From the NCBI GenBank assembly GCA_965279525.1, contig CBDIIB010000003.1, forward strand, positions 192,001 through 256,000: a stretch of 64,000 bases of DNA, given 5' to 3'. The notes below the pieces were generated by a model. That model was not told the origin of the DNA. It saw nothing but the letters and a program-made list of their open reading frames with translations, and did no database searches. Shown here one piece after another: positions 1-64,000 of the stretch. Position 1 is the first letter of the stretch. Each line of letters opens with the position of its first letter. The translations under genes were made by a program, and so were the position numbers. The DNA is from Tagaea sp. GTDB taxonomy: Bacteria; Pseudomonadota; Alphaproteobacteria; CACIAM-22H2.

Positions 1-582
1 CTGATCATGTGTCACAAACACGATCGTACGACCCAGCGTCTGATGGAGCTTCTTGATCTCGAGACGCATCTGCGCGCGAAGCTGCGCATCGAGATTCGAA
101 AGAGGCTCATCGAACAGGAACACGGCGGGATCACGGACCATCGCACGGCCGATCGCCACGCGCTGGCGCTGGCCACCGGAAAGCTCCGACGGGCGGCGAT
201 GCATCAGGTCGGTCAGGCCGAGCTTCCCGGCGATGTCTGCGACACGCCGTTCCTTCTCGACCTCCGGCATTTTCCGCGCGCGCAGGCCGAAGCCGATGTT
301 CTTGGCGACCGTCATGTGCGGATAGATCGCATAGTTCTGGAAGACCATCGCAATGTCGCGGTCCTTCGGTTCGATACGGTTGACGACGCGCCCGCCGATC
401 GAGATTTCGCCTTCGGTGACATCTTCCAGTCCGGCGATCATGCGCAGCGTCGTCGACTTGCCGCACCCAGATGGCCCGACAAGCACGACGAATTCGCCGC
501 TGACGACGGAAAGGTCGATGCCCTTGACGGCTTCCACCTTGCCGTAGCGCTTGACCAGTTTCGTTAGGGTGATTTCGGCCAT
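1..582 (-). CDS. Carbohydrate ABC transporter ATP-binding protein (MalK/UgpC type), runs off the left edge
   Basis: Not in the ORF track. Manual translation from CAT at 580-582 gives [53 protein letters not shown] (Walker A) and later [18 protein letters not shown]. Confidence 0.93.
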
Positions 583-592
583 TCGTCTGTTC

Positions 593-2101
593 CTATCCAC
601 GCGCGACAAGTCGGCCAAAGGCCGCGTCGAGTGCTTCTGCCTGGGTGGTCTCGCGCGTAAGTATCTCGGTGGCTTGCCGCGAGAAAGCGGCAGCCTGCGC
701 GCGATACCCTGCAAGGGCCTCGCGCATCGGTTCGGGCGCCGGACCGCCGGGGAGTGTGCGCACGGCGACGAAATTCGCGGGCGACACCACCGTGCGGAAG
801 CGCGCCTCGTCGATTTTAGCAGGGCGTCCGGCGGCATGCCGGAACGCCGTGGCGAACGGCGCATAGCCGGCGGCGGCAAGCGATGAGCCGGCGGCGACGA
901 CGGCGCGCGCTGTCGTGGCGGCGATTTCGTGCGCTTGCCGGAACGACAGGCCTTCCTCGCGTACGACGCTGTCGGCCAATTCGGTGATTGTGGCGCAGCT
1001 GCGGTCAAGATTGGCCGACACGCGCGCGGCGTCGATCCGCACGGCGCGGATCAGGCCCGCCAGAAGGTCGGTGGCGCGACCGGCATCGACGAAGGCGGCA
1101 TGGCAGGCGGCCTGCACTTCGCCCTCGATGTCGTTCATGTCGGTGAAAGGCGTGTTGTGGACGATCGAGACCGCGGTTTCCGCGCGGCCGGCGGCGAGCG
1201 AGGCGAGAAGGCGCGTGTGCTCGATCGGCACGGGATTGCGCTTCTGCGGCATTATCGACGAGATCTGGACGAAGCCGTCGGGGACGTGGAGTTGGCCGAC
1301 CTCGAACCCGGACCAGTACTGGAAATCCTGCACGATGCGGCCAAGATGCAGCATCGAAAGGCGCAGGGCCGAATAGGGCGCGGTGACGTAATCCGCTGCC
1401 GCGATGCAGCCGTAGCTGTTCTGCCGGATGCGCGCGAAGCCGAGCAGTTCGGCCATGCGGCTGCGGTCGAGCGGGAACCCGGTTGTGGTGATGGCACCAG
1501 CTCCCATCGAACTCTGGTCGACGATGGCCCGCGCGGCGACGAGGCGTTCGATGTCGGCGATGAGTATCTCGATATATGCCGACAGATAATGTCCGAACGT
1601 CGTCGGTTGGGCAGGCTGGCCGTGCGTATAGGCGACGACAAGCGTCCCGACCTCGGCTTCCGCTTTGGTGATCGTCGCATCGAGCAGGGCGCGCATCTTG
1701 GCGAGATGCCCGTCGATCCGTTCTTTCAGCACGATCTTGAAGATCGTGTGGTCGATGTCGTTGCGGCTGCGTCCGATATGCAGGCGGCCGGCGACGTCGG
1801 GATCGAGGCGGTCACGCAGAGCATGCTCGATCAGGAAGAACAGGTCCTCGACTTCGCCGGTATAGGGGATCGACTTCAGGTCGAGTGACTTCTCGATGTC
1901 GGCAAGTGCCTTCGCGATGGCGCTTGCTTGCGCATCCGGCAGGATTCCGGTTTCGTGGAGCATGACGCAATGCGCGCGGTCGATGCGGCGGAAGGCGTCA
2001 ACGAACGTGGACTTCGCCCCCTCGAAGAGAGGCGCCAGAACCGTGTCCTTGAAGACGGGAGCGGGGAACCGGTCGTCTGAACCGGCGAGCGGAGCGGACA
2101 T
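593..2101 (-). CDS. argH: Argininosuccinate lyase family (fumarase/aspartase superfamily) C-N lyase, divergent ArgH2-like
   Basis: Motifs [18 protein letters not shown] and [10 protein letters not shown]. Lacks the canonical N-terminal WGGRF, and [12 protein letters not shown] stands where ArgH has YNKDxQEDK. Confidence 0.85.
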
Positions 2102-2105
2102 CGGA

Positions 2106-2954
2106 TTATCCTTTCAGCCCGGCGAGGACGACGCCGCGGATGATGTAGCGCTGGAAGATCAGGAAGATGAGAAGCGTGGGGATCGTCGCGAGGCTGGCGC
2201 CGGTCATGATCAGTTCCCAGTCGATCTGCTGTTCGACCGAAAACGTCGTGAGGCCGACCGGGAGCGTGTAGAGCTTCGGCGACGTCGTCACGATCAGCGG
2301 CCAGAGAAAGGCCGTCCAGTTACCGAGGAAGACGAAGATCGCGAGGGCGGAAAGCGCCGGCGTCACGAGCGGCATCGCGATCGTCCACCAGATCGCGAAC
2401 TCGCCCTGGCCATCAATGCGAGCGGCGTCGAGGAAATCGTCGGGGACGGTCTCGAAGAACTGCTTCATCAGGAACGTGCCGAAGGCTGTCATGATGCCTG
2501 GAAACATGATGCCCCATGTCGTGTCGAGCCAGCCGAACGTGGCCGACATCATGTACCAGGGGATCACGAGCATTTCGGTCGGGATCATCAGCGTCGACAG
2601 GATCGCGAGAAAAACGAGATAGCGGCCGCGGAAGTGGAACTTCGCCAGCGTGTAGCCGACGAGACTGTCGAAGAAGACGTTCGACAGCGTCACGACGGTG
2701 GCGATGAAGAGCGAGTTCAGGAACCACCGGGCGAAGCGTCCGTCCTTCAGGACGTGAACATAGTTCTCCAGCGTGGGTTCGCGCGGGATGAGCGTGAGTT
2801 GGTAGACCTCGTGCGGATGCTTGAACGACGTCATCAGCATGTAGAAGACGGGCGTGACCATCAGGACGCCGCCGATTGCCAGAAGCGTCCATGCGATGAT
2901 GCGGCCGGGGCGAAGGTCGGCGAGATGGGCCGGTAGCTGCGGCACGCTGGCCAT
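2106..2954 (-). CDS. Carbohydrate ABC transporter permease (MalG-like)
   Basis: Multiple TM helices; EAA loop DAARIDG; operon context. Confidence 0.93.
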   Translation of the reverse strand: MASVPQLPAHLADLRPGRIIAWTLLAIGGVLMVTPVFYMLMTSFKHPHEVYQLTLIPREPTLENYVHVLKDGRFARWFLNSLFIATVVTLSNVFFDSLVGYTLAKFHFRGRYLVFLAILSTLMIPTEMLVIPWYMMSATFGWLDTTWGIMFPGIMTAFGTFLMKQFFETVPDDFLDAARIDGQGEFAIWWTIAMPLVTPALSALAIFVFLGNWTAFLWPLIVTTSPKLYTLPVGLTTFSVEQQIDWELIMTGASLATIPTLLIFLIFQRYIIRGVVLAGLKG

Positions 2955-2956
2955 GG

Positions 2957-3850
2957 TCAGCGGTCCTTCATGATGCGGAGCTGGAGCAGGGAGATGGCGA
3001 GCAGTACGACGAACAGAACGACGGTCTGCGCGGCTGCATATCCGAGTTCGTAGGAGCGGAACGCGGTCTGGTAGATCAGCAGCACGAGCGGCTTGGTCGA
3101 ATCCAGCGGACCACCGGGATCGTTCGTCGTCATGTTGTAGACTTGGTCAAAGATTCGCAGGTATCCGATCGACGAGAACACGACGAGGAAGATTACGGTC
3201 GGCCGCATCAGCGGGATCGTGATCTCGCGCAGGATTGTCCAGTCCGACACGCCGTCCATGCGCGCGGCCTCGTAGTAGCTGGTCGGGATCGCGCGCAGGC
3301 CGGCCATGAAGATGATCACCTGGAAGCCGAGCCCGTGCCAGATCGCGGTTGCGAGAATCGACGGCAACGCGTTCGTCGTCGAGGCGAGGAACGCGATCTG
3401 CGGCAGGCCGAGACTGGAGATCGCATTGTTGATCACGCCGATCGGGACGGGTTGGTAGAACCAGCGCCAGACCCATGCCATTGCGGCGGCCGTCGTCAGG
3501 AACGGCAGGAAGTAGAGTGCCCGGATGAGCCCTTGCATGAACCGCACGCGGTCCAGCTGGTAGGCGACGAGGAAAGACAGCACGATCGACAGCGGCGTGC
3601 CGACAATGAGGTAGATGAACGTGTTCGCGAAGACCTTCCAGAATACGGGGTCGTTCGCGAGGCGGACATAATTGTCGAAGCCAACCCAGCGTTGCTCACC
3701 GATCAGACGCCAGGAATGCAGGGAGACGTAGAAGGATTCGAGCGTGGGATAGAAGCGGACGAGGACATAGAACGCGAGCGGAACCGCAAGGAACGTCCAA
3801 GCCCAGACAACCCGCTTCTGTTCGATCGTTCTGTTCGCGTACCAACTCAT
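2957..3850 (-). CDS. Carbohydrate ABC transporter permease (MalF-like)
   Basis: WVGFDNY, EAARMDG and TM helices. Confidence 0.93.
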   Translation of the reverse strand: MSWYANRTIEQKRVVWAWTFLAVPLAFYVLVRFYPTLESFYVSLHSWRLIGEQRWVGFDNYVRLANDPVFWKVFANTFIYLIVGTPLSIVLSFLVAYQLDRVRFMQGLIRALYFLPFLTTAAAMAWVWRWFYQPVPIGVINNAISSLGLPQIAFLASTTNALPSILATAIWHGLGFQVIIFMAGLRAIPTSYYEAARMDGVSDWTILREITIPLMRPTVIFLVVFSSIGYLRIFDQVYNMTTNDPGGPLDSTKPLVLLIYQTAFRSYELGYAAAQTVVLFVVLLAISLLQLRIMKDR

Positions 3851-3862
3851 TGCTGACTGGAA

Positions 3863-3890
3863 TGGCCCCGCGGACCGGTCCGCGGGGCCA
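3863..3890. terminator. Perfect 28-bp palindrome between the SBP and permease genes (mRNA-stabilising hairpin or partial terminator)
   Basis: TGGCCCCGCGGACC|GGTCCGCGGGGCCA, just downstream of the SBP stop on the - strand. Confidence 0.7.
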
Positions 3891-3896
3891 CCTCCG

Positions 3897-5153
3897 TCAC
3901 TTCTTGTAGAAGCCGTCGAGCAGTTTCTGCTCGGCTTCCGCCATGATCTTCAGCGACACCGCCGGATCCTGGTTCTCGAGAAGGATGCGGCTGACCGCAT
4001 CCATCACCATCTGGCGCTGGGCGGACTCGTCGACGAAACGCGTGGCGTGCGCTTCCTTGAGGCCGGCTACGAACGGGCCGTAGATCGGACTTTCGGTCGC
4101 AGCTTTCGAATTGGCGGCCGCTTCGCGCGCCGGCAGCTCGCCGGTGACGTCGAGCCAGTGCTGCATCGCATCCGGCGTCGTCACGAAGGCGAGGAACTTC
4201 GTCGCGGCGTCGAGTTTGGTGCCCTTCGAGGAAGCCGTGATGCCGTTCACCCAATAAGAACCGTAGTTCGAACGGATTCCGTTATGGCTGGGCAGCGGAG
4301 CGACGACCCACTCGAGGCCCCGGGTACGCTCGAGCGCGCCGATGCGGAAGTTGCCGTCGACCATCAGGCCGGCGCGCTGGGCGCGGAAGGCCGCCTGCGG
4401 CTCGTCCATGAATCCGCGCGCGGTGACCTTGTGGGTGCGGAAGAGATCGACATACCAGGTCAGCGCCTTCAGGCCGGCCTCGGAATTGTACGTGACCTGC
4501 CTGCCGTCGGCCGAATAGGGCGTGCCGCCGAACTGTCGCACGAGCACTTCGCGCCACCAATGCTGGTCCTGCCATTCCACGCCGGCGCCGATGCCGACCT
4601 GCGTGATGTTGCCCGAGGCGTCGCGCTTGGTCATCTTCTTGGCCGCGTCGAGGAGGGCGTCGAGCGTCGCCGGCGGCTTCGCGGGGTCGAGGCCGGCTTC
4701 CTTCATCAGGCGCGTATTGTAGAAGACCGACAGCGACCGTACCGCGGTCGGCAGCGCAAAGTACGCGCCGTCGCGTTTCATTTCGCGGATCATCGGGAAA
4801 AATTCGGATTCGATCTTCGCAGCCGGGAAGGCAGCCGCGGGCAGCGGCTGCAGGATCTTGCTCGCGTGAAAATCGTCGAGCCATCCGTAGAAGAGCTGAA
4901 CCACGTCCGGGCCCTGGCCGGCGGCCATCGCAGCCGAGACCTTCGTGCGGTAGTCGTTGTAGGGAAAATTGACGTGCTTGACCTTGATTGCGGGGTTGGC
5001 GGCCTCGAACCGCTTGATCAGTTCGTCCATCGCGCGAACGCGCGTCTCGAAGGTGTACTGCCAGTACTCGATCTCGACGGGCTGGGCCTTGGCCCCGCCT
5101 GCGAGGCCGACGGCGAGCAGCGCTGCCGCGGCAAGGCTCTTCAGAATCCGCAT
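3897..5153 (-). CDS. ABC transporter extracellular solute-binding protein (family 1, sugar type)
   Basis: Signal peptide ending AKA-Q; FEAANPAIKVK, GQGPDV, PPATLDALLDAAKKMT. Confidence 0.92.
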   Translation of the reverse strand: MRILKSLAAAALLAVGLAGGAKAQPVEIEYWQYTFETRVRAMDELIKRFEAANPAIKVKHVNFPYNDYRTKVSAAMAAGQGPDVVQLFYGWLDDFHASKILQPLPAAAFPAAKIESEFFPMIREMKRDGAYFALPTAVRSLSVFYNTRLMKEAGLDPAKPPATLDALLDAAKKMTKRDASGNITQVGIGAGVEWQDQHWWREVLVRQFGGTPYSADGRQVTYNSEAGLKALTWYVDLFRTHKVTARGFMDEPQAAFRAQRAGLMVDGNFRIGALERTRGLEWVVAPLPSHNGIRSNYGSYWVNGITASSKGTKLDAATKFLAFVTTPDAMQHWLDVTGELPAREAAANSKAATESPIYGPFVAGLKEAHATRFVDESAQRQMVMDAVSRILLENQDPAVSLKIMAEAEQKLLDGFYKK

Positions 5154-5254
5154 CCTGATCTCCCTCGTGTTATGCCGGGCGGTTCACGTTGCGCGCCGCG
5201 GCGAATGCCAATGAATTCGCGATTATGAAGCGCATGGGGCCATCGGCAAGTCAA

Positions 5255-5275
5255 TAACCCAAATCTGTTGAATTA
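5255..5275. promoter_or_regulatory. Candidate ROK-family operator in the divergent promoter
   Basis: Imperfect AT-rich inverted repeat TAACCCAA-N5-TTGAATTA between the ABC operon and the ROK gene. Confidence 0.45.
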
Positions 5276-5302
5276 ATCGAAGGGGCTCCCTAGGCTTGTC
5301 GC

Positions 5303-6460
5303 ATGCGCGATATGCCTTCCAATGTCTACGACACGCGCGAACACAACCGGCGCGTTGTCCTGCAGGCACTTCGCCGGTACGGAACGCTCAGTCGGCCCGA
5401 TCTTGCGCGCCTCACCGGTCTGTCGGCGCAAGGTGTCACGAATATTGCCGACGAATTGCTGCGTGATCGCCTCGTTCGCAACGCCGGGCGGCGTCGCGGC
5501 GGCCGCGGCCAGCCGCCACTCGATCTGGCCATCGATCCGGCCGGTGGCGCCACGATCGGCGTCGAACTGCGGCATGACGCGATGGTCGTGGTGCTGGCCG
5601 ACCTCCAAGGCGTAGCGCTGCGCCAGAAGACGGTACCATTGCCTTCCGCCGATCCGCAGACTGTCGCGCGTGCGCTCCCCAAGGCGATCGGCAGCTTCTT
5701 GGCGCTCGCGGCGTCCAAGGCAGCCGGTCCGATCATCGGCATCGGAATCGTGGCGCCTTGGCCGACTAGAGGCGCATCGGGCGCGCGCCGCAGCACCGAG
5801 CTTCCGGGCTGGGACCACCTTGCGGATCCGAGCGCCTTCCTGACCGGGGCGCTCGGCTACGACGTCGTGATCGAGAACGATGCCGCCGCCGCTGCCCTCG
5901 GCGAGCACCTGATGGGAGCCGGCCGTAGGTATTCGCGCGTGGCCTGCCTCTACATGGGGCGGGGTCTCGGTCTCGGCCTTGTGCTTGACGGGCGCCTCTA
6001 TCGCGGCGCGACCGGGAACGCGGGCGAGATCGGCCATGTCGTCGTCGAGCCTGGCGGGAGGCCATGTTTCTGCGGCCAGCGTGGCTGCCTCGAACGCTAT
6101 GTGTCGCTTGAAGCCGCACTCGCCGATCTCGGCGTGCCGGCACTCGACGCGAAAGTCGATGCGAGCCTGCTGGGGCGCTGGCTCGATGGCGCCGCAATCC
6201 GGCTCGCGGATGCTGTCGTCATGATCGAGAACCTGTTCGATCCCGACACGATCCTCATCGCCGGACTTTCCCTGCAACTGGTCGAGGGGATCGTCGCGCG
6301 GCTTGGCCGCCTGCCGGCATCGTTGGCACCGCGACCCGGTCCGCGTGTCCTGCAGGGCGAGTGCGGACCCTATAGTGCGGCACGCGGAGCTGCATCGTTG
6401 CCACTCTACGGCCGTGAAGCGCCGCATCTGGCGACCCGGGCTGCGATGTCACGCGCATGA
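5303..6460 (+). CDS. ROK family transcriptional regulator (NagC/XylR-like)
   Basis: wHTH SRPDLARLTGLS; ENDAAAAALGEH; GEIGH and CFCGQRGCLE zinc motif. Confidence 0.93.
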   Translation: MRDMPSNVYDTREHNRRVVLQALRRYGTLSRPDLARLTGLSAQGVTNIADELLRDRLVRNAGRRRGGRGQPPLDLAIDPAGGATIGVELRHDAMVVVLADLQGVALRQKTVPLPSADPQTVARALPKAIGSFLALAASKAAGPIIGIGIVAPWPTRGASGARRSTELPGWDHLADPSAFLTGALGYDVVIENDAAAAALGEHLMGAGRRYSRVACLYMGRGLGLGLVLDGRLYRGATGNAGEIGHVVVEPGGRPCFCGQRGCLERYVSLEAALADLGVPALDAKVDASLLGRWLDGAAIRLADAVVMIENLFDPDTILIAGLSLQLVEGIVARLGRLPASLAPRPGPRVLQGECGPYSAARGAASLPLYGREAPHLATRAAMSRA

Positions 6461-8265
6461 ACGGTGACGCGTTGCGGCTGGAAGCCGAGGCGGCCGCGGA
6501 TCGTACCTGGGGGCTGGAACTTGCGCTTCGCGGATTGACGGGCACGCTGTCGCTCCTGCAGGTCGGCGCGCATCCGGACGATGAATCCAGCAGGCTGATC
6601 GCGACTCTTGTTCGTCGGCACGCAATGACGGTCGGCTATGCTTGCGCGACGCGCGGTGAAGGCGGGCAGAATGCGCTAGGACCGGAACGCGGGGCTGCCC
6701 TCGGCGCTCTTCGGACCGACGAGATGGAAGCCGCAGCAGCACGGCTCGGAATTTCCATGCACTGGCTTGCGGAACTTGGCGACGAAGCGCTGTGCGATTT
6801 CGGGTTTTCGAAGAGTGCGGAAGATACGCTGCGCCGTTGGGGGCATGCTTTTGCGCTGGAACGGCTCGTGCGCTGCATCCGGCTGATGCAGCCGGACATC
6901 CTGTGCACGACCTTCCGCGACGTCGATGGCCAGCACGGGCATCACCGTGCGATTTCGCGACTTACGGCGGAAGCGTTCGGAATTTCGGGCGATGTCGCTG
7001 CGTTTCCCGAACATGCCGCCGAAGGTATCGGGGCATGGAAACCGTCGCTCCTGTACGAACCAGCCTGGTCGGGTGCCGACGGAACTTACGACGATATGGC
7101 GCCGCCGTCAGGACACGTCCAAGTCGACGTTGGCGAGTGCGATCCGGCAAACGGCGTTCCATACGCGCGAATCGGCGAGTGGTCGCGCGTCTGCCACCGC
7201 ACGCAGGAAATGGGACAGTGGGTCGAGGCGGGGCCGCGCGCCGTTTCGCTCAGGCTCGTCGCGCGCAACGACGGCGGCATCGTCGTCGCCGACCGGCTCG
7301 GCCAATCGCTGCCGGCCACGCTGCGCGAATTGGCGGTGACGACAGGTATTCCGGAACTTGGAAGGGTGCAGGACGCGATCGAGGTCGCGCGTGCCGAGAT
7401 GCCGGATCGGGCGGCGGTAATCCGCCATCTCGAAGCTGCGCGACGCATCCTCGGGACGATCCGGATCACCGAACCGCTTGCCGATCCGCTGAAGCGCAAG
7501 GACGCGCAGATACAGGATGCGATCCGTCTTGCGGTGGATCATGCTGGCCGATGTCCGCCTCATCCGGTCCGAATTCCAGCGCCGGCCGTCAGGCGCGACG
7601 TGCGACCGGATGATGTCATCCGCCCCGATGGCGCGCGCATTGCCTATCTGGGCGGCGGGCTCGATACGGTCGGCGACTGGATCGCCGCATTGGGGATCGA
7701 CAGGGTCGATCTGCAGAATTTCGATCCGGCGGTATTCGCGCGTGGGGGGTTCACGACCGCGCTCGTCGGTATCCGCGCGTTCGAGCGGCGCGACGACCTT
7801 CGGGCGAATGTCGAAGCGCTGCATGATTTCGTCCACGCGGGCGGCCATCTCGTGACGTTGTACCATCGCGCCGGAAAGGGCTGGATGCCGGAACGCATGC
7901 CACCCGCCCGCATCGAGATCGGTTCGCCGAGCATCCGCTGGCGCGCCTGCGATCCGGAAGCGCAGGTTGAGATAGTCGTTCCCAATCATCCGTTGATGGA
8001 AATTCCCAACCGGATCGGACCGGCGGATTGGAATGGTTGGCGACGGGAGCGCGGCCTCTATTTTGCGAGCGCCTGGGATCCGGCCTATGTGCCGCTGCTG
8101 CGCGTGACCGATCCGGGCGAAGAACGGCATCTCGGAAGCCTGCTTTCCGGCCGCTTCGGGAAGGGAAGACACACGCACGTTGCACTTGCCCTCCATAACG
8201 AGATCGAGTTCGGCACACCCGGTGCGTTGCGCCTGATGTGCAACATCGTCTCGCCGCCGGACTGA
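6457..8265 (+). CDS. PIG-L/LmbE family deacetylase with C-terminal class I glutamine amidotransferase-like domain
   Basis: AHPDDE, ATRGEGGQN, HGHH; C-terminal GG-LV-LYH and W-RERGLYF motifs; ATGA overlap with the ROK gene. Confidence 0.88.
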   Translation: MNGDALRLEAEAAADRTWGLELALRGLTGTLSLLQVGAHPDDESSRLIATLVRRHAMTVGYACATRGEGGQNALGPERGAALGALRTDEMEAAAARLGISMHWLAELGDEALCDFGFSKSAEDTLRRWGHAFALERLVRCIRLMQPDILCTTFRDVDGQHGHHRAISRLTAEAFGISGDVAAFPEHAAEGIGAWKPSLLYEPAWSGADGTYDDMAPPSGHVQVDVGECDPANGVPYARIGEWSRVCHRTQEMGQWVEAGPRAVSLRLVARNDGGIVVADRLGQSLPATLRELAVTTGIPELGRVQDAIEVARAEMPDRAAVIRHLEAARRILGTIRITEPLADPLKRKDAQIQDAIRLAVDHAGRCPPHPVRIPAPAVRRDVRPDDVIRPDGARIAYLGGGLDTVGDWIAALGIDRVDLQNFDPAVFARGGFTTALVGIRAFERRDDLRANVEALHDFVHAGGHLVTLYHRAGKGWMPERMPPARIEIGSPSIRWRACDPEAQVEIVVPNHPLMEIPNRIGPADWNGWRRERGLYFASAWDPAYVPLLRVTDPGEERHLGSLLSGRFGKGRHTHVALALHNEIEFGTPGALRLMCNIVSPPD

Positions 8266-8492
8266 GCTCGAACGCCTGTTTCAGGTTCCTGTAGACGTCA
8301 ACGGCCCGGCGGACGCGCCGGCTGATATCTTCCAAGGCGGCGGTATCGATTATTTTGCAATATGCGCGCCTCAATCTCCGTCCAACGTTGATCAAGCGAC
8401 GCTGCTGCGCTCCTTCGATCAAATAGATCCAAATTGCCTGCTCGGAGTTTCGAAAAGGCACAATTCAACTATTGGCGCTATCGCCCCGAATG

Positions 8493-9284
8493 CTATCGGG
8501 TTCTCGCCGCCAAGCGCAAAGCACCTGAGACACGTGACGTAGAAGTTTCCGATCCAGCCGCTGGAATGCCTCGCTGCTGTATTGTCTGCCGCGATTTGCG
8601 CCGCCAGATGAGCCTCGACCTTCGCGCACGCCACGCGAAGCTGGAGCAGGGTACGGCGAAGTCAGTCGGCAATATTCCAAAGGAATCCCTTAGTGCAACT
8701 GCGATGCTGTAGTCGTTATCGATCTTATGCGAAGCGAGATGCCAAAAATTTCCGTCAAGCATCTCCGTCCAAGATCCACTACGTGGCCCGGTATGGAACC
8801 GATCTACTCGATCGGTCACCTGAGCCCACCCTATCCCCGTCGCTTTGGCGAACGCTTCCCTTAGAGTCCAGATGCGATAGAACTCTTCGAGCCCATATTG
8901 GAAGACGGCGGCTCGCTCCTGGGGCCCGAACGCCACTGCTGTAAGAGCGGAAACATCGCGCGGCTTGTGCCTTTCGATGTCGATACCCAGTGCGCCATGC
9001 CCGCACACGGCCGCCGCTGCGAACGATTTGGAATGTGCCAGTGAGATTGAAGGGCCAATCTCGCCGTCTGGGGCAATGAGATGTGGTTTGCCGCGCCGGT
9101 CTTTCGCGATCCGGAAACGGGATATTTCGCCAATTCCAGCAACAAGGAAGTGAGTCAATGCCCGTGCAAGCAACGATGCCGGTCGGTCGCCTGAAGCCAT
9201 AAGATCGGCCGGTCCGGCCCACTTCCGAACGAAAGTTGGTGCATCCGGATCGTCCAGTCGCATCGACGCAAAGCTCAAATCCAC
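8493..9284 (-). CDS. Sfp-type 4'-phosphopantetheinyl transferase
   Basis: GKP, SLAHS, GIDIE and WTLREAFAKATG motifs; divergent from the PKS cluster. The C-terminal ~50 aa look like a non-conserved extension. Confidence 0.88.
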   Translation of the reverse strand: MDLSFASMRLDDPDAPTFVRKWAGPADLMASGDRPASLLARALTHFLVAGIGEISRFRIAKDRRGKPHLIAPDGEIGPSISLAHSKSFAAAAVCGHGALGIDIERHKPRDVSALTAVAFGPQERAAVFQYGLEEFYRIWTLREAFAKATGIGWAQVTDRVDRFHTGPRSGSWTEMLDGNFWHLASHKIDNDYSIAVALRDSFGILPTDFAVPCSSFAWRARRSRLIWRRKSRQTIQQRGIPAAGSETSTSRVSGALRLAARTR

Positions 9285-9404
9285 GGCTGCAACCTGATGG
9301 GATTTAGACTTGTTCTTTAGTTATGTTATGTTGTGCGTGGCTATAGCGCTATTGAATTCAAAAAAGTATGCTGAAGTTCTACCAAATTTCATTGGAGGGG
9401 TAAG

Positions 9405-9815
9405 TTGGTGGGGGTATTGGCAAAGCGGATCCTGCTGGTCTGCGTGCTGGGGATATCCGTCGCGGCATGCAGGCAACCTCAGCCGATCAACAATGTAAAT
9501 AATCACGCGATTCCGGGCATGGCGCAGCAGAAACTGACGGAAGAGAAGATTGGGGAACTGATTGTTCGGGCCGCCGTTGCAACCGATTGGAGTATTGAGC
9601 CGATCGGCGTCGGACGCTACCGAATCACAACTCGCTGGCGTGAGTTCAGCGCCGTCTCTGAGATCGCCTATACGCGCCAGAGTTACAGCATCCAGCTCGA
9701 TCATTCACGGAATCTCAAAGAAAAGAACGGAATGATCCACCCTCGATACAATCAAAAAATACAGACGCTCACGGTCGAGATTGATCGGCAGCTGACCCTT
9801 GCCGCCCTAAATTGA
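9405..9815 (+). CDS. Lipoprotein at the head of the APE cluster
   Basis: Lipobox VAAC; GGAGG upstream; C-terminal IHPRYN-I-L-I-RQL as recalled for APE-linked lipoproteins. Exact start uncertain. Confidence 0.75.
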   Translation: MVGVLAKRILLVCVLGISVAACRQPQPINNVNNHAIPGMAQQKLTEEKIGELIVRAAVATDWSIEPIGVGRYRITTRWREFSAVSEIAYTRQSYSIQLDHSRNLKEKNGMIHPRYNQKIQTLTVEIDRQLTLAALN

Positions 9816-9820
9816 GTGCG

Positions 9821-10507
9821 ATGGTGCATCTTACTTTCCGCATAAAGGGCTGGGCCGGTTGGACGCCGAATGGCGGGGAATGCGGCATGTCCGATGCGTC
9901 GACGATGCCGTCGATGCTGCGCAGGCGAGTCGGGTCGCTCGGGCAGTCGGCGCTGCGCGCCGCTTGGGGCTTGCGCGGCGCCGAGAAGTCGCGACTTGTC
10001 TTCTCGTCCCGCCACGGTGAATTCGCACGCACGACGAAGATCATGGAGGCTCTGGCCCGGCACGAAGAAGTATCGCCGGCCGATTTCAGCCTATCGGTCC
10101 ATCACGCGCTCGCCGGCCTGCTGTCCATCGCGACGGCCAACGGCAGGGGACACAGCGCCGTCGCCGCCTGCCGCGACAGTTTCTGCAACGCGTTTCTCGA
10201 GGCCGTGGCGAGTCTGGCCGAAGCGCCGTCGGAGGACGTCACGCTCGTCTACTACGACGAGCCGTTGCCCGCTCCGTTTGCCGACTTCGGCGCGTCCGAC
10301 GAGGAGCATCTTGTACTGGCGCTGCTGCTGTCGGCCGCGGACGGCTCGCCCATGCGCATGACGATGCACGCGTGCAAGGTCGATGACGTGCCGACGGCGC
10401 GGCCCGCCGAAGCATTCCTGGCGTTCCTGCGGGAGGATCGCGCCAGCTGCGAGACCTTCGGCGCGCGACAGGTCTGGCGGTGGGAACGGTCCGATGTTCC
10501 GCATTGA
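9821..10507 (+). CDS. apeC: Beta-ketoacyl synthase chain length factor
   Basis: MLRRR, VFSSRHGE, VSPADFSLSVHHA, YYDEPLP; ATG at 9821. Confidence 0.88.
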   Translation: MVHLTFRIKGWAGWTPNGGECGMSDASTMPSMLRRRVGSLGQSALRAAWGLRGAEKSRLVFSSRHGEFARTTKIMEALARHEEVSPADFSLSVHHALAGLLSIATANGRGHSAVAACRDSFCNAFLEAVASLAEAPSEDVTLVYYDEPLPAPFADFGASDEEHLVLALLLSAADGSPMRMTMHACKVDDVPTARPAEAFLAFLREDRASCETFGARQVWRWERSDVPH

Positions 10508-11255
10508 TTTCGGCTGGCGGCTCGTGGCGACCGGGGCGGCGTTCGCGTTCATCTTCGGCGGCGGCGGCCTGCTGGCAGTCACGGTGCTGCCGCTTCTCGC
10601 GCTGCTGCCGCACCGCTCGCATGAGCGCACGCAGTTCATCATCCACCGGATATTCCGGTTCTATGTCGGCATGCTGCAGGCGTCGGGCCTAATACGGCTC
10701 GTCCTCAAGGGCGCCGACCGGCTGCAGATGGCCGGTGGCCGGATCGTGATCGCCAACCATCCAACGTTGCTGGACGTCGTCCTGCTGATTTCGCTGATCC
10801 CGCGTGCCCAGTGCATAGTCAAGAGCGTGCTCCTGCTGCATCCGTTGCTCGGACCGCTGATGCGGCGGGCCGGCTATATCCCCAATGATCTCGGTGCCGA
10901 CGAGATGGTGGCGGCCTGCACGGCGTCCTTGCGGGCGGGTGAATGCCTCATCATATTTCCGGAAGGAACGCGCACCGAACCCGGAAGTCTGCCCCGATTC
11001 CGCAGGGGGTTCGCGAACCTTGCCATCCTCACGCAGGCGACGATCCAGCCGGTGGTGATCACGTGCGTTCCTCCGACCTTGATCAAAGGCGAGCCGTGGT
11101 GGCGTATACCGCCACGGCAGCCCGCCTTCCAGCTCGTGGTAGAAGAGTGCATGGAAGCGAGCAGCTACATGAGTTATGGATATCGCGGTCTTGCGGCGCG
11201 AAAATTGGTGGGACAGCTTCAGAAATTCTATGCCGAGAAACTGGTCAATGCCTGA
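10494..11255 (+). CDS. apeD: Lysophospholipid (PlsC-like) acyltransferase
   Basis: NHPTLLD (HxxxxD) and IFPEGTRT; start set to ATG 10494. Confidence 0.9.
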   Translation: MFRIDFGWRLVATGAAFAFIFGGGGLLAVTVLPLLALLPHRSHERTQFIIHRIFRFYVGMLQASGLIRLVLKGADRLQMAGGRIVIANHPTLLDVVLLISLIPRAQCIVKSVLLLHPLLGPLMRRAGYIPNDLGADEMVAACTASLRAGECLIIFPEGTRTEPGSLPRFRRGFANLAILTQATIQPVVITCVPPTLIKGEPWWRIPPRQPAFQLVVEECMEASSYMSYGYRGLAARKLVGQLQKFYAEKLVNA

Positions 11256-11511
11256 TCTGGAAATCGAGATAAAGGAGCTGATCGTCGAGTGCCTGGCGCT
11301 TGAGGACGTTTCGGCCAGCGACATCGACAGCGACGAGGCTTTGTTCGGGGCGACCGGATTGGGGCTGGACTCGATCGACGCGCTGGAGCTTGGTGTCGCG
11401 CTGCGCAAGCGCTTCGGGATCAAGATCGACAAAGTCGACGAAGAGGTAAAGCTGCATTTCGCGACTGTGCGAAGCTTGGCGCGCTTCATCGCGACTCAGA
11501 GGGGGGCGTGA
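11248..11511 (+). CDS. apeE: Acyl carrier protein 1
   Basis: GLGLDSIDALEL phosphopantetheine site; ATG at 11248. Confidence 0.92.
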   Translation: MPDLEIEIKELIVECLALEDVSASDIDSDEALFGATGLGLDSIDALELGVALRKRFGIKIDKVDEEVKLHFATVRSLARFIATQRGA

Positions 11512-11774
11512 TGCTGTCGAAAGACGAAGTATTCGACAAGTTGATCGGCTACTTCGAGGAACTGTTCGAGATTCCACGCGAAAAGATCGCAATGGAATCT
11601 CGGCTTTACGAGGATCTCGATCTCGACAGCATCGATGCAGTCGATCTTGTCGTGAAACTGCAGGAGCTGACCAACCGGCGCATCAAGCCCGAAGCGTTCA
11701 AGAGCGTCCGAACCGTCGCCGACGTGGTCAAATGCATCGAAGAGCTTCTGGCGGATGACACGACCGCGCGTTGA
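11508..11774 (+). CDS. apeF: Acyl carrier protein 2
   Basis: DLDLDSIDAVDL; FKSVRTVADVV. Confidence 0.92.
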   Translation: MMLSKDEVFDKLIGYFEELFEIPREKIAMESRLYEDLDLDSIDAVDLVVKLQELTNRRIKPEAFKSVRTVADVVKCIEELLADDTTAR

Positions 11775-12324
11775 TTCCTGGCTGGTTGTGGCGGGTCTGG
11801 GAGGGATCGTCTATCCGCCGTTGGTGTATTTCGGTCTGACGTCGGTTCCGCCTCTTGTGGTCGTGGCGTTCGCCCTGTGTCTGCTGCTCCTCCGCCTGCT
11901 TTGTGCGCGGCGCTTGGCCGATGCCGGCCGCTGGTCGGTTGCTTTCGCCGTCGCCATCGCCGTGCTGCTCGGGTTATTGTTCGTTTCGCCGGAGCTCGCC
12001 GTGAAGGCCTATCCGGTCCTGGTGAGCCTCGCGGTTGCGGCCGTCTTCGGCATGTCGCTGATCGCGCCGCCGAGCGCCATCGAGCGCATCGCGCGCCTGC
12101 GAGAGCCGCAACTGCCGCCCGAAGGTATTGCCTATACCCGTGCATTGACCGGGGTCTGGACGGCATTCCTGCTCGGCAACGCGGCCGTCTCCGCCGCGAC
12201 CAGCGTGTGGGGATCTCTGGATGTCTGGACGTTGTGGAACGGACTGCTCGCCTACGTCGCTATGGGACTTCTGTTTGTTGGCGAGATCGCTTACCGCAGT
12301 TACGTACGCCGTCCCGCGTCATGA
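11755..12324 (+). CDS. apeG: COG4648-like membrane protein of APE clusters
   Basis: Multi-TM; KAYPVLV, IERIARLREP, YTRALT-VW, WTLWNG. Confidence 0.85.
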   Translation: MTRPRVDSWLVVAGLGGIVYPPLVYFGLTSVPPLVVVAFALCLLLLRLLCARRLADAGRWSVAFAVAIAVLLGLLFVSPELAVKAYPVLVSLAVAAVFGMSLIAPPSAIERIARLREPQLPPEGIAYTRALTGVWTAFLLGNAAVSAATSVWGSLDVWTLWNGLLAYVAMGLLFVGEIAYRSYVRRPAS

Positions 12325-13634
12325 AATTCCAGACGCTTTCCGGGTTGCTTGCAGAGGGTAGGTCAGCCCCGCATCCAGTCGCGTTCCGGAATGGAACGAC
12401 TGTAGATTTTTCGAGATTCCGACACGATGTCGCGATCGCGGCTGGCCGCCTGACGGGCTGCCGGAGTGGTGCATTGCTCGGCGACGATAGCTATGCGTTT
12501 GCCGTCGGCCTGTTCGGACTTTTGCAGGCTGGTGCCCGGGTCGTATTGCCGCCGAATGGGAATCCGGGCACGCTCTCGGTGCTTGCGGGCAGTTTCGAAC
12601 GCGTCGTCGATGAAGGGATACTTGCACCGGGCGAGCCAGCCGATCTCCGCAAGCTCGATCCCGGCAATGCGCGCATCGATTTTTTCACCTCGGGCTCCAC
12701 CGGAACACCCAAGCGCGTCGAGAAGGATCTGCGCGGCATCGAGGCGGAGTTGGCAACTCTCGACGGGGTGCTCGGAAATCTGCCGGCCGCTGGCCCCGTG
12801 ATGGCGACCGTTCCGCATCACCATGTCTATGGCCTGACCTTCAAGATATTGCTGTCGCTGGCGACCGGCCGGCCGTTCAGTTCCGAGATGCAGGAATTCT
12901 GGGAAAGCGTCCTGCCGGCACTGACCGCGACGACGGTGCTAGTGACGAGTCCGGCCCATCTCGCACGGCTGGACGGGCTGCCGGCCATCGCCGCAGACGC
13001 CCATCCGGCAATCGTCCTGACGGCCGGAGCGCCGTTGTCGCTTGGGGCCGCCCGCGACAGCCTGCGCCTGCTGGGTAGCCTCCCTTTCGAGATATTCGGC
13101 ACGACGGAAACCGGTGCCATCGCCACGCGCCGCCAGTCTGCCGAAGGCACGCCCTGGCTTCCGATGCCCGGCGTGGAAATTCGCCTTGATGCCGAATCGT
13201 GCCTGCAGGTGCGTTCGGCGCATGTCGGGCCGCGATGGATCGCGATGGCCGACCGTGTCGAACTGCAGGCAGACGGATTCCATTTCCTGGAGCGCGCGGA
13301 TCGCGTGGTCAAGATCGAAGGCAAGCGCGTGAGTCTGGCCGAGGTCGAGAATACATTGCGGGAATTGCCGTGGATCGCGGACGCCGCCGCAACGATGCTG
13401 CCGGGGAAGATCGTACAGCTCGCCGCTGCGATCGTGTTGAACCGGCAAGGGACGTCGCAGTTGCAGGAGATCGGCGCCTTCCGTTTGGGCCGGCAGTTGC
13501 GCAGGACGCTGGCCGAATTCCGGGAGCCTGCCTGCCTGCCCAAGCGCTGGCGCTTCGTCGATGCATTGCCGCTCCAGGCGATGGGAAAGCGTCGCGACGC
13601 TGACATCCGCGCCTTGTTCGGGGAGCGTACATGA
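12321..13634 (+). CDS. apeH: AMP-dependent acyl-ACP/CoA synthetase (starter loading)
   Basis: FTSGSTGTPK, FGTTETGAIA, RADRVVKIEGKRVSL; ATGA overlap at 12321. Confidence 0.9.
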   Translation: MKFQTLSGLLAEGRSAPHPVAFRNGTTVDFSRFRHDVAIAAGRLTGCRSGALLGDDSYAFAVGLFGLLQAGARVVLPPNGNPGTLSVLAGSFERVVDEGILAPGEPADLRKLDPGNARIDFFTSGSTGTPKRVEKDLRGIEAELATLDGVLGNLPAAGPVMATVPHHHVYGLTFKILLSLATGRPFSSEMQEFWESVLPALTATTVLVTSPAHLARLDGLPAIAADAHPAIVLTAGAPLSLGAARDSLRLLGSLPFEIFGTTETGAIATRRQSAEGTPWLPMPGVEIRLDAESCLQVRSAHVGPRWIAMADRVELQADGFHFLERADRVVKIEGKRVSLAEVENTLRELPWIADAAATMLPGKIVQLAAAIVLNRQGTSQLQEIGAFRLGRQLRRTLAEFREPACLPKRWRFVDALPLQAMGKRRDADIRALFGERT

Positions 13635-13984
13635 TCTGCTTGCCCGAGGTCCTCTCGGCGTACCGGCCGACCGACGGGCAGGCCGTTTTGCGGATTTCGC
13701 TGCCACTCGGCGCACCTGCGTTCGCCGGCCATTTCCGCGATCAGCCGATCCTGGCAGGCGTCATCCAGATAGACTGGGCATTGCGCCTTGCAGGCGAATA
13801 CCTGACGCTCCGGCTGCCGGCGGCGCGCGATTTCCAGGTCAAGTTTCGCCGCATTATCCGTCCGGACGTGCCGCTGTTCCTGGACCTGAACATGAACGCG
13901 GTGAAGCGGCATCTATCGTTCGAATATCGGATTGGCGACGAGCTCGCGACGGTCGGGAAGTTCAAGCTGGAGTCAGCTTCATGA
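13631..13984 (+). CDS. apeI: Hotdog-fold dehydratase subunit (FabA/Z-like)
   Basis: FAGHFRDQPILAGVIQIDWA; VKF. Confidence 0.88.
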   Translation: MICLPEVLSAYRPTDGQAVLRISLPLGAPAFAGHFRDQPILAGVIQIDWALRLAGEYLTLRLPAARDFQVKFRRIIRPDVPLFLDLNMNAVKRHLSFEYRIGDELATVGKFKLESAS

Positions 13985-15627
13985 TTCCGTGCGCACTCGT
14001 GCCGAGCCACGATCACTGGCAGTCACTGGCCGTCGTCGTTGCCGGCCTGCGGGCGAACGGACTGCCGGTCCTTGTCATCGACGATGGCAGTGGCCGCGAG
14101 GCGGCCGCGCACATTGCCGCCCTGCATGATCCGGCCGGCGGCGTTCAGGTGTTTCGCCTGGAGGCCAATCAGGGCAAGGGCGGTGCCGTAATCGAAGGGT
14201 TTCGCAGGGCAGCAGCGGCAGGTTTCACGCATGCGGTTCAGGTGGACGCGGACAACCAGCACGACCTGGCCGCGTTGCCGCTGCTGTTGGCCGAAGCCCG
14301 TGCGTATCCCGGAGCGCTGATCAGCGGCCGGCCTGAATTCGACATGTCGATGCCGACCGGCCGCAGGATCGGCCGCAATCTGACCCATTTCTGGGTCTGG
14401 ATCGAGACGCTGAGCTTTTCGATTCCCGACAGCATGTGCGGATTCCGCGTATATCCGCTCGCGCCTGCCCTCGCTCTGCTGGAAGTCGAACGCGTCGGTC
14501 GAAGGATGGATTTCGACACCGAGATCGTGGTGCGGCTCCATTGGCGTGGCGTCGAGGTCCGGACGGTTCCGGTGCGCGTCGTCTATCCGGCCGGCAATTT
14601 CTCGAACTTCGACATGATCGCCGACAACTGGCGGATCACGTGCATGCACACGCGGCTGTTCTTCGGCATGCTTCGACGCCTGCCGACATTGTTGCGGCGC
14701 CGTCGCGGCCGGAGTTCGCCGTCCCACTGGGCGGTTCTGGCGGAACGCGGCGCCTATTGGGGGCTGCGCTTGTGTGCGGCCGCCTATCGGCTACTCGGGC
14801 GACGGGTGTGCCTTGCGGCAATCTCACCGGTCGTCCTCTATTTCTATGTCGCAGGTCGCCAGCAGCGGGAAGCCTCGAGGGATTTCCTGACGCGGGCCTT
14901 CGGGCATCCGGCGACGTGGCGTCAGGGCTTGCGCCATTTCATGTGCTTTGCCGGTCGTGCGCTGGACGTATTCGGCGGATGGACGGGCCGGATCCCGCCA
15001 TCGGCAGTGACCGCGACGGATCCCGAGACCCTGCGAAGTGCAGCGGCCGATCCACGGGGTGCGCTGGTGGTCGTGGCACATCTGGGCAATGTGGACCTGT
15101 CGCGCGCCGTCCTGGATCCGGCAATGCGATCGCGCCTGAAAGTGCTGGTGCATACGCGACATGCCGTCAACTACAACCGGATACTGGCCGAGGCGTGCCC
15201 TGACGCGATGCCCGACCTTCTCCAAGTGACCGATCTTGGTGCGGCAACGACGATCGCGCTCAAGGAGAAGGTCGAATCGGGCAACTGGGTGGTGATCTCC
15301 GGTGACCGGACACCGGTCGGCGGGACAGGGCGGACGAGCCGGGTACCTTTCTTCGGTGCACCTGCATCGTTCCCGCAAGGACCCTGGATCCTCGCAAGCC
15401 TGCTCGATTGCCCCGTCCATCTACTGTTCTGCCTGAAGGACCGCGACAAGTGGCGCCTGACGCTCGAGCCGTTCGCAGAGCGGATCGTGCTGCCGCGCGC
15501 GGCGCGGGCTGCCGAGCTTTCGGCACTTTGTTCGCGTTACGCCGTGCGGCTGGAAGCGTATGCTCGCCTCGACCCTTACCAGTGGTTCAATTTCTTCGAT
15601 TTTTGGAAGGGCGAAGAAGGCAGATGA
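13981..15627 (+). CDS. apeJ: Fused GT2 glycosyltransferase and lipid A-type acyltransferase
   Basis: IDDGS, NQGKGGA, QVDADNQH, DSMCGFRVYP; C-terminal AHLGN, GDRTP, PYQWFNFFDFW. Confidence 0.9.
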   Translation: MIPCALVPSHDHWQSLAVVVAGLRANGLPVLVIDDGSGREAAAHIAALHDPAGGVQVFRLEANQGKGGAVIEGFRRAAAAGFTHAVQVDADNQHDLAALPLLLAEARAYPGALISGRPEFDMSMPTGRRIGRNLTHFWVWIETLSFSIPDSMCGFRVYPLAPALALLEVERVGRRMDFDTEIVVRLHWRGVEVRTVPVRVVYPAGNFSNFDMIADNWRITCMHTRLFFGMLRRLPTLLRRRRGRSSPSHWAVLAERGAYWGLRLCAAAYRLLGRRVCLAAISPVVLYFYVAGRQQREASRDFLTRAFGHPATWRQGLRHFMCFAGRALDVFGGWTGRIPPSAVTATDPETLRSAAADPRGALVVVAHLGNVDLSRAVLDPAMRSRLKVLVHTRHAVNYNRILAEACPDAMPDLLQVTDLGAATTIALKEKVESGNWVVISGDRTPVGGTGRTSRVPFFGAPASFPQGPWILASLLDCPVHLLFCLKDRDKWRLTLEPFAERIVLPRAARAAELSALCSRYAVRLEAYARLDPYQWFNFFDFWKGEEGR

Positions 15628-16031
15628 TTACCGCCGAGATCGTCGTGAAGGCACAGTTCTACGACCTCGACCCCATGGCGGTCGTGTGGCACGGGAACTA
15701 TGCGCGGTTTCTCGAGCAGGCGCGCTGCGCGCTGCTCGACCGGATCGGATACAACTACGTCGAGATGAAGGCATCGGGTCATCTGTGGCCGATCGTCGAC
15801 ATGCGACTGAAGTACGTCCGCCCGGTCCGCTTCGGGCAGGAGATCGTCGTCGCGGCGAAGCTGGTCGAATGGCAGAACCGGCTGAAGATCGAATACCGGA
15901 TACGCGATCGGGTCAGCGGCGAGGTCCTGACGAAGGCCCACACCGTTCAGGTCGCCGTTCTGGCTGAGACGGGCGAACTGCTGCTGGAGAGCCCGCCTGT
16001 CCTGACCAAGATCATCGAGGGGATATCGTGA
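15624..16031 (+). CDS. apeK: Acyl-CoA thioesterase (4HBT-like)
   Basis: FYDLDPMAVVWHGNYARFLEQAR. Confidence 0.9.
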   Translation: MITAEIVVKAQFYDLDPMAVVWHGNYARFLEQARCALLDRIGYNYVEMKASGHLWPIVDMRLKYVRPVRFGQEIVVAAKLVEWQNRLKIEYRIRDRVSGEVLTKAHTVQVAVLAETGELLLESPPVLTKIIEGIS

Positions 16032-16642
16032 AGCGGCGGTCGATCCTTTCGTTTCTCCTGCTGACGCTTCCGCTTGCGCGCGCGGCGGCGCAGGGGCCAA
16101 GCCAGACATTGGCGGACGGGCAGATCCTGCGCGGGCGCTTCCGGCAGGAGCGGCGCCTTGCGGGTTTCAGCGCACCGCTGCGCTCCGAAGGTCGGTTCGT
16201 ACTGGTCGCCGGCCGGGGTCTGATCTGGAATCCGCAAAAACCTTTCGCGATGACGACGGTGATCACGCCCGCCGGGCTGCTTCAGGAGATGGGCGGGGCA
16301 GAGATCGCGCGCTTGCCCGCCGCGCGCCTGCCGTTCCTTGCACGCCTCTATGACATGCTCGGCGGTGCCATGGCCGGTGATTGGCGTGCCCTTGAACGGG
16401 AGTTCTCCGTCCGTCGCACCGGCACCGATGATGCCTGGTCGGTATCGCTGACGCCCGTCAGGGCCGACGATCCGGCCATGCCGTTCCGCCATATCGCCGT
16501 CGAAGGAAGCCGCTTCGTCGACAAGGTCACGATGGAGAAGCCCGAGGGTGACAGCGACGCGCTGGAATTTTTCGAACAGGCGCTTTCTCCGGGGCCGGCA
16601 ACTGCCGAGGAGGCGGCGGCCTTGTCGATGCTAAAGCCGTGA
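16028..16642 (+). CDS. apeL: LolA-like outer membrane lipid carrier
   Basis: Signal peptide; LRGRFRQER, PLRSEGRF, GLIW-KPF. Confidence 0.85.
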   Translation: MKRRSILSFLLLTLPLARAAAQGPSQTLADGQILRGRFRQERRLAGFSAPLRSEGRFVLVAGRGLIWNPQKPFAMTTVITPAGLLQEMGGAEIARLPAARLPFLARLYDMLGGAMAGDWRALEREFSVRRTGTDDAWSVSLTPVRADDPAMPFRHIAVEGSRFVDKVTMEKPEGDSDALEFFEQALSPGPATAEEAAALSMLKP

Positions 16643-18957
16643 GCCGACACCTGGCGCTGCTCTGGTTAGCCATCGTCTTGCTGGCCGGCACATATCTGGC
16701 GGTGCGATTGCACGAAGGGTTGGCGTTCCGTACCGACCTGTTGGCCCTGCTTCCGCGCGAAGAGCGCGACCCGGTCCTGCAGCGCGCCAACGATGCCGTG
16801 ACCCGTTCGCTGTCGCAGCGTGTCGTACTTCTTGTCGGCCATCCCGACCGGATTCAGGCGCATGCTGTTGCGCGCAAACTCGTCGGATCGCTCTCCGGGC
16901 ATGTCGATATCGTCACTACGGGTTTCGACAAGTCCGGTCTGCAGGATCTCGGCGGACTCTATTTTCCCTATCGCCGCGGGTTGCTGAGTACCGGTGACCG
17001 CGCACTGCTGCTCGACGACAAGGGTGCCGTACTTGCCGACCGGGCTCTGGCCCAAGCTTTCGGCTTTTTCGGCATGAGTGACGCGCGCCTGCTCCGGCAG
17101 GATCCCTTCCTGCTGTTGCAGGCATTCTTCGGCGACCTGCCATTGCCGCTATCGCGCCTCGAGCCGGACGACGGCCTGCTTTCGGTCCGGGAGAAAGATG
17201 CGACATGGGTCTTGGTTGCCGGACAGCTGCGCGGCGAGCCGTTCGCTCTCGCCGTTCAGGAAGCACTCTCGGCGACACTGGATCCCGCCATTGCGGCGTT
17301 GCATGCGGCGCATCCAGGGACGGACGTCCTTCGTCTGGGCGCCGTGTTCTACGCGCAGGCCGGTGCCGCGCAGGCCATGGACGAATCGTCGGCGATCGGG
17401 CTCGCTTCGATCGCCGGCATCATCCTGCTCGTGCTTGTCGTCTTTCGGGCGCTGTCGGCCGTCTGGTACAGCCTGATCGTGATCGGCGTGGGTGTGCTGA
17501 CGGCCTTGTCGGCCTGTCTCTGGCTGTTCGGCGAACTGCATGTCGGCGCATTGCTGTTCGGCGTCAGCCTGATCGGCGTTTCGGTCGACTATTGCCTTCA
17601 GTACTGCACCGAGATCTTCGCGGCCGATCCGGCGGACCCGCAGCGCCGCCTGCGACGCGTTGTCACGGGAATTACCTTGGGCATGACGATGACCGTCATC
17701 GGCTACCTGACGCTGTTCCTCGCGCCGTTTCCGGGCCTGCACCAGATCGCTGCCTTTTCCGCAATCGGGTTGCTGGCCGCATGGACGACGGTCGTTTTAT
17801 GGCTGCCGCTTTTCGATCGCGCGACGCCACCCCGTCACGGCAAACGGATGCTTGCGGCGGCAGGATGGTATCTCGGTCTCTGGGAGAACGAGGCATATCG
17901 CCGTGTACGGCAGTTGCTGCTGGCGGGAGCCTTTGTGGCTGGTTGTGCCGGCCTGTTGCATCTGCACGCGGATGACGACGTACGTCGGATGCAGTCCTTG
18001 AATCCCGAATTGGCAAAGCAGCAAGATCGCATCCAGACACTGATCGGATCTGCCGGTGCGAACCAGTTCGTCCTCGTACAGGCGGTCAGCGACGAGGCGG
18101 CGCTGCGGATCGAAGAGGAACTTGTCGAGCGACTGCGCCCGCTGGTCACGCAGGGCGCGCTATCGGGCTTCCAGGCGCCGGCCCAGTATGTGCCGTCGGC
18201 CGAGCGCCAGCGGCAGAACCGCGGACTTCTGCGCGAACGACTCGATCCATTGCTCGAAGCGCAGATGACCGGTCTGGGGCTCGTGCAGGCTCCGGAGCGG
18301 CCCGACGATTCCGCTCCGTTCTTGACGCTGGCAGACGCGATTGCCGCAGGTCCTGCGAAGGCCCTGTTGAGCGCGCTGTTGCTGGATGGCCCGCCCGGCG
18401 AGACGACGCATGTCGTACTGCTGTGGACTCCTTCGCGTCTGGACACGATCCGCGCGGCAATCCGCGACCTTCCGGGCGTACGGCTTGTCGATCCTGCCGG
18501 CGACTTCAGCGCGCTGCTCGGCAAATATCGCGAGCGCGCACTCCTGCTGCTGGCCCTGTCAGCAGCGCTCATGGTGCCGATTCTGTTGTGGCGCTACGGG
18601 CCGAAAGGCGCACTCCGAGTGATGTCGGCGCCGGTGCTGGCCGTGCTGCTGGCGCCTGCCCTCCGCGCCCTGGCGGGAGCCGGGTTCACCTTCTTCGACG
18701 CGATGGCCCTGGTCCTCGTCCTGTCGATCGGTATCGACTATGCAGTGTTTTGTGCCGAGACCAGCGCCGACCGGAAACCTGTCACGATGCTGGCAGTCGC
18801 CTTGGCGGCGTGCACGACGCTGATGTCCTTCGGCATGCTGGCCTTGAGCGGCGTTGCAGCCGTGCAGGCGTTTGGGGCGACGTTGTTCATCGGCATCCTG
18901 CTTGCCTTCCTGCTGGCACCGCTCGGGCGTTCCGCACGGGAGGCGACGGCACGATGA
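16639..18957 (+). CDS. apeM: MMPL/RND family exporter
   Basis: TDLLALLP, two TM bundles with GVSVDY and SIGIDYAVF. Confidence 0.9.
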   Translation: MSRHLALLWLAIVLLAGTYLAVRLHEGLAFRTDLLALLPREERDPVLQRANDAVTRSLSQRVVLLVGHPDRIQAHAVARKLVGSLSGHVDIVTTGFDKSGLQDLGGLYFPYRRGLLSTGDRALLLDDKGAVLADRALAQAFGFFGMSDARLLRQDPFLLLQAFFGDLPLPLSRLEPDDGLLSVREKDATWVLVAGQLRGEPFALAVQEALSATLDPAIAALHAAHPGTDVLRLGAVFYAQAGAAQAMDESSAIGLASIAGIILLVLVVFRALSAVWYSLIVIGVGVLTALSACLWLFGELHVGALLFGVSLIGVSVDYCLQYCTEIFAADPADPQRRLRRVVTGITLGMTMTVIGYLTLFLAPFPGLHQIAAFSAIGLLAAWTTVVLWLPLFDRATPPRHGKRMLAAAGWYLGLWENEAYRRVRQLLLAGAFVAGCAGLLHLHADDDVRRMQSLNPELAKQQDRIQTLIGSAGANQFVLVQAVSDEAALRIEEELVERLRPLVTQGALSGFQAPAQYVPSAERQRQNRGLLRERLDPLLEAQMTGLGLVQAPERPDDSAPFLTLADAIAAGPAKALLSALLLDGPPGETTHVVLLWTPSRLDTIRAAIRDLPGVRLVDPAGDFSALLGKYRERALLLLALSAALMVPILLWRYGPKGALRVMSAPVLAVLLAPALRALAGAGFTFFDAMALVLVLSIGIDYAVFCAETSADRKPVTMLAVALAACTTLMSFGMLALSGVAAVQAFGATLFIGILLAFLLAPLGRSAREATAR

Positions 18958-19547
18958 GCGCCACTCGCAACCGATTGCGCACGATCGCGGCCCTCGTGAT
19001 GCTGGCTTGCCTCGCCGGATGCACGACCGCGCCGGCCGAGCAGTCACCGGGCACGGTACGGATCGGTCCGGAGATGTATCTTTCGCTACCTCGACCGGAC
19101 GAATTGGGGCGCGAATTGGAAGCGGCACAACTGGTTGCGGCACGTTATGGCGAACAGACTTTCCTGTTCGAGTGCCGCCTCAGCGCGACGGCCGGGCGCT
19201 TTTCCTTTGTCGGGCTCGACATGCTGGGGCGCCGAGCCATGTCCGTTGTCTGGACGGATTCCGGCGTGACGGCCGAAAAGGCGGCATGGGTACCCCAGGC
19301 GCTGAGCCCCGAGCGGATCCTTGCCGACATGGTGCTGCTCTACTGGCCGGACGCTGCGGTTCAACGCTCCCTTCGCGGTGCCGAGCTGCGAAGTACGGCA
19401 GACGGCCGCTTGCTCCTGTCGCAAGGCAAGGAAGCGATCCGCATGCAGTATCGGCCGCTCGGCGCGGACCGCTGGACGGGACAGCTCACATTGCAGAATA
19501 TTGCGTGGGGGTATGAACTGGAAATCCAATCGACGGTATTGCAATGA
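18954..19547 (+). CDS. apeN: DUF3261-like lipoprotein
   Basis: Lipobox LAGC; ILADMVLLYWP; position between the MMPL and KS genes. Confidence 0.8.
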   Translation: MSATRNRLRTIAALVMLACLAGCTTAPAEQSPGTVRIGPEMYLSLPRPDELGRELEAAQLVAARYGEQTFLFECRLSATAGRFSFVGLDMLGRRAMSVVWTDSGVTAEKAAWVPQALSPERILADMVLLYWPDAAVQRSLRGAELRSTADGRLLLSQGKEAIRMQYRPLGADRWTGQLTLQNIAWGYELEIQSTVLQ

Positions 19548-20725
19548 CACTGTCTGTCATCGACTGCGGGGTTGTCACGCCGCTGGGGCGAGGTTGCGCG
19601 GAGAACGCGAGCGCCCTCGCCGAAGGCCGTCGAGCCTTGACGTATCGCGACGATCTGTTGTCCGGCCGGTCCGTGGCGGTCGGTGCCGTTGTCGGCGAGC
19701 TGCCACCGCTGCCTGACGCACTGGCCAATCTCGACTGTCGCAACAATCGCCTGATGCGTGTGGCGCTGGACGAGATCGCGGAGAGCGTGCGACGTGCCGC
19801 CGCACGCTTCGGTCGCGAGCGCGTGGCTGTCGTGCTGGGCACGAGTACGTCTGGCATGGCCGAAGGCGAGTCGGCGCTCGGGCATCTGCATGCGACGGGA
19901 AGCTGGCCGGCAGACTACCGCTACAGCCGTCAGGAAATCGGCAACTTGAGCGAATTCGCCGTGCGCTATCTCGATCTCGCCGGGCCGGCCTATACCGTCG
20001 CTGCGGCCTGCGCATCGAGCGCCAAGGTCTTCGCGTCGGCGCGCCGCCTGATCCGAGCAGGAGTCGCCGATGCGGCGGTGGTGGGTGGCGCCGATACGCT
20101 CTGCCGGATGACGCTGAACGGCTTCGGTTCGCTGGAGGCGCTGTCAGCGGGATTCTGCGCGCCCTTTGCTGCCGGGCGGGACGGCATCAATATCGGCGAG
20201 GGGGCGTCGGCTTTCCTGCTGTCGCGCGAAGCCGGCCCAGTCCGGTTTCTAGGGATCGGCGAGACTTCGGATGCGCATCATGTCACGGCACCGGCACCCG
20301 ACGGGAACGGCGCCATGCGCGCGATGCGCCTTGCACTCGACGATGCGGGGCTGCAGCCGTCCGAGATCAGCTATGTGAATCTTCACGGCACCGCGACTCT
20401 CCTGAACGATGCGATGGAAAGCGCTGCAGTCGCTGCTCTGTTCGGCAACCGTGTTCCATGCAGTTCTACCAAGGCGATGACCGGCCACATGCTGGGGGCC
20501 ACCGGGGGCTGCGAAGCGGCGTTCCTCTGGCTCGCGCTGAATCCGGCATTCCGTACGGGATATCTGCCGCCGCATGTCTGGAACGGCGTGCGCGATCCGG
20601 CGTTGCCGCCACTGGATTTCGTGGCGCCGGGAACCTGTTTGCGCGCCGACGGGCGTCAGTCGATGCTGAGCAATTCCTTCGGTTTCGGCGGCAGCAATGT
20701 CAGCCTGATCTTCGGTGACACATGA
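19544..20725 (+). CDS. apeO: Beta-ketoacyl-ACP synthase (KS partner of the CLF)
   Basis: RNNRL, AACASSAK (Cys), HGTAT, GHMLGA, SNSFGFGG. Confidence 0.92.
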   Translation: MTLSVIDCGVVTPLGRGCAENASALAEGRRALTYRDDLLSGRSVAVGAVVGELPPLPDALANLDCRNNRLMRVALDEIAESVRRAAARFGRERVAVVLGTSTSGMAEGESALGHLHATGSWPADYRYSRQEIGNLSEFAVRYLDLAGPAYTVAAACASSAKVFASARRLIRAGVADAAVVGGADTLCRMTLNGFGSLEALSAGFCAPFAAGRDGINIGEGASAFLLSREAGPVRFLGIGETSDAHHVTAPAPDGNGAMRAMRLALDDAGLQPSEISYVNLHGTATLLNDAMESAAVAALFGNRVPCSSTKAMTGHMLGATGGCEAAFLWLALNPAFRTGYLPPHVWNGVRDPALPPLDFVAPGTCLRADGRQSMLSNSFGFGGSNVSLIFGDT

Positions 20726-21186
20726 GCACACCGTTCCGCTACAGCGTCGAGGAGCTACTGCCGCACGAGCCGCCCATGGTATTGCTCGACGAATTGCTGG
20801 ACTGGACCGACACAGGCGCCCGCACAGCCGTCATGATCCGCGACGATAGTCCGTTCGCGGTGGCCGGGTTCGGTGTGCCCGCGCATGTCGGCATCGAATT
20901 GATGGCACAGACCTGCGGAGTTTTCGCCGGACTGGAGGCCAAGCAGGCGGGCGAGCCAGTCAAGCTTGGATTCCTGCTCGGCAGTCGCCGCTATTCGGCC
21001 GAGCGTGATCGGTTCCAGGCGGGTGAACGGCTGGAGATCCAAGTAACGTCGGTCTTCCAAGAAGGGCCGATGGCGGTCTTCGACTGCCGCATCGAAAGCG
21101 ACGGAAGGGTCGTCGCAGCTGCGCAACTGACGCTGTATCGACCGGACGATCCGGCGGCAGTTCTGTCCGCTCAGGCAATGGGGTAG
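20722..21186 (+). CDS. apeP: Hotdog-fold dehydratase subunit
   Basis: LLPHEPPMVLLD, GIELMAQ, GFLLGSR. Confidence 0.88.
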   Translation: MSTPFRYSVEELLPHEPPMVLLDELLDWTDTGARTAVMIRDDSPFAVAGFGVPAHVGIELMAQTCGVFAGLEAKQAGEPVKLGFLLGSRRYSAERDRFQAGERLEIQVTSVFQEGPMAVFDCRIESDGRVVAAAQLTLYRPDDPAAVLSAQAMG

Positions 21187-21189
21187 GGA

Positions 21190-21903
21190 ATGAAGCGCAC
21201 GATCTTGGTGACAGGTGCGAGCAAGGGAATCGGGCGTGCGATCGCGCTGCGATTGGCGCGCGACGGGTTTCGCATCGTTGTCCACTATGGGCGCGACCTC
21301 GACGGTGCCGAATCGGTGCTGTCGGAAATCGGCGATGGCCGGACGATAAACTTCGACATCTCGGATCGCGTCGCATGCCGTACCGCTCTCGAGGCCGATA
21401 TCGCCGAACATGGTCCTTACTACGGCGTCGTGCTGAATGCCGGGATTGCCCGCGACAACGCTTTTCCCGCCATGGAGGATTCCGACTGGGACGACGTGCT
21501 CGGCACCAATCTCGACGGCTTCTACAACGTGCTGCGGCCACTCGTCATGCCCATGGTGACAATGCGCGACGGCGGTCGCATCGTCACGCTGTCGTCAGTT
21601 TCCGGGATCGCAGGAAATCGGGGGCAGGTCAACTACAGTGCTGCCAAGGCCGGCATCATCGGTGCGACGAAGGCGCTGGCGATCGAACTCGCCAAGCGTG
21701 CCATTACGGTCAATTGTGTGGCACCGGGCATCATCGAGACGCAAATGACCGAAAATCTCCCGATGGACGAGGTCGCGAAACTCGTTCCGCTACGACGTTC
21801 CGGCCGACCCGAAGAGGTTGCCGGACTCGTGGCATTCCTGTGTTCCGACGAGGCATCCTACATCACCCGGCAGGTGATTTCGGTGAACGGGGGTCTCGTC
21901 TGA
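21190..21903 (+). CDS. fabG: 3-oxoacyl-ACP reductase (ApeQ)
   Basis: TGASKGIG, NAG, GNRGQVNYSAAK, RQVISVNGG. Confidence 0.93.
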   Translation: MKRTILVTGASKGIGRAIALRLARDGFRIVVHYGRDLDGAESVLSEIGDGRTINFDISDRVACRTALEADIAEHGPYYGVVLNAGIARDNAFPAMEDSDWDDVLGTNLDGFYNVLRPLVMPMVTMRDGGRIVTLSSVSGIAGNRGQVNYSAAKAGIIGATKALAIELAKRAITVNCVAPGIIETQMTENLPMDEVAKLVPLRRSGRPEEVAGLVAFLCSDEASYITRQVISVNGGLV

Positions 21904-23129
21904 TGCAGCGCCGTGTCGTCGTTACAGGCATGGGTGGCGTGACGGCCTTGGGCCATGACTGGCCGAGCATTCGTACCGCGTTCGCACAGGGGCGCACGGG
22001 TGTGCGCTTCATGGACGAATGGGAGCGCTTCTCCGGCATCGATACGCGCATGGCGGCACCCGTGCTCGATTTCGCGATCGACAACCGCTATCCGCGCAAG
22101 AAGACGCGCACGATGGGTCGCGTCGCGCAGTTCGCCGTCTATGCGAGCGAACTCGCGCTGGCCGACGCAGGCCTGATCGACGATCCGGTCCTGCTGAAAG
22201 GGCGGACGGGGGCGGCCTATGGTTCGTCGTTCGGCAGTCCCGATGCCGTCCTCGGCTTCTACGAACTGAAGAAAGAAGGGGCGTCGCGGAATCTCAACGC
22301 CACGAGCTATATCCAGATGATGGGCCACACGACGGTGGTGAATATCGGCCTGTTTTTCGGCATCACAGGGCGCATCATCCCGACATCGAGTGCTTGCACC
22401 TCCGGCAGCCAGGGAATCGGTTACGCTTACGAGTCGATCCGGTGGGGACGTGCCGACGTGATGGTCGCCGGCGGCGCCGAAGAACTCGATATCACGGACT
22501 CCGCCGTTTTCGACACGCTCTACGCCACGAGCACGCGCAACGACCGTCCGAATGAAACACCCCGACCCTATGACAAGGATCGCGACGGACTGGTGATCGG
22601 CGAGGGTGCTGCCACACTGATCCTTGAGGAGTACGAGCACGCCCGCGCGCGCGGTGCGCGGATTTATGCCGAGATCGTCGGCTTCGGATGCAACTCGGAC
22701 GGCAGCCATGTGACCCAGCCGCAGGCCGAAACCATGGCTGGGGCGCTTCGGTTGTCGTTGCAGGATGCAGGATTGTCGCCCGATGCGATCGGCTTCGTTT
22801 CAGGCCATGGAACCGCGACCGAATGGGGCGATCTTGCCGAAACCAAGGCGACGAACGAAGTTCTGGGCGCCAAAGTGCCGATTCATTCACTGAAAGGGCA
22901 TTTCGGTCACAGCCTTGGTGCCTGCGGTGCGATCGAGGCGTGGTTGGGGATCGAGATGATGCGCGAAGGCTGGTTCTGCCCGACGGCCAACCTTGTCGCT
23001 GTCGACGAGCGGTGTGCGCCTCTCGATTATGTGATGGCGAGCCCGCGACAACTGCAGCCGGAATACCTGATGAGCAACAATTTCGCGTTCGGTGGAATCA
23101 ACACGTCGCTTATTTTCAGGCGCATCTGA
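21903..23129 (+). CDS. apeR: Beta-ketoacyl-ACP synthase (FabB/F-like)
   Basis: RRVVVTGMG, SACTSGSQ, HGTAT, GHSLGACG, NNFAFGG; TGATG overlap at 21901-21905. Confidence 0.92.
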   Translation: MQRRVVVTGMGGVTALGHDWPSIRTAFAQGRTGVRFMDEWERFSGIDTRMAAPVLDFAIDNRYPRKKTRTMGRVAQFAVYASELALADAGLIDDPVLLKGRTGAAYGSSFGSPDAVLGFYELKKEGASRNLNATSYIQMMGHTTVVNIGLFFGITGRIIPTSSACTSGSQGIGYAYESIRWGRADVMVAGGAEELDITDSAVFDTLYATSTRNDRPNETPRPYDKDRDGLVIGEGAATLILEEYEHARARGARIYAEIVGFGCNSDGSHVTQPQAETMAGALRLSLQDAGLSPDAIGFVSGHGTATEWGDLAETKATNEVLGAKVPIHSLKGHFGHSLGACGAIEAWLGIEMMREGWFCPTANLVAVDERCAPLDYVMASPRQLQPEYLMSNNFAFGGINTSLIFRRI

Positions 23130-23182
23130 AGGCAGGACTTATCGGGGCTTTCCATTCAGCACGTTCACCAGTTCTGCTGATT

Positions 23183-23271
23183 TGGCCTGCCCCGGGTTCC
23201 GTGGACACCGAGATTGGATGTCACACTGGAGCCGGAGGACGTCCATGGGACAGAGTAGGGCCTTCAGTCGG
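23183..23271 (+). mobile_element. IS3-family left-end remnant (IRL, RBS and first ~9 codons of orfA)
   Basis: TGGCCTGCCCCGGGTTCCGTGGACACC resembles IS3-family termini (TG..C.GCCCC.G..GTGGACAC). GGAGG and ATG 23245 give MGQSRAFSR (cf. OrfA MxRRxFSREFK), then similarity ends. Confidence 0.55.
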
Positions 23272-23327
23272 GTCATTTGGGGCGCGAATGACGGAAACAG
23301 TTCGAGAGCTGAACTTGCTTGACAGCG

Positions 23328-23370
23328 CTTAGCCAGAGGGTCGTAGGCTCGAGCCCTACAGCAACCGCCA
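23328..23370 (+). mobile_element. Degenerate 3' half of a tRNA (tRNA-Lys CTT-like), putative att site of an integrated island
   Basis: CTTA-GCCAGAGGGTC-GTAGG-CTCGAGC-CCTAC-AGCAACC-G-CCA: 5-bp T stem, 7-nt T loop, 7-nt acceptor strand, discriminator and CCA. No matching 5' half upstream. Confidence 0.7.
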
Positions 23371-23466
23371 GCGGGGTAGTTAGTGCGGATGCCATGATGC
23401 TTGTCAGGCATGCAGGCATTAGACTTATATGCATGATTGCTGGCCCCTCGAATTGACGGAGTACCG

Positions 23467-24336
23467 ATGACCGACATGCAGTTTGTCGCCCCCCGGAATC
23501 TCGAAGAGGCCATCAAGGCATTTTCGGATTCGGCGGGCGCCGCACGGATCCTTGCCGGCGGCACAGATTTGCTCGTGCAAATGCGGGCCGGTGTCGTGCG
23601 GCCCGCGATGATCATCGATATCAAGAAGATCAGCGAGCTGACCGCCATCGAGGAGATGCCGGACGGAAGTTTCGTGGTCGGAGCAGCTGCATCGGGCGCC
23701 GTGCTCGCGGAGCATTCGAAGTTCGGTGCGGTCTGGCCGGGCGTGCTCGAGGCGATCAACCTCATCGGATCCAAGCAAGTGCAAGGCCGCGCGTCGCCGG
23801 GTGGAAATCTCTGCAACGCATCGCCGGCCGGCGACAGTGTTCCAGCACTGGTTGCAGCCGCTGCGATCGTGACCGTGGCCGGTCCGAACGGCCGGCGCCA
23901 GCTGCCCGTCGAAGCGGTGCCGACGGGACCGGGGCGGACGGCGCTGGCGCGCGGCGAGATCGTCGTGAGTTTCCGGTTTCCGCCGCGTCCGGCGGGCTCT
24001 GGTGATGCGTATCTGCGCATGATCCCGAGAACCGAAATGGATATCGCCGTCGTCGGATGCGGCGTCAGCCTGACGCTGCGCGATGGCGTCTGCACGGCAG
24101 CTCGCGTCGGGCTAGGTGCGGTGGCGCCCACGGTCCTGCTGGTCGAAGCTGCAGGAATGGCCCTGATTGGCTCGAAGCTTGACGACGCCGCACTCGAAGC
24201 GGCTGCTGATTCCTGCCGTGCTGTCTGTCGCCCAATCGATGACAAGCGCGGGACCATCGAGTACCGAACCAAGATAACCGGCGTGCTGCTGAAGCGGACC
24301 GTCCGCATTGCTGCCGACCGAGCGAGAGGCATCTGA
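23467..24336 (+). CDS. Xanthine dehydrogenase family FAD-binding subunit (CoxM-like)
   Basis: LAGGTDL, GGNLCNASPAGD, PIDDKRGT-EYR; RBS GGAG before ATG 23467. Confidence 0.92.
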   Translation: MTDMQFVAPRNLEEAIKAFSDSAGAARILAGGTDLLVQMRAGVVRPAMIIDIKKISELTAIEEMPDGSFVVGAAASGAVLAEHSKFGAVWPGVLEAINLIGSKQVQGRASPGGNLCNASPAGDSVPALVAAAAIVTVAGPNGRRQLPVEAVPTGPGRTALARGEIVVSFRFPPRPAGSGDAYLRMIPRTEMDIAVVGCGVSLTLRDGVCTAARVGLGAVAPTVLLVEAAGMALIGSKLDDAALEAAADSCRAVCRPIDDKRGTIEYRTKITGVLLKRTVRIAADRARGI

Positions 24337-24339
24337 ATC

Positions 24340-24822
24340 ATGGCGAAGTTGCAGGTTTCGACCACGATAAATGGGGACTCCGTCGAATTCCTCTGCAGCC
24401 CGGGCGAGACGATGCTCGATGCGCTGCGCGGCCCGCTCGGCATGATGGGCAGCAAGGAAGGCTGCGGTTCGGGAGATTGCGGAGCCTGCAGCATCACGCT
24501 GGACGGCCGGCTCATCTGCTCGTGCCTGATGCTTGCGGCGGAGGCGGAAGGCCGCCAGATCGGCACGATCGAAGGGATGGCGAAGGGTGGGCAGATGCAT
24601 CCCCTGCAGTCGAAGTTCCTCGAGATGGCAGCACTCCAGTGCGGGATCTGCACGCCGGGCGTCTTGATGGCCGCCAAGGCGCTTCTCGAGCGGAACAATG
24701 ATCCGACGGAGGAAGAGGTGCGGTTCTGGCTGGCCGGCAATCTGTGCCGGTGCACCGGATACGACAAGATCGTGCGGGCCGTGCTCGAAACGGCCGCTGA
24801 CATGAGGGGGGCCGCACAGTGA
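24340..24822 (+). CDS. [2Fe-2S] subunit (CoxS-like)
   Basis: GCGSGDCGAC, SC, QCGICTPG, GNLCRCTGY. Confidence 0.95.
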   Translation: MAKLQVSTTINGDSVEFLCSPGETMLDALRGPLGMMGSKEGCGSGDCGACSITLDGRLICSCLMLAAEAEGRQIGTIEGMAKGGQMHPLQSKFLEMAALQCGICTPGVLMAAKALLERNNDPTEEEVRFWLAGNLCRCTGYDKIVRAVLETAADMRGAAQ

Positions 24823-27074
24823 CCGTCCAGAACAACAAGTGGATCGGCCAGCGGACCATCCGGCCCGACGGTTCCGACAAGGTGACAGGGCGCGCGGCTT
24901 ACGCCGCCGACACGACGATGACCGGAATGATCTGGGGCAAGGTCCTGCGCAGCCCGCATGCCCATGCCCGCATCCGGTCGATCGATACGGCCAGGGCCGA
25001 AGCGTTGCCCGGTGTGCGGGCGGTGATGACGGGGATGGATCTCGTGGACTTCCCCGTCGACAAGTCAGTGATGCTCGGTATCCAGGACATGCGCTGGATG
25101 ACCCGCAACGTGATGGCGCGAGAGAAGGCGCTTTTCCCGGGCCATCCGGTCGCGGCCGTCGCGGCGACATCGGAGAGAATCGCGGCCGAAGCGCTCAAGC
25201 TGATCGACGTCGACTACGAAGTCCTGCCCTGGGTGATCGACGTCGAAGAGGCGATGAGACCCGGTGCCCCGATCCTGCATGATTTCGTACGATTCGAGGA
25301 CGCGCCGTCGAATATCGCCGGTGCCCTCGAGATCAAGCTTGGCGATGCCGAGGCGGCATTCGCTGCGGCCGACATCGTCGTCGAGCGGAGCTTCCGCACC
25401 AAGCCGGTCCATCAGGGCTATATCGAACCGCACGCATGTCTCGTCAGCGTCCTGCCCGACGGCAAGTCGACGGTCTGGAGTTCGAGTCAGGGCCAGTTCA
25501 TGGTCCGGGCGATGTGCGCGCTGATGACCGGGATCCCGCAGAGCGACATCCGGGCCATCCCGGCTGAAATCGGCGGCGGTTTTGGCGGCAAGACGATCGT
25601 CTATCTCGAGCCGGTCGCTATGGTGCTGTCGAAGAAATCGGGCCATCCGGTGAAGATGGTCATGACGCGCGACGAGGTCATGCGTGCGACCGGGCCAACG
25701 TCAGGCTCCTTCAGCACGGTAAAAGTCGGCGCCACGAAGGATGGCCGGATCGTTGCCGCGAAGGGGGCCTTCTATCTTCAGGCCGGCGCCTTTCCCGGGT
25801 CGCCGATCCGCGGTGCCGCCGGCTGCGCCTTTTCGCCTTACGACATCGCCAACGTGCATTCCGTGGGCTTCGATGTCGTGTCGAACCGTTCGAAAGTTGC
25901 CGCATATCGAGCGCCGGGTGCGCCGATCGGGGCCTACGCGGTTGAGTGCGTCCTCGACGAGGTCGCCGAAGCCCTGAAGATGGATCCATTGCAGTTCCGG
26001 CTTAAGAATGCGGCCAAGGAGGGGACGAAGGCAGCCTACGGGCCTGTTTTTCCGCGCATCGGCTTCGTCGAGACGCTCCAGGCGGCCGTCGGCCATCCGC
26101 ACAGCAAGTCACCGCTCGGGAATGCGCCGGCCGGCTTCAAGCGCGGTCGCGGAGTCGCCAGTGGCTTCTGGTTCAATGCCGGTGGCGAATCCAGCGCGCA
26201 GGTCAACATCACCGAAGACGGCAATGTCGTCGTGATTACCGGACATCCGGATATCGGCGGCTCGCGTGCCTCGACCGCCAACATCACGGCGGAACTGCTC
26301 GGCATCGACTATCGGCGGGTATCGGTCCTCATCGGCGATACGAGTTCGATCGGCTACAGCGCCCTGACTGGCGGCAGCCGGGTCACCTATGCATCCGCCA
26401 TGGTGGTCACCCATTCGACCGAGCAGGTCATCGCAACCTTGCGCGAGCGCGCGGCGAAGATCTGGAAGATCGATCCGGAAGCCGTCGTCTGGCAGGACGG
26501 CGAAGCGCGTCCGGCCGGCGACAATGCGGGCAAGTTTCCCCCGCTGTCGCTCGCCGATATCGCGGCCCGGGCAGGCGAGACCGGCGGGCCCATCGGTGCG
26601 GGCAAGCAACTGAATACGACGGGTGCCGAAGGCGGGTTCGGCACGCATGTCTGCGACGTCGAAGTGGATACCGAGCTCGGGATCGTGCGCATCCTGCGCT
26701 ATACGGCCATCCAGGATGCCGGCCGTGCAATTCACCCAAGCTATGTCGAGGGGCAGATGCAGGGCGGCGTCGCCCAGGGGATCGGCTGGGCGCTCAGCGA
26801 GGAATATCTCTACGACAAGAACGGCAAGGTCGATAACGCGACCTTCCTCGACTACCGGATGCCGGTCTGCTCGGATCTTCCGATGCTCGATACGGTAATC
26901 ATCGAGGTGCCGAATCCCAAGCATCCGCAAGGCGTGCGCGGCGTGGGCGAGATCCCGCTCGTACCGGCTTTGGCGGCAGTGTCGAACGCCGTCTATAGTG
27001 CTCTCGGCCGCCGGTTCTACAGCCTGCCGATGTCGCCGCCGAAAGTGCTGGCCGGGATCGACAGGGCCGGATGA
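24819..27074 (+). CDS. Molybdopterin-binding subunit of a xanthine dehydrogenase family hydroxylase (CoxL-like, not CODH)
   Basis: KVTGRAAY, LRSPHAHA, HQGYIEPH, IGGGFGGK, AYRAPG, EGQMQGG, GVGE. Confidence 0.93.
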   Translation: MTVQNNKWIGQRTIRPDGSDKVTGRAAYAADTTMTGMIWGKVLRSPHAHARIRSIDTARAEALPGVRAVMTGMDLVDFPVDKSVMLGIQDMRWMTRNVMAREKALFPGHPVAAVAATSERIAAEALKLIDVDYEVLPWVIDVEEAMRPGAPILHDFVRFEDAPSNIAGALEIKLGDAEAAFAAADIVVERSFRTKPVHQGYIEPHACLVSVLPDGKSTVWSSSQGQFMVRAMCALMTGIPQSDIRAIPAEIGGGFGGKTIVYLEPVAMVLSKKSGHPVKMVMTRDEVMRATGPTSGSFSTVKVGATKDGRIVAAKGAFYLQAGAFPGSPIRGAAGCAFSPYDIANVHSVGFDVVSNRSKVAAYRAPGAPIGAYAVECVLDEVAEALKMDPLQFRLKNAAKEGTKAAYGPVFPRIGFVETLQAAVGHPHSKSPLGNAPAGFKRGRGVASGFWFNAGGESSAQVNITEDGNVVVITGHPDIGGSRASTANITAELLGIDYRRVSVLIGDTSSIGYSALTGGSRVTYASAMVVTHSTEQVIATLRERAAKIWKIDPEAVVWQDGEARPAGDNAGKFPPLSLADIAARAGETGGPIGAGKQLNTTGAEGGFGTHVCDVEVDTELGIVRILRYTAIQDAGRAIHPSYVEGQMQGGVAQGIGWALSEEYLYDKNGKVDNATFLDYRMPVCSDLPMLDTVIIEVPNPKHPQGVRGVGEIPLVPALAAVSNAVYSALGRRFYSLPMSPPKVLAGIDRAG

Positions 27075-27184
27075 CAGGCAAGTCGCGATTGCAGTCGATC
27101 GTCAGTCCTTCAGCGCGCCTTCCTTGACCAGAGTCTCGTGCGCCGCCTTGAATGCATACGGTCGCGGAAAAGTTGTGCTGGCTT

Positions 27185-28480
27185 CTATGTCTGTTCGACG
27201 CCGCCGTCCTGATATCTATAGTACGCGATCACGGCCGCCATTCCGATACGCCGCAGGAAATGGAACGGTATTGCCCGGACCGGCGACAGCGGGAAGGGGA
27301 GCGTCGAGCGATCGCCGCTCAGCGCATAGGCGGCGAGACGTTCGCCAATTGCCGTCTGCAGGCCGACACCACGACCGATGCAACCGACATCGACGATGAG
27401 ACCTGGCTCGGGTTCATGCAGATGCGGCAGAAAGTCGGCAGTGACCGCAACGCGTCCGCCCCATCGATACTCGAACGGCACGCCGGCCAATTGCGGGAAC
27501 ATCTTGCCGACGACGCGCTCAAGATGCGCCCAGTCTTCCGGTCCGGTCGGTTCGCGGAACGGACCTCGCCCGCCCATCAGCAGTCTTCCTGTGTGATCGA
27601 GGCGAAAATAGAGCAGAAGCTTTCGCGTATCCGACGAGACATGCCCGAGTGGGAAAATGGAGCGGCGCAGGTTGTCGGACAACGGTGCTGTCGCCACCAT
27701 GAAGGAATTCACGTCGATGAAGGTGCGGTTCAGGCCCGGGACGATGTCGCCGCTGTAGGCGTTGGCACAGACGACCACCTTGCGCGCCGTGACACGCGAT
27801 CCCCGGGCGGTCACGACGTCGAAACGTTCGGCCCGCCGCTCCAGTCCGGTGACAGGGGAGTCGCCATGAATTGCGGCGCCGGCGGCCAGTGCCGCGCGTG
27901 CTAGGCCGCGCGCATAGGAAAGCGGCTGGATCGCACCGCCGCGTGGATCGAGCCAGCCGGCCCGGTACGAAGATGTTCCGAGAAGCTTTGCCGTCTCGTC
28001 GCGATCAAGCATCCGCGCGGCGACACCTTGACGCGACCATTGCCGGACGCGCGCCTGTGCGAGCGCAATGCCTTCGTCCGAATGGGCGCCCTGGATCCAG
28101 CCATTGCGCTGATGGGGAACATCCATCCGATGCCGTGCGATCAGCTCGAAGACGCGTTCGGCGGTGGCGCCGGCGAACTTCACGAGATCTCCGCCGCGTT
28201 CAGGCCCGAACTTCGCCACCAGTTCGTCAGGATCGAACTTGAGACCGGGAATCACCTGTCCGCCGTTGCGGCCTGAAGCACCCCAACCGGGTTCTCGGGC
28301 TTCAAGAAGGACGACGTCTGCGCCCGCTTCGGCCAGATGCAGCGCCGTCGAGAGGCCAGCGAAGCCGCCGCCAACAACGCAGACATCCGCTTCCCGGTCG
28401 GTGTCGAGCGGTGGCGTTGCCGCAGGCGGTGCTGCGGTCGCTGCCCAGAGCGACGGTGCCAGCGGAAACGGCTGTATCAT
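27185..28480 (-). CDS. FAD-dependent oxidoreductase, DAO/PuuB (DadA) family
   Basis: SLW, VVGGGFAGLSTA, GASGRNGG; ATGA overlap places the start at 28480. Confidence 0.9.
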   Translation of the reverse strand: MIQPFPLAPSLWAATAAPPAATPPLDTDREADVCVVGGGFAGLSTALHLAEAGADVVLLEAREPGWGASGRNGGQVIPGLKFDPDELVAKFGPERGGDLVKFAGATAERVFELIARHRMDVPHQRNGWIQGAHSDEGIALAQARVRQWSRQGVAARMLDRDETAKLLGTSSYRAGWLDPRGGAIQPLSYARGLARAALAAGAAIHGDSPVTGLERRAERFDVVTARGSRVTARKVVVCANAYSGDIVPGLNRTFIDVNSFMVATAPLSDNLRRSIFPLGHVSSDTRKLLLYFRLDHTGRLLMGGRGPFREPTGPEDWAHLERVVGKMFPQLAGVPFEYRWGGRVAVTADFLPHLHEPEPGLIVDVGCIGRGVGLQTAIGERLAAYALSGDRSTLPFPLSPVRAIPFHFLRRIGMAAVIAYYRYQDGGVEQT

Positions 28481-29772
28481 TCGCGGTTGTCCATCCATCG
28501 GTAATACATGACCGACGGCGCCAGGAACCAGGGATTGCCCGTGTAGAACGGTATCGTGGGGAAGTCCAAACCGTCGAAACCCGTCGCACCGGATTTCTGG
28601 CCGAGTATCTTGTGGCCGATCCGCATGCCGAGGAAGCTGGCCATGCCGACGCCGGATCCGCAATAACCCATCGCATAGTGCATGCCTTCATGCGTTCCGG
28701 TATGTGCCAGTTCGTCAAACGTGTAGGCAACGAGACCGCACCAGGAGTGACTGATGCGCGTGCCGGCTAGTTCGGGAAACAGGCGGACCATCTCGGCACG
28801 CAGCTTGGGGCCGCTGACGCGCGGATCCGTCTCGCTGTGTGAAACACGTCCGCCGAACAGGATGCGACGGCGGTCCGGCGAGGCGCGGTAATAGTAGACG
28901 ACCTTGCGCGTGTCGCTGACGATGCGGTCCTTCGGCATTATGCGCGCCATGATTTCGGCCGGAATCTCTTCGGTCGCGATGATGTAGCTGCCGATCGGGA
29001 TCACGCGCCGACGCAACCAGGGCGTCAGCTTGCCGGTATAGCCGTTTGTCGCGATCACGACCTCGCGCGCGCGGACCTTGCCGCGGGGCGTCGTGACCGT
29101 GAATCCGTCCTGATCGCGCTCGATGCGGGTTGCGGGCGTGTGCGGAAAGACGGCGGTTCCCGCTTCCTGAGCGCGCGTGAGCAGGCCCGCGTGATAGCGG
29201 GCCGGGTTGACCGAAGCGTGGGCGGTCAGGACCACGCCGCCATGGTAGACGTCCGTTCCGAGTTCGCGGCGCTGCTCCGCACGCGGGACGATCTCGAACG
29301 GCACCTCGAAGCCTTTCGGCTGGTTCGTCATCTGGCGTGCGAGCGCCTCATATTGGGCCGGATTGTGGGCCGCATGGAAGCGCCCGGCGACGCGGAAATC
29401 GCAGTCGATCCGCTCGTTGCGGACGAAATCGCCGAGCCAGGCCAGCGAAGTCCGGCCGTCGCGAAGGATCTGCGCTGCCGCTTCCGGTCCGTGTCGGCGA
29501 ACAAGCTCGGCATGGCCGGGCTTCACGCTGGTCGAGACCTGCCCGCCATTGCGCGTGCTACAGCCCCAGCCTGCTTCCTCGGCATCGAGCACGATCGTGT
29601 GGCGGCCGCCGCGCGCGGTCTGCAGGGCGGCGTTGAGGCCGGTATACCCGGATCCGACGACGAGCACGTCGGTCTTCGCGGGAAGGTCCGCAGGCGCGAT
29701 CGACGGGCGCGGAACTTGCTTCCACCAGTACGGCGTGGTCCTGAAATCTTCGGAAAACATGTTGTTCTTCAT
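28477..29772 (-). CDS. FAD-dependent oxidoreductase, DAO/PuuB family
   Basis: PYWW, VVGSGYTGL, GCSTRNGG, GYCGSGV; ATGA overlap at 29769-29772. Confidence 0.9.
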   Translation of the reverse strand: MKNNMFSEDFRTTPYWWKQVPRPSIAPADLPAKTDVLVVGSGYTGLNAALQTARGGRHTIVLDAEEAGWGCSTRNGGQVSTSVKPGHAELVRRHGPEAAAQILRDGRTSLAWLGDFVRNERIDCDFRVAGRFHAAHNPAQYEALARQMTNQPKGFEVPFEIVPRAEQRRELGTDVYHGGVVLTAHASVNPARYHAGLLTRAQEAGTAVFPHTPATRIERDQDGFTVTTPRGKVRAREVVIATNGYTGKLTPWLRRRVIPIGSYIIATEEIPAEIMARIMPKDRIVSDTRKVVYYYRASPDRRRILFGGRVSHSETDPRVSGPKLRAEMVRLFPELAGTRISHSWCGLVAYTFDELAHTGTHEGMHYAMGYCGSGVGMASFLGMRIGHKILGQKSGATGFDGLDFPTIPFYTGNPWFLAPSVMYYRWMDNRE

Positions 29773-31352
29773 CTGGGCGAACTCTTTCCAAGAACGAGAT
29801 CGGCGCCTTTTTCGGCCACCATGATCGTCGGGGCGTTCGTGTTGCCGGATGTTACCGTCGGAAAAACCGATGCGTCGATCACCCGGAGCCCTTCGATTCC
29901 GTAGACGCGCAAATCCGAGTCGACGACATCGCCTTGCGCATCGGGTCCCATCCGGCACGTGCCGACCGGGTGGAACACGGTCGAACTGCGCCGGCGGATG
30001 TCGGCAAGATGTTCGTCGTCGGTGCGGACGCCCGGTCCCGGCAGCATCTCGGCTTCGATGACGGCACCCAGGGATGGTGCCGCCGCAAGGCGTCGGAGCA
30101 GCCGGGCGCCTTCGATCATCTCGCGGACGTCGTGCTCGGTCGACAGCGAGTTCGGGAAGATCGCGGGCGGTTCTGCCGGATCGTTCGAGGCGATCTCGAC
30201 ATGGCCACGACTGGACGGGCGGCAGGGTTGTGCGCTCAGCAGGAAGCCCGGAAACGGATCGGGGCGCATCAGCGGCCGTTTGCCCGGCGGCGTGCGCGTG
30301 TAGCTGAGTGGCGAAAAATAGATCTGCATGTTCGGTCGGTCGAGTGCGGCACGCGAACGTACGAACCCGCCGCCCTGGTTGACGCTGAGCGCCAGTGGCC
30401 CCTTGCGGAACAACACGTATCGCAGGCCCGCCGCAATCTTGCCGCGCCATGAGCCGAGTTGCTGGTTCAGCGTGGGTACGCGCGCACGGTAGAGATGGTC
30501 GATGCAAAGATGATCCTGGAGATTTCGGCCCACGCCCGGATGGTCGCGCACGACCGCGATCCCGTGTGCTTTCAGGAGCCGGAATGGCCCGATGCCCGAC
30601 AATTGAAGCAGCTTGGGCGAATTGACGCTGCCGGCCGCGAGCAGCACCTCGCGTCGCGCCCGCGCGACGTGACGGGTATTGCCCCTCATGTACTCCACGC
30701 AGCTGGCCCGGCGGCCATCGAACACGATGCGGGTCGCAAGCGCGCGAGTCTCGACCTGGAGGTTTCCCCGGCGCATCGCCGGATGCAGATAGGCGCGGGC
30801 GGTCGATTGGCGCAGGCCGCCTTTCGTCGCGATCCGGTAGATGCCCACGCCTTCCGGATCGCCTGCGTTGAAGTCGGGGTTGAACGTAAAGCCGGCTTCA
30901 CGCCCTGCCGCCAGAAATGCGTCGCACAGTGGATGCACGTCGGTCGCGACATCGTTGCTTGCGATGCACTGCTCGGCCCGCTCGAAATAGGGCCATAAGC
31001 CGTCGGCCGACCAGCCTGCGTTTCCCTCCGCCGCCCAGTCATCGAAATCCCGTTTGTGGCCGAAGACATGCACCATTGCATTGATCGAACTCGATCCGCC
31101 GAGGACCTTGCCGCGCGGCCAGTAGCCGCGCCGGTTTTCGAGTTCAGGATCCGGTTCGGTGCGGTACATCCAGTTCACTTCGGGATCGAAGAATGACATG
31201 CCGTAGCCGATCGGTACCTGGATCTGGAAGCGTCGGTCGCTTCCACCAGCCTCAAGAAGCAGCACCTTGCTGAAGCCATCGGCACTGAGACGGTTGGCGA
31301 GCACGCAACCGGCCGACCCTGCGCCGACGACGATGTAGTCGACCTCGATCAT
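29769..31352 (-). CDS. GMC family oxidoreductase (choline dehydrogenase-like)
   Basis: DYIVVGAGSAGC, PRGKVLGGSSSINAM, NLQDH, FHPVGTCRMG, GNTNAPTIMVAEK. Confidence 0.93.
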   Translation of the reverse strand: MIEVDYIVVGAGSAGCVLANRLSADGFSKVLLLEAGGSDRRFQIQVPIGYGMSFFDPEVNWMYRTEPDPELENRRGYWPRGKVLGGSSSINAMVHVFGHKRDFDDWAAEGNAGWSADGLWPYFERAEQCIASNDVATDVHPLCDAFLAAGREAGFTFNPDFNAGDPEGVGIYRIATKGGLRQSTARAYLHPAMRRGNLQVETRALATRIVFDGRRASCVEYMRGNTRHVARARREVLLAAGSVNSPKLLQLSGIGPFRLLKAHGIAVVRDHPGVGRNLQDHLCIDHLYRARVPTLNQQLGSWRGKIAAGLRYVLFRKGPLALSVNQGGGFVRSRAALDRPNMQIYFSPLSYTRTPPGKRPLMRPDPFPGFLLSAQPCRPSSRGHVEIASNDPAEPPAIFPNSLSTEHDVREMIEGARLLRRLAAAPSLGAVIEAEMLPGPGVRTDDEHLADIRRRSSTVFHPVGTCRMGPDAQGDVVDSDLRVYGIEGLRVIDASVFPTVTSGNTNAPTIMVAEKGADLVLGKSSPR

Positions 31353-31407
31353 GCACGGACCGTCCCATTGAATTGGCCCGGCCGCGAGGTCCAGTCTGGA
31401 GAGAATC

Positions 31408-32922
31408 TCATACCATTCTGCGGCGCGCACGACGCGCCAGCGATTCGAGGGCAGGGGCCAGCTTCGCGATTCCCTCCTTTATGTCGCGCGGGTTCACGGC
31501 ACCGAAGCCAAGTACGAGACCGTTGTCTTTCGTCGGAGAGATAGAAAAGCGCGCTATCGGCGAGACGATCACGCCCATTTCGGCGGCCGCATCGGTCGCG
31601 GCACGTTCGGAGATGCCTTTCGCAAGGCGGCCGATCGTGTGCAGGCCACTTTCGGTCGGCACGATCTGAAGCAGGTCACCCAGCTTCCGGCGAGATTCTT
31701 CGCAGAGTGCCGCGTGCCGCTCCGCGTAGACGCGGCGCATGCGCCGGACATGCGTCGCGAAATATCCTTCGTGGATGAAGTCTGCGACGATCGCCTGCAC
31801 GCTGGTCGGCACGCCCTGGATGAAGGAAGCCGAGATGCGCTCGAACGTTTCGACGAGTGTGGGCGGGACCAGCATGAAGCCCAATCGCAGGGCCGGAAAG
31901 AGCGATTTGCTGAAGGTACCGACATAGATCACGAGCCCGGTCTGGTCGACGCTCTTGAGCGTGGGAAGTGGACGCCGTCCGAAGGAGAACTCGCCGTCAT
32001 AGTCGTCTTCGATGATCCAGGCACCCGCCTGCTCCGCGGCCCGCAGCAGCGCGAATCGGCGCTTCAGACTCATGATGTAGCCGAGCGGCTGTTGATGCGA
32101 CGGCGTCACGAAGGCGAGTCGGAATTTCGCACTCTGCCGCAAGCCTTCGTCGACCTGCAGCCCCTCCCGGTCAATGGGTACAGGAACGAGGTCGGCTCCG
32201 CATGCGACCAGCCCGTTGCGCGCGCCGATGGCGCCGGGATTCTCGAACCAGACCTTGTCGCCCGGATTCAGCAGGGCCGCCCCGATCTGGTAAAATGCCT
32301 GCTGCGCGCCGCCGACGACGAATATCTGGCCCTTGTCGCAGGAAATGCCCCGGTTGCCGCGCAGGTGCGTGGCGATTGCCTCGCGCAGGTGCGGATGGCC
32401 ATAGGGCTCACCGTATCCCATGACGTCGTCGCGCGCTCCGCGCCAGTGTTTGGCCGCGACGCGTGCCCACTGGGCCATCGGAAACGCGTCGTAGGCGGGC
32501 AAGGCCGTCACAAAGGCGCGCGGACGATGTGGCAGGCGCTCGCGCCGGGAGAAGTGCGCGAAGGCCCAGCCCATCGCCCGCGAGAGCTGCGGCTGCTTCT
32601 GCTGGACGGACACCTTGCCGGTTCGCGGCGGCGGGTGCGGCCGCTCGGTGCGCATCGCGTCGCTGACGAAGCTGCCCGAGCCGACGCGCGAGACGATCAG
32701 GCCCTCGGCAAGCAGCCGCTCGAACGCCTCGATGACGGTGGTGCGCGAGATTCCCAGGTCACGCGCAAGCGTTCGCGTGGCCGGCAGCCGGACGCCCGTT
32801 CCGATCCCGCCCGAAAGCATCAATTCGCGCAATCCGACATAGAGCTGCGTGCCGATCGGGCGAGAGGACGCGGGATCGATCTGGATCCCAAGCAGCAATG
32901 CTCCGCCCGCCCGCTTCACCAT
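31408..32922 (-). CDS. MocR/GabR family (GntR plus PLP aminotransferase domain) regulator
   Basis: LPATRTLARDLGISRTTV; TPSHQQPLG; IIEDDYD; GTFSKSLFPALRLG. Confidence 0.93.
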   Translation of the reverse strand: MVKRAGGALLLGIQIDPASSRPIGTQLYVGLRELMLSGGIGTGVRLPATRTLARDLGISRTTVIEAFERLLAEGLIVSRVGSGSFVSDAMRTERPHPPPRTGKVSVQQKQPQLSRAMGWAFAHFSRRERLPHRPRAFVTALPAYDAFPMAQWARVAAKHWRGARDDVMGYGEPYGHPHLREAIATHLRGNRGISCDKGQIFVVGGAQQAFYQIGAALLNPGDKVWFENPGAIGARNGLVACGADLVPVPIDREGLQVDEGLRQSAKFRLAFVTPSHQQPLGYIMSLKRRFALLRAAEQAGAWIIEDDYDGEFSFGRRPLPTLKSVDQTGLVIYVGTFSKSLFPALRLGFMLVPPTLVETFERISASFIQGVPTSVQAIVADFIHEGYFATHVRRMRRVYAERHAALCEESRRKLGDLLQIVPTESGLHTIGRLAKGISERAATDAAAEMGVIVSPIARFSISPTKDNGLVLGFGAVNPRDIKEGIAKLAPALESLARRARRRMV

Positions 32923-32954
32923 TGCTTCCGCTCCGCCATTGGCCGTGCTTCCAA

Positions 32955-33000
32955 AATGGTATCATAGAATTTATAGATTGGACCTACGAATGCGGCCATT
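32955..33000. promoter_or_regulatory. Candidate MocR-type binding boxes
   Basis: AATGGTA (32955) and ATTGGAC (32977) lie 22 bp apart, with inverted GGCCATT (32994), in the divergent promoter. This matches the direct-plus-inverted layout known for MocR regulators. Confidence 0.45.
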
Positions 33001-33045
33001 GAACCGGGATGATCCGGACCATCGACACTCCGGACCCGGCACGCC

Positions 33046-34152
33046 ATGAAAATCCGCAAGATCGAGACGTTCTGCGATGAGTTCGTCGGCTTCGTGCGCG
33101 TGACGGCAGAAGATGGCGCCGAAGGCTGGGGTCAGGTCTCGACCTACAACGCCGATATCACCTCTTTGATCCTCCACCGGCAGGTGGCACCTTGGTCCCT
33201 GGGGCATGACGCGGCCGACATTGCCGGGATCATCGATCTCATTCCCGAGCGCGAGCACAAGTTTCCCGGCAGCTATCTCTGCCGCGCGATGACGGGGCTC
33301 GACACCGCCCTTTGGGATATGGCCGGCAAGCGCGCGAAGAAGAGCGTGTGCGAGCTGATCGGGGGGACGCCGGGGAAGCTGCGAGCCTATGCCTCGTCGA
33401 TGAAGCGCGACATCAGTCCGCGGGGCGAGGCCGAACGTTTTGAGCGTCTTCGGGACCGTTTCGGATTTGACGCGTTCAAGTTCCGCGTCGGTGCCGAATA
33501 TGGCCACGACATCGACGAGTGGCCGGGCCGCACCGAGGAAATCGTGCCGACGGTGCGCAAGGCGCTGGGCGACAAGATCGATCTGCTGGTTGACGCAAAC
33601 AGCGCATTCTCGCCCAAGCGCGCCATCGAAGTCGGCCGTCTTCTCGAGGCGAACGGGATCGGCCACTTCGAAGAGCCCTGCCCATACTGGGAACTCGAGC
33701 AGACAAGAAGCGTCCGCGAGGCGCTTTCGCTCGACGTCACCGGTGGCGAGCAGGACTGCTATATCCCGATCTGGCGCCATATGATCGAAATGGGTGCCGT
33801 CGACATCGTGCAGCCGGACGTCTGCTATATGGGCGGTTTGGTGCGCACGCTGCGGGTCGCCGCAATGGCGCACGCGGCCGGAATTCCATGCACGCCGCAC
33901 AGCGCGAACCTCTCGATGGTCACGCTGTTCACGATGCATCTGCTCCGTGCCATCCCGAACGCGGGCAAGTACCTGGAGTTCTCGATCGAAGGTGCCGACT
34001 ACTACCCTTGGCAGGACGGGCTGTTCCGCAAGTCGCCTTACGACGTCGTCGACGGGCACGTCCACGTCACGGACGAGCCGGGCTGGGGGGTCGAGATCGA
34101 TCCGGCATGGCTCGACAAGTCGACCTATCAGGCGAGCGAGGTCCCGGCCTGA
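33046..34152 (+). CDS. Mandelate racemase/muconate lactonizing enzyme (enolase superfamily) protein
   Basis: GLDTALWDMAGK; metal ligands in DAN, EEP, GGEQ; QPDV; PHSA. Confidence 0.92.
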   Translation: MKIRKIETFCDEFVGFVRVTAEDGAEGWGQVSTYNADITSLILHRQVAPWSLGHDAADIAGIIDLIPEREHKFPGSYLCRAMTGLDTALWDMAGKRAKKSVCELIGGTPGKLRAYASSMKRDISPRGEAERFERLRDRFGFDAFKFRVGAEYGHDIDEWPGRTEEIVPTVRKALGDKIDLLVDANSAFSPKRAIEVGRLLEANGIGHFEEPCPYWELEQTRSVREALSLDVTGGEQDCYIPIWRHMIEMGAVDIVQPDVCYMGGLVRTLRVAAMAHAAGIPCTPHSANLSMVTLFTMHLLRAIPNAGKYLEFSIEGADYYPWQDGLFRKSPYDVVDGHVHVTDEPGWGVEIDPAWLDKSTYQASEVPA

Positions 34153-35645
34153 TGCCGGCGGGCTTCGCCGAACTGACGGCCGAAGCGCTGGCAACCGGTA
34201 CGTTGTCCGGCTTGCCTGACCGCCATGTGATCGACGGTGTCGCATTGCCGGCGGCGAAGGGGCGGCGGATGGACGTCTTCGATCCGGGAACCGGCCGGGT
34301 CTTCACGCAGGTTTCCGCCGGCGACGCGGAGGATGTCGATGCCGCGGTTCTCGCTGCAAGGCGCGCGCTCAAGGGCCCGTGGGGCCGGATCGTTCCGGCC
34401 GAGCGCGGCCGCGTCCTTGCCCGCGCTGCGGCAATGATCCGGGCAGAAGCCGAACGTCTGGCGGTCGTCGAGACGCTGGATTCCGGCAAGCGGCTTGTCG
34501 AGGCGAAGGGAGACGTCGCGGGAGCGGCACGGGCGTTCGAATACTACGCAGGTGCCTGCGACAAGCTGCAGGGCGAGAGTATCCCGCTGGGGCCGGACTA
34601 CCTTGCCTATACGCTGAACGAGCCGGCGGGGGTGGCCGCGCAGATCGTGCCCTGGAACTACCCGATTTCCACGCTGGCGCGCGGGCTGGCACCTGCACTT
34701 GCAGCCGGTTGCGCCGTCGTCGCCAAGCCTGCGGAGCAGACGCCGCTTACGGCCTTGATGCTCGCCGATCTTCTGTTGCGGGCTGGCCTGCCGGCGGGGG
34801 TGTTCAATGTCGTGACCGGGACGGGAGCCGACGCCGGTGCGCCGCTGGTGGCACACCCGGGCGTCGATCACATCACGTTTACGGGTTCCGTCGCGACCGG
34901 CATCGGCGTAATGCGCGCGGCGGCCGCCAACGTCACGCGACTTGTGCTGGAGCTTGGCGGCAAGTCGCCGGTCGTGGTCCTAGCCGATGCCGATCTGGAT
35001 GCCGCCCTCGAGGGCGTTCTGGGCGCCATATTCGAGAACGCCGGTCAGATCTGCTCGGCCGGCTCGCGGTTGATCGTCGAGCGGCGCATCCACGCTGCCT
35101 TTGTCGAGCGTGTCGCCGCCCGCGCACGCGCCATGAAGCTCGGTCACGGGCTCCGGCCGTGCGACATGGGGCCGGTCAATTCGCCGCTCCAGCTCGATCG
35201 CATCTCTGGCTTCGTCGATCGAGCGACGGCACGAGGCGCCAATCTGCTGTGCGGCGGCCGGCGCGACGTCGATCCGGAAAGCGGTCGCGGCTGGTTCTAC
35301 CAGCCGACAGTCCTCGACGACCTGGCGCCGGGCGACGAAGCGGTGACCTCGGAGATATTCGGCCCGGTTTTGGCGGTGCAGGTTGCCGACGATGTCGCGC
35401 ATGCCGCCGAACTTGCCAACGGAACGGAGTTCGCGCTCGTGGCCGGCATCTACACGAGCGATTTTGCCACGGCGCACCGGCTGGCCCGCGAGATCGATGC
35501 CGGCCAAGTCTACATCAACGAGTACTTCGCCGGTGGCATCGAGACGCCATTCGGCGGCAACCGCAAATCGGGATTCGGGCGCGAGAAAGGCATCGAAGCC
35601 TTGCGTAGCTACTGTAGGGTCAAGAGCGTAGCGGCGCGTCTGTAA
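34152..35645 (+). CDS. Aldehyde dehydrogenase
   Basis: PWNYP, KPAEQTP, FTGS, ELGGKSP, GQICSAGSR, EIFGPV; TGATG overlap. Confidence 0.95.
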   Translation: MPAGFAELTAEALATGTLSGLPDRHVIDGVALPAAKGRRMDVFDPGTGRVFTQVSAGDAEDVDAAVLAARRALKGPWGRIVPAERGRVLARAAAMIRAEAERLAVVETLDSGKRLVEAKGDVAGAARAFEYYAGACDKLQGESIPLGPDYLAYTLNEPAGVAAQIVPWNYPISTLARGLAPALAAGCAVVAKPAEQTPLTALMLADLLLRAGLPAGVFNVVTGTGADAGAPLVAHPGVDHITFTGSVATGIGVMRAAAANVTRLVLELGGKSPVVVLADADLDAALEGVLGAIFENAGQICSAGSRLIVERRIHAAFVERVAARARAMKLGHGLRPCDMGPVNSPLQLDRISGFVDRATARGANLLCGGRRDVDPESGRGWFYQPTVLDDLAPGDEAVTSEIFGPVLAVQVADDVAHAAELANGTEFALVAGIYTSDFATAHRLAREIDAGQVYINEYFAGGIETPFGGNRKSGFGREKGIEALRSYCRVKSVAARL

Positions 35646-35732
35646 ATGGTATTGCGGACGGTTCCAGAATGGCCCTGTTCTACCGACCAAAATAGCGTCG
35701 ACACTTGTCGTCGCATCAAAAGGAGGCCCGCC

Positions 35733-36797
35733 ATGAACATGAAGCCAAGAACACTTTCGATCCTCGCCGCGGTGCTGATGGGAAGTGCAGCACTCACGCT
35801 CGCGACACGCGACGCGAATGCCCAGACGATCACGGTCGTTTCCTTCGGCGGTTCCTATCAGGACGGCCAGAGCAAGGCCCTGTTCCAGCCTGCCGCAAAG
35901 GCACTCGGGATCACCGTCAAGGAAGAGACCTATACGGGCATTGCCGACCTGCGGCTCAAGGTGAGGGCCAATGCCGTGACCTGGGACATCGTCGCCAGCG
36001 GCTCGGGCAGTGCCGCGCGGGCGGGCGCCGAAGGCATCCTCGAGAAGCTCGACTACAAGATCATCGATACGAAGGACTTCCTGCCGAATCTTGCCGGCGA
36101 ATACTGTGTCGGCGGCGACGTGTTCTCGACCGTGCTCGCCTGGAACACCAAGACCTACGGCAACAACGGCCCGCAGAGCTGGGCGGACTTCTGGGACGTC
36201 AAGAAGTTTCCCGGCAAGCGTTCCTACCGCAAGGGTGTTGCAGGCGCTCTCGAGCCGGCCCTGATGGCTGACGGCGTGGCGCCGGCGGATGTCTACAAGG
36301 TACTGGGGGCACCCGGCGGCATCGAGCGCGCGATCAAAAAGATCAAGGAACTGAAGCCGCACGTCGCCGTGTGGTGGTCGTCCGGGGCGCAGCATGCGCA
36401 GCTTATGAAGGACGGCGAAGTCGACATGATCACCGGCTGGAACGGCCGCTTCGACGTGGTTGCGAAGGACGGTGCGCAGGTCGCATACACCTTCAACCAA
36501 GCGCTGCTCGACTATGACTGCTTCGGCATTCCCAAGGGCGCGCCGAACAAGGACCTCGCCATGAAGTTCCTGGCCGAGGTCAGCAAGCCGCAGTACCAGG
36601 CAGAGTTCACGAAGTACATCACCTACGGGCCGACCAACAAGAAGGCCTACGACCTCGGGACCATCGACGCGGCCTATGCCAAGCGGCTGCCGTCGCATCC
36701 GGACAATGCGGCCAAGCAGGTCACGGTCGATCTCGAATGGTACATCAAGTTCGAGGCGCAGGCCGCGGCCGCCTACGAGAACATGCTGACCGAATAG
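35733..36797 (+). CDS. Polyamine/opine-type ABC transporter substrate-binding protein (PotD/PotF-like)
   Basis: AGGAGG RBS; signal peptide; SFGGSYQ, PQSWADFWDVKKFPGKR, WNGR. Confidence 0.92.
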   Translation: MNMKPRTLSILAAVLMGSAALTLATRDANAQTITVVSFGGSYQDGQSKALFQPAAKALGITVKEETYTGIADLRLKVRANAVTWDIVASGSGSAARAGAEGILEKLDYKIIDTKDFLPNLAGEYCVGGDVFSTVLAWNTKTYGNNGPQSWADFWDVKKFPGKRSYRKGVAGALEPALMADGVAPADVYKVLGAPGGIERAIKKIKELKPHVAVWWSSGAQHAQLMKDGEVDMITGWNGRFDVVAKDGAQVAYTFNQALLDYDCFGIPKGAPNKDLAMKFLAEVSKPQYQAEFTKYITYGPTNKKAYDLGTIDAAYAKRLPSHPDNAAKQVTVDLEWYIKFEAQAAAAYENMLTE

Positions 36798-36805
36798 GCG
36801 ACTGG

Positions 36806-36839
36806 CGGAATGCGGCGTGCACCGGCACGCCGCATTCCG
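36806..36839 (+). terminator. Perfect 15-bp stem hairpin after the SBP gene
   Basis: CGGAATGCGGCGTGC-ACCG-GCACGCCGCATTCCG followed by TTCCC. Confidence 0.7.
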
Positions 36840-36869
36840 TTCCCGCCGGACGACGGATAGAGTGTGGAC

Positions 36870-37946
36870 ATGGCACGCGAGGCAGCACTCCCCATCACCA
36901 TCCGGCAGTTGACCAAGAGCTACGGCAAGCTCCGGGTCCTCGATTCGGTCGATCTTGATATCCGCAGCGGCGAGTTCCTCACGCTGCTGGGCCCGTCAGG
37001 GTCGGGCAAGACGACCTTGCTGATGATGCTGGCCGGGTTCGTACGTCCCGATCACGGCAGCCTGAAATTCGGAGATCGTGAAGTCATCCGACTGGCGCCT
37101 CACAAGCGCGACGTCGGGATGGTCTTTCAGAACTATGCGCTGTTCCCGCACATGGATGTGGCGGCAAACATCGCGTTCCCGTTGAAGCTGCGTGGCATTG
37201 CAGGCGGCGAGGTCGGCCGGCGTGTCGAGCAGGCGCTCGAACTCGTCAAGCTTGGCGGATATGGCGCGCGACGGATAGACCAGCTCTCCGGCGGTCAGCG
37301 CCAGCGCATCGCGCTCGCTCGCGCGATCGTCTTCGAGCCGCGTATCCTCCTGATGGACGAGCCGCTGTCCGCCCTCGACAAGCAGCTTCGCGAGCATATG
37401 CAGATCGAGCTCCGCCAGCTTCACGAACGTCTCGGGATGACGACGGTCTATGTCACGCACGACCAGCGCGAGGCGTTGACGATGTCGGACCGTATCGCGG
37501 TCATCGACCAAGGCAGCATCATGCAGATTGCCCCGCCGCGCGATCTGTACGAGCGTCCGGCCAATCGTTTCGTTGCCGAGTTCATCGGGGAATCGACGTT
37601 CGTTCCGGTCGACGTGGCGGATGGCGAATGCCGTCTCGACGGCACGACGCTGCGGCTGGCGGAGCGCCCGGCAGGCAAGGGCGGGCGCCTGCTGATGATC
37701 CGGCCCGAGCGGCTTGCGATCCTCGGTGACGGACCGGCTGATGATTTCAACGTACTGCCCGCGAAGGTCCTGGCCGCGATCTACCAGGGCGACAGCGTCC
37801 TGCTGCATGCCGCGATCGGCGGCGGTACGCGCGTCGCCGTGCGTGGCACGGCATCCGGCCGGTTGCCGCGCGCCGGCGACGTTCTGCGCCTCGGCCTTCG
37901 TCCGGCTGACACCTATCTGCTTTCCGAAAGCGAGCCATCTTCGTGA
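36870..37946 (+). CDS. PotA-like ABC transporter ATP-binding protein
   Basis: [25 protein letters not shown]-like C-terminus. Confidence 0.95.
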   Translation: MAREAALPITIRQLTKSYGKLRVLDSVDLDIRSGEFLTLLGPSGSGKTTLLMMLAGFVRPDHGSLKFGDREVIRLAPHKRDVGMVFQNYALFPHMDVAANIAFPLKLRGIAGGEVGRRVEQALELVKLGGYGARRIDQLSGGQRQRIALARAIVFEPRILLMDEPLSALDKQLREHMQIELRQLHERLGMTTVYVTHDQREALTMSDRIAVIDQGSIMQIAPPRDLYERPANRFVAEFIGESTFVPVDVADGECRLDGTTLRLAERPAGKGGRLLMIRPERLAILGDGPADDFNVLPAKVLAAIYQGDSVLLHAAIGGGTRVAVRGTASGRLPRAGDVLRLGLRPADTYLLSESEPSS

Positions 37947-38830
37947 CGCAGGCCGCGCTCAACGCGACCGGGCTGCGTCGCGACGCGTTCCTCGAACGTC
38001 TGGCGTTGTTCGGTCTCAGCGGGCCGGCGGTGCTGCTGGTCTTCGTGACGATGGTGCTTCCCGTCGGCTGGCTGTTCTGGCTGTCGTTCCTCGACGACAC
38101 CGGCGCGCTCAGTCTCGAGCATTATCGACGCATGATCGAGCAGCCGTCCTATGGGCGCACATTCCGCACGACATTCGAAGTCAGCCTCCTGACCACCGGA
38201 ATCTGCGTTGCGCTTGGCTATCCTCTTGCCTATGTGCTGTCACAGTTACCGCGGCGAGTGGCAAATCTCTGCATGATCGCGGTCATGCTGCCTTTCTGGA
38301 CGTCACTCCTGGTGCGGACATACGCATGGCTTGTACTTCTTCAGCGGCGCGGGGTCGTCAATAGTTGGGGAATCAAGCTCGGACTTTGGGACGAGCCGCT
38401 GACGCTGGTGAACAACCTGAATGGCACGCTGATCGGGATGGTCCACATCATGCTGCCGTTCCTCGTGCTTCCGGTCTACGGATCGATGCGCGCGATCGAC
38501 CGGGATTTCCTCAAGGCCGCCGCCAATCTGGGTGCAAGTCCGGTACGCGCGTTCTGGCAGGTCTTCCTGCCGCTCTCGATGCCGGGCCTCGTCGCGGGGG
38601 TCCTCATCGTTTTCATCCTTTGCCTCGGCTTCTATGTCACCCCGGCCGTCCTCGGCGGCGGCAAGGTCACGATGGTGGCCAACCGAATCGCGACCGACAT
38701 CGAGGTTTTCTTCAACTGGGGAGCGGCGAGTGCGCTCGGTGTCGTGCTCTTCGTACTGACGATGGTCCTTCTCTATATCGCGGCCCGCTTGGTCGGGTTG
38801 AACCGCGTGCTGGGCGGGAGCGACTCATGA
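37943..38830 (+). CDS. PotB-like ABC permease
   Basis: PFWTSLLVRTYAW; AAANLGAS. Confidence 0.93.
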   Translation: MTQAALNATGLRRDAFLERLALFGLSGPAVLLVFVTMVLPVGWLFWLSFLDDTGALSLEHYRRMIEQPSYGRTFRTTFEVSLLTTGICVALGYPLAYVLSQLPRRVANLCMIAVMLPFWTSLLVRTYAWLVLLQRRGVVNSWGIKLGLWDEPLTLVNNLNGTLIGMVHIMLPFLVLPVYGSMRAIDRDFLKAAANLGASPVRAFWQVFLPLSMPGLVAGVLIVFILCLGFYVTPAVLGGGKVTMVANRIATDIEVFFNWGAASALGVVLFVLTMVLLYIAARLVGLNRVLGGSDS

Positions 38831-39642
38831 GGTGGCTCGACAATGCCGCAAGCGAGACACAGATCACGCACCGGCACCGGCTCTGGCTCTACGTGCTCGC
38901 TGGATTCGTCATGATTTTCCTCATGCTGCCGACACTCATCGTCATCCCGATGTCCTTCTCGGAGTCGCAGTATCTCGAGTTTCCGCCGCGCGAATGGTCG
39001 CTGCGCTGGTATCGGAACTATTTCGACTCCGTCTCGTGGATGCAGGCGACGGCGACGTCCTTCAAAGCCGGGATCCTGACCATGCTGGTCTCGACCACGG
39101 TCGGAACGATGGCCGCCTACGGCCTGCACACGTCGCGGTTCCGCTGGACCGGCCCGATACTGGCGCTTCTTCTGACGCCCATCATCGTCCCGGTAATCCT
39201 TGTCGGCATCGGTGTCTTCTATGCGTATGTGCGGCTCGGGCTCGTGAATACGCTGACGGGCATCGTGCTTGCGCACAGCATGCTCGCAATCCCGCTGGTC
39301 GTGATGGTCGTTTCGTCGGCGCTCAAGAGCTTCGACATGAACCAGGAACTGGTCGCGCGCAGCCTCGGCGCCTCCCGTCCGCGCGCCTTCTTCCTCGTCA
39401 CGCTGCCGCAGATCCGTTTCGCGGTCATCACCGGCGCGGTGCTTTCGTTCCTGACATCGTTCGACGAAGTGATCGTGGCGCTTTTCATCTCCGGCGGTCC
39501 GAATTCGACGCTGACGCGGAACATGTTCGCAGCGCTGCGCGATCAGATCGATCCGACGATCGCGGCGATCTCGACGCTCGTGGTTCTTCTCACATCGGCG
39601 CTTCTGGCCCTGTCCCAGCTGCTCGGCAAGTCGGAGCGTTGA
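38827..39642 (+). CDS. PotC-like ABC permease
   Basis: SLRWY, ARSLGAS, SFDEV; ATGA overlap at 38827. Confidence 0.93.
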   Translation: MRWLDNAASETQITHRHRLWLYVLAGFVMIFLMLPTLIVIPMSFSESQYLEFPPREWSLRWYRNYFDSVSWMQATATSFKAGILTMLVSTTVGTMAAYGLHTSRFRWTGPILALLLTPIIVPVILVGIGVFYAYVRLGLVNTLTGIVLAHSMLAIPLVVMVVSSALKSFDMNQELVARSLGASRPRAFFLVTLPQIRFAVITGAVLSFLTSFDEVIVALFISGGPNSTLTRNMFAALRDQIDPTIAAISTLVVLLTSALLALSQLLGKSER

Positions 39643-39896
39643 TACGTTTCATCCCGTCGTCATTCGACTTTGTCTGCTGAAAATTCCTTCTCGATCTGTC
39701 GAGCGTCAGTCCAATTAACGACCTAATTTTCAGCGGTTAGCCCGCTCGCTGCCCTGCAACGCCTCGACGGCCGGTCGAGTGATTCCGGTGGAATATCAAG
39801 GCAGCATGAGCGTTCTCTCGATGCGTCGGCCATAAGATTGCGTTGGCAAATTAATGCACCCATAATGGTTGAATAACCCGGGAGCATCGTCAGAAA

Positions 39897-40754
39897 GTGC
39901 CGGCCAGAAGCCCGCAAGGAACAGCAGGCTCGCCCTCAGCTTGGGGGCTCATCGGATTTGGCATTTATTTGTGTTTTCTCATTCAGTCAGCGGGTGCGCA
40001 GGCGGTCAATCAGTCACCAGAGTTGAGTGCCGCAACGGGAGCCCTTCGCGCGCGCAGCGAAGAGTTCAAACGGGAGGATCAAGCCTACAGATCCGTCCAG
40101 ACCGGTCAGAAAATGTCGACGGCCGAGCGCGACGACTATGCGGAGTTTGTTGCCGGTCTCCGCCGGAAATTTCTCGAGCAGTGCGAAGTGGTCCGAGGCC
40201 TTGGCGGTGAAAGCGCCATTGCCGAGTTCGACTGCGTCCGCGCCGGACCGCTTGTCGCCCGCGCGAGTCTCGCTCCTGTTCAAGCGGTCCAGACGGACGA
40301 CGAAAAGCGAGCGGCAGTTCAGGCGCGCCTGAACCAGATCGAGGGTGCGATCGATGAGGATCTGTTGAAGCGCCAGCAGGAGATCAAGCAGGCCGATGCC
40401 CAGCCTTCCGGGGGCAGTGCTGCCGGAGGTGCGTCAGGTCAGTCTGGCAGCGGCGGCCAGGGAGGGAGCGGCGCCAGCCAGGCAGCCGCAGCGCAGGCCG
40501 CAGGCGGTGGTGCACGTGCCGGTTCCCCGAACAGCTCGACGGCATCGGCTGCGAACGCCGGACAAGGCCTGGCCTCACCCGGCGCATCTCCGCCTGCAGC
40601 AGGCCAGCATGAACGGCAGGCAGTTGCCGACGGCGGCGTTGGCGACGACATCGTTGCACGCCAGCTAAGGGAGGCCGCCGAGAGGGAAGCCGATCCGGCG
40701 CTCCGGGAAAAACTCTGGGCCGAATATCGAAAGTATCGGGAGGCAAAAAAGTGA
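39897..40754 (+). CDS. Hypothetical secreted protein (helical, G/S/A-rich linker, charged C-terminal helix)
   Basis: Signal-like segment ending AGAQA; C-terminal DDIVARQLREAAEREADPALREKLWAEYRKYR; GTGA coupling to the next gene. Start uncertain. Confidence 0.75.
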   Translation: MPARSPQGTAGSPSAWGLIGFGIYLCFLIQSAGAQAVNQSPELSAATGALRARSEEFKREDQAYRSVQTGQKMSTAERDDYAEFVAGLRRKFLEQCEVVRGLGGESAIAEFDCVRAGPLVARASLAPVQAVQTDDEKRAAVQARLNQIEGAIDEDLLKRQQEIKQADAQPSGGSAAGGASGQSGSGGQGGSGASQAAAAQAAGGGARAGSPNSSTASAANAGQGLASPGASPPAAGQHERQAVADGGVGDDIVARQLREAAEREADPALREKLWAEYRKYREAKK

Positions 40755-42079
40755 AGTGGGCAGGATACTTGATCCGGGTGGCTGTTCCGTGCGCGCTTTC
40801 ACTTTTTGTTGGTGCCTGCGCGGCGAACTACCCGACGCGGACGGTGTCGTATACCGAGACCAAGCTCGAGCGTCCCGACGCGCAGCAGTCGGAATCCGAT
40901 CTTCTGAATGTCAGGATCGAGGTTTTCGAGAAGGGGGAACTGCCCGACGATCCGAACGTCCGCAGAGGGCTTTCGCCCGATATCCGAAATGCCGAGGCTT
41001 ACTACGTTCCGACCCAGATCAAGAATGCAATGCAACGCTCCGGGCATTGGGGGCAGGTTCGTGTGGTTCCGTCGGGTGGACGGGAGGGCGAGGTTCATAT
41101 CAGCGGGAAAATCCTCGAATCGGATGGCGAGGTCCTCAAGCTCGAAGTGCAGGTCAGAGATGCTACCGGTGCGCCGTGGTTTACCAAGCGATACGAGAGC
41201 GTCATCGACGCCGCCGCGTACAGCAAAGCCGAAGCGGCCCGCGTCGATGCGTTTCAGGACACTTATAACCAGATCGCCAACGACGTCGCGGCCTACAGGA
41301 AGCACCTGAAGTCCGGGGATGCTGCGGAAATCCGGCAGGTGGCGGAGCTGCGCTTTGGCGCCGACTTCGCGCCGTCGGCATATGGGAGTTTCATCAAGAA
41401 GACGGAGACTCCGACACCGGCGCAGTCGGACGTATTGCAGCGGCTGTGGGGGGCAATAAGCCGCGACCAGAAGCCCTCCGCCCGCGTCCCTGCGTATACG
41501 GTCGATCGGCTTCCGTCCGAAGACGATCCCGTTGTCCAGCGGGTCAGTCGAATCAGGGCCCGCGAGGAGTTTCTGATCGACACGCTCGACCAGCAGTATG
41601 ACGGGTTGGCCAAGTCGATCAGCGATCCTTACACGCTCTGGCGGACGTCGCGCCTGAAGGAGATCAATGCGATCCGGGCCGTCGACAAGGTCCAGAACGA
41701 GGAGCAGGCAAAGGCCGTTGCTGCCGGTGTCTTTGGCGTACTTTTGGGTGTTGCCCTGGCTTCACAAAGCAATAGCGGCGGTGGCTGCTATGGCTGTACG
41801 ACTGCCGGTGTCGCGGTTGCGGCAGGTGCTGTCGCGATCGGCGTCCAGATGGCGACGCGTGCGTCCGAGCAGGCCGCCTCGGAGACCGCACTTCGGCGCA
41901 CCGCACTGGAAGAGCTCGGGAACTCGCTTGCGACGGACGTCAAGCCGACGGTGGTCGAAGTTGAAGGCAAGACCGTCGAACTGAAGGGGACCGTCGAGGA
42001 GAAGTTCAAGGCTTGGCGTGAAGTCCTGCAGTCGCTCCAGGAACTCGAGACGGGACAGCCGGCCCCCGCAACCTCCTAG
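40751..42079 (+). CDS. Hypothetical lipoprotein with C-terminal hydrophobic glycine/alanine hairpin
   Basis: Lipobox VGAC; alpha/beta N-domain; VAAGVFGVLLGVALAS...GVAVAAGAVAIGV. Confidence 0.8.
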   Translation: MKWAGYLIRVAVPCALSLFVGACAANYPTRTVSYTETKLERPDAQQSESDLLNVRIEVFEKGELPDDPNVRRGLSPDIRNAEAYYVPTQIKNAMQRSGHWGQVRVVPSGGREGEVHISGKILESDGEVLKLEVQVRDATGAPWFTKRYESVIDAAAYSKAEAARVDAFQDTYNQIANDVAAYRKHLKSGDAAEIRQVAELRFGADFAPSAYGSFIKKTETPTPAQSDVLQRLWGAISRDQKPSARVPAYTVDRLPSEDDPVVQRVSRIRAREEFLIDTLDQQYDGLAKSISDPYTLWRTSRLKEINAIRAVDKVQNEEQAKAVAAGVFGVLLGVALASQSNSGGGCYGCTTAGVAVAAGAVAIGVQMATRASEQAASETALRRTALEELGNSLATDVKPTVVEVEGKTVELKGTVEEKFKAWREVLQSLQELETGQPAPATS

Positions 42080-42099
42080 CCGCCGTCGGGTCGTTACGC

Positions 42100-43551
42100 A
42101 TGCAGTCCGCCTCCCGGTCGACGCGCAAGATCGTCATATCCGCGGCACTTCTTGCCGCTCTGGCGTCTATCGCGATTTATGTCGTTCTTGTCCTGCCGGA
42201 GCGGGTCCAGCAGGTGGGCAAGCCGTTGCCGCCGACTGGTCGTGCCGATGTTGCCTCACCGCCGCCGCAGCGTCCAGCCATAGACGCTGCTCCTGCGCCG
42301 GCCCAAGCGGAAAATGACCGGCTTGTAGCCGAAGCTTCCCAAGCGTCGGCTCTCCAGAAGCTGGCAAAGCTCGAAGGCGAAGGTGCGCGCGTCTGGGGCG
42401 CGGAAATGCTGTCTGGCACGGGCATGGCTTTGGTTGAAGAGGCCTTGGCGAAGGCAAATGGAGCGATTGTTCGGCGCGCATTTGGCGATGCCAGCTCCGC
42501 TTTCGCAGAGGTCGGCGCGCAACTCGATCGTCTGGCAGATTCGAAGCCTGAACGCCTTGCGCGGGCCATGGCGGAGGGGGCTGCCGCGCTGGCCGGGCTC
42601 GATGCGCCGTCGGCCTTGAAGCAGTTCACGATCGCCGCGGCGGCGGCGCCCGGAAACGCCGAAGCGGAACGCGGACTTGACCGGGCGCGCAAGCTCCCGG
42701 AGGCACTGGCAAGCGTCGCCGCCGGCGATGCAGCGGTTGCCGCACGGGATTTTCCGACCGCGAAGTCGGCATATCAGAGGGCTGGCGAAATCGATCCCGG
42801 CCTCGCCGTTGCGCGGGAGAAGCTCCGCGACATCGATGCGCGGATATCCGCTCAGGCCTACCAGTCCGCAGTTACCGAAGCTGTCGCACGCCTCCGGGAG
42901 GGAAATGCGAAGTCGGCAGAAACCGCACTTGCGCGCGCCCAAAGGTTACGCCCGAATGCCCCAGAGCTTGCCGATCTACGGATGCAGATTGCCGCGGCAT
43001 CCAAACTTTCGGAAATCCGGCGTCTCCAGGGTGCGGCAGAAGCGATGGAGCGTCAGGAAAAATGGTCCGAAGCCGCAAAAGCGTACGAGCAGGTATTGGC
43101 ACTCGACGCCAGCGCTGCGTTCGCCGGACGGGGTCTGGAGCAGGCAAAACACCTCGCGGCACTGCATGGTTTGATCGACGGATATCTTGCGAGCCCGGAG
43201 CGACTGCGATCATCCGAGCCTCGTTCACATGCGCAGGCGGTTCTCGGTCAAGCCAGTGCATCGGAGCCGGGTCCGGTATTGCGCGGAAAAGCCGATCGGC
43301 TAACCGAACTTCTGGCGGCGGCGCAGGCACCGATTCCAGTGACACTCAAGTCCGACAACGCGACACAGATCGAGATCCTGCGCGTCGGCCCTTTGGGAAT
43401 TTTCGAGAGGCATAGCCTGTCGCTCATTCCAGGTCGGTATACGGCCGTCGGACGGAGAGCCGGATATCGGGATGTTCGTGTACAGTTCGAAGTGGCCCGA
43501 GCCGAACAACCGCTGGAGATCGTCGTGCAGTGCATCGAGAGGATCCGTTGA
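42100..43551 (+). CDS. Membrane-anchored TPR-like protein with C-terminal PEGA-like domain
   Basis: N-terminal TM, Pro-rich linker, TPR-like turns (APGNAEAERGL, IDPGLAVA, LRPNAPEL, LALDASAAFA); PGRYTAVGRRAGYRDVR. Confidence 0.8.
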   Translation: MQSASRSTRKIVISAALLAALASIAIYVVLVLPERVQQVGKPLPPTGRADVASPPPQRPAIDAAPAPAQAENDRLVAEASQASALQKLAKLEGEGARVWGAEMLSGTGMALVEEALAKANGAIVRRAFGDASSAFAEVGAQLDRLADSKPERLARAMAEGAAALAGLDAPSALKQFTIAAAAAPGNAEAERGLDRARKLPEALASVAAGDAAVAARDFPTAKSAYQRAGEIDPGLAVAREKLRDIDARISAQAYQSAVTEAVARLREGNAKSAETALARAQRLRPNAPELADLRMQIAAASKLSEIRRLQGAAEAMERQEKWSEAAKAYEQVLALDASAAFAGRGLEQAKHLAALHGLIDGYLASPERLRSSEPRSHAQAVLGQASASEPGPVLRGKADRLTELLAAAQAPIPVTLKSDNATQIEILRVGPLGIFERHSLSLIPGRYTAVGRRAGYRDVRVQFEVARAEQPLEIVVQCIERIR

Positions 43552-45968
43552 CAAAGCTCCGGTTCGAGCGGGCCGGCGACGGGCCTACATTCCAGGAATC
43601 CGACTTTCCGCTGGCGGTCGGACTGACGGCGCGTGGTGTGGAAATCGGCCCATCAGCCGCCGGCACGACGGTTGCCTGGCTCCTGCAGCATCCCAAAGGT
43701 CTGTCACTCCAGCCGGAAAGTTCGGGCATCTCGTTCCTCGTGAACGGTGCGCCGCTTCTGCGTGCCGTATGGATAACCGGAGGCGATCGAATACAGATCG
43801 ACAGGCATTCTCTGGTCGTCGACTGGTCCGGAGACGTGCCCTGCCTGCGGGCGGTGGATCAGACGCCGGACGGCCCGACAGACGTACCGGTTGAAGGTGC
43901 ATTGCTGGAACAGGCAGAGCGGATCGGACGGAAATTCGACGATCCAGGACGGGCCAACTCGGGCAAGGGCCGCCACAAGGCGAGGATTTTCGCGGCCGTG
44001 TCGGCATTTGCCGTGCTCTGCGCTGGTGTCGCATTCGTGCTGCTCGCATCGCCGATCAACCTGCGCTTCACGCCCGATGCCGACACGGTCTCGATCACCG
44101 GGTTCCCGCCTTCTTTCCAGGTCGGGGATCGCCATCTTGCCCTGCCTGGCACTTATCGGGTGGAGGCACGGAAGGAAGGTTTCAAGGACATCGATCGCAG
44201 GATCGTCGTCGAATATGGCACCGCCCCGTTGCATGATCTCGCTTTCCAGAAGCTCGACGGCGTCTTGCGGGTCACGACGAAGCCGATCGACGGTGCGAAG
44301 GTTCTTGTGGACGGCATCGAGCGGGCGTCGACGCCTGCCGAGATCGAAGTTGCGGCCGGAACCCGAGACATCAGTGTCACGGCTGACCGGTACCTTCCCG
44401 AAAGCCGGCAACTGGCAGTCGAGGGGATGGGGCGGCGGCAGGATCTCGAGATCGAGATGAAGCCGGCCTGGGCGGAAATCCGGATTTCTTCCCGACCTGC
44501 CGGTGCGCAGGTGAAAATCGGCAGCGATGCTGTCGGAACGACGCCCGTCGTCACCCAGGTACTTCAAGGTGAACAGGATCTCGAAGTCTCACTGGCAGGC
44601 TGGAAGACGATCCGCCGCAAGTTGGCTGTCAAAGCCGGTGTTCCGGAAGCACTTCCGACCTTCGAGATGGAGCGGCTTGATGGCGTACTCGCTCTGGTAT
44701 CCGAGCCGACGGGCGCAACGGTCACGGTGAACGGGCAGTTTCGAGGCCAGACCCCGCTCTCGATCTCGCTTGTCGGGGACAGGGACTATCAGGTGGTTCT
44801 CTCGAAGTCCGGCTACGAAAATGAAACGCGCTCTTTCCGGATCGAGGGTGAAAGAACGAACCGAGGCAGCATCCAGCTGCAGCCCGAGTACGGAACCGTT
44901 TTCGTGACGATCAGCCCGCCCGGGGCGACGCTCAGGATCAACGGCAAGGCAAACGGAAGCGGCTCGCAGAGACTGTCGCTCCAGACACTGCCGCAGACCC
45001 TTGAAGTCGACATGCCCGGCCATGAATCCCAGAAGATGGCGGTGACGCCGCAGAAGGGCGTCGCGAAGCGGCTCGACATCACGCTCAAGACCGTTGGTCA
45101 GGCGATGCGGGACAAGTACGGACGAGGCATCGTCAGCGCCGGTGGCGAGAAGCTCGTCTTGGCCCAGTTCACGGAGCCAGTCGCGATCATGATCGGCTCC
45201 CCTCGGCGGGACCCATCGCGCCGATCCAACGAGACGGAGTATCAGGTCGAACTCACGCGCTCCTTCCTCATCAGCGAGAAGGAGGTGACCAATGCGGATT
45301 TCAAGAAATTCAAGCCCGGACATTCGTCAGGCTCGATCCAGGGGGCGAGTCTCGATGGCGCCGACCAGCCGGTCGTGAACGTCTCGTGGGAGGATGCCGC
45401 ACGCTATGCAAACTGGCTCAGTTCGAAGGAGGGGCTGGTCCCGGCCTACCGCGAGCAAGGCGGAAAGGTCGCTGCCGTCCATCCGCTTACGAACGGATAT
45501 CGCCTTCCGACCGAAGCGGAATGGGAGTTTGTCGCAAGATATGAAGCCATCGCGCGGGCGGGCGCTCAGCCTTTGCGGTTTCCTTGGGGCGATGCCGCGA
45601 CGACGCCGGCTGGCAGCGGGAACTTCGCACACGACGGCTCGGGGCTGCCACTTACGATTCCGGGCTATGTCGACCAGTATGTCGGATCGGCGCCGGTCGG
45701 AAAATTCCCGCCGAACCGGGCCCAGATCTACGATCTCGCAGGAAATGTCGCGGAATGGTGCCATGATTACTACGATGTGACGCTCGGTCCGTCGACGGGC
45801 ATCAAGCGCGATCCGGCCGGTCCGGCGGAGGGAAGATTTCATGTTGTCAAAGGATCGAGCTGGCGGACGGGAAGCCTGGCGGAGTTGCGATTTGCCTATC
45901 GCGACTACACCGAAAAGCCTCGCGATGACCTCGGCTTCAGGGTGGCGAGATATGTCGATGCACCTTGA
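43548..45968 (+). CDS. FHA-like + TM + PEGA repeats + FGE-sulfatase (SUMF1/GldK-like) domain protein
   Basis: FLVNG..GGDRIQI; TM; repeated S-P-GA-V-(I/V)(D/N)G PEGA units; EVTNADF, PVVNVSWEDA, YRLPTEAEWE, DLAGNVAEW, GFRVAR. TTGA overlap with GAGAGGA RBS. Confidence 0.88.
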   Translation: MTKLRFERAGDGPTFQESDFPLAVGLTARGVEIGPSAAGTTVAWLLQHPKGLSLQPESSGISFLVNGAPLLRAVWITGGDRIQIDRHSLVVDWSGDVPCLRAVDQTPDGPTDVPVEGALLEQAERIGRKFDDPGRANSGKGRHKARIFAAVSAFAVLCAGVAFVLLASPINLRFTPDADTVSITGFPPSFQVGDRHLALPGTYRVEARKEGFKDIDRRIVVEYGTAPLHDLAFQKLDGVLRVTTKPIDGAKVLVDGIERASTPAEIEVAAGTRDISVTADRYLPESRQLAVEGMGRRQDLEIEMKPAWAEIRISSRPAGAQVKIGSDAVGTTPVVTQVLQGEQDLEVSLAGWKTIRRKLAVKAGVPEALPTFEMERLDGVLALVSEPTGATVTVNGQFRGQTPLSISLVGDRDYQVVLSKSGYENETRSFRIEGERTNRGSIQLQPEYGTVFVTISPPGATLRINGKANGSGSQRLSLQTLPQTLEVDMPGHESQKMAVTPQKGVAKRLDITLKTVGQAMRDKYGRGIVSAGGEKLVLAQFTEPVAIMIGSPRRDPSRRSNETEYQVELTRSFLISEKEVTNADFKKFKPGHSSGSIQGASLDGADQPVVNVSWEDAARYANWLSSKEGLVPAYREQGGKVAAVHPLTNGYRLPTEAEWEFVARYEAIARAGAQPLRFPWGDAATTPAGSGNFAHDGSGLPLTIPGYVDQYVGSAPVGKFPPNRAQIYDLAGNVAEWCHDYYDVTLGPSTGIKRDPAGPAEGRFHVVKGSSWRTGSLAELRFAYRDYTEKPRDDLGFRVARYVDAP

Positions 45969-46191
45969 AGCAGTCAGGCGCGTGGTCCTGGCGATCGTGA
46001 TTCTTCTCTCAGTGGCACCGGCCGCGATCGCCCAAGCCGCAGATCCGGCCAGGACACCGGCAGCGCCACCATCTGCGCCGGTGACGCCAAGTGCCGCTCA
46101 GGCGGCACCACCCCAACAGCCGCCTTCCACCTTCCGTCCGGCCGAGCTGGTTTCGCCAAGCCGCAAGCTCTCCATGCCGAACGACATGTAA
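45958..46191 (+). CDS. Small secreted protein (signal peptide, Pro/Ala linker, short C-terminal motif)
   Basis: RRVVLAIVILLSVAPAAIAQA then a PA-rich linker and FRPAELVSPSRKLSMPNDM; fills the operon gap. Confidence 0.65.
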   Translation: MHLEAVRRVVLAIVILLSVAPAAIAQAADPARTPAAPPSAPVTPSAAQAAPPQQPPSTFRPAELVSPSRKLSMPNDM

Positions 46192-46201
46192 GGGACCGAC
46201 A

Positions 46202-46999
46202 ATGCGCAGGTTGTTTCCGACCGAGTTCATCTTCCAGATCGCATCGCTTCTCGTCTCGTTCATCGTCGTGCACGCGTTCTACGTTGCCGAGGTGCGCCCG
46301 AACGCCGAGATTTTCCTCACCCAGGAGCGCGCCAAGGCGTCGATCGATCCGTCTTACGAAATGCAGCAATCGATCTTCGTGATCCTTCGCGACTACGAGC
46401 AGGAAGCATGTTTCGTGCTGATGTTCTGGGCGATCGCGATCCTCGGATACAAAGGTTACAAAGTTTACCGGCAGCAGCGGCAGCTCGAGCTCGATCTGGT
46501 CGGGTTACCCGAGGAGGCGACGGTCACCGTCGAGACCGCACGCCAGACCTCGACCTTGATCCGAAAACGGCTCGACGTGGAGCAGCAGGATTTCCTGCTC
46601 TCCCGGTCGATGCTTGCGGCGATCGATCGGTTCTCGGTGACACGGAACGTCCAGGACGCCTCCAGTGTCGTGCACACGATCTGCGATGCCGAGTCCGAGC
46701 GGCTCGACACGGACCTTTCGATCATCCGCTATGTCGCGTGGGCAATTCCTTCGATCGGCTTCATCGGCACGGTCCGGGGCATTGGCGACGCGCTGACCAA
46801 GGTGCAGAAGGCCGTGGCCGGCGATATCACCGGCGTTACGGACAGTCTTGGAACCGCGTTCAATTCGACACTCATCGCCCTGCTGATATCGATCGTGCTC
46901 ATGTTCGTGATCCACCAGATGCAGTCTGCGCAGGAAAAGCTCGTGCTCGACACGCGGCGCTATTGCGACGATTGGCTTGTCCGTCGCCTCAGAAGCTAG
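46202..46999 (+). CDS. MotA/TolQ/ExbB proton channel family protein
   Basis: AIPSIGFIGTVRGIGDAL and LGTAFNSTLIALLISI (TM signature with conserved Pro/Gly/Thr); two N-terminal TMs. Confidence 0.9.
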   Translation: MRRLFPTEFIFQIASLLVSFIVVHAFYVAEVRPNAEIFLTQERAKASIDPSYEMQQSIFVILRDYEQEACFVLMFWAIAILGYKGYKVYRQQRQLELDLVGLPEEATVTVETARQTSTLIRKRLDVEQQDFLLSRSMLAAIDRFSVTRNVQDASSVVHTICDAESERLDTDLSIIRYVAWAIPSIGFIGTVRGIGDALTKVQKAVAGDITGVTDSLGTAFNSTLIALLISIVLMFVIHQMQSAQEKLVLDTRRYCDDWLVRRLRS

Positions 47000-47017
47000 G
47001 CGGCCGAGGGAGATGGC

Positions 47018-48112
47018 ATGAAGGGCAGGCGCGAAGCACCCGGGGGGCTGATATCGTTCCTCGACGTCATGTGCTGCGGCTTCGGTGCCGTCGTTCTTCT
47101 TGTCGTCATCCTGAACGGCAATCTCGTACAGAAGCGCGAGACGCAGTCCGAAGCGATGCGGGAGGAGGTCAGGCAACTCACCCAGCTGGAGTCATTCGCA
47201 CGGCAGGAATTGGCCCAGACCGGCGCCGAACTTGCGGGCGTCGAGGAGCAGAGGGCCTCGGTCAGCGCCCAGGCGGCACGGCTTGAGGCAAGGCTGCGCG
47301 ATACGCGCAGCCGGACCCAGGAAGTCCAGGCGCGGGCGGAGGCGCTGCAATCCTCCATCGCGACACTCCAGACGCAGAGTGCGGCGGTCGAGCAGGCCGT
47401 GACGCTGCTGAGATCGAAGGCGACCCAGCAATGGGATGGCGGGCGCCGGCCGGTCGGATTCTCCGGCGATGGCCAGAGGCAGTATTTGACCGGGCTCAAG
47501 CTCGGCGGCGAGCGGACGCTGATCCTGCTCGACTCGTCGGCAAGCATGCTCGACGAAACCATCGTCAACGTGGTGCGGTGGCGGATCACGGAGCCCGCGA
47601 TCAAGCGAACCGCGCCAAAATGGCAGCGCACGACGCGGACCTTGCATTGGCTCGTCGCGAATCTTCGACCCGGCAAGCAATTCCAAGTCTACCAGTTCAA
47701 TGCCTCCGCATCTCCACTGCTTGCCGGAACGGAAGGAAAGTGGCTTAGCACCAACGATACGGCGAGCCTGACTGGCGCACTGGCGGCCGCATCACAGATC
47801 GTGCCTGCCGGTGGCACCAGCCTGCATCGGGCATACGCGGTCATCGCGCAGATGAAACCGCCGCCGGACAGCGTTGTCGTGCTTACGGACGGACTGCCGA
47901 CCCTCGGCGTGCGCGAAGAGCCCGGCCGGCTTGTCTCGGCGGAAGAGCGGCTGACCCTTTTCAGCGATGCGATCCGGCTCATTCCGGGATCGATACCGGT
48001 AAATACGATCCTGTTTCCGATGGAAGGGGATCCCGCGGCGGCAGGCGCTTTCTGGCAACTTGCGCTCATGACGCAGGGCTCGTTCATGACACCGGCAAGG
48101 GATTGGCCGTGA
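47018..48112 (+). CDS. ExbD/MotB-like TM + coiled coil + vWA domain protein 1
   Basis: Basic N-terminus, SFLDVMCCGFGAVVLL TM, long heptad region, MIDAS DSSAS...GGT...LTDGLP. Confidence 0.85.
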   Translation: MKGRREAPGGLISFLDVMCCGFGAVVLLVVILNGNLVQKRETQSEAMREEVRQLTQLESFARQELAQTGAELAGVEEQRASVSAQAARLEARLRDTRSRTQEVQARAEALQSSIATLQTQSAAVEQAVTLLRSKATQQWDGGRRPVGFSGDGQRQYLTGLKLGGERTLILLDSSASMLDETIVNVVRWRITEPAIKRTAPKWQRTTRTLHWLVANLRPGKQFQVYQFNASASPLLAGTEGKWLSTNDTASLTGALAAASQIVPAGGTSLHRAYAVIAQMKPPPDSVVVLTDGLPTLGVREEPGRLVSAEERLTLFSDAIRLIPGSIPVNTILFPMEGDPAAAGAFWQLALMTQGSFMTPARDWP

Positions 48113-49116
48113 TGCGAAAGGCGCGCCGGGAAGCGGAAACCTTCAGCCTTTCATTCCTCGACATCATCGCGTGCGGGTTCGGGGCAGTGATCCTGCTTCT
48201 GATCATGACGCTGGCATTCGAGCCGAGCACGATCCGGGAGGTGGTCAGGAATCTTGAAACAGAAGCCGCCCAGAGCCGAGCCAGCCGTGATTCGCTGAAC
48301 ACGGAACGTCAGGCCCTGTCGCGCGAATTGCAGCAGAAGCGGGACGACCTGTCCCGGATGCAGGCGCAGATCTCGTCGTTGAGTGCGGAGATGGATCGTG
48401 CCGACAGGCAATTCGGAACCGTCCGGGCAAGTGCCGAGACCAACGTCCGCATCGAGGAGCAGCTGAAGAACGTCCAGCAGTCGCTGACCGAAGAAATGCG
48501 CCGGCTGATGGGGCGCCCGGAGGAGCGGAAGCCCAACCTGGATGCGCCGATCGGCGGGATACCGGTCGATAGCGAATACATCATCTTCATCATCGACACG
48601 TCGGGAAGCATGAAGATCGGGGCCTGGCCGCTGGTCGTGCGCAAGGTGCAGGAAGTTCTCGAGGCCTATCCGAAGGTAAAGGGATTCCAGGTCATGAATG
48701 ATGTCGGGACGTATATGTTCCCGACATATGCCGGACAGTGGATTCCCGATACGCCCGGGCGCCGATCGGTGGTTCTGAGCCAGCTCCAGAACTGGAACAG
48801 CTTCAGCCGGAGCAACCCGGCACCGGGCATCATTCAGGCGATCAGGACGTTCTATCGCCCCGACCAGCCGACCAGTCTTTTCATCTTCGGCGACGACTTC
48901 AACGGCACGAGCATCGACGAAGTGGTCAATGTCGTCTCCCAAAGCAATCGCCGCGACGCGCAGGGAAACGTGCCGATCCGGATCCACACATTCGGGTTTC
49001 CGGTATTGCCTGTTTACACCAAGCAGATCGAGAATTTCACCCGCTTCGCCCACTTGATGCGAACCCTTGCGGAGCGGAATGCGGGAACTTTCGTCGGCTT
49101 GAACTCGGTTCGTTGA
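48109..49116 (+). CDS. ExbD/MotB-like TM + coiled coil + vWA domain protein 2
   Basis: MRKARRE, SFLDIIACGFGAVILL TM, coiled coil, IFIIDTSGSM, IFGDDF; GTGATG overlap. Confidence 0.85.
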   Translation: MMRKARREAETFSLSFLDIIACGFGAVILLLIMTLAFEPSTIREVVRNLETEAAQSRASRDSLNTERQALSRELQQKRDDLSRMQAQISSLSAEMDRADRQFGTVRASAETNVRIEEQLKNVQQSLTEEMRRLMGRPEERKPNLDAPIGGIPVDSEYIIFIIDTSGSMKIGAWPLVVRKVQEVLEAYPKVKGFQVMNDVGTYMFPTYAGQWIPDTPGRRSVVLSQLQNWNSFSRSNPAPGIIQAIRTFYRPDQPTSLFIFGDDFNGTSIDEVVNVVSQSNRRDAQGNVPIRIHTFGFPVLPVYTKQIENFTRFAHLMRTLAERNAGTFVGLNSVR

Positions 49117-49184
49117 CCTTCAGAGTCTCCGCAACTGATCCGTGCCCAGGGATTGAGAATTCACCGTTCGAACTTCTTTTCGGA

Positions 49185-49691
49185 CTAGGCGTGCTTGGGA
49201 ATTGAGATGCGGCCGTCCGCCTTCACTTCCTCCATCACGACATAGGTGCGCGTCTCGCGGATGTGCGGCACCTCGGCCAGCGCCCTGCCGAGAAAGTGAC
49301 GATAGGCCTGCATGTCGCAGACGCGCACCTTCAGCAGATAGTCGAACCCGCCGGCAACCATGTGGCACTCCGCGACCTCGACGAGCGCTTTCACCGCCTG
49401 CGAGAAGCGGTCGAACGCCTCATGCGAGGTGCGGTCGATCGCCACTTCCACGAAGACGACGAGACCGGCATCGAGCGGTACCGGATCGAGTTCGGCCCGG
49501 TAGCCGCGGATCACGCCGTCGCGTTCGAGCCGGCGCACGCGTTCGAGGCAGGGTGTCGGGCTGAGGCCGACACGCCTTGCAAGTTCGACATTCGTCAGGC
49601 GTCCGTCAGACTGGAGTTCGCCAAGGATCTGAAGGTCGATCGGGTCGAGACGCGTGCCGAGCAAGTTGGCCTCCGAATGCAGCGGAAACAA
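49185..49691 (-). CDS. putR: Lrp/AsnC family regulator (PutR)
   Basis: LDPIDLQILGELQSDGR, GLSPTPCLERVRRLE, GGFDYLLKVRV; divergent from putA. Confidence 0.88.
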   Translation of the reverse strand: MFPLHSEANLLGTRLDPIDLQILGELQSDGRLTNVELARRVGLSPTPCLERVRRLERDGVIRGYRAELDPVPLDAGLVVFVEVAIDRTSHEAFDRFSQAVKALVEVAECHMVAGGFDYLLKVRVCDMQAYRHFLGRALAEVPHIRETRTYVVMEEVKADGRISIPKHA

Positions 49692-49785
49692 CTAAAATAT
49701 CATATGAAAATAGCATGTTTCACTATCTTGACCAAAATATAAAGCGCGTTAACCTTGGAAAGTCTCATTCCATAGAGAACTAGTC

Positions 49786-52700
49786 ATGCAAAATCCCGAC
49801 ATTGCCGCATCGATCGGACCCAAACTGGCGGGGGAGGCCGATGTGCTCGAGCGGCTGCACGCGGCAGCGGTGCTGCCCGATGGTCATGCCGCCCGCATCG
49901 ATTCAGACGCGCAGGCGCTGGCCGGCCGGTTACGCGAGCGCGTGCCCGGACAGGTCGGCGTCGAGACATTCCTTGCCGAGTTCGATCTGTCGACCAACGA
50001 AGGCGTGGCACTGATGTGCCTCGCCGAAGCGCTGCTGCGCATCCCGGATTCCGCGACGATCGACGCACTCATCGGCGACAAGCTGGGAACGGCCGACTGG
50101 GACCGGCACCTCGGTCACGCGGACTCGGTGCTCGTGAACGCGTCGGCCTGGGGGCTCGCACTCACCGGCCGTTTCGTCGAATGGACCGGTCGCGAAAGCG
50201 GCGGGGCGGCCGAGCTGGTACGTCGCACGCTGGGCCGGCTTGGTGCGCCCGTCCTGCGCGGTGCCATCGAGGCGGCGATGCGCATCATGGGCCAGCAGTT
50301 CGTGATGGGCCAGACGATCGCGGCCGCTCTCGCCCGCGCGAAGAACGCCGGTCCGGGCTATCGGCATTCGTTCGACATGCTCGGCGAAGCCGCGCGCACG
50401 CAGGAGGATGCCGAGCGCTATTTCGAGAGCTATGCGGCCGCCATCACCGCGATCGCAGGTGCTTGCGCCGGCAAGGATCCGCATGCGAACCCGGGCATTT
50501 CGGTGAAGCTCTCGGCCCTGCACCCGCGCTATGAACCGACGAAGCGCGCCCGCGTGACAGGCGAGCTTGTTCCGCGCGTGGCGGCACTGGCGCGTCAGGC
50601 CGCGCAAGCAGGCATCAATTTCACGATCGACGCGGAGGAATCGGACCGTCTTGTCGTTTCGCTCGAGATCCTCGGCGAACTCGCGCGCGACCGGAGTCTC
50701 GCGGGCTGGGACGGACTGGGACTGGCCGTGCAGGCATACCAGAAGCGGGCATTGGGTACTGTCGGCTGGGTCGCGGAGCTCGCGCGCGCCAACCGGCGCC
50801 GCTTCATGGTGCGTCTGGTAAAGGGCGCCTATTGGGACAGCGAGATCAAATGGGCGCAGGAAAAGGGCCTCTCGGACTATCCGGTTTTCGTGCGCAAGGC
50901 CGCGACGGACCTTTCCTACCGTGCGTGTGCGGCAACGATGCTGCGTGCGCAGGACGCGATCTACGGCCAGTTCGCCACGCACAATCCGCGCTCGGCGCTC
51001 GAGATCCTCGCGATGGCCGGCAACCGCACCGATTTCGAGTTCCAGAAGCTGCACGGCATGGGCGACGGGCTCTACGACCTGCTCGCCGAACGGCTCGGCG
51101 AACGCTTCGCCGTGCGCGTCTATGCGCCCGTCGGCGCACACCGCGACCTGTTGCCCTATCTGGTCCGCCGCCTGCTCGAAAACGGGGCCAACACCTCGTT
51201 CATCCACCAGGTCGCCGACCGCGAGATCCCGCTCGCGCGCATCGTCGCCGACCCGGCTGCGGCCCTTGCCGCCGCCACGCCCTCGGTCCGTCCGCCCACG
51301 GCCCTCTTCGCCGACAGGGTGAACGCGCGCGGGCTCGACCTTGCCGACGATGCCTTGCGCGCACGCCTCGTGGCGCGCATCGCCGCCGACAGGGACGCCG
51401 CCGGTACCGGCGGCGTTCGCGAACCTGCCGATCCGCGCCGATCCGTCGGCGAATGCAGGAGCATGAACCAGGCCGAAGTCGCCGCCACCGTGGGCACGGC
51501 TGCGCGCGCCTTCGTCGACTGGCGCCGGATGCCGGTCGCAGAGCGTGCCTCGATCCTCGAACGTGCGGCTGGGCTTTTCGAGGCGAACGACCACGAGCTC
51601 ATGTCGCTGGTCGTTCGCGAGGGTGGGCGCACGATCCCCGACGCGCTTTCCGAACTGCGCGAGGCTGTCGACTTCCTGCGCTATTATGCGGGCCGCGCAC
51701 GGCTCGATTGCGGACCGGTCCAGCTGCCGGGACCGACCGGCGAGCGCAATACCTTGGCACTGGAAGGGCGCGGCGTGTTCGCTTGCGTCAGCCCGTGGAA
51801 CTTCCCGCTCGCCATCTTCGTCGGCCAGATCGCGGCCGCACTTGCCGCCGGCAACGCCGTCGTCGCCAAGCCCGCCGAGCAGACGCCGCTGACCGCCGCA
51901 CGCGCGGTGGCATTGCTGCACGCCGCCGGCGTGCCGGCCGATGTCCTGCAACTCGTCTTCGGCGGGCGCGAGACCGGTGCCACACTCGTCGGCGATCCGC
52001 GCATCGCCGGCGTGGCCTTCACCGGCTCGACCGCGACGGCCAAGTCGATCCAGCGCGCCCTCGCCGCGAAGGACGGCCCGATCGTCCCGCTGATCGCCGA
52101 GACCGGCGGCGTCAATGCCATGATTGCGGACAGTTCGGCGCTGACCGAGCAGCTTGTCAACGACGCGATCGTGTCGGCCTTCCAGAGTGCCGGTCAACGC
52201 TGCTCCGCCCTGCGCGTGCTTTTCGTGCAGGAAGACGCCGCCGACCGTACGATCGCGATGCTGCGCGGTGCCATGGCCGAACTCCAGATCGGCGATCCGG
52301 CAGACCCCGCGACCGATGTGGGTCCCGTGATCGACGCGGCGGCCAAGCGGATGCTCGAAGCCTATATCGACGAGAACCGTGCGCATGTCGTGGCGCGCGC
52401 GGCGCTGCCGGCAGGTCTCGGCGGCGGACATTTCGTGGCGCCGGTGGCGCTCGAGGTCCAGATGAATGCAGCACCCATGCACGAGATCTTCGGCCCGGTG
52501 CTCCACGTCGTGCGCTGGAAAGCGGACGCGCTCGACGACGTGCTCGCGCGCGTCGCCGCGACCGGCTATGGCCTAACGCTTGGTATTCACAGCCGCATCG
52601 ACGGGTTCCAGCGCCGCATCGCGGCCGCGCTGCCGGTCGGGAACGTCTACGTGAACCGCTCGACCATCGGGGCCGTTGTCGGCGTGCAACCCTTCGGCGG

Positions 52701-52839
52701 ACAAGGGCTGTCCGGGACCGGGCCGAAGGCAGGCGGTCCGTTCTATCTGCCGCGCTTCGCCGCCGAGAAGACAGTGTCGGTCAACACAGCCGCCGTCGGC
52801 GGCGACGTGGCGCTGATGGCGAGCGGCCGCACGTCCTAG
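49786..52839 (+). CDS. putA: Bifunctional proline dehydrogenase / P5C dehydrogenase (short PutA without RHH domain)
   Basis: EGVALMCLAEALLRIPD, SFDMLGE, VRLVKGAYWD, RRLLENGANTSF, ETGG, GQRCSALR, GTGPKAGG. Confidence 0.97.
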   Translation: MQNPDIAASIGPKLAGEADVLERLHAAAVLPDGHAARIDSDAQALAGRLRERVPGQVGVETFLAEFDLSTNEGVALMCLAEALLRIPDSATIDALIGDKLGTADWDRHLGHADSVLVNASAWGLALTGRFVEWTGRESGGAAELVRRTLGRLGAPVLRGAIEAAMRIMGQQFVMGQTIAAALARAKNAGPGYRHSFDMLGEAARTQEDAERYFESYAAAITAIAGACAGKDPHANPGISVKLSALHPRYEPTKRARVTGELVPRVAALARQAAQAGINFTIDAEESDRLVVSLEILGELARDRSLAGWDGLGLAVQAYQKRALGTVGWVAELARANRRRFMVRLVKGAYWDSEIKWAQEKGLSDYPVFVRKAATDLSYRACAATMLRAQDAIYGQFATHNPRSALEILAMAGNRTDFEFQKLHGMGDGLYDLLAERLGERFAVRVYAPVGAHRDLLPYLVRRLLENGANTSFIHQVADREIPLARIVADPAAALAAATPSVRPPTALFADRVNARGLDLADDALRARLVARIAADRDAAGTGGVREPADPRRSVGECRSMNQAEVAATVGTAARAFVDWRRMPVAERASILERAAGLFEANDHELMSLVVREGGRTIPDALSELREAVDFLRYYAGRARLDCGPVQLPGPTGERNTLALEGRGVFACVSPWNFPLAIFVGQIAAALAAGNAVVAKPAEQTPLTAARAVALLHAAGVPADVLQLVFGGRETGATLVGDPRIAGVAFTGSTATAKSIQRALAAKDGPIVPLIAETGGVNAMIADSSALTEQLVNDAIVSAFQSAGQRCSALRVLFVQEDAADRTIAMLRGAMAELQIGDPADPATDVGPVIDAAAKRMLEAYIDENRAHVVARAALPAGLGGGHFVAPVALEVQMNAAPMHEIFGPVLHVVRWKADALDDVLARVAATGYGLTLGIHSRIDGFQRRIAAALPVGNVYVNRSTIGAVVGVQPFGGQGLSGTGPKAGGPFYLPRFAAEKTVSVNTAAVGGDVALMASGRTS

Positions 52840-52922
52840 TCGGCGAGTTCGACCGGTTGGCTGTCCTGCGCTAGTCTGGGGCAGAATCGAAACGGGTCGA
52901 TCGAGGATTGGAAAAGTCTGAA

Positions 52923-53768
52923 ATGGCGTCGCAGGAACGTTTCTTTCTGGCCGGTGTGATGGGTTGGCCGGTGATGCACTCGCGCTCTCCCTTGCTGCAT
53001 GGGTATTGGCTCCGGAAGCACGGCTTTGCGGGTGCCTATGTACCGCTGGAGATCCCGATCGACGGGCTCTCCGCGGCCTTGCGTGCGCTTCCTGCCCTCG
53101 GTTTTTCAGGATGCAACCTGACGATCCCGCACAAGGTCGAGGCGTTGAAGATCCTCGATCGCGTCGACCCGCTGGCACGCCGGATCGGTGCCGCGAACTG
53201 CATCGTCGTCGGCCCCGACGGCTCGCTTGGCGGGTTCAACTACGACGGCTGGGGGTATGTCGAAAATCTCGTCGAGCGCGTTCCGGACTGGCGCGCGGAT
53301 GCCGGTCCAATCGTGGTCGTCGGGGCGGGTGGCGGGGCGCGAGCGATCATCGTCAGCCTGCTCGACCGGGGGGCACGCGACATCCGTCTCGTGAACCGGA
53401 CGCCGGATCGTGCAACGACGCTTGCAGCGCAGGTCGGCGGTCCGATCGTGGCCGTCGGCTGGGACGACCGCGGCCGCGCGCTCGATGGTGCGGCGATGGT
53501 CGTCAACACGACGAGCCAGGGAATGGTCGGCCAGCCGGCTCTCGACCTGCCGCTTGAAGCGCTTCCGAAAACGGCGCTCGTGTCCGACATCGTCTATACG
53601 CCGCTCGACACGCCGCTGCTGTTAGCCGCGCGCAAGCGCGGCAATCCGACCGTCGACGGTCTCGGCATGCTGCTGCATCAGGCGCGGCCGGCCTTCAAGG
53701 CGTGGTTCGGCGTCCTGCCCGAGGTGACGCCGGAACTACGCCAGTCGATCGAGGCGACGTTGAAGTAA
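52923..53768 (+). CDS. aroE: Shikimate dehydrogenase
   Basis: GWPVMHSRSP, NLTIPHK, GAGGGARA, DIVYTP, DGLGMLLHQA. Confidence 0.92.
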   Translation: MASQERFFLAGVMGWPVMHSRSPLLHGYWLRKHGFAGAYVPLEIPIDGLSAALRALPALGFSGCNLTIPHKVEALKILDRVDPLARRIGAANCIVVGPDGSLGGFNYDGWGYVENLVERVPDWRADAGPIVVVGAGGGARAIIVSLLDRGARDIRLVNRTPDRATTLAAQVGGPIVAVGWDDRGRALDGAAMVVNTTSQGMVGQPALDLPLEALPKTALVSDIVYTPLDTPLLLAARKRGNPTVDGLGMLLHQARPAFKAWFGVLPEVTPELRQSIEATLK

Positions 53769-53793
53769 GCGCGGCTGTGACGGCCGGCCGGGC

Positions 53794-54684
53794 TCAGAGC
53801 GTGCGGCTGAGTTCGCCGTATATTTCCGGACGGCGCTTGCGCAACTGGAACCAGGGGTTGGTCCGTGTCCGTTCGAACAGGACAGGATCGAGGTCGGCGA
53901 CGATCATCTGGTCCGAAATCGATGGCGTGGTGACCGCTTTCGGCAATCCGTCAGGGCCGAGCACATAGGCGCCGCCCACGTGGGTCGAGTGGCCGTCGAA
54001 GCCGACATGGTCGGAAAGGACGGCATAGACGCAGTTGGTGCGCGCCTGCACATCGTGGAATTTCATGCTCGGGAACGCCAGCAATTCCCGCTGTGCTGCC
54101 AGCACGGCAACTTCCGGCCTGTCGGCACCGGCGCCGTCGAAGGTCAGGGTTCCATCGGGCGCATTCATCTTTCGGATCGCGTGGGGCAGCAGGATGATTT
54201 CGGCGCCCATCAGCGCCAGGATGCGCCAGCTCTCGAAGAAGTCGCTGTCGTGGCAGATGGCCGTCGCGACCTTGGCGAAGCCGAGATCGAAGACCGACCA
54301 TTCATATGCCTGCCGGAAGACGAAGAACTCGTCGTACGACGCGTGTGTCTTGCGCTGGAGGCCGACAAGTCCGCCGGGGCCGACTAGCGCCTGCGTGTTG
54401 TAGTGCGTGCCGCGGTGCAGTTCGGCAAATCCGTACGAGACGAACACGCCACGCTCCGCGGCGCGCTTCGCGATGGTCGCGTAGATCGGGCCGTCGGCTG
54501 CTTGCGCGTCGCGCACGACCTCGGGACTGCCGTTATGTCCGGTGGCGGAAAGTTCGGGGAATACGACGAGGTCGGCACCCCTGGCTTTCGCTTCGTCGAT
54601 CAGGTCGAGATGGCGGGCGACATTCTCGGCCGTGGCCAGGTGACGGATATTCACTTGGACGGCGGCGATACGGGCGGCTTTCAT
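53794..54684 (-). CDS. Carbon-nitrogen hydrolase (nitrilase superfamily)
   Basis: Catalytic E-K-C in VFPE, QRKTH and AICHD. Confidence 0.9.
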   Translation of the reverse strand: MKAARIAAVQVNIRHLATAENVARHLDLIDEAKARGADLVVFPELSATGHNGSPEVVRDAQAADGPIYATIAKRAAERGVFVSYGFAELHRGTHYNTQALVGPGGLVGLQRKTHASYDEFFVFRQAYEWSVFDLGFAKVATAICHDSDFFESWRILALMGAEIILLPHAIRKMNAPDGTLTFDGAGADRPEVAVLAAQRELLAFPSMKFHDVQARTNCVYAVLSDHVGFDGHSTHVGGAYVLGPDGLPKAVTTPSISDQMIVADLDPVLFERTRTNPWFQLRKRRPEIYGELSRTL

Positions 54685-54718
54685 CGGATTTTTCCTCCGG
54701 TCGCCCGCCGTTCTATCG

Positions 54719-55477
54719 TCAGACCCACCCGCCGTCGACGATATAGTGTTGGTTGGTGCAGGCCGAAGCCTCGTCGGATGCCAGGAACAGGGTGAAGCGC
54801 GCAAGTTCATCCGGCTGGAGCCGCCGCTTGAGGCACTGGCGCGACATGAGTTCGGCTTCGGATGCCGGCGTCAGCCATTTCTCGATCTGGCGCTCGGTCA
54901 TGATCCAGCCGGGCGCGATCGCGTTGACGCGGATATTGAACGGGCCGTAGTCGCGGGCGAGCGAACGCGTCAACCCGAGGACTGCCGATTTCGACGCGGT
55001 GTAGACGGCCATGCCGCCCTGGCCGACCATCCAGGACGTCGATCCGAAATTGACGATCGAGCCGCCGCCGTTCGCCTTCATGTCGCCAAGTACGGCCTGT
55101 GCCGCGAAAAACTGGTGCTTCAGGTTGACCGCGATGCGCTCGTCCCAGTATTCCGGTGTGACGGTTTCGGTCGCGTGGCGCTCGTCGTGCGCGGCATTGT
55201 TGATGAGGATCGAGACCGGTCCCAGCGTGCTGCGGATTTCCGCGATGGCTTCGCGCAGGGCCGCGGTGTCGGTCAGGTCGACATCGCGAAAATGCGCGGC
55301 CTGGCCGGCCGACATGAGTTCCCCGGCGAGTGCGGCGCCTTTTTCCTTCTTGATGTCGAAGAAGGCGACAGTCGATTTCTGGCCGGCGAACCGGCGGACG
55401 ATCGACTCGCCGATGCCCGAAGCCCCGCCCGTGACGAGCACGACCTTGCCGGCCAGATCGGGATATGTGGCAGCCAT
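54719..55477 (-). CDS. SDR oxidoreductase, D-xylose 1-dehydrogenase (Caulobacter XylB)-like
   Basis: YPDLAGK, TGGASGIG, NNAAHDERH, YWDERIAVNL, YTASK, QCLKRR. Confidence 0.85.
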   Translation of the reverse strand: MAATYPDLAGKVVLVTGGASGIGESIVRRFAGQKSTVAFFDIKKEKGAALAGELMSAGQAAHFRDVDLTDTAALREAIAEIRSTLGPVSILINNAAHDERHATETVTPEYWDERIAVNLKHQFFAAQAVLGDMKANGGGSIVNFGSTSWMVGQGGMAVYTASKSAVLGLTRSLARDYGPFNIRVNAIAPGWIMTERQIEKWLTPASEAELMSRQCLKRRLQPDELARFTLFLASDEASACTNQHYIVDGGWV

Positions 55478-55490
55478 CTTGCTCCCCCTC

Positions 55491-55549
55491 CGCACCTCGA
55501 AAACGCAGTTGAAGGGTATATCTCAATAATTGAGTTGCGCACCTCGAAA
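55491..55549. promoter_or_regulatory. Candidate LacI-family operators in the divergent promoter
   Basis: Imperfect palindrome TGAGTTGCGCACCTCG (55531-46), a related TGAAGGGTATATCTCA 21 bp upstream, and direct repeat CGCACCTCGAAA at 55491 and 55538. Confidence 0.5.
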
Positions 55550-55608
55550 TTTCTCGGCAATGTTCCCGCCACGTCCGGCCATCGAATGCCGGCAATGGGG
55601 AGGATCGC

Positions 55609-56868
55609 ATGAACGCTTTCAATCGGTCGCTGATCGCCGCAGGTGCGCTGATGCTGTCGACCGGCAGCACGATGGCCCAGACGACGGTCAAATGGCTCCA
55701 TCTCGAGGTCAATCCGGCCCAGATCAAGATCTGGGAAGAGGTCGCGCGCGAGTTCGAGGCGAAGAATCCCGGCACCAAAGTCGAGATGCAGTTCCTCGAG
55801 AACGAATCCTACAAGGCGAAGCTGCCGACGCTGCTGCAGTCGAACGACCGCCCGCACATCATCTATTCGTGGGCCGGCGGCGTGCTGAAGGCCCAGGTCG
55901 AGGCGGGTGTCCTGCAGGACATCAGCGCGCAGATCGGCGATGTCCGCGACACGATCTCGCCCGCCGCACTCGCCGCCTTCACGCGTGATGGCAAGACCTA
56001 TGGCCTGCCGCACGCGCAGTCGCAGGTCGGCTTCCTCTACAACAAGGAACTGATGGCCAAGGGTGGCGTCGACGGGTCGACGATCAAGACCTGGGACGAC
56101 CTGCTCGGCGCGGTACGCAAGCTCAAGGCCGCCGGCGTCACGCCGATCACGGTCGGCGGCGGCGACAAGTGGCCGCTGCATTTCTACTGGACGAATCTCG
56201 CCGTGCGCATCGGCGGCAAGGCGGCGTTCGATGCGGCATTGCAGGGCAAGGACGGCGGCTTCGAGGGCGAGACCTTCCAGAAGGCCGGCGACTACATGAA
56301 GCAGCTCGTCGACCTGCAGCCGTTCCAGAACGGCTTCCTCGGCTTCAAGAACCCGCAATCGACGGGCTTCTTCGGCGACGGGAAGGCTGCGATGTCGCTG
56401 GTGATCAGCACCGTCTACCACCAGCAGAAGGCGCTGGCGGCCGACAAGGTCGGTATCCCTGACGACAAGCTCGGCTGGTTCGACTTCCCGACCGTCCCGG
56501 GCGGCAAGGGTGCGGCGAGCGACACGCTGGGCGGCATCAATGGCTGGCTGCTCACGCGCGGCGCACCCAAGGCAGCACTCGACTTCGTGAAGCACTTCGT
56601 CTCGAAGGATGTCCAGATGCGTCTGGCCGGCGCGAACTTCCTGATCCCCGTCGTCAAGGGGGCCGATGCCGGCATCAACAACGCCTTCATGCGCAACATC
56701 GCGCAGAACCTGGCGCGCTCGGGCTACCACCAGAACTTCTACGACCAGGATCTCGGGCCGTCGGTCGGCCGCGTCGTCAACGACGCGACCGCCGAGCTTG
56801 CCGGCGGCAGCATGACGCCGCGCCAGGTGGCCAAGGCCGTGCAGGACGCCTGGAAGCAGGGGAACTGA
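55609..56868 (+). CDS. Sugar ABC transporter solute-binding protein
   Basis: Signal peptide; ENESYKAKL, SWAGG, KTWDDLL, GGDKWP. Confidence 0.93.
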   Translation: MNAFNRSLIAAGALMLSTGSTMAQTTVKWLHLEVNPAQIKIWEEVAREFEAKNPGTKVEMQFLENESYKAKLPTLLQSNDRPHIIYSWAGGVLKAQVEAGVLQDISAQIGDVRDTISPAALAAFTRDGKTYGLPHAQSQVGFLYNKELMAKGGVDGSTIKTWDDLLGAVRKLKAAGVTPITVGGGDKWPLHFYWTNLAVRIGGKAAFDAALQGKDGGFEGETFQKAGDYMKQLVDLQPFQNGFLGFKNPQSTGFFGDGKAAMSLVISTVYHQQKALAADKVGIPDDKLGWFDFPTVPGGKGAASDTLGGINGWLLTRGAPKAALDFVKHFVSKDVQMRLAGANFLIPVVKGADAGINNAFMRNIAQNLARSGYHQNFYDQDLGPSVGRVVNDATAELAGGSMTPRQVAKAVQDAWKQGN

Positions 56869-56881
56869 GAACGATGTCGAA

Positions 56882-56918
56882 CGCGGGGAGGGGTACGATC
56901 CGACGGCTCCTCCCCGCG
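56882..56918 (+). terminator. GC-rich hairpin after the SBP gene
   Basis: CGCGGGGAGG ... CCTCCCCGCG 10-bp perfect stem. Confidence 0.55.
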
Positions 56919-56938
56919 GCCGACGGATTTCGCCGGCA

Positions 56939-57829
56939 ATGCTAGCTTCGGCCGCCCGCCGCCAGACGGGCTCGGGACAGATGACCGCGATCATCCTGTT
57001 CCTGCCGCCGGCCTTGATGCTCTTCACGCTTTTCGTCGTCCTGCCGATCGTCGAGGCGGCCTGGTACGGCAACTACAACTGGAACGGCTTCGGCACGCCG
57101 ACCAACTGGGTCGGCTTCGACAACTACTTCTTCGTCTTCGAGACGCGCGCCTTCGGCCTCGCGCTGCGCAACAACCTGCTGATCATCGTCGTCTCGCTGC
57201 TGATCCAGCTGCCGCTGGCACTGGCACTTGCCCTGATGCTGGCCGAGAAGTTCCGCGGCGCCGTTTTCCTGCGCATGCTGTTCTTCCTGCCCTATGTCCT
57301 CGCGGAGGTCGCGACGGGCCTGATTTTCAGCTTCGTCTATGACGGCGACTACGGGCTGCTGGCCTCGATCTACCGGCTGTTCGGCGCCGAAGCGCCGCAT
57401 CTGCTGGCGAGCACGCAGACCTCGATGCTGGCGATCCTGATCGTCATCGTGTGGAAGTATTTCGGCTTCCACATGATGCTCTTCATCGCGGCCCTGCAGG
57501 GCCAAGACCGCAATCTGGTCGAGGCCGCGCGCATCGACGGCGCTTCGCGCTGGCAGGTGCTGCGGTTCATCTCGATCCCGCTGCTCTACCCCACGATCCG
57601 CCTGTCGGTCTTCTTCGCGGTCGTCGGCTCGCTGCAGCTTTTCGATCTCGTCATGCCGCTGACGCGCGGCGGACCGGCGGACTCCTCGCAGACGATGGTG
57701 AGCTTCCTCTATTCGCACGGCGTCACGCGCATGCGCATCGGCTACGGCAGCGCCATCGGCGTGATCCTGTTCGTGATCTGCGCCACCTTCGCCGTCACCT
57801 ACAAGCGATGGTTCATGCGCGATGAGTGA
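56939..57829 (+). CDS. Sugar ABC permease (MalF-like)
   Basis: WVGFDNY, EAARIDGA. Confidence 0.93.
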   Translation: MLASAARRQTGSGQMTAIILFLPPALMLFTLFVVLPIVEAAWYGNYNWNGFGTPTNWVGFDNYFFVFETRAFGLALRNNLLIIVVSLLIQLPLALALALMLAEKFRGAVFLRMLFFLPYVLAEVATGLIFSFVYDGDYGLLASIYRLFGAEAPHLLASTQTSMLAILIVIVWKYFGFHMMLFIAALQGQDRNLVEAARIDGASRWQVLRFISIPLLYPTIRLSVFFAVVGSLQLFDLVMPLTRGGPADSSQTMVSFLYSHGVTRMRIGYGSAIGVILFVICATFAVTYKRWFMRDE

Positions 57830-58670
57830 CGCCGCATCCGCCCGCCGGCCGGCCGATCTCGCGGTCCTTTACCGCTGGCTGTTCCTGACCTTCGTGGCGG
57901 GGTTCGTGGCCGTGCCGCTGCTCGCCACCGTGCTGGGCGGCTTCAAGTCGCTGGGTGAACTGCGCACCAACCCGTTCGGGTGGCCGAACGAGTGGGAATG
58001 GCAGAATTACGGCGACATCCTGATGTCGCGCCGCTACTGGCAGATGCTGGGCAACTCCTTCGCGATCTCGACGATGACATCCGTGCTGGCGCTGATCGTC
58101 GCGTCGATGGCGGCGTTCGTCTTCGCGCATCTGCGCTTCTTCGGCAGCACGATGCTGCTCAACTATTTCACGATGGGGCTGCTGTTCCCGGCCGCGACCG
58201 CGATCCTGCCGCTATTCATCAAGGTGCGGGACTTGGGCCTGCTCGACACCTATTTCGGCGTGGTGCTGCCGCAGGTCGCCTTCGCGCTGGCGATGAGCAT
58301 CCTTCTGTTCCGCCGCTTCTTCAAGGACCTGCCCACCGAGTTGCTGGAGGCGGCCCTCGTCGACGGCTGCACCTATCCCAAGTTCTTCCGTTTCGTGACC
58401 CTGCCGCTGTCGCGCCCGATCCTGGCGACGGTGGGCACGATCACGTTCGTGCACAGCTGGAACGCCTATCTGGTCCCGCTCGTGATGCTCAACAGCGACG
58501 CGATGTATCCCTGGCCGCTGGGCATCATGGTCTACCAGGGCGAATACACCTCGGACTGGCACCTGATCCTCGCGTTCATCACGCTGACGATCCTGCCGAC
58601 ATTCCTGCTTTTCCTGCTGGCGCAGAAACACATCATCGCCGGCCTCACGGCCGGTGCGGTAAAAGGCTGA
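57822..58670 (+). CDS. Sugar ABC permease (MalG-like)
   Basis: EAALVDG, GLTAGAVKG. Confidence 0.93.
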   Translation: MSDAASARRPADLAVLYRWLFLTFVAGFVAVPLLATVLGGFKSLGELRTNPFGWPNEWEWQNYGDILMSRRYWQMLGNSFAISTMTSVLALIVASMAAFVFAHLRFFGSTMLLNYFTMGLLFPAATAILPLFIKVRDLGLLDTYFGVVLPQVAFALAMSILLFRRFFKDLPTELLEAALVDGCTYPKFFRFVTLPLSRPILATVGTITFVHSWNAYLVPLVMLNSDAMYPWPLGIMVYQGEYTSDWHLILAFITLTILPTFLLFLLAQKHIIAGLTAGAVKG

Positions 58671-58693
58671 ACGGACAACGACGGAGCTGGAAC

Positions 58694-59791
58694 GTGCAGA
58701 AGGTCGGAATCGGCATCATCGGATGCGGCGTGATCAGCGCCGCCTACATCAAGGCGTCAAAGAACTTCCCGATCCTCGAGATCCGGGGCGTGGCCGACAT
58801 GCGCACCGAGGCCGCCGAGAAACGCGCGGCGGAATTTGGCCTGACGGCCATGCGCATCGACCAGATGCTGAAACGCGACGACATCGACATCGTCGTCAAC
58901 CTGACCGTCCCGCTCGCGCACACCGACGTCGATCTGGTGGCGCTGAAGGCCGGCAAGCACGTCTATTCGGAAAAGCCGCTCGGCGTTAACCTCGTCGAGG
59001 CGAAGAAGGTGATGGATCTTGCCAACGAGAAGGGGCTGCGCGTCGGCTGCGCGCCCGACACGTTCCTGGGCGGCGGCCACCAGACGGCGCGCGCCCTGAT
59101 CGACCAGGGCGCCATCGGCACGCCGGTCGCCGGCAGCGCCTTCTTCATGTGCCCTGGGCACGAGCGCTGGCATCCGGCCCCCGGCTTCTACTACTTGCGC
59201 GGCGGCGGGCCGATGCTCGACATGGGCCCCTATTACATCACCGATCTCGTCCAGCTGCTCGGGCCCGTGGCGAGCGTGATGGGATCGACCGCGCGCCCGC
59301 GCGAGCAGCGCATGATCACGAGCGAGCCGCTCAAGGGCACGATGATGCCGGTCGAGGTGTCGACCCATGTGGCCGGCATGCTCGAGTTCCGCAACGGCGC
59401 CGTCATCACGATCGCGATGAGCTTCGACGTGCCCAAGCACCGGCACACGCCGATCGAGATCTACGGCGACAAGGGCGCCATCCTCGTGCCGGACCCCAAC
59501 CGCTTCGGCGGCGAGGTATCGGTCGCGAAGACCGGCGGCGACTGGGAAGTCCAGCCGCACACGCACGGCTATACCGAAGGTGAATTCCGCTCCATCGGGA
59601 TCGCCGACATGGCGACGGGCCTGCGCGCCAATCGGCCGCACCGGGCGAACGGCGCGCTGGCGTTCCACGTGCTGGAGGTGATGGAAGCCTTCCAGAAATC
59701 GTCCGACGAAGGTCGGCGCGTCAAGATCGAGAGCACGGTCGAGCGGCCTGCGGCACTTGCCGCCGGGCTCTCGAGCGGCAAGCTGGAGTAG
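58694..59791 (+). CDS. Gfo/Idh/MocA family oxidoreductase
   Basis: GIIGCGVIS, GKHVYSEKP, APDTFLG, DMGPYY; GTG start with GGAG RBS. Confidence 0.92.
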   Translation: MQKVGIGIIGCGVISAAYIKASKNFPILEIRGVADMRTEAAEKRAAEFGLTAMRIDQMLKRDDIDIVVNLTVPLAHTDVDLVALKAGKHVYSEKPLGVNLVEAKKVMDLANEKGLRVGCAPDTFLGGGHQTARALIDQGAIGTPVAGSAFFMCPGHERWHPAPGFYYLRGGGPMLDMGPYYITDLVQLLGPVASVMGSTARPREQRMITSEPLKGTMMPVEVSTHVAGMLEFRNGAVITIAMSFDVPKHRHTPIEIYGDKGAILVPDPNRFGGEVSVAKTGGDWEVQPHTHGYTEGEFRSIGIADMATGLRANRPHRANGALAFHVLEVMEAFQKSSDEGRRVKIESTVERPAALAAGLSSGKLE

Positions 59792-59796
59792 GGCGG

Positions 59797-60453
59797 ATGG
59801 CACAGAAGAAACCGAGCGCGATGATCGTCTGGGGCGGCTGGAACGGCCATGACCCGGACCTTTGCGCGTCGATCTACCGGACCTGGCTGACGGCGGCCGG
59901 CTACGACGTGCGCGTCGAGACGACGACGGCCGCCTTCGCCGACCCGGCGATCCACGAGCTGTCGCTGATCGTGCCGATCTACACGATGTCGAAGATCGAG
60001 AAGGCCGAGGCGCTGAACCTGTGCGCGGCGGTGCAGGGCGGGGTGGGGCTCGCGGGCCATCACGGCGGCATGTGCGACGCGTTCCGCGATTCGGTCGAGT
60101 ACCAGTTCATGTGCGGCGGCCAGTGGGTGGCGCATCCGGGCAACATCATCGATTTCCGCGTCAACGTGACCAGGCCCGACGATCCGGTGATGCAGGGCCT
60201 GACGGATTTCGACTACCGGTCGGAGCATTATTACATGCATGTCGATCCGGCCATCGAAGTGCTGGCGACGACGAAGTTCTCGGGCGAGCATGCGCCGTGG
60301 GTGGAAGGCGTGGTGATGCCGGTCGTGTGGAAGAAGCGTTTCGGCAAGGGCCGCGTGTTCTATTGCACGCTCGGCCACCGGGCGTACGAGCTCGACATCC
60401 CCGAGATGAAGCAGATCATGACCCGCGGGATGGCGTGGGCGGCGCGCACGTGA
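59797..60453 (+). CDS. ThuA-like domain protein
   Basis: VWGGWNGHDP, GLAGHHGG, GQWVAHPG, SEHYYMH, GRVFYCTLGH. Confidence 0.88.
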   Translation: MAQKKPSAMIVWGGWNGHDPDLCASIYRTWLTAAGYDVRVETTTAAFADPAIHELSLIVPIYTMSKIEKAEALNLCAAVQGGVGLAGHHGGMCDAFRDSVEYQFMCGGQWVAHPGNIIDFRVNVTRPDDPVMQGLTDFDYRSEHYYMHVDPAIEVLATTKFSGEHAPWVEGVVMPVVWKKRFGKGRVFYCTLGHRAYELDIPEMKQIMTRGMAWAART

Positions 60454-60455
60454 GA

Positions 60456-61499
60456 ATGCAGGCGTCAAACCCGGTCGCGAAGGTCACGCTCGAGGACGTC
60501 GCGCGCGAGGCCGGCGTATCGCTTGCGACCGCCGACCGGGTGGTCAACAAGCGGCCGGGCGTGCGCGACCGGACGGTCGTGCGCGTCGAGACCGCGGTCG
60601 TCAAGCTCGGCTACCGGCCGGACCTGGCCGCGGCCCGGCTCGCGCGCAACAAGAGCTTCCGTTTCGCCTTCATCCTGCCGGTCGGTGACAACACCTTCAT
60701 GACGGATCTTGCCGAGCAGGTCCGCCAGTCGACGGCGTGGCTCGCGGCCCAGCGCGCCTTCGTCGACACGCTGCATGTCGACGTCTTCGATCCCGACGTG
60801 ATCGGGCGTGCGCTCGAAGACCTTCCGCCGGTCTATGACGGCGTGGCCGTCGTCGCCCTCGACCATCCGCGCGTGCGCATCGCGATCGACGATCTGGTCG
60901 CGCGCGGCGTCAATGTCGTGACACTCGTTTCCGACGTGCCGGCCTCGCGGCGCCTGCACTATGTCGGTATCGACAATCCGGCAGCCGGCCGCACCGCCGG
61001 CACGCTGATGGGAAAGTATCTGCGCGGGCGGACCGGCAAGATCGGCGTCGTGGCCGGCTCGCTGGCCCTGCGCGACCACGCGGAACGGCATTTCGGTTTC
61101 AACCAGGTCCTGTCCGGCGAGCATCCGGGCCTGTCGGTCCTGCCCGTCCTCGAAGGGCGCGACGACAGCGCGTTGACGCGCCCGATGACGGAAAAGCTGC
61201 TGGCCGAACATCCGGACATCATCGGGCTCTACAATGTCGGGGCCGGCAACCGCGGCATCGCGGCGGCGCTCGAAGCATCGGGGCGTGCCAGCGACGTCGT
61301 ATGGATCGCGCATGAACTGACGCCCCACACGCGTCGCTTTGTCGTGCGCGGCGTGCTCGACACGATCATCAGCCAGAATGCCGGGCACGAGGCGCGCTCG
61401 GCCGGCCGGGTCCTGCTGGCCCATTGCAGCGGCGACCCGATCCTTGCCGATCAGGAGACGATCCGGATCGACATCTTCGTGCGCGACAACCTGCCCTAG
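60456..61499 (+). CDS. LacI family transcriptional regulator
   Basis: VTLEDVAREAGVSLATADRVVN; sugar-binding domain. Confidence 0.93.
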   Translation: MQASNPVAKVTLEDVAREAGVSLATADRVVNKRPGVRDRTVVRVETAVVKLGYRPDLAAARLARNKSFRFAFILPVGDNTFMTDLAEQVRQSTAWLAAQRAFVDTLHVDVFDPDVIGRALEDLPPVYDGVAVVALDHPRVRIAIDDLVARGVNVVTLVSDVPASRRLHYVGIDNPAAGRTAGTLMGKYLRGRTGKIGVVAGSLALRDHAERHFGFNQVLSGEHPGLSVLPVLEGRDDSALTRPMTEKLLAEHPDIIGLYNVGAGNRGIAAALEASGRASDVVWIAHELTPHTRRFVVRGVLDTIISQNAGHEARSAGRVLLAHCSGDPILADQETIRIDIFVRDNLP

Positions 61500-61502
61500 C
61501 CG

Positions 61503-62522
61503 TCAGGCGGCGGGCAGAATCTGCGGCTGGCCGGACCGGGCGCTCTTGAGGATCGCCTCGAGCGTCGCCGCGATGTCGACCGACTCCCCGGGCGTGGCAC
61601 CCGTCCAGTGCGCGGGACCGCGCACGATCATCTCGCGGAATGATTCGGCTTCCGCGAGGAAGCCGTTGCCGCCGGCCAGCTCGATCGTCTCGATCGCGTC
61701 GGTGACCTTCGTGCCGCGACGGATCTGCACGGTCGGCGGCCCGCCGACCGGCGGGTGGTTGAGATAGGTCGTCTCGATCGTCCCCCCATCGCCCGAGACC
61801 AGCGCATGGCGGTGATAGCCGGTCGCGAAGCTGCAGGAGACCTGCGCCAGCAGGCCGCCCGCGAACTCGAGCGTGGCCACCGTCGTGTTGTCGACACCCG
61901 TTTCGGTCCATTGTGCCGTGGCACTGACGCGCTCGGGCCGCGCGCCCGCCACCAGGCGGACGAGGCTGACCGCGTAGCTGCCAGCATCCAGAAGTGCGCC
62001 GCCGCCGACATCGGGCTTCAGGCGGATGTTCGATGGATCGGTGAAATTGACGCCGAAGCTGGAGCGGATCAGCCGGATTTTGCCGATGGCGCCGGCTGCG
62101 ACCAGTTCGGCCAGCTTCCGCGTCTGCGGCTGCGCGCGATAGGGATAGGCCTCGACGAGATGGACCTTGTGCTTGCGTGCCGCGGCGAACATCGCGACCG
62201 CCTCGGCCTCGCCCATCGCCAGCGGCTTCTCGCACAGCACGTGCTTGCCGGCCTCGGCCGCCCGGATCGACCATTCGGCATGCAGGGTGTTGGGCAACGG
62301 GTTGTAGACCGCATCGATCGCCGGATCGGCAAGCAGCGCTTCATACGATCCGAGTGCTTGGGCGATGCCGGTTTCGCTCGCGAAACGTTGCGCTTTCGCG
62401 AGGTCGCGGCTGGCGACCGTGGTGACCTTGACGGTCTTCGACGGGGCGACGCCCGCGATGAAGGCCCGGGCGATCGCCGCAGCACCGAGAATTCCGATCC
62501 GGAGGGGAGGTGTGTCTGCCAT
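61503..62522 (-). CDS. Gfo/Idh/MocA family oxidoreductase (NADP xylose/anhydrofructose dehydrogenase-like)
   Basis: IGILGAAAIA, YNPLPNTLH, GKHVLCEKP, GGGALLDAGSY. Confidence 0.92.
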   Translation of the reverse strand: MADTPPLRIGILGAAAIARAFIAGVAPSKTVKVTTVASRDLAKAQRFASETGIAQALGSYEALLADPAIDAVYNPLPNTLHAEWSIRAAEAGKHVLCEKPLAMGEAEAVAMFAAARKHKVHLVEAYPYRAQPQTRKLAELVAAGAIGKIRLIRSSFGVNFTDPSNIRLKPDVGGGALLDAGSYAVSLVRLVAGARPERVSATAQWTETGVDNTTVATLEFAGGLLAQVSCSFATGYHRHALVSGDGGTIETTYLNHPPVGGPPTVQIRRGTKVTDAIETIELAGGNGFLAEAESFREMIVRGPAHWTGATPGESVDIAATLEAILKSARSGQPQILPAA

Positions 62523-62608
62523 GCATCCAGCCTACACGATGTTGCATTGGCGTCGATACGTTCGCACAATGCGCCCGGACCGCGAGGGCAGCGCATGATG
62601 GACGGCGA

Positions 62609-63805
62609 ATGACGACGAACGATGTTCTGCCCGTGCTGGTTGCCGGCGGCGGCATCGGCGGCCTCGCGGCAGCGCTGGCGCTGGTGCGCCGCGGTTTTCC
62701 GGTGAAAGTGCTCGAACAATCGCCCGAGATCGGCGAGATCGGGGCCGGCATCCAGCTTGGCCCCAACGCGTTCGCGGCACTCGACGCGCTGGGCGTGGGC
62801 GCAAATGCGCGCGCTCGTGCGGTCTATACCGACTACATGGTCATGCATGACGCGATCGACGAATCCCGGGTCGGCCTGATCCCGACCGGCGACGCGTTCC
62901 GCGCCCGGTTCGGCAATCCTTATGCGGTCATCCACCGGATGGACGTGCACATGTCGCTGCTCGAAGGCGTCAAGGCGACGGGTCGGGTCGAGTTCCTGAC
63001 GTCGACCCGCGTCGAACGCGTCGAACAGGACGATGGCGGCGTGACGGCCTGGGACCGGTCGGGCCAGGCACATCGCGGTTCGGCGCTGGTCGGCGCCGAC
63101 GGCGTCAAGTCGGTCGTCCGCCAGCAATATGTCGGCGATCCCGCGCGCGTGACCGGCCATGTCGTCTACCGCGCTGTCGTCGACAAGGACGCGTTCCCGG
63201 CCGACCTGCGCTGGAACGCGGCCAGTATCTGGGTCGGTCCGAACTGCCATCTCGTGCATTATCCATTGCGCGGCGGCGAGCAATACAACGTCGTCGTCAC
63301 GTTCCACAGCCGCAAGCAGGAGGAATGGAGTGTCACCGACGGAAGTGCCGAGGAGGTCCGCAGCTATTTCGCCGAGGTCTGCCCGAAGGCACGCCAGCTC
63401 ATCGAGCTTCCCAAAAGCTGGCGGCGCTGGGCGACCGCCGACCGCGATCCGATCGGCCGCTGGAGCTTCGGCCGGGCCACGCTGCTGGGGGATGCCGCCC
63501 ACCCGACCACGCAATACATGGCGCAGGGGGCCTGCATGGCGTTGGAAGACGCCGTGACGCTGGGAGAGGCGCTGCGCGCGACCGGCGACGATCCCGTGGT
63601 GGCCTTCGATCTCTATCAGCGCTCGCGGATCGCGCGCACGGCGCGCATCGTGCTGTCGTCGCGCGAGATGGGCCGTCTCTATCATGCCAGCGGCGTCGAG
63701 CGGCTCGTGCGCAACGAATTCTGGAAGGACCGGACGCCCGAGCGCTTCTACGACGCGCTCGAATGGCTTTATGGCTGGAAAGTCGAGACCTGCCTGGCCC
63801 GCTGA
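62609..63805 (+). CDS. 3-hydroxybenzoate 6-monooxygenase (FAD-dependent)
   Basis: GGGIGG, EIGAGIQLGPNA, RFGNPYAVIHR, CHLVHYPLRGG, GDAAHP-QYMAQGACMALED. Confidence 0.88.
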   Translation: MTTNDVLPVLVAGGGIGGLAAALALVRRGFPVKVLEQSPEIGEIGAGIQLGPNAFAALDALGVGANARARAVYTDYMVMHDAIDESRVGLIPTGDAFRARFGNPYAVIHRMDVHMSLLEGVKATGRVEFLTSTRVERVEQDDGGVTAWDRSGQAHRGSALVGADGVKSVVRQQYVGDPARVTGHVVYRAVVDKDAFPADLRWNAASIWVGPNCHLVHYPLRGGEQYNVVVTFHSRKQEEWSVTDGSAEEVRSYFAEVCPKARQLIELPKSWRRWATADRDPIGRWSFGRATLLGDAAHPTTQYMAQGACMALEDAVTLGEALRATGDDPVVAFDLYQRSRIARTARIVLSSREMGRLYHASGVERLVRNEFWKDRTPERFYDALEWLYGWKVETCLAR

Positions 63806-63891
63806 GCGACCGTTTCCTTGACCACGACTCCCCGCAGAAGCTGTACGATGCCGCCAGGTAGAACCGCCGCCCCTCTTGAGGAGAAGTCCAC

Positions 63892-64000
63892 GTGACGAAA
63901 CGGATGCTTGCCGGACAGGTTGCGCTCGTGACCGGTGCCGGGCGTGGCCTTGGCCGGGCCTTCGCCGAACGCCTTGCTTCACTCGGCTGCGACGTTGCAG
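63892..64000 (+). CDS. SDR family oxidoreductase, 5' part only
   Basis: GAGGAG RBS; manual translation MTKRMLAGQVALVTGAGRGLGRAFAERLASLGCDVA. Confidence 0.85.
   Translation, partial: MTKRMLAGQVALVTGAGRGLGRAFAERLASLGCDVA

Follow-up and report, generated by a model that had tools for sequence, protein, structure and literature searches.

A conserved eight-gene cassette in Tagaea sp. that probably encodes an envelope machine around a TolQ-like motor with two vWA-headed axle subunits

The 64,000-nucleotide stretch of Tagaea sp. contig CBDIIB010000003.1 analysed here (the window) carries eight co-oriented genes, g1 to g8, at positions 39897–49116 of the + strand, and raises the question of what these genes build together. 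A first-pass annotation had read them as a self-contained, proton-powered trans-envelope complex. An open reading frame check placed all eight genes on the + strand as described, overlapping or closely spaced, with intergenic distances of −4 (g1/g2), +20 (g2/g3), −22 (g3/g4), −11 (g4/g5), +10 (g5/g6), +18 (g6/g7) and −1 nt (g7/g8). Two gene starts had to be corrected: for g8, the ATG at 48112, with a 1-nt overlap with the g7 stop, is a more likely start than 48103 or 48109, and g5 begins at 45952 or 45958. Hydropathy indicated a single transmembrane (TM) helix or signal anchor in each of g2, g3, g4, g5, g7 and g8, the lipobox cysteine of g2 (Cys23) was invariant (17/17), and g1 had a signal-like N-terminus, in agreement with the proposal that each product is secreted or membrane-anchored.

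The motor-like core lies at the 3′ end. The product of g6 (46202–46999, 265 aa) matched Pfam MotA_ExbB (8.9e-14, 51.8 bits; cut-off 22.9), and its NCBIfam TolQ match (6.8e-8) was far below the cut-off of that model. With its AF2 model (pLDDT 84.7), the top Foldseek match was E. coli TolQ (9ddm_E; E 3.3e-4, TM 0.56/0.65), followed by ExbB, PomA and ZorA. G189-T190-V191-R192-G193 and N221/T223 were invariant in 34/34 homologues, and T190 and T223 sit in the last two membrane helices. We presume that g6 forms a pentameric stator.

The two genes that follow, g7 (47018–48112, 364 aa) and its paralogue g8 (48112–49116, 334 aa), encode TM-coiled-coil-vWA proteins. In g7, an ExbD-like trans-pore helix (FLD, containing Asp16, then CGFG) leads into a coiled coil of ~100 residues (residues 38–138 match SMC/Rad50 models) and a periplasmic vWA domain with the MIDAS motif D172-x-S-x-S; g8 likewise has Asp17, CGFG, a coiled coil and a vWA domain with D162-x-S-x-S. 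The VWA_2 scores of 23.4 bits (g7) and 22.2 bits (g8) both fell below the 27-bit Pfam cut-off, but the LD, CGFG and DxSxSM (MIDAS) motifs and a further downstream Asp were kept in at least 95% of 68 g7/g8 homologues. More than 5608 relatives of g7 were found at E ≤ 0.001, all unnamed or labelled 'VWA domain-containing'. In a quick tree of 28 loci, a single branch (SH-aLRT 100) split g7-type from g8-type sequences and the two topologies mirrored each other, which points to ancient paralogues inherited together.

Three genes of this genome belong to the MotA_ExbB family and a single one to the ExbD family. The ExbD-family gene adjoins its own TolQ gene in a canonical TolQ-TolR-TolA-TolB-Pal operon, and the third MotA_ExbB gene encodes flagellar MotA, carrying MotA_N; g6 thus has no canonical partner elsewhere. 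Because the only ExbD belongs to Tol-Pal and the other MotA is flagellar, the axle of a 5:2 motor is probably supplied by g7/g8. Neither the eight genes nor their flanks contained ExbD, TonB, TolA, OmpA, MoxR or a Zorya effector, the absences that the first-pass annotation had listed.

That annotation had also stated that the cassette matches none of the characterised motor classes, which does not hold for the core. Williams-Jones et al. (Mol Biol Evol 2025;42:msaf138; PMC12204202) predicted computationally, with AF3 models, a TolQ-like channel together with a heterologous pair of 'TPH-vWA' proteins; in these models of relatives, the vWA proteins place their helices inside the pentamer of the TolQ-like subunit, and Asp points at a ring of Thr. 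As described in its text, the class shares with the cassette a tolQ-like gene adjoining two different TM-anchored vWA genes, clusters without tolR/exbD, a conserved trans-pore-helix Asp and channel Thr, and occurrence in Proteobacteria and Verrucomicrobia; this likeness is by description, the seed of the paper being from Idiomarina. The article states that deletion phenotypes had not been reported for the class, and its text leaves the five other genes unmentioned ('PEGA' and 'sulfatase' each occur zero times), although its figure or supplements may show neighbours. We found nothing in print on g1–g5.

These partners travel with the core. Across 57 related loci, which represent three or more phyla, the same set of genes recurred in the same order in Alpha- and Gammaproteobacteria, Desulfuromonadales and one verrucomicrobial MAG, and g6 adjoined g7/g8 in 49, in two gene orders. 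For 33 related loci, the sequence extended 7.5 kb or more upstream of g7; among these we detected g1 in 32, g2 in 26, g3 in 30, g4 in 32, g6 in 32 and g8 in all 33; g2 was undetected in seven of these loci and the whole of g1–g4 in one. Strict colinearity held in 25/33, which bears out the description of the cassette as a self-contained unit, and all seven loci fetched in an independent draw of the phylum carried g2, g3, g4, g6, g7 and g8 in order. The eight-gene arrangement is far beyond chance.

The largest partner, g4 (43530–45968, 812 aa), encodes a bitopic protein with a cytoplasmic FHA-like domain (about residues 1–115), a TM helix (153–171), four to five periplasmic PEGA repeats and a C-terminal FGE-fold domain. 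Pfam recognised PEGA (3.8e-40, four stretches) and FGE-sulfatase (4.9e-38). Against solved structures, the profile of the FGE domain gave 7.7e-32 for human FGE and 1.2e-27 for PorK, about equal by these scores. No Cys of the g4 domain aligned with the active-site region of FGE, nor was any Cys invariant among 37 homologues. Because the catalytic cysteines are missing, the domain is predicted to be structural, as in PorK/GldK and as had been suggested. The FHA-like assignment is weakly but consistently supported: the top solved-structure matches of the N-terminal profile were FHA domains, led by Ki-67 (E 1.2e-3) and followed by EmbR, EssC and Rv1747. In gammaproteobacterial variants whose g4 lacks this N-terminus, a separate cytoplasmic protein X is present, with a C-terminal domain related to the FHA-like domain of g4 (hhalign probability 89.6%, E 1.9e-6). 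The upstream gene g3 (42100–43551, 483 aa) encodes another bitopic protein, with a TM helix at 11–29, periplasmic TPR repeats (TPR_2 in 27/28 family members) and a conserved β-rich C-terminal domain of ~70 aa. The PEGA label that this protein had been given was not recovered by Pfam in any of the 28 members; hhalign matched the C-terminus of g3 with the first of the PEGA-like repeats in g4 at a probability of 50.8% (E 1.6e-4), and the domain is possibly PEGA-like.

The remaining three products had no family match in Pfam or NCBIfam. The lipoprotein g2 (40751–42079, 442 aa) was modelled by AF2 (pLDDT 79.2, pTM 0.76) with an alpha/beta domain of FlgT/PelC/TolB-N/CsgG/LptE type at its N-terminus, followed by a long helical hairpin (260–395), whose Gly-rich, hydrophobic tip (about 320–367) includes hydrophobic stretches at 320–338 and 349–367. 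VIA-align gave Z scores of 10.4 for FlgT (LPHT ring), 10.2 for XCC0632/DUF330, 9.9 for PelC, 9.0 for TolB, 8.8 for a CsgG complex, 8.1 for PqiC, 6.3 for TraT and 6.2 for LptE; all matches covered residues about 40–190, and Foldseek was concordant. The modelled fold thus matches those of ring-forming outer-membrane lipoproteins.

The secreted protein g1 (39897–40754, 285 aa) has a low-complexity middle rich in Gly/Ser/Ala and a near-invariant C-terminal segment of ~33 aa (…DDIVARQLREAAE.E.DP.L..KLW.EY.KY…), kept in most of 23 homologues. In gammaproteobacterial relatives the N-terminus is a lipobox, making them lipoproteins; the ESM Atlas returned only 'hypothetical protein' clusters for g1. 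In the small secreted peptide g5 (45958–46191, about 77 aa), a signal peptide is followed by a linker rich in Pro and then by a conserved C-terminus with the family consensus F.PSE.[IV]S.D..V.FP.DI-COOH, and in the window it ends in …FRPAELVSPSRKLSMPNDM. An open reading frame ending in [FM]P.D[IM]-stop lay directly 3′ of g4 in 46 of the 57 related loci (one of the 46 being a contig-edge fragment), in both gene orders; the Pro and Asp of the final five residues were invariant (43/43), and g5 was present in six of seven independently sampled genomes.

We consider it probable that the cassette encodes a single envelope machine with a proton-driven motor of the 5:2 type at its core, and that the two central subunits of this motor bear adhesion-type vWA heads directed at the outer membrane. 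Five copies of g6 would form the inner-membrane channel, and the N-terminal helices of one g7 and one g8 would occupy its pore, replacing TolR/ExbD/MotB; this placement is suggested by the motifs and by the published models of relatives. Protonation and deprotonation of Asp16 (g7) and Asp17 (g8) against Thr190/Thr223 (g6) may drive relative rotation. Continuing as a heterodimeric coiled coil of ~100 residues, roughly 15 nm at 0.15 nm per residue, g7/g8 would place their two vWA heads, predicted to bind metal, in the outer part of the periplasm, which would make a separate TolA/TonB transducer unnecessary, unlike in Tol or Ton. Judging from synteny, the heads may grip acidic ligands of a static scaffold made up of g4 (a PEGA stalk tipped by the non-catalytic FGE-fold head, with the FHA-like domain in the cytoplasm), g3 with its TPR repeats, g2 as an outer-membrane lipoprotein and the small secreted g1 and g5. 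The C-termini of g1 and g5 are acidic and near-invariant, and we propose them as candidate MIDAS ligands, the invariant Asp in the FP.DI end of g5 among them. No peptidoglycan-binding or outer-membrane-spanning domain was recognised in the cassette, and the proposed trans-envelope span is suggested by the lipoprotein fold and the lengths of the parts.

The output of such a machine might be mechanical work on an outer-membrane-proximal assembly, for envelope maintenance or remodelling of the Tol-Pal or GldLM/PorKN kind; channel transport is disfavoured because the cassette encodes no channel. The comparison with Tol-Pal includes the TolQ-like channel, the TPR protein g3 (cf. CpoB) and the resemblance of the g2 N-domain to that of TolB, and a force-on-outer-membrane task is plausible for the cassette. 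However, it lacks TolR (PF02472), TolA, the TolB β-propeller and an OmpA-type Pal, its axle would itself bear the periplasmic stalk, and a canonical Tol-Pal operon is present elsewhere in the genome.

Adhesion, surface motility, export and contact-dependent activity, the functions proposed earlier, are guesses. The cassette encodes neither an outer-membrane channel nor a surface adhesin or a substrate. We consider it unlikely that the genes build a machine for surface motility or for adhesion/secretion like Agl-Glt or T9SS/gliding, in which the motor would move a vWA adhesin or drive a PorK/GldK-like FGE-fold ring serving an outer-membrane translocon. The motor of Agl-Glt is of the TolQ/R type and has two distinct paralogues, AglQ and AglS, as its axle, and the wider system contains vWA, TPR and FHA-like modules; however, both of these paralogues are simple TolR-like proteins, CglB, the vWA adhesin, is a surface lipoprotein unfused to the axle, and the Glt outer-membrane barrels are absent from the cassette. 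In GldLM (PorLM) with its PorK/GldK-PorN ring, a 5:2-type motor likewise has a periplasmic shaft that extends in the direction of a non-catalytic protein of the FGE fold close to the outer membrane, and the FGE fold of g4 is related to PorK/GldK, yet g4 reached only 90.2 bits (1.7e-25) with the NCBIfam GldK model, far below the 350-bit cut-off, and its FGE fold tips an inner-membrane-anchored PEGA stalk rather than a lipoprotein. The products g6–g8 have no homology to GldL/GldM, and no GldL/M, PorN, Sov, other T9SS gene, secretin or β-barrel was found among the eight products or their conserved neighbours. A gliding role for vWA transducers has been suggested (PMC12204202), but every product here is predicted to be inner-membrane, periplasmic or a lipoprotein, and the vWA heads would be out of reach of the cell surface because the motor helix tethers them to the inner membrane.

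The distribution of the cassette bears on a second alternative, an envelope-sensing system of the Zorya kind that acts against phages or in stress and whose MotA/ExbB-like motor would detect perturbation of the envelope. g7 was carried by 0/20 congeners, 3/41 relatives and 19/401 genomes of a phylum sample, and the cassette is dispensable at the genus level. The g7/g8 tree mixes phyla: the sequences from the window cluster first with a Ferrovibrio MAG and next with a verrucomicrobial MAG. This patchiness and the MotA/ExbB-family channel with a non-canonical partner recall ZorAB, but a single family accounts for 15 of the 18 other carriers in the phylum sample, a pattern that suggests stable vertical inheritance in that family, and a search of 72,556 plasmid records yielded no copy. 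PADLOC gave only a 20-bit match of g6 to ZorA and coiled-coil noise, with no other defence family. The ZorA tail, a ZorB-type peptidoglycan-binding domain and ZorC/D-like genes are lacking, as are nuclease, ATPase or other effector genes, and the flanks (an ABC transporter on one side, lrp/putA on the other) are metabolic and not a defence island. We regard a Zorya-like role as quite improbable.

Least probable of all is a motor-free reading in which g7/g8 are BatA/BatB-like vWA proteins anchored in the membrane, with a role as a passive scaffold or in metal-dependent binding, and g6 is an unrelated or degenerate channel protein sharing the operon: motor-free vWA proteins of this sort are common in bacteria and the vWA and TolQ scores are low, but the MoxR/DUF58 partner typical of Bat-type operons is absent, g6 keeps its place beside g7/g8 in both gene orders (49/57 loci), and the Asp within the single TM helix of g7 and g8 and the Thr of g6 are conserved across phyla.

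Eight ORFs (g1-g8) were found on the + strand at 39897-49116, with intergenic gaps of -22 to +20 nt, in agreement with the co-oriented, closely spaced genes reported in the first-pass annotation. Hydropathy and the sequences also confirmed its claim that every product has a signal peptide or TM anchor, which took the form of a signal peptide, a lipobox, or a single TM helix. In Pfam searches, g4 matched PEGA (3.8e-40, four stretches) and FGE-sulfatase (4.9e-38), g6 matched MotA_ExbB (8.9e-14), and g3 matched TPR. The paralogues g7 and g8 gave weak VWA_2 matches of 23.4 and 22.2 bits, respectively, against a 27-bit cut-off. No Pfam match was obtained for the small secreted proteins g1 and g5 or the lipoprotein g2, placing three of the five partners outside any curated family. 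Neither NCBIfam nor PADLOC assigned the cassette to a system. Below cut-off, NCBIfam gave GldK (TIGR03525, on g4) at 90.2 bits against 350 and TolQ at 32 bits against 221, and PADLOC gave ZorA2 at 20 bits on g6 and no other system protein. ESM Atlas searches placed g1 and g2 in unnamed clusters only, the nearest named one for g2 being TraT at 0.76.

The AF2 model of g6 (pLDDT 84.7) was closest among solved structures to E. coli TolQ (9ddm_E; E 3.3e-4, TM 0.56/0.65) and ExbB, with PomA and ZorA as lower-ranking matches. Residues G189-T190-V191-R192-G193, N221, and T223 were invariant in 34 of 34 homologues. At the N-termini of g7 and g8, a short basic tail precedes a single TM helix containing F-L-D (Asp16 and Asp17, respectively), followed by C-G-F-G; the SHLS motif was absent from both helices. 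Across 68 g7/g8 homologues, LD, CGFG, the DxSxSM MIDAS motif, and a later Asp were at least 95% conserved. The ~100 residues between the helix and the vWA domain matched coiled-coil models only, such as SMC and Rad50. For the 28 loci with both genes called, a quick maximum-likelihood tree separated g7-type from g8-type sequences by one branch (SH-aLRT 100), with mirrored topologies, indicating that the duplication is old and that the pair has been co-inherited, as expected for an obligate heterodimer. Two longer metagenomic relatives of g7 were also found (P0122, 700 aa; P0121, 638 aa). P0122 aligned to both g7 and g8, joining them in one chain with a second TM helix mid-protein. A true fusion of this kind is topologically implausible, and P0122 was rejected as a gene-call or stop-loss artefact, probably due to read-through at the overlapping stop/start.

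A core of this type has already been predicted. Williams-Jones et al. (Mol Biol Evol 2025;42:msaf138; PMC12204202) described TM-tethered vWA proteins (TPH-vWA) that tightly co-occur with tolQ homologues, without tolR/exbD, and whose genes are mostly heterologous pairs. Their trans-pore helix is TolR/ExbD-like, lacks an SHLS motif, and bears a conserved Asp for proton binding, and AF3 models place the vWA proteins inside the TolQ-like pentamer, where a ring of conserved Thr in the lumen faces the Asp. The same text gave their occurrence as Proteobacteria and Verrucomicrobia and their function as unknown. As in these predicted motors, g6 is linked to vWA genes, with no ExbD or MotB-plug match among the eight products, g7 and g8 form a heterologous paralogue pair, and Asp16 and Asp17 lie in an FLD….CGFG helix lacking SHLS. 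Thus, g6-g8 match every tested feature of the TPH-vWA description, the comparison being with the described features of a group whose seed proteins are from Idiomarina. The terms 'PEGA' and 'sulfatase' were absent from the main text of PMC12204202, and a full-text literature search on the accessory combination returned nothing beyond this paper. The motor core is already in the literature, and the full eight-gene architecture and its function are undescribed as far as the search reached. The earlier claim of a self-contained motor of no known class is thus supported in part.

The genome encodes three MotA_ExbB genes and one ExbD-family gene (PF02472). The sole ExbD-family gene, on contig 2, adjoins TolQ in a TolQ-TolR-TolA(TonB_2)-TolB-Pal operon, the third MotA_ExbB gene (contig 4) carries MotA_N, and the only MotB_plug match lies elsewhere on contig 4 (C4:718296), leaving no unpaired canonical partner for g6. 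The alternative raised in the first-pass annotation, pairing of g6 with a canonical ExbD/TonB encoded elsewhere, was thus not borne out in this genome. The single ExbD-family match being TolR, and a further ExbB/ExbD pair being absent, the two Pfam models (MotA_ExbB and ExbD) also revealed no canonical Ton energiser.

5:2 ion-driven motors power flagella, Ton import, Tol-Pal, gliding/T9SS, and Zorya defence. The cassette differs from Tol-Pal in lacking TolR, TolA, TolB, and Pal, which the genome encodes canonically on another contig; it is not a member of this system, although force would similarly be delivered to an outer-membrane lipoprotein system. Unlike Ton (ExbB-ExbD-TonB), the cassette has no TonB_C, and unlike the flagellar stator MotAB, g6 has no MotA_N. 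In contrast to Bat/MoxR-vWA operons, no MoxR AAA+ ATPase or DUF58 gene lies beside g7/g8, and neither an AAA+ ATPase nor DUF58 was found in the cassette or its flanks. Pfam, NCBIfam, and PADLOC searches of the cassette thus upheld the absence of TonB/TolA, Pal, flagellar genes, Zorya effectors, and MoxR that had been listed on first inspection.

The cassette was conserved as a unit. When a single genome of each species was scanned, g7 relatives were encoded at 57 loci. These were from Alphaproteobacteria, among them a Ferrovibrio MAG (67% identity), from many Gammaproteobacteria, from Desulfuromonadales/Geobacterales, and from a Puniceicoccaceae MAG. Locus L028 belongs to Geothermobacter hydrogeniphilus HR-1, a cultivable carrier. 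Searching with the eight products by tblastn revealed a common gene set in a common order across related loci. For 33 loci, the sequence ahead of g7 extended over at least 7.5 kb; here g1 was present in 32, g2 in 26, g3 in 30, g4 in 32, g6 in 32, and g8 in 33, and 25 were strictly colinear. g6 adjoins g7/g8 in 49 of the 57 loci, in two orders (before g7 in 28, after g8 in 21). Seven loci fetched from an independent draw of the phylum contained g2, g3, g4, g6, g7, and g8 in order in every case, with g1 and a g5-type peptide each in six. Synteny, which the first-pass annotation had named as a check, was therefore confirmed in both sets, and genes beyond the eight showed no conservation between lineages.

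The one clear exception among the long loci was L035, on a complete gammaproteobacterial chromosome (5.7 Mb), where g5, a gene termed X (see below), g7, g8, and g6 were present and g1-g4 were undetected within 10 kb upstream. A Desulfuromonadales locus had a ~1.2 kb insert between g5 and g6 (L024:8216-9177), with tandem-repeat-like ORFs containing a reiterated hydrophobic unit. Several gammaproteobacterial loci (among L013, L016, L017, L018, L033, L047, and L058) carried extra genes directly downstream of g8, namely two more lipoprotein genes (seven loci each) and an M48 metallopeptidase gene (six loci). Delta loci had an M16-like peptidase upstream (six loci) and a Gly-zipper/TraT-like small lipoprotein downstream (five loci). 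These genes are possibly lineage-specific accessories.

The partner proteins also showed conserved features. In g2, the lipoprotein Cys23 was invariant. The alpha/beta domain in its model (pLDDT 79) matched FlgT from the LPHT ring of the flagellum (Z 10.4), DUF330 (10.2), PelC (9.9), the N-terminal domain of TolB (9.0), the CsgG complex of curli (8.8), PqiC (8.1), TraT (6.3), and LptE (6.2), and is followed by a long helical hairpin with a low-confidence, Gly-rich hydrophobic tip. Outer-membrane lipoproteins, several of them ring-forming, are typical bearers of this alpha/beta fold. g3 has an N-terminal TM helix, TPR repeats in 27 of 28 members, and a conserved, weakly PEGA-like C-terminus. 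The C-terminal ~33 residues of g1 were nearly identical across phyla, and in gamma relatives g1 is a lipoprotein. A g5-type ORF ending in [FM]-P-x-D-[IM]-stop followed g4 in 46 of the 57 loci, whichever side g6 lay on, with the C-terminal Pro and Asp invariant in 43 of 43; g5 is thus a genuine gene.

g4 has one TM helix (residues 153-171), followed by periplasmic PEGA repeats and a C-terminal FGE-fold domain, whose profile matched human FGE (7.7e-32) and PorK (1.2e-27) about equally. No Cys aligned to the C-terminal active-site stretch of human FGE, and no Cys was invariant in 37 homologues, indicating that this is a binding or structural domain. A catalytic formylglycine-generating enzyme was accordingly ruled out, the active-site cysteine pair being absent. 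Complex prediction of the FGE domain with mature g5, based on the idea that x-P-S-E is a pseudo-substrate, scored 0.00 twice, without controls, and counts neither for nor against this contact. As in GldLM/PorKN, a shaft would here meet an FGE-fold assembly. The cassette is not a member of that group: g4 is TM-anchored whereas PorK/GldK is lipidated, its GldK match was far below cut-off, and no GldL/M/N was found. A gliding or secretion machine is therefore unlikely, as the cassette also encodes neither a surface component nor a channel in the outer membrane.

On the cytoplasmic side, g4 has a ~110-residue domain in alpha, delta, verrucomicrobial, and some gamma loci. This domain had no Pfam match, and the best solved matches to its profile were FHA domains, Ki-67 at E 1.2e-3 followed by EmbR, EssC, and Rv1747 (to E 0.1). 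An S-R-x-H-like stretch was present in delta relatives and absent from the window protein. In 26 gamma loci, gene X (e.g. L048:8677-9975), encoding a cytoplasmic protein of ~432 aa, lies directly before g7, and in these loci g4 has a short cytoplasmic tail in place of the FHA-like domain. The C-terminal domain of X matched the g4 N-terminus (hhalign probability 89.6%, E 1.9e-6). To judge from these alignments, X and g4 reflect domain fission or fusion, linking the system to an FHA-like module in the cytoplasm. The full-length X profile matched no solved structure at E < 0.06, its matches covering the C-terminal part only; for the N-terminal ~300 residues, no solved structure was matched.

The distribution of the cassette was broad and uneven. 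The g7 family is large, with more than 5608 clusters at 90% identity in several phyla. In an even, independent draw of 401 genomes of the phylum, 19 were carriers, including the genome studied here (11 of 329 among high-quality genomes), and 15 of the 18 other carriers belonged to one family with genomes of 1.4-3.1 Mb. Near relatives mostly lacked the cassette (0 of 20 same-genus genomes; 3 of 41 relatives overall), and tblastn of g7 against 72,556 plasmid records gave no match. Such a patchy, cross-phylum pattern would fit a Zorya-like defence system, but no effectors, PADLOC support, or island context were found. The long tail of ZorA, the peptidoglycan-binding domain of ZorB, and ZorC/D or other effectors were likewise not encountered, and we consider this explanation very improbable. 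A non-motor vWA scaffold is also very improbable, as it would leave the conserved membrane Asp and the fixed link to g6 unexplained.

We consider it probable that the cassette encodes one machine, a motor plus its partners; any particular output is much less certain. In such a machine, a g6 pentamer would hold the g7/g8 heterodimer in its pore, and proton flow via Asp16/Asp17 would move the dimer. The coiled coil, at ~15 nm (0.15 nm per residue), would carry two MIDAS heads into the outer periplasm, where they may bind acidic ligands on a scaffold of g4, g3, g2, g1, and g5. The PEGA stalk of g4 would be expected to have a similar height. Candidate contacts are the conserved acidic C-termini of g1 and g5, the outer-membrane lipoprotein, and the head with the FGE fold. 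Rotation is suggested by the conserved residues and the contacts by synteny.

More speculatively, the eight genes might form a complete, undescribed class, a seventh functional class of 5:2 motor, acting as a periplasmic winch with a metal-dependent, integrin-like catch. The TolQ-like pentamer would turn a heterodimeric axle serving as its own force transducer, and its two MIDAS heads would repeatedly catch and release the invariant acidic peptides at the C-termini of g5 (FP.DI-COOH) and/or g1. A PEGA/FGE-TPR scaffold would display these peptides; it would be attached to an outer-membrane lipoprotein that forms rings, with gating from the cytoplasmic side via the FHA-like domain. Taken as a whole, this proposal is doubtful. 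To our knowledge, the central dimer in each known 5:2 motor is a small ExbD/TolR/MotB-type protein; here it is predicted to be a long coiled coil tipped by two metal-binding heads that are integrin-like, and the same five partners accompany it. Once established, the task of the cassette would add a new output to the motor family, and the cassette would test direct force transduction by an axle subunit. The conserved Asp, MIDAS, and FP.DI residues offer precise points for mutagenesis.

Upstream of g1 lies an ABC transporter (solute-binding protein, ATPase, and permeases; 35646-39680). Downstream of g8 are a convergent Lrp/AsnC regulator on the minus strand (49185-49691) and PutA (49786-52839). 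Relatives of the upstream permease (E <= 1e-60) were found in 3 of 15 congeners searched (58-66% identity), and lrp/putA did not occur within 1.5 kb of them. Mean GC3 of the cassette was 0.72 versus 0.79 +/- 0.085 in 28 other window genes and is not distinctive. Scans for promoters (0 promoter-like sites) and terminators (11 terminator-like sites versus 8.8 +/- 3.6 in shuffles) were uninformative in this G+C-rich genome. Elsewhere in the window, a + strand run at 10383-21903 encodes an acyltransferase, a LolA-like protein, a 772-aa protein without a Pfam family, a beta-ketoacyl synthase, an ApeP-like dehydratase, and a short-chain reductase, and resembles an aryl-polyene-type lipid biosynthesis and export cluster.

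Follow-up and report, generated by a model that had tools for sequence, protein, structure and literature searches.

A MotA/TolQ/ExbB-family gene and two paralogous vWA-headed candidate motor B subunits in a conserved envelope gene cluster of Tagaea sp.

Ion motors of the 5:2 type drive flagella, nutrient uptake, envelope integrity, gliding, type IX secretion and phage defence, and every newly recognised output module of such a motor showed another bacterial use of the PMF outside the cytoplasm. The current view of ExbB and TolQ is that they drag TonB and TolA, and the gliding motor of Myxococcus, AglRQS, pairs a single A-type subunit, AglR, with two distinct B-type subunits, AglQ and AglS. 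To our knowledge, the B subunits are homodimeric in all structurally solved 5:2 motors. The class closest to the locus described here was recognised by genomics and AlphaFold 3 and termed 'TPH-vWA' (PMC12204202; Mol Biol Evol 2025, msaf138): TM-tethered vWA proteins are encoded beside tolQ-like genes, mainly as heterologous pairs and with no tolR or exbD gene, in Proteobacteria and Verrucomicrobia. Their helix carries a conserved Asp and no SHLS motif, and in AlphaFold 3 models of the class both helices lie inside the pentamer, each placing its Asp within the threonine ring (PMC12204202). A literature search found PMC12204202 alone to describe the class, and the accessible parts of PMC12905483 and PMC12505986 contain no mention of vWA.

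The locus analysed here lies in a stretch of 64,000 nucleotides of Tagaea sp. DNA (the window). Judged by the described features of the class, it is a typical further TPH-vWA member; the motor idea itself is already published (PMC12204202) and hence not new. Our analysis adds a coiled-coil stalk of conserved length, the conservation of both MIDAS motifs and, from the comparison of related loci, a conserved eight-gene envelope cluster. These three features are counted as additions because the words coiled, heterodimer, MIDAS, sulfatase and PEGA are absent from the main text of PMC12204202.

The locus and its gene cluster

An earlier note on this DNA had placed two motor B genes directly behind an ExbB-like gene. 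ORF calls recovered this arrangement at the same positions, with A, B1 and B2 following one another on the plus strand, and a vWA-headed candidate motor B pair with an upstream MotA/TolQ/ExbB-family gene is confirmed. By sequence comparison, the putative motor is part of a conserved eight-gene envelope cluster (g1-g5, A, B1 and B2):

39897..40754, plus strand: g1, secreted protein without an assigned family; signal-peptide-like N-terminus, start codon uncertain, low-complexity middle, conserved C-terminal helix region DDIVARQLREAAE..DP.L.EKLW.EY.KY
40751..42079, plus strand: g2, lipoprotein; pair of Gly/Ala-rich hydrophobic segments at residues 320-367
42100..43551, plus strand: g3, periplasmic TPR protein with an inner-membrane anchor (TM 11-29); TPR_2, E 6.2e-5
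43530..45968, plus strand: g4, bitopic PEGA/FGE-sulfatase protein (GldK/PorK-like)
45952..46191, plus strand: g5, small ORF of 79 aa; signal-peptide-like N-terminus, Pro-rich middle
46202..46999, plus strand: A subunit, MotA/TolQ/ExbB-family proton-channel protein (PF01618), 265 aa from ATG 46202
47018..48112, plus strand: B1, 364 aa; trans-pore helix, coiled coil, neck, vWA domain
48112..49116, plus strand: B2, paralogue of B1, 334 aa from ATG 48112; trans-pore helix, coiled coil, neck, vWA domain

The comparison covered 57 related loci plus the window, an alignment of 40 B1 sequences (A1) and one of 35 B2 sequences (A2). B1 and B2 occur together in 32/32 related loci with sufficient sequence. 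Among the 32 related loci whose sequence reaches 8 kb or more upstream of B1, a homologue was found for g1 in 31, for g2 in 25, for g3 in 29 and for g4 in 31. The A gene was detected in 51 of the 57 related loci; where A and B1-B2 are both held (49 loci), it lies before B1 in 28 and after B2 in 21. One locus (L030) carries A, B1 and B2, with g1-g4 absent within 10 kb upstream. The cluster is conserved in Alpha-, Gamma- and Deltaproteobacteria/Desulfuromonadales and in one Puniceicoccaceae (Verrucomicrobia) genome, and the class is large, amounting to 499 clusters at 50% identity (E up to 1e-30) and, with 90% clustering, to over 5,000 proteins. Searches from B1 and a gammaproteobacterial homologue returned unnamed or MAG proteins only, bearing generic names or, in a few cases, automatic annotations that are clearly wrong. 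An extra 430-aa gene present in gammaproteobacterial loci matched no Pfam family. In the window, the cluster is flanked by housekeeping genes (ABC transporter, Lrp, PutA).

Neither g1 nor g2 matched a family in Pfam or NCBIfam; the protein atlas places g1 in 'hypothetical protein' clusters only and labels g2 'Lipoprotein family protein', and the lipobox Cys23 of g2 is invariant in 27/27 aligned sequences. The C-terminus of g3 is a conserved beta-type domain. After a poorly conserved cytoplasmic N-terminal domain (residues 1-150), g4 has a TM helix (153-171), roughly five PEGA/Ig-like domains and, at its C-terminus, a domain of FGE-sulfatase fold; the Pfam matches are PEGA (E 3.8e-40, four stretches), CarboxypepD_reg (2.2e-10) and FGE-sulfatase (4.9e-38), and the PDB matches FGE (4.5e-19) and PorK (1.2e-12). 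An FHA domain in the N-terminus of g4 was considered from a weak match in one homologue (E 0.058) and rejected, with no match in the window copy. The g5 protein has a conserved C-terminal tail (...TFRPAELVSPSRKLSMPNDM in the window; family consensus TFKPSEEISEDSPVPFPVDI), which ends in F-P-x-D-I in most relatives and in M-P-N-D-M in the window. An ORF ending in [FYMI]-P-x-D-[IM]-stop at most 460 nt after the g4 homologue was present in 46/46 loci, the window included, and the same pattern was found in 0/46 on the reverse strand of identical stretches.

The A protein matches Pfam PF01618 MotA_ExbB (E 8.9e-14, 51.8 bits for a gathering cut-off of 22.9) and, under the cut-off, TolQ TIGR02796 (E 9.5e-8); the match to solved E. 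coli TolQ (8odt/9kpz) has an E of 0.013. TM helices are predicted at residues 8-28, 66-88, 176-198 and 216-240, and hydropathy and charge point to a topology like that of MotA, four TM helices included. The label 'ExbB-like' given previously is therefore correct as to family and approximate as to topology. A conserved pore-lining Thr pair sits on the last two TM helices: T190 and T223 align gap-free with positions 145 and 178 of TolQ 8odt_A and, like P183 and G189-G195, are invariant in 51/51 sequences.

The paired candidate B subunits

Read from a TTG start, the B2 ORF spans 48103-49116; the start was set at ATG 48112 because homologues support the ATG. The B1 stop and the B2 start overlap by one base (TGATG), and B1 and B2 are translationally coupled through this overlap. 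The N-terminal helices are SFLDVMCCGFGAVVLL in B1 and SFLDIIACGFGAVILL in B2. The trans-pore helix of B1 (residues 14-32) bears Asp16 (nt 47063-47065) and CCGFG (19-23), that of B2, numbered from ATG 48112, bears Asp17 (nt 48160-48162) and ACGFG (20-24), and no His is present in either helix (SFLDVMCCGFGAVVLLVVIL and SFLDIIACGFGAVILLLIM). B1 and B2 align by BLASTP over 186 residues with 26% identity (E 7e-12) and by profile-profile comparison over 267 columns, from the TM helix to the TDG/GDD motif (probability 99.8%, E 1.4e-28). These alignments mark B1 and B2 as true paralogues and bear out the shared N-terminal TM helix that had been noticed before.

The TM Asp was found in 50/51 rows for B1, the remaining row being cut by a contig end, and in 50/50 rows for B2; together with the CGFG motif, it is invariant in A1 (n=40) and A2 (n=35). 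The 150 best 50%-identity representatives include 121 whose N-terminal helix is homologous, and the Asp is present in 120 of these; CG[FL]G occurs in at least 111 of 122 N-termini found by regex. Lys plus Arg residues are more numerous on the N side of the helix in 29/40 B1 sequences (equal in 7, fewer in 4) and in 31/35 B2 sequences (equal in 4, fewer in 0), and the partner genes of the cluster encode signal peptides or a lipobox. By the positive-inside rule, an N-in topology with a periplasmic vWA domain is favoured for both proteins. The earlier note had expected this topology and the conservation of Asp and CGFG, and had named an unconserved Asp or cytoplasmic vWA domains as observations that would speak against its reading; both were examined, and neither result went against the reading.

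B1 and B2 gave no match to ExbD/TolR (PF02472) or MotB in Pfam and NCBIfam at E up to 0.1, and no member of the ExbD, TolR, MotB or OmpA families was found in the cluster or in the 45 other window ORFs. Because similarity to ExbD, TolR or MotB is not detectable, the B-subunit role is assigned from position, topology and the Asp; going by these profile searches, B1 and B2 are analogues in position that stand outside the ExbD/TolR and MotB families.

AlphaFold2 models of B1 (pLDDT 80.0) and B2 (pLDDT 78.8) contain a long helix (residues 34-138 in B1; 39-122 plus 127-133 in B2) and an alpha/beta domain (166-351 and 156-329, respectively). The neck is RQYLTGL in B1 (154-160, conserved) and IGGIPVDSEY in B2 (147-156), and the C-terminal DWP of B1 is invariant. 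The stalk, of about 100 residues in each B protein, is a coiled coil of conserved length: across 104 representatives, the median distance from the Asp to the DxSxS motif is 153 residues. At 1.5 Å per residue, 100 residues would correspond to a stalk roughly 15 nm long.

As a profile search with B1 against PDB sequences returned coiled-coil noise only, a fold search was needed to reveal the vWA domain. With both B models, Foldseek placed vWA domains at the top of the PDB matches (E about 1e-6, probability 1.00), among them ITIH1 6fpy, CLCA1 6pyo, BatB 3ibs, 4fx5 and ANTXR2, with 4jdu also among the top matches; Pfam VWA_2 scored 23.4 and 22.2 bits, slightly under its gathering score of 27. The vWA heads on coiled coils proposed from the sequence were recovered in the models, and both motifs, DSSAS/TDG and DTSGS/GDD, occur in the window proteins and are conserved across A1 and A2. 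The MIDAS residues were assigned by motif and profile alignment, and metal binding is thus predicted: D172-S174-S176 (nt 47531-47545), T267 and T290-D291 in B1, and, as MIDAS-type residues, D162-S164-S166 (nt 48595-48609), S232/S234 and D261 in B2. A1 shows no variation at S174, S176, T290 or D291 and at least 90% conservation of D172; in A2, D162, S164, S166 and D261 are invariant. In two B1 homologues (L043 and L052), the first MIDAS Asp is missing and the Thr is replaced by Ala, and metal binding may therefore be dispensable in some members.

The B pair had been proposed to act as a heterodimer, and this proposal is supported by the predicted B1:B2 complex, which reached an ipSAE of 0.83 (0.83, 0.82 and 0.83 in the individual runs) against 0.02 for the best of three controls. 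Of 157 solved complexes, 116 attain this ipSAE mark, as do 2 of 215 mismatched pairs; the counts hold only roughly here because our own alignments were used for B1:B2. Contact agreement between runs was at least 72% and partner pLDDT at least 77. In the model, the interface runs heptad-wise from B1 18/B2 19 to B1 135/B2 133 and then continues via the last helix and the C-terminal strand of both vWA domains. Interface residues of the model that are invariant in the alignments are W346, G354, P359, D362 and W363 in B1 (A1) and M316, R317, G325, F327 and G329 in B2 (A2). The model may, however, score well merely since paralogous coiled coils resemble dimers.

A proposed motor and alternative readings

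We consider it quite probable that B1 and B2 form the pore dimer of a PMF motor. That A, B1 and B2 together make up an ion-driven 5:2 motor of the MotAB/ExbBD/TolQR type with a moving axle is, as a whole, the best explanation, and we hold its chances to be slightly better than even. Five A subunits would form a proton-conducting ring, in the pore of which one B1 and one B2 would put their N-terminal helices side by side, with D16 of B1 and D17 of B2 facing the threonine ring of the A subunits (T190, T223). The B chains would extend as a parallel, in-register coiled coil that replaces the periplasmic domain of ExbD/TolR or OmpA type, and the stalk tip would be a heterodimeric vWA pair with one MIDAS-type metal site each. 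Proton flow would rotate ring and axle relative to one another. The vWA head would be the periplasmic coupling end, its metal sites holding an acidic residue of a partner, most likely a co-conserved cluster protein: the g5 tail, g1, the g2 lipoprotein or, in g4, the GldK-like FGE domain; the PEGA stalk of g4 should attain a similar height over the membrane. The motor would in this way use PMF to exert torque or pull on an assembly in the periplasm or outer membrane. We infer the 5:2 stoichiometry, the dependence on PMF, the rotating side, the ligand and the cellular role, as well as the driving of the vWA head by PMF. For the cellular role, analogy with Tol-Pal or T9SS would let us guess at envelope maintenance or the handling of surface structures. 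More tentatively, and with considerable doubt, the motor might be the engine of an undescribed eight-protein envelope-spanning machine that is widespread in Proteobacteria and Verrucomicrobia, its proton-driven heterodimeric shaft turning or pulling a double-MIDAS head that grips the conserved acidic tail of g5 or the g4 FGE domain on a PEGA stalk of matching height.

Among the alternatives, the one that survives best, unlikely though we judge it, retains the same 5:2 motor with the vWA head as a static anchor on the wall or on an outer-membrane partner, comparable to the peptidoglycan-binding domain of MotB or TolR, while the A ring drags g3 and/or g4. Both of these proteins share a TonB/TolA-like layout (N-in, one TM helix, long periplasmic part) and are co-conserved with the motor (29/32 and 31/32 loci), and in the MotAB, ExbBD and TolQR systems known so far it is the B dimer that is held in place (PMC12905483). 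However, the TM helices of g3 and g4 are poorly conserved and have no conserved His or SHLS-like polar motif, and a conserved double MIDAS head on a stalk of fixed length exceeds what an anchor requires.

It is improbable that B1 and B2 belong to separate motors, as homodimers A5:B1x2 and A5:B2x2 with different heads. A homodimeric B is the precedent of all structurally solved 5:2 motors known to us, and paralogous coiled coils are often able to pair both ways, but the two genes co-occur in all 32 loci and are translationally coupled, the predicted heterodimer is far above its best control (0.83 vs 0.02), and the residues of the vWA-vWA interface are invariant yet different between the paralogues. 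The genes of the class are, moreover, found mainly in heterologous pairs (PMC12204202).

We regard as very unlikely a third reading, in which B1 and B2 are vWA proteins of the BatA/BatB or MoxR-partner type that remain outside the channel, A working alone or with a distant ExbD/TolR. Although BatB 3ibs is among the best structural matches and TPR and vWA genes co-occur in Bat operons, no MoxR/AAA+ or DUF58 gene is present in the cluster or the window, the helix Asp and the CGFG motif are invariant, A is tightly linked to B1 and B2, and ExbD/TolR is absent from the window, none being reported for the family (PMC12204202). Least likely by our estimate is a Zorya-type anti-phage system with a MotAB-like sensor and effectors, for which weak partial matches of A to ZorA speak (PADLOC E 9.2e-5 over residues 200-286; NCBIfam ZorA_4 0.0059): these span generic channel helices only, A has 265 aa and no long ZorA tail, the cluster holds no nuclease, helicase, ZorC/D-like or other effector-like gene, its partners are secreted proteins and lipoproteins between housekeeping flanks, the eight genes are retained across several classes, and B1 had no tblastn match in 72,556 plasmids.

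If the eight-protein machine outlined above exists, it would represent a third route, besides Ton/Tol and T9SS, that brings PMF energy to the outer envelope, and the first vWA/MIDAS grip moved mechanically through ion flow and not by an ATPase. The parts list opens the class to testing: eight genes, two Asp, two Thr, two MIDAS sites and a peptide that may be the ligand. Should the class be confirmed, it would demonstrate a metal-dependent vWA grip powered by ion flow, and it could lead to a new envelope process shared by many Gram-negative bacteria of the environment.

Comparison with known motors and vWA systems

With TolQR and ExbBD, the proposed motor shares the Pfam family of A, whose best solved relatives are TolQ chains with aligning pore threonines, and B subunits with a single N-in helix carrying an Asp near its cytoplasmic end. 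In contrast, the window A apparently has four TM helices instead of three, the B pair consists of two unlike chains with a coiled coil and a vWA domain and no ExbD/TolR similarity, and no SHLS-bearing TonB- or TolA-like partner is encoded, the g3 and g4 helices having no SHLS-like motif. MotAB and PomAB resemble it in the four-TM A subunit (predicted in the window), the Asp of B and a periplasmic domain serving to fix or couple the dimer. They differ in that the window B proteins have no OmpA-like peptidoglycan-binding domain and no match to the MotB plug family, and in that the cytoplasmic domain of the window A is small, about 90 residues; no flagellar genes were found near the cluster among the window ORFs.

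GldLM and PorLM, the T9SS motors that go with the GldK/PorK-GldN ring, share with the proposed motor the 5:2 design, a B subunit forming a long periplasmic shaft and a co-encoded protein of FGE-sulfatase fold. The window A, however, belongs to the TolQ/MotA branch and has no match to the GldL model, unlike GldL/PorL of T9SS, and homologues of GldM, GldN and SprA are absent from the cluster. The g4 protein matches GldK TIGR03525 with an E of 1.7e-25 at 90.2 bits, far under the cut-off of 350, and, in contrast to GldK/PorK, is anchored in the inner membrane through its PEGA domains and an internal TM helix, with no lipobox; its resemblance to T9SS is architectural only, and g4 stands outside the GldK/PorK family.

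AglRQS offers two different B-type subunits per A type and possibly a heteromeric axle, but AglQ and AglS are short, TolR-like and devoid of a coiled coil or vWA domain. The vWA protein of that system, CglB, is a separate outer-membrane lipoprotein, according to the accessible part of PMC9946355. BatA and BatB share the vWA fold (3ibs, 4jdu), the anchoring in the membrane and a TPR protein encoded in the same operon, whereas the window has no MoxR ATPase or DUF58 gene and its B helices bear the motor Asp and are encoded next to a channel gene. From Zorya (ZorAB), in which ZorB bears a peptidoglycan-binding domain, the window locus is set apart by the absence of the long ZorA tail and of ZorC/D or other effectors, and it lies outside that group. 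Compared with the TPH-vWA class, every described feature is found in the window locus, and there is no difference in kind.

The eight-gene row and its conservation

Between 39.9 and 49.1 kb, the plus strand of the window carries a tightly packed gene row in which five envelope-protein genes (g1 to g5) precede a MotA/TolQ/ExbB-family gene (A) and the genes of two vWA-headed proteins with an Asp in the transmembrane (TM) helix (B1 and B2), the last three of the row.

Genes of the row, plus strand, in order
g1: secreted protein without a family; C-terminal helix region strongly conserved
g2: lipoprotein; Cys23 invariant in 27 of 27
g3: inner-membrane-anchored TPR protein
g4: bitopic; about five PEGA domains and a C-terminal FGE-sulfatase-fold domain (45207-45968)
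g5: 45952-46191; 79 aa; small ORF inside the 233-nt "gap" between g4 and A
A: 46202 (ATG) to 46999; 265 aa; Pfam PF01618 (E 8.9e-14; 51.8 bits, cut-off 22.9)
B1: 47018-48112; 364 aa; ribosome site GAGGGAG ahead; start 18 nt past A
B2: ATG at 48112; start overlapping the B1 stop (TGATG)

The earlier note had described 47018..49116 as two paralogous motor B subunits with almost identical N-terminal helices. The helices are indeed nearly identical and B1 and B2 are paralogous over most of their length (BLASTP E 7e-12; profile-profile probability 99.8%, E 1.4e-28 over 267 columns). The start of B2 had to be moved from the TTG at 48103, chosen by the ORF finder, to the ATG at 48112, where the homologues start. 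The neighbours of the row belong to ordinary metabolism: upstream lies an ABC transporter, downstream lie Lrp and PutA. Elsewhere in the window, a lipid or polyene-type biosynthesis cluster resembling aryl-polyene clusters lies on the plus strand at 9812-21903 (Ketoacyl-synt_2, acyltransferase, acyl carrier protein, LolA-like protein, large membrane protein, ketosynthase, ApeP-like dehydratase and ketoreductase), and genes for a three-subunit molybdenum hydroxylase of the xanthine or CO dehydrogenase type (FAD, 2Fe-2S and molybdopterin subunits) at 23437-27074, also plus.

Comparison of the window proteins with the ORFs of 57 related loci, sampled at one genome per species, shows that the row is conserved in its entirety; these loci belong to Alphaproteobacteria, Gammaproteobacteria, Deltaproteobacteria/Desulfuromonadales and a Puniceicoccaceae genome. 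In 32 of them at least 8 kb of sequence precede B1, and of these 32, g1 was present in 31, g2 in 25, g3 in 29, g4 in 31, A in 31 and B2 in 32, and g1 to g4 occurred all together in 25. A lies directly before B1 in 19 loci, before B1 with an extra gene of about 430 aa in 9, and after B2 in 21, that is 28 before and 21 after among the 49 loci with both (e.g. L030, 12075-12872; L033, 12088-12885). The linkage of A, B1 and B2 survives rearrangement and holds in every one of these arrangements. The extra gene, which matches no Pfam family, sits just upstream of B1 in gammaproteobacterial loci (L009, 8648-9943; L042, 8680-10011; L033, 8677-9975; L030, 8659-9975) and is absent from the window cluster.

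Alpha- and gammaproteobacterial copies of g1 share 75-84% identity at the C-terminus (40650-40754, residues about 250-285; DDIVARQLREAAEREADPALREKLWAEYRKY), whereas the remaining protein diverges; the match to DUF6381 is weak and below threshold. The C-terminal domain of g4, well conserved, matches formylglycine-generating enzymes (FGE; 4.5e-19), PorK (1.2e-12) and the GldK model (1.7e-25, far under the cut-off). In FGE, two catalytic cysteines sit in the C-terminal region that matches the last 60 residues of g4. Because these 60 residues contain no Cys, the domain is probably not an FGE enzyme but a binding module, like PorK/GldK. The g5 product begins with a signal-peptide-like segment, is Pro-rich in the middle and ends in a conserved tail (consensus TFKPSEEISEDSPVPFPVDI). 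In all 46 loci, the window included, the g4 homologue is followed by an ORF ending in [FYMI]-P-x-D-[IM]; the opposite strand of these stretches has one in none of the 46.

Motor signature and predicted topology

The Asp in the TM helix (B1 D16 and B2 D17, numbered from the ATG), which the earlier note took for the proton-carrying residue, was conserved in 50 of 51 B1 rows, the exception being cut by a contig end, and in 50 of 50 B2 rows from the window and related loci. It is likewise invariant in the B1-family (40 sequences) and B2-family (35 sequences) alignments. A profile search of 1.84 billion representatives gave 3,567 hits at E <= 1e-3, including 499 at E <= 1e-30. The N-terminal motif was recognisable in 122 of the best 150 of these hits, with the Asp in 120; P0222 has Ser at this position and an N-terminus that is aberrant upstream too, and P0218 is a false regex match with a non-homologous N-terminus. 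The other 28 either begin inside the motif (7) or have no N-terminus (21). The CGFG turn after the Asp, also expected to be invariant, proved so in the B1-family alignment (C20, G21, F22, G23) and is nearly as constant as the Asp among the 122 representatives (CGFG 89 times and CGLG 22 times in a first-match tally).

On the side of A, all 51 sequences have T190 and T223, which lie in the motifs P-x-I-G-x-x-G-T-V-R-G-I-G and F-N-x-T. In an alignment without gaps to the solved TolQ of E. coli (8odt_A; E 0.013) they correspond to positions 145 and 178. We take them to be the threonines that face the Asp of ExbD/TolR/MotB. Asp-facing threonines in the pore are described in general terms in PMC12204202. 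No match to the ExbD, TolR, MotB or OmpA families was obtained in the cluster or in 45 other ORFs of the window.

The flank N-terminal to the helix carries on average more K+R than the C-terminal one (3.4 vs 2.2 in B1; 3.3 vs 1.6 in B2); it is richer in 29 of 40 B1 and 31 of 35 B2 sequences, and poorer in 4 and 0, respectively. Because the N flank is positively charged and the C flank is not, the Asp is predicted to lie close to the cytoplasm and the vWA domains to be periplasmic, in agreement with the orientation proposed earlier and as in MotB, ExbD and TolR, where a cytoplasm-proximal Asp is followed by a periplasmic domain. For the remaining products of the cluster, signal peptides, a lipobox or N-in anchors are predicted, in keeping with action in the periplasm.

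The vWA heads, their predicted pairing and a motor model

AlphaFold2 models built on the family alignments give B1 and B2 a common layout, in which a short N-terminal stretch leads into a single very long helix and a short conserved neck connects this helix to an alpha/beta domain (helix 34-138, domain 166-351 and mean pLDDT 80.0 in B1; helix 39-122 plus 127-133, domain 156-329 and mean pLDDT 78.8 in B2). The assignment of these domains to the vWA fold was borne out by the top PDB matches of both models, which are vWA domains (probability 1.00, E about 1e-6), the matches including ITIH1, CLCA1, BatB, 4fx5, anthrax-toxin-receptor vWA and integrin I domains; Pfam VWA_2 scored 23.4 and 22.2 bits, under its cut-off of 27. 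Putative MIDAS residues are conserved in both: S174, S176, T290 and D291 are invariant in B1, with D172 at 90% or more and T267 mostly T or S, and D162, T163, S164, G165, S166, S232, S234 and D261 are invariant in B2. Two B1 homologues (L043, 9965-11053; L052, 9965-11047) have the first MIDAS Asp replaced by Q or A and the MIDAS Thr by Ala, the remainder being conserved. In 104 representatives the Asp and DxSxS are mostly 125-160 residues apart (median 153); by this spacing stalk length is conserved within the family, and the stalk helix of about 100 residues would span roughly 15 nm.

The heterodimer put forward in the earlier note was recovered as a confident predicted complex, with an ipSAE of 0.83 (runs 0.83, 0.82, 0.83), the highest of three controls scoring 0.02, although paralogous coiled coils may pass such scoring by mere likeness. 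Of 157 solved complexes, 116 attain this ipSAE mark, as do 2 of 215 mismatched pairs; these counts are rough with author-built alignments. The runs shared at least 72% of contacts, with partner pLDDT of at least 77. The modelled interface is parallel and in register; it begins in the TM helices (B1 18, 22, 25...; B2 19, 23, 26...), proceeds by heptad steps to B1 135/B2 133 and continues through the last helix and C-terminal strand of both vWA domains, where it includes invariant residues (B1 W346, G354, P359, D362, W363; B2 M316, R317, G325, F327, G329). The prediction, in which the heterodimer alone was scored, supports B1:B2 binding.

B1 and B2 are probably the pore dimer of a PMF motor. A, B1 and B2 would form a 5:2 assembly, A5:B1:B2, and we lean towards a B1/B2 axle that is the moving part, as in GldM. 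A held axle, of the kind seen in MotB or TolR, past which A would drag g3 and g4, seems rather unlikely; both share the same pore dimer and sequence cannot tell the two apart. In the favoured model the axle would end, about 15 nm above the inner membrane, in a heterodimeric vWA grip that depends on metal, and the PEGA stalk of g4 would present the FGE-fold domain at about the same height. The acidic g5 tail, g1, g2 and g4 are candidate MIDAS ligands, but the g5 tail may bind the g3 TPR instead.

Relation to known systems

The features that define ExbD/TolR/MotB family members were sought in B1 and B2, and those of Zorya, of a Bat/MoxR system and of T9SS in the cluster; they were not found, and the locus belongs to none of these groups. 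A motor class with vWA proteins has already been predicted computationally (PMC12204202, Mol Biol Evol 2025), and our literature search found no experimental work on it. The window locus is a member of this class, since it has every feature described in that paper. The earlier observation is real and its interpretation sound, though already published in silico. The conserved stalk, the metal sites and the g1 to g5 partners appear to be additions, because the words coiled, heterodimer, MIDAS, sulfatase, PEGA and formylglycine are absent from the main text of PMC12204202, whose Fig. 4c may show neighbouring genes. The vWA-headed motor class is large, and the parts list, together with a candidate peptide ligand, makes it testable.
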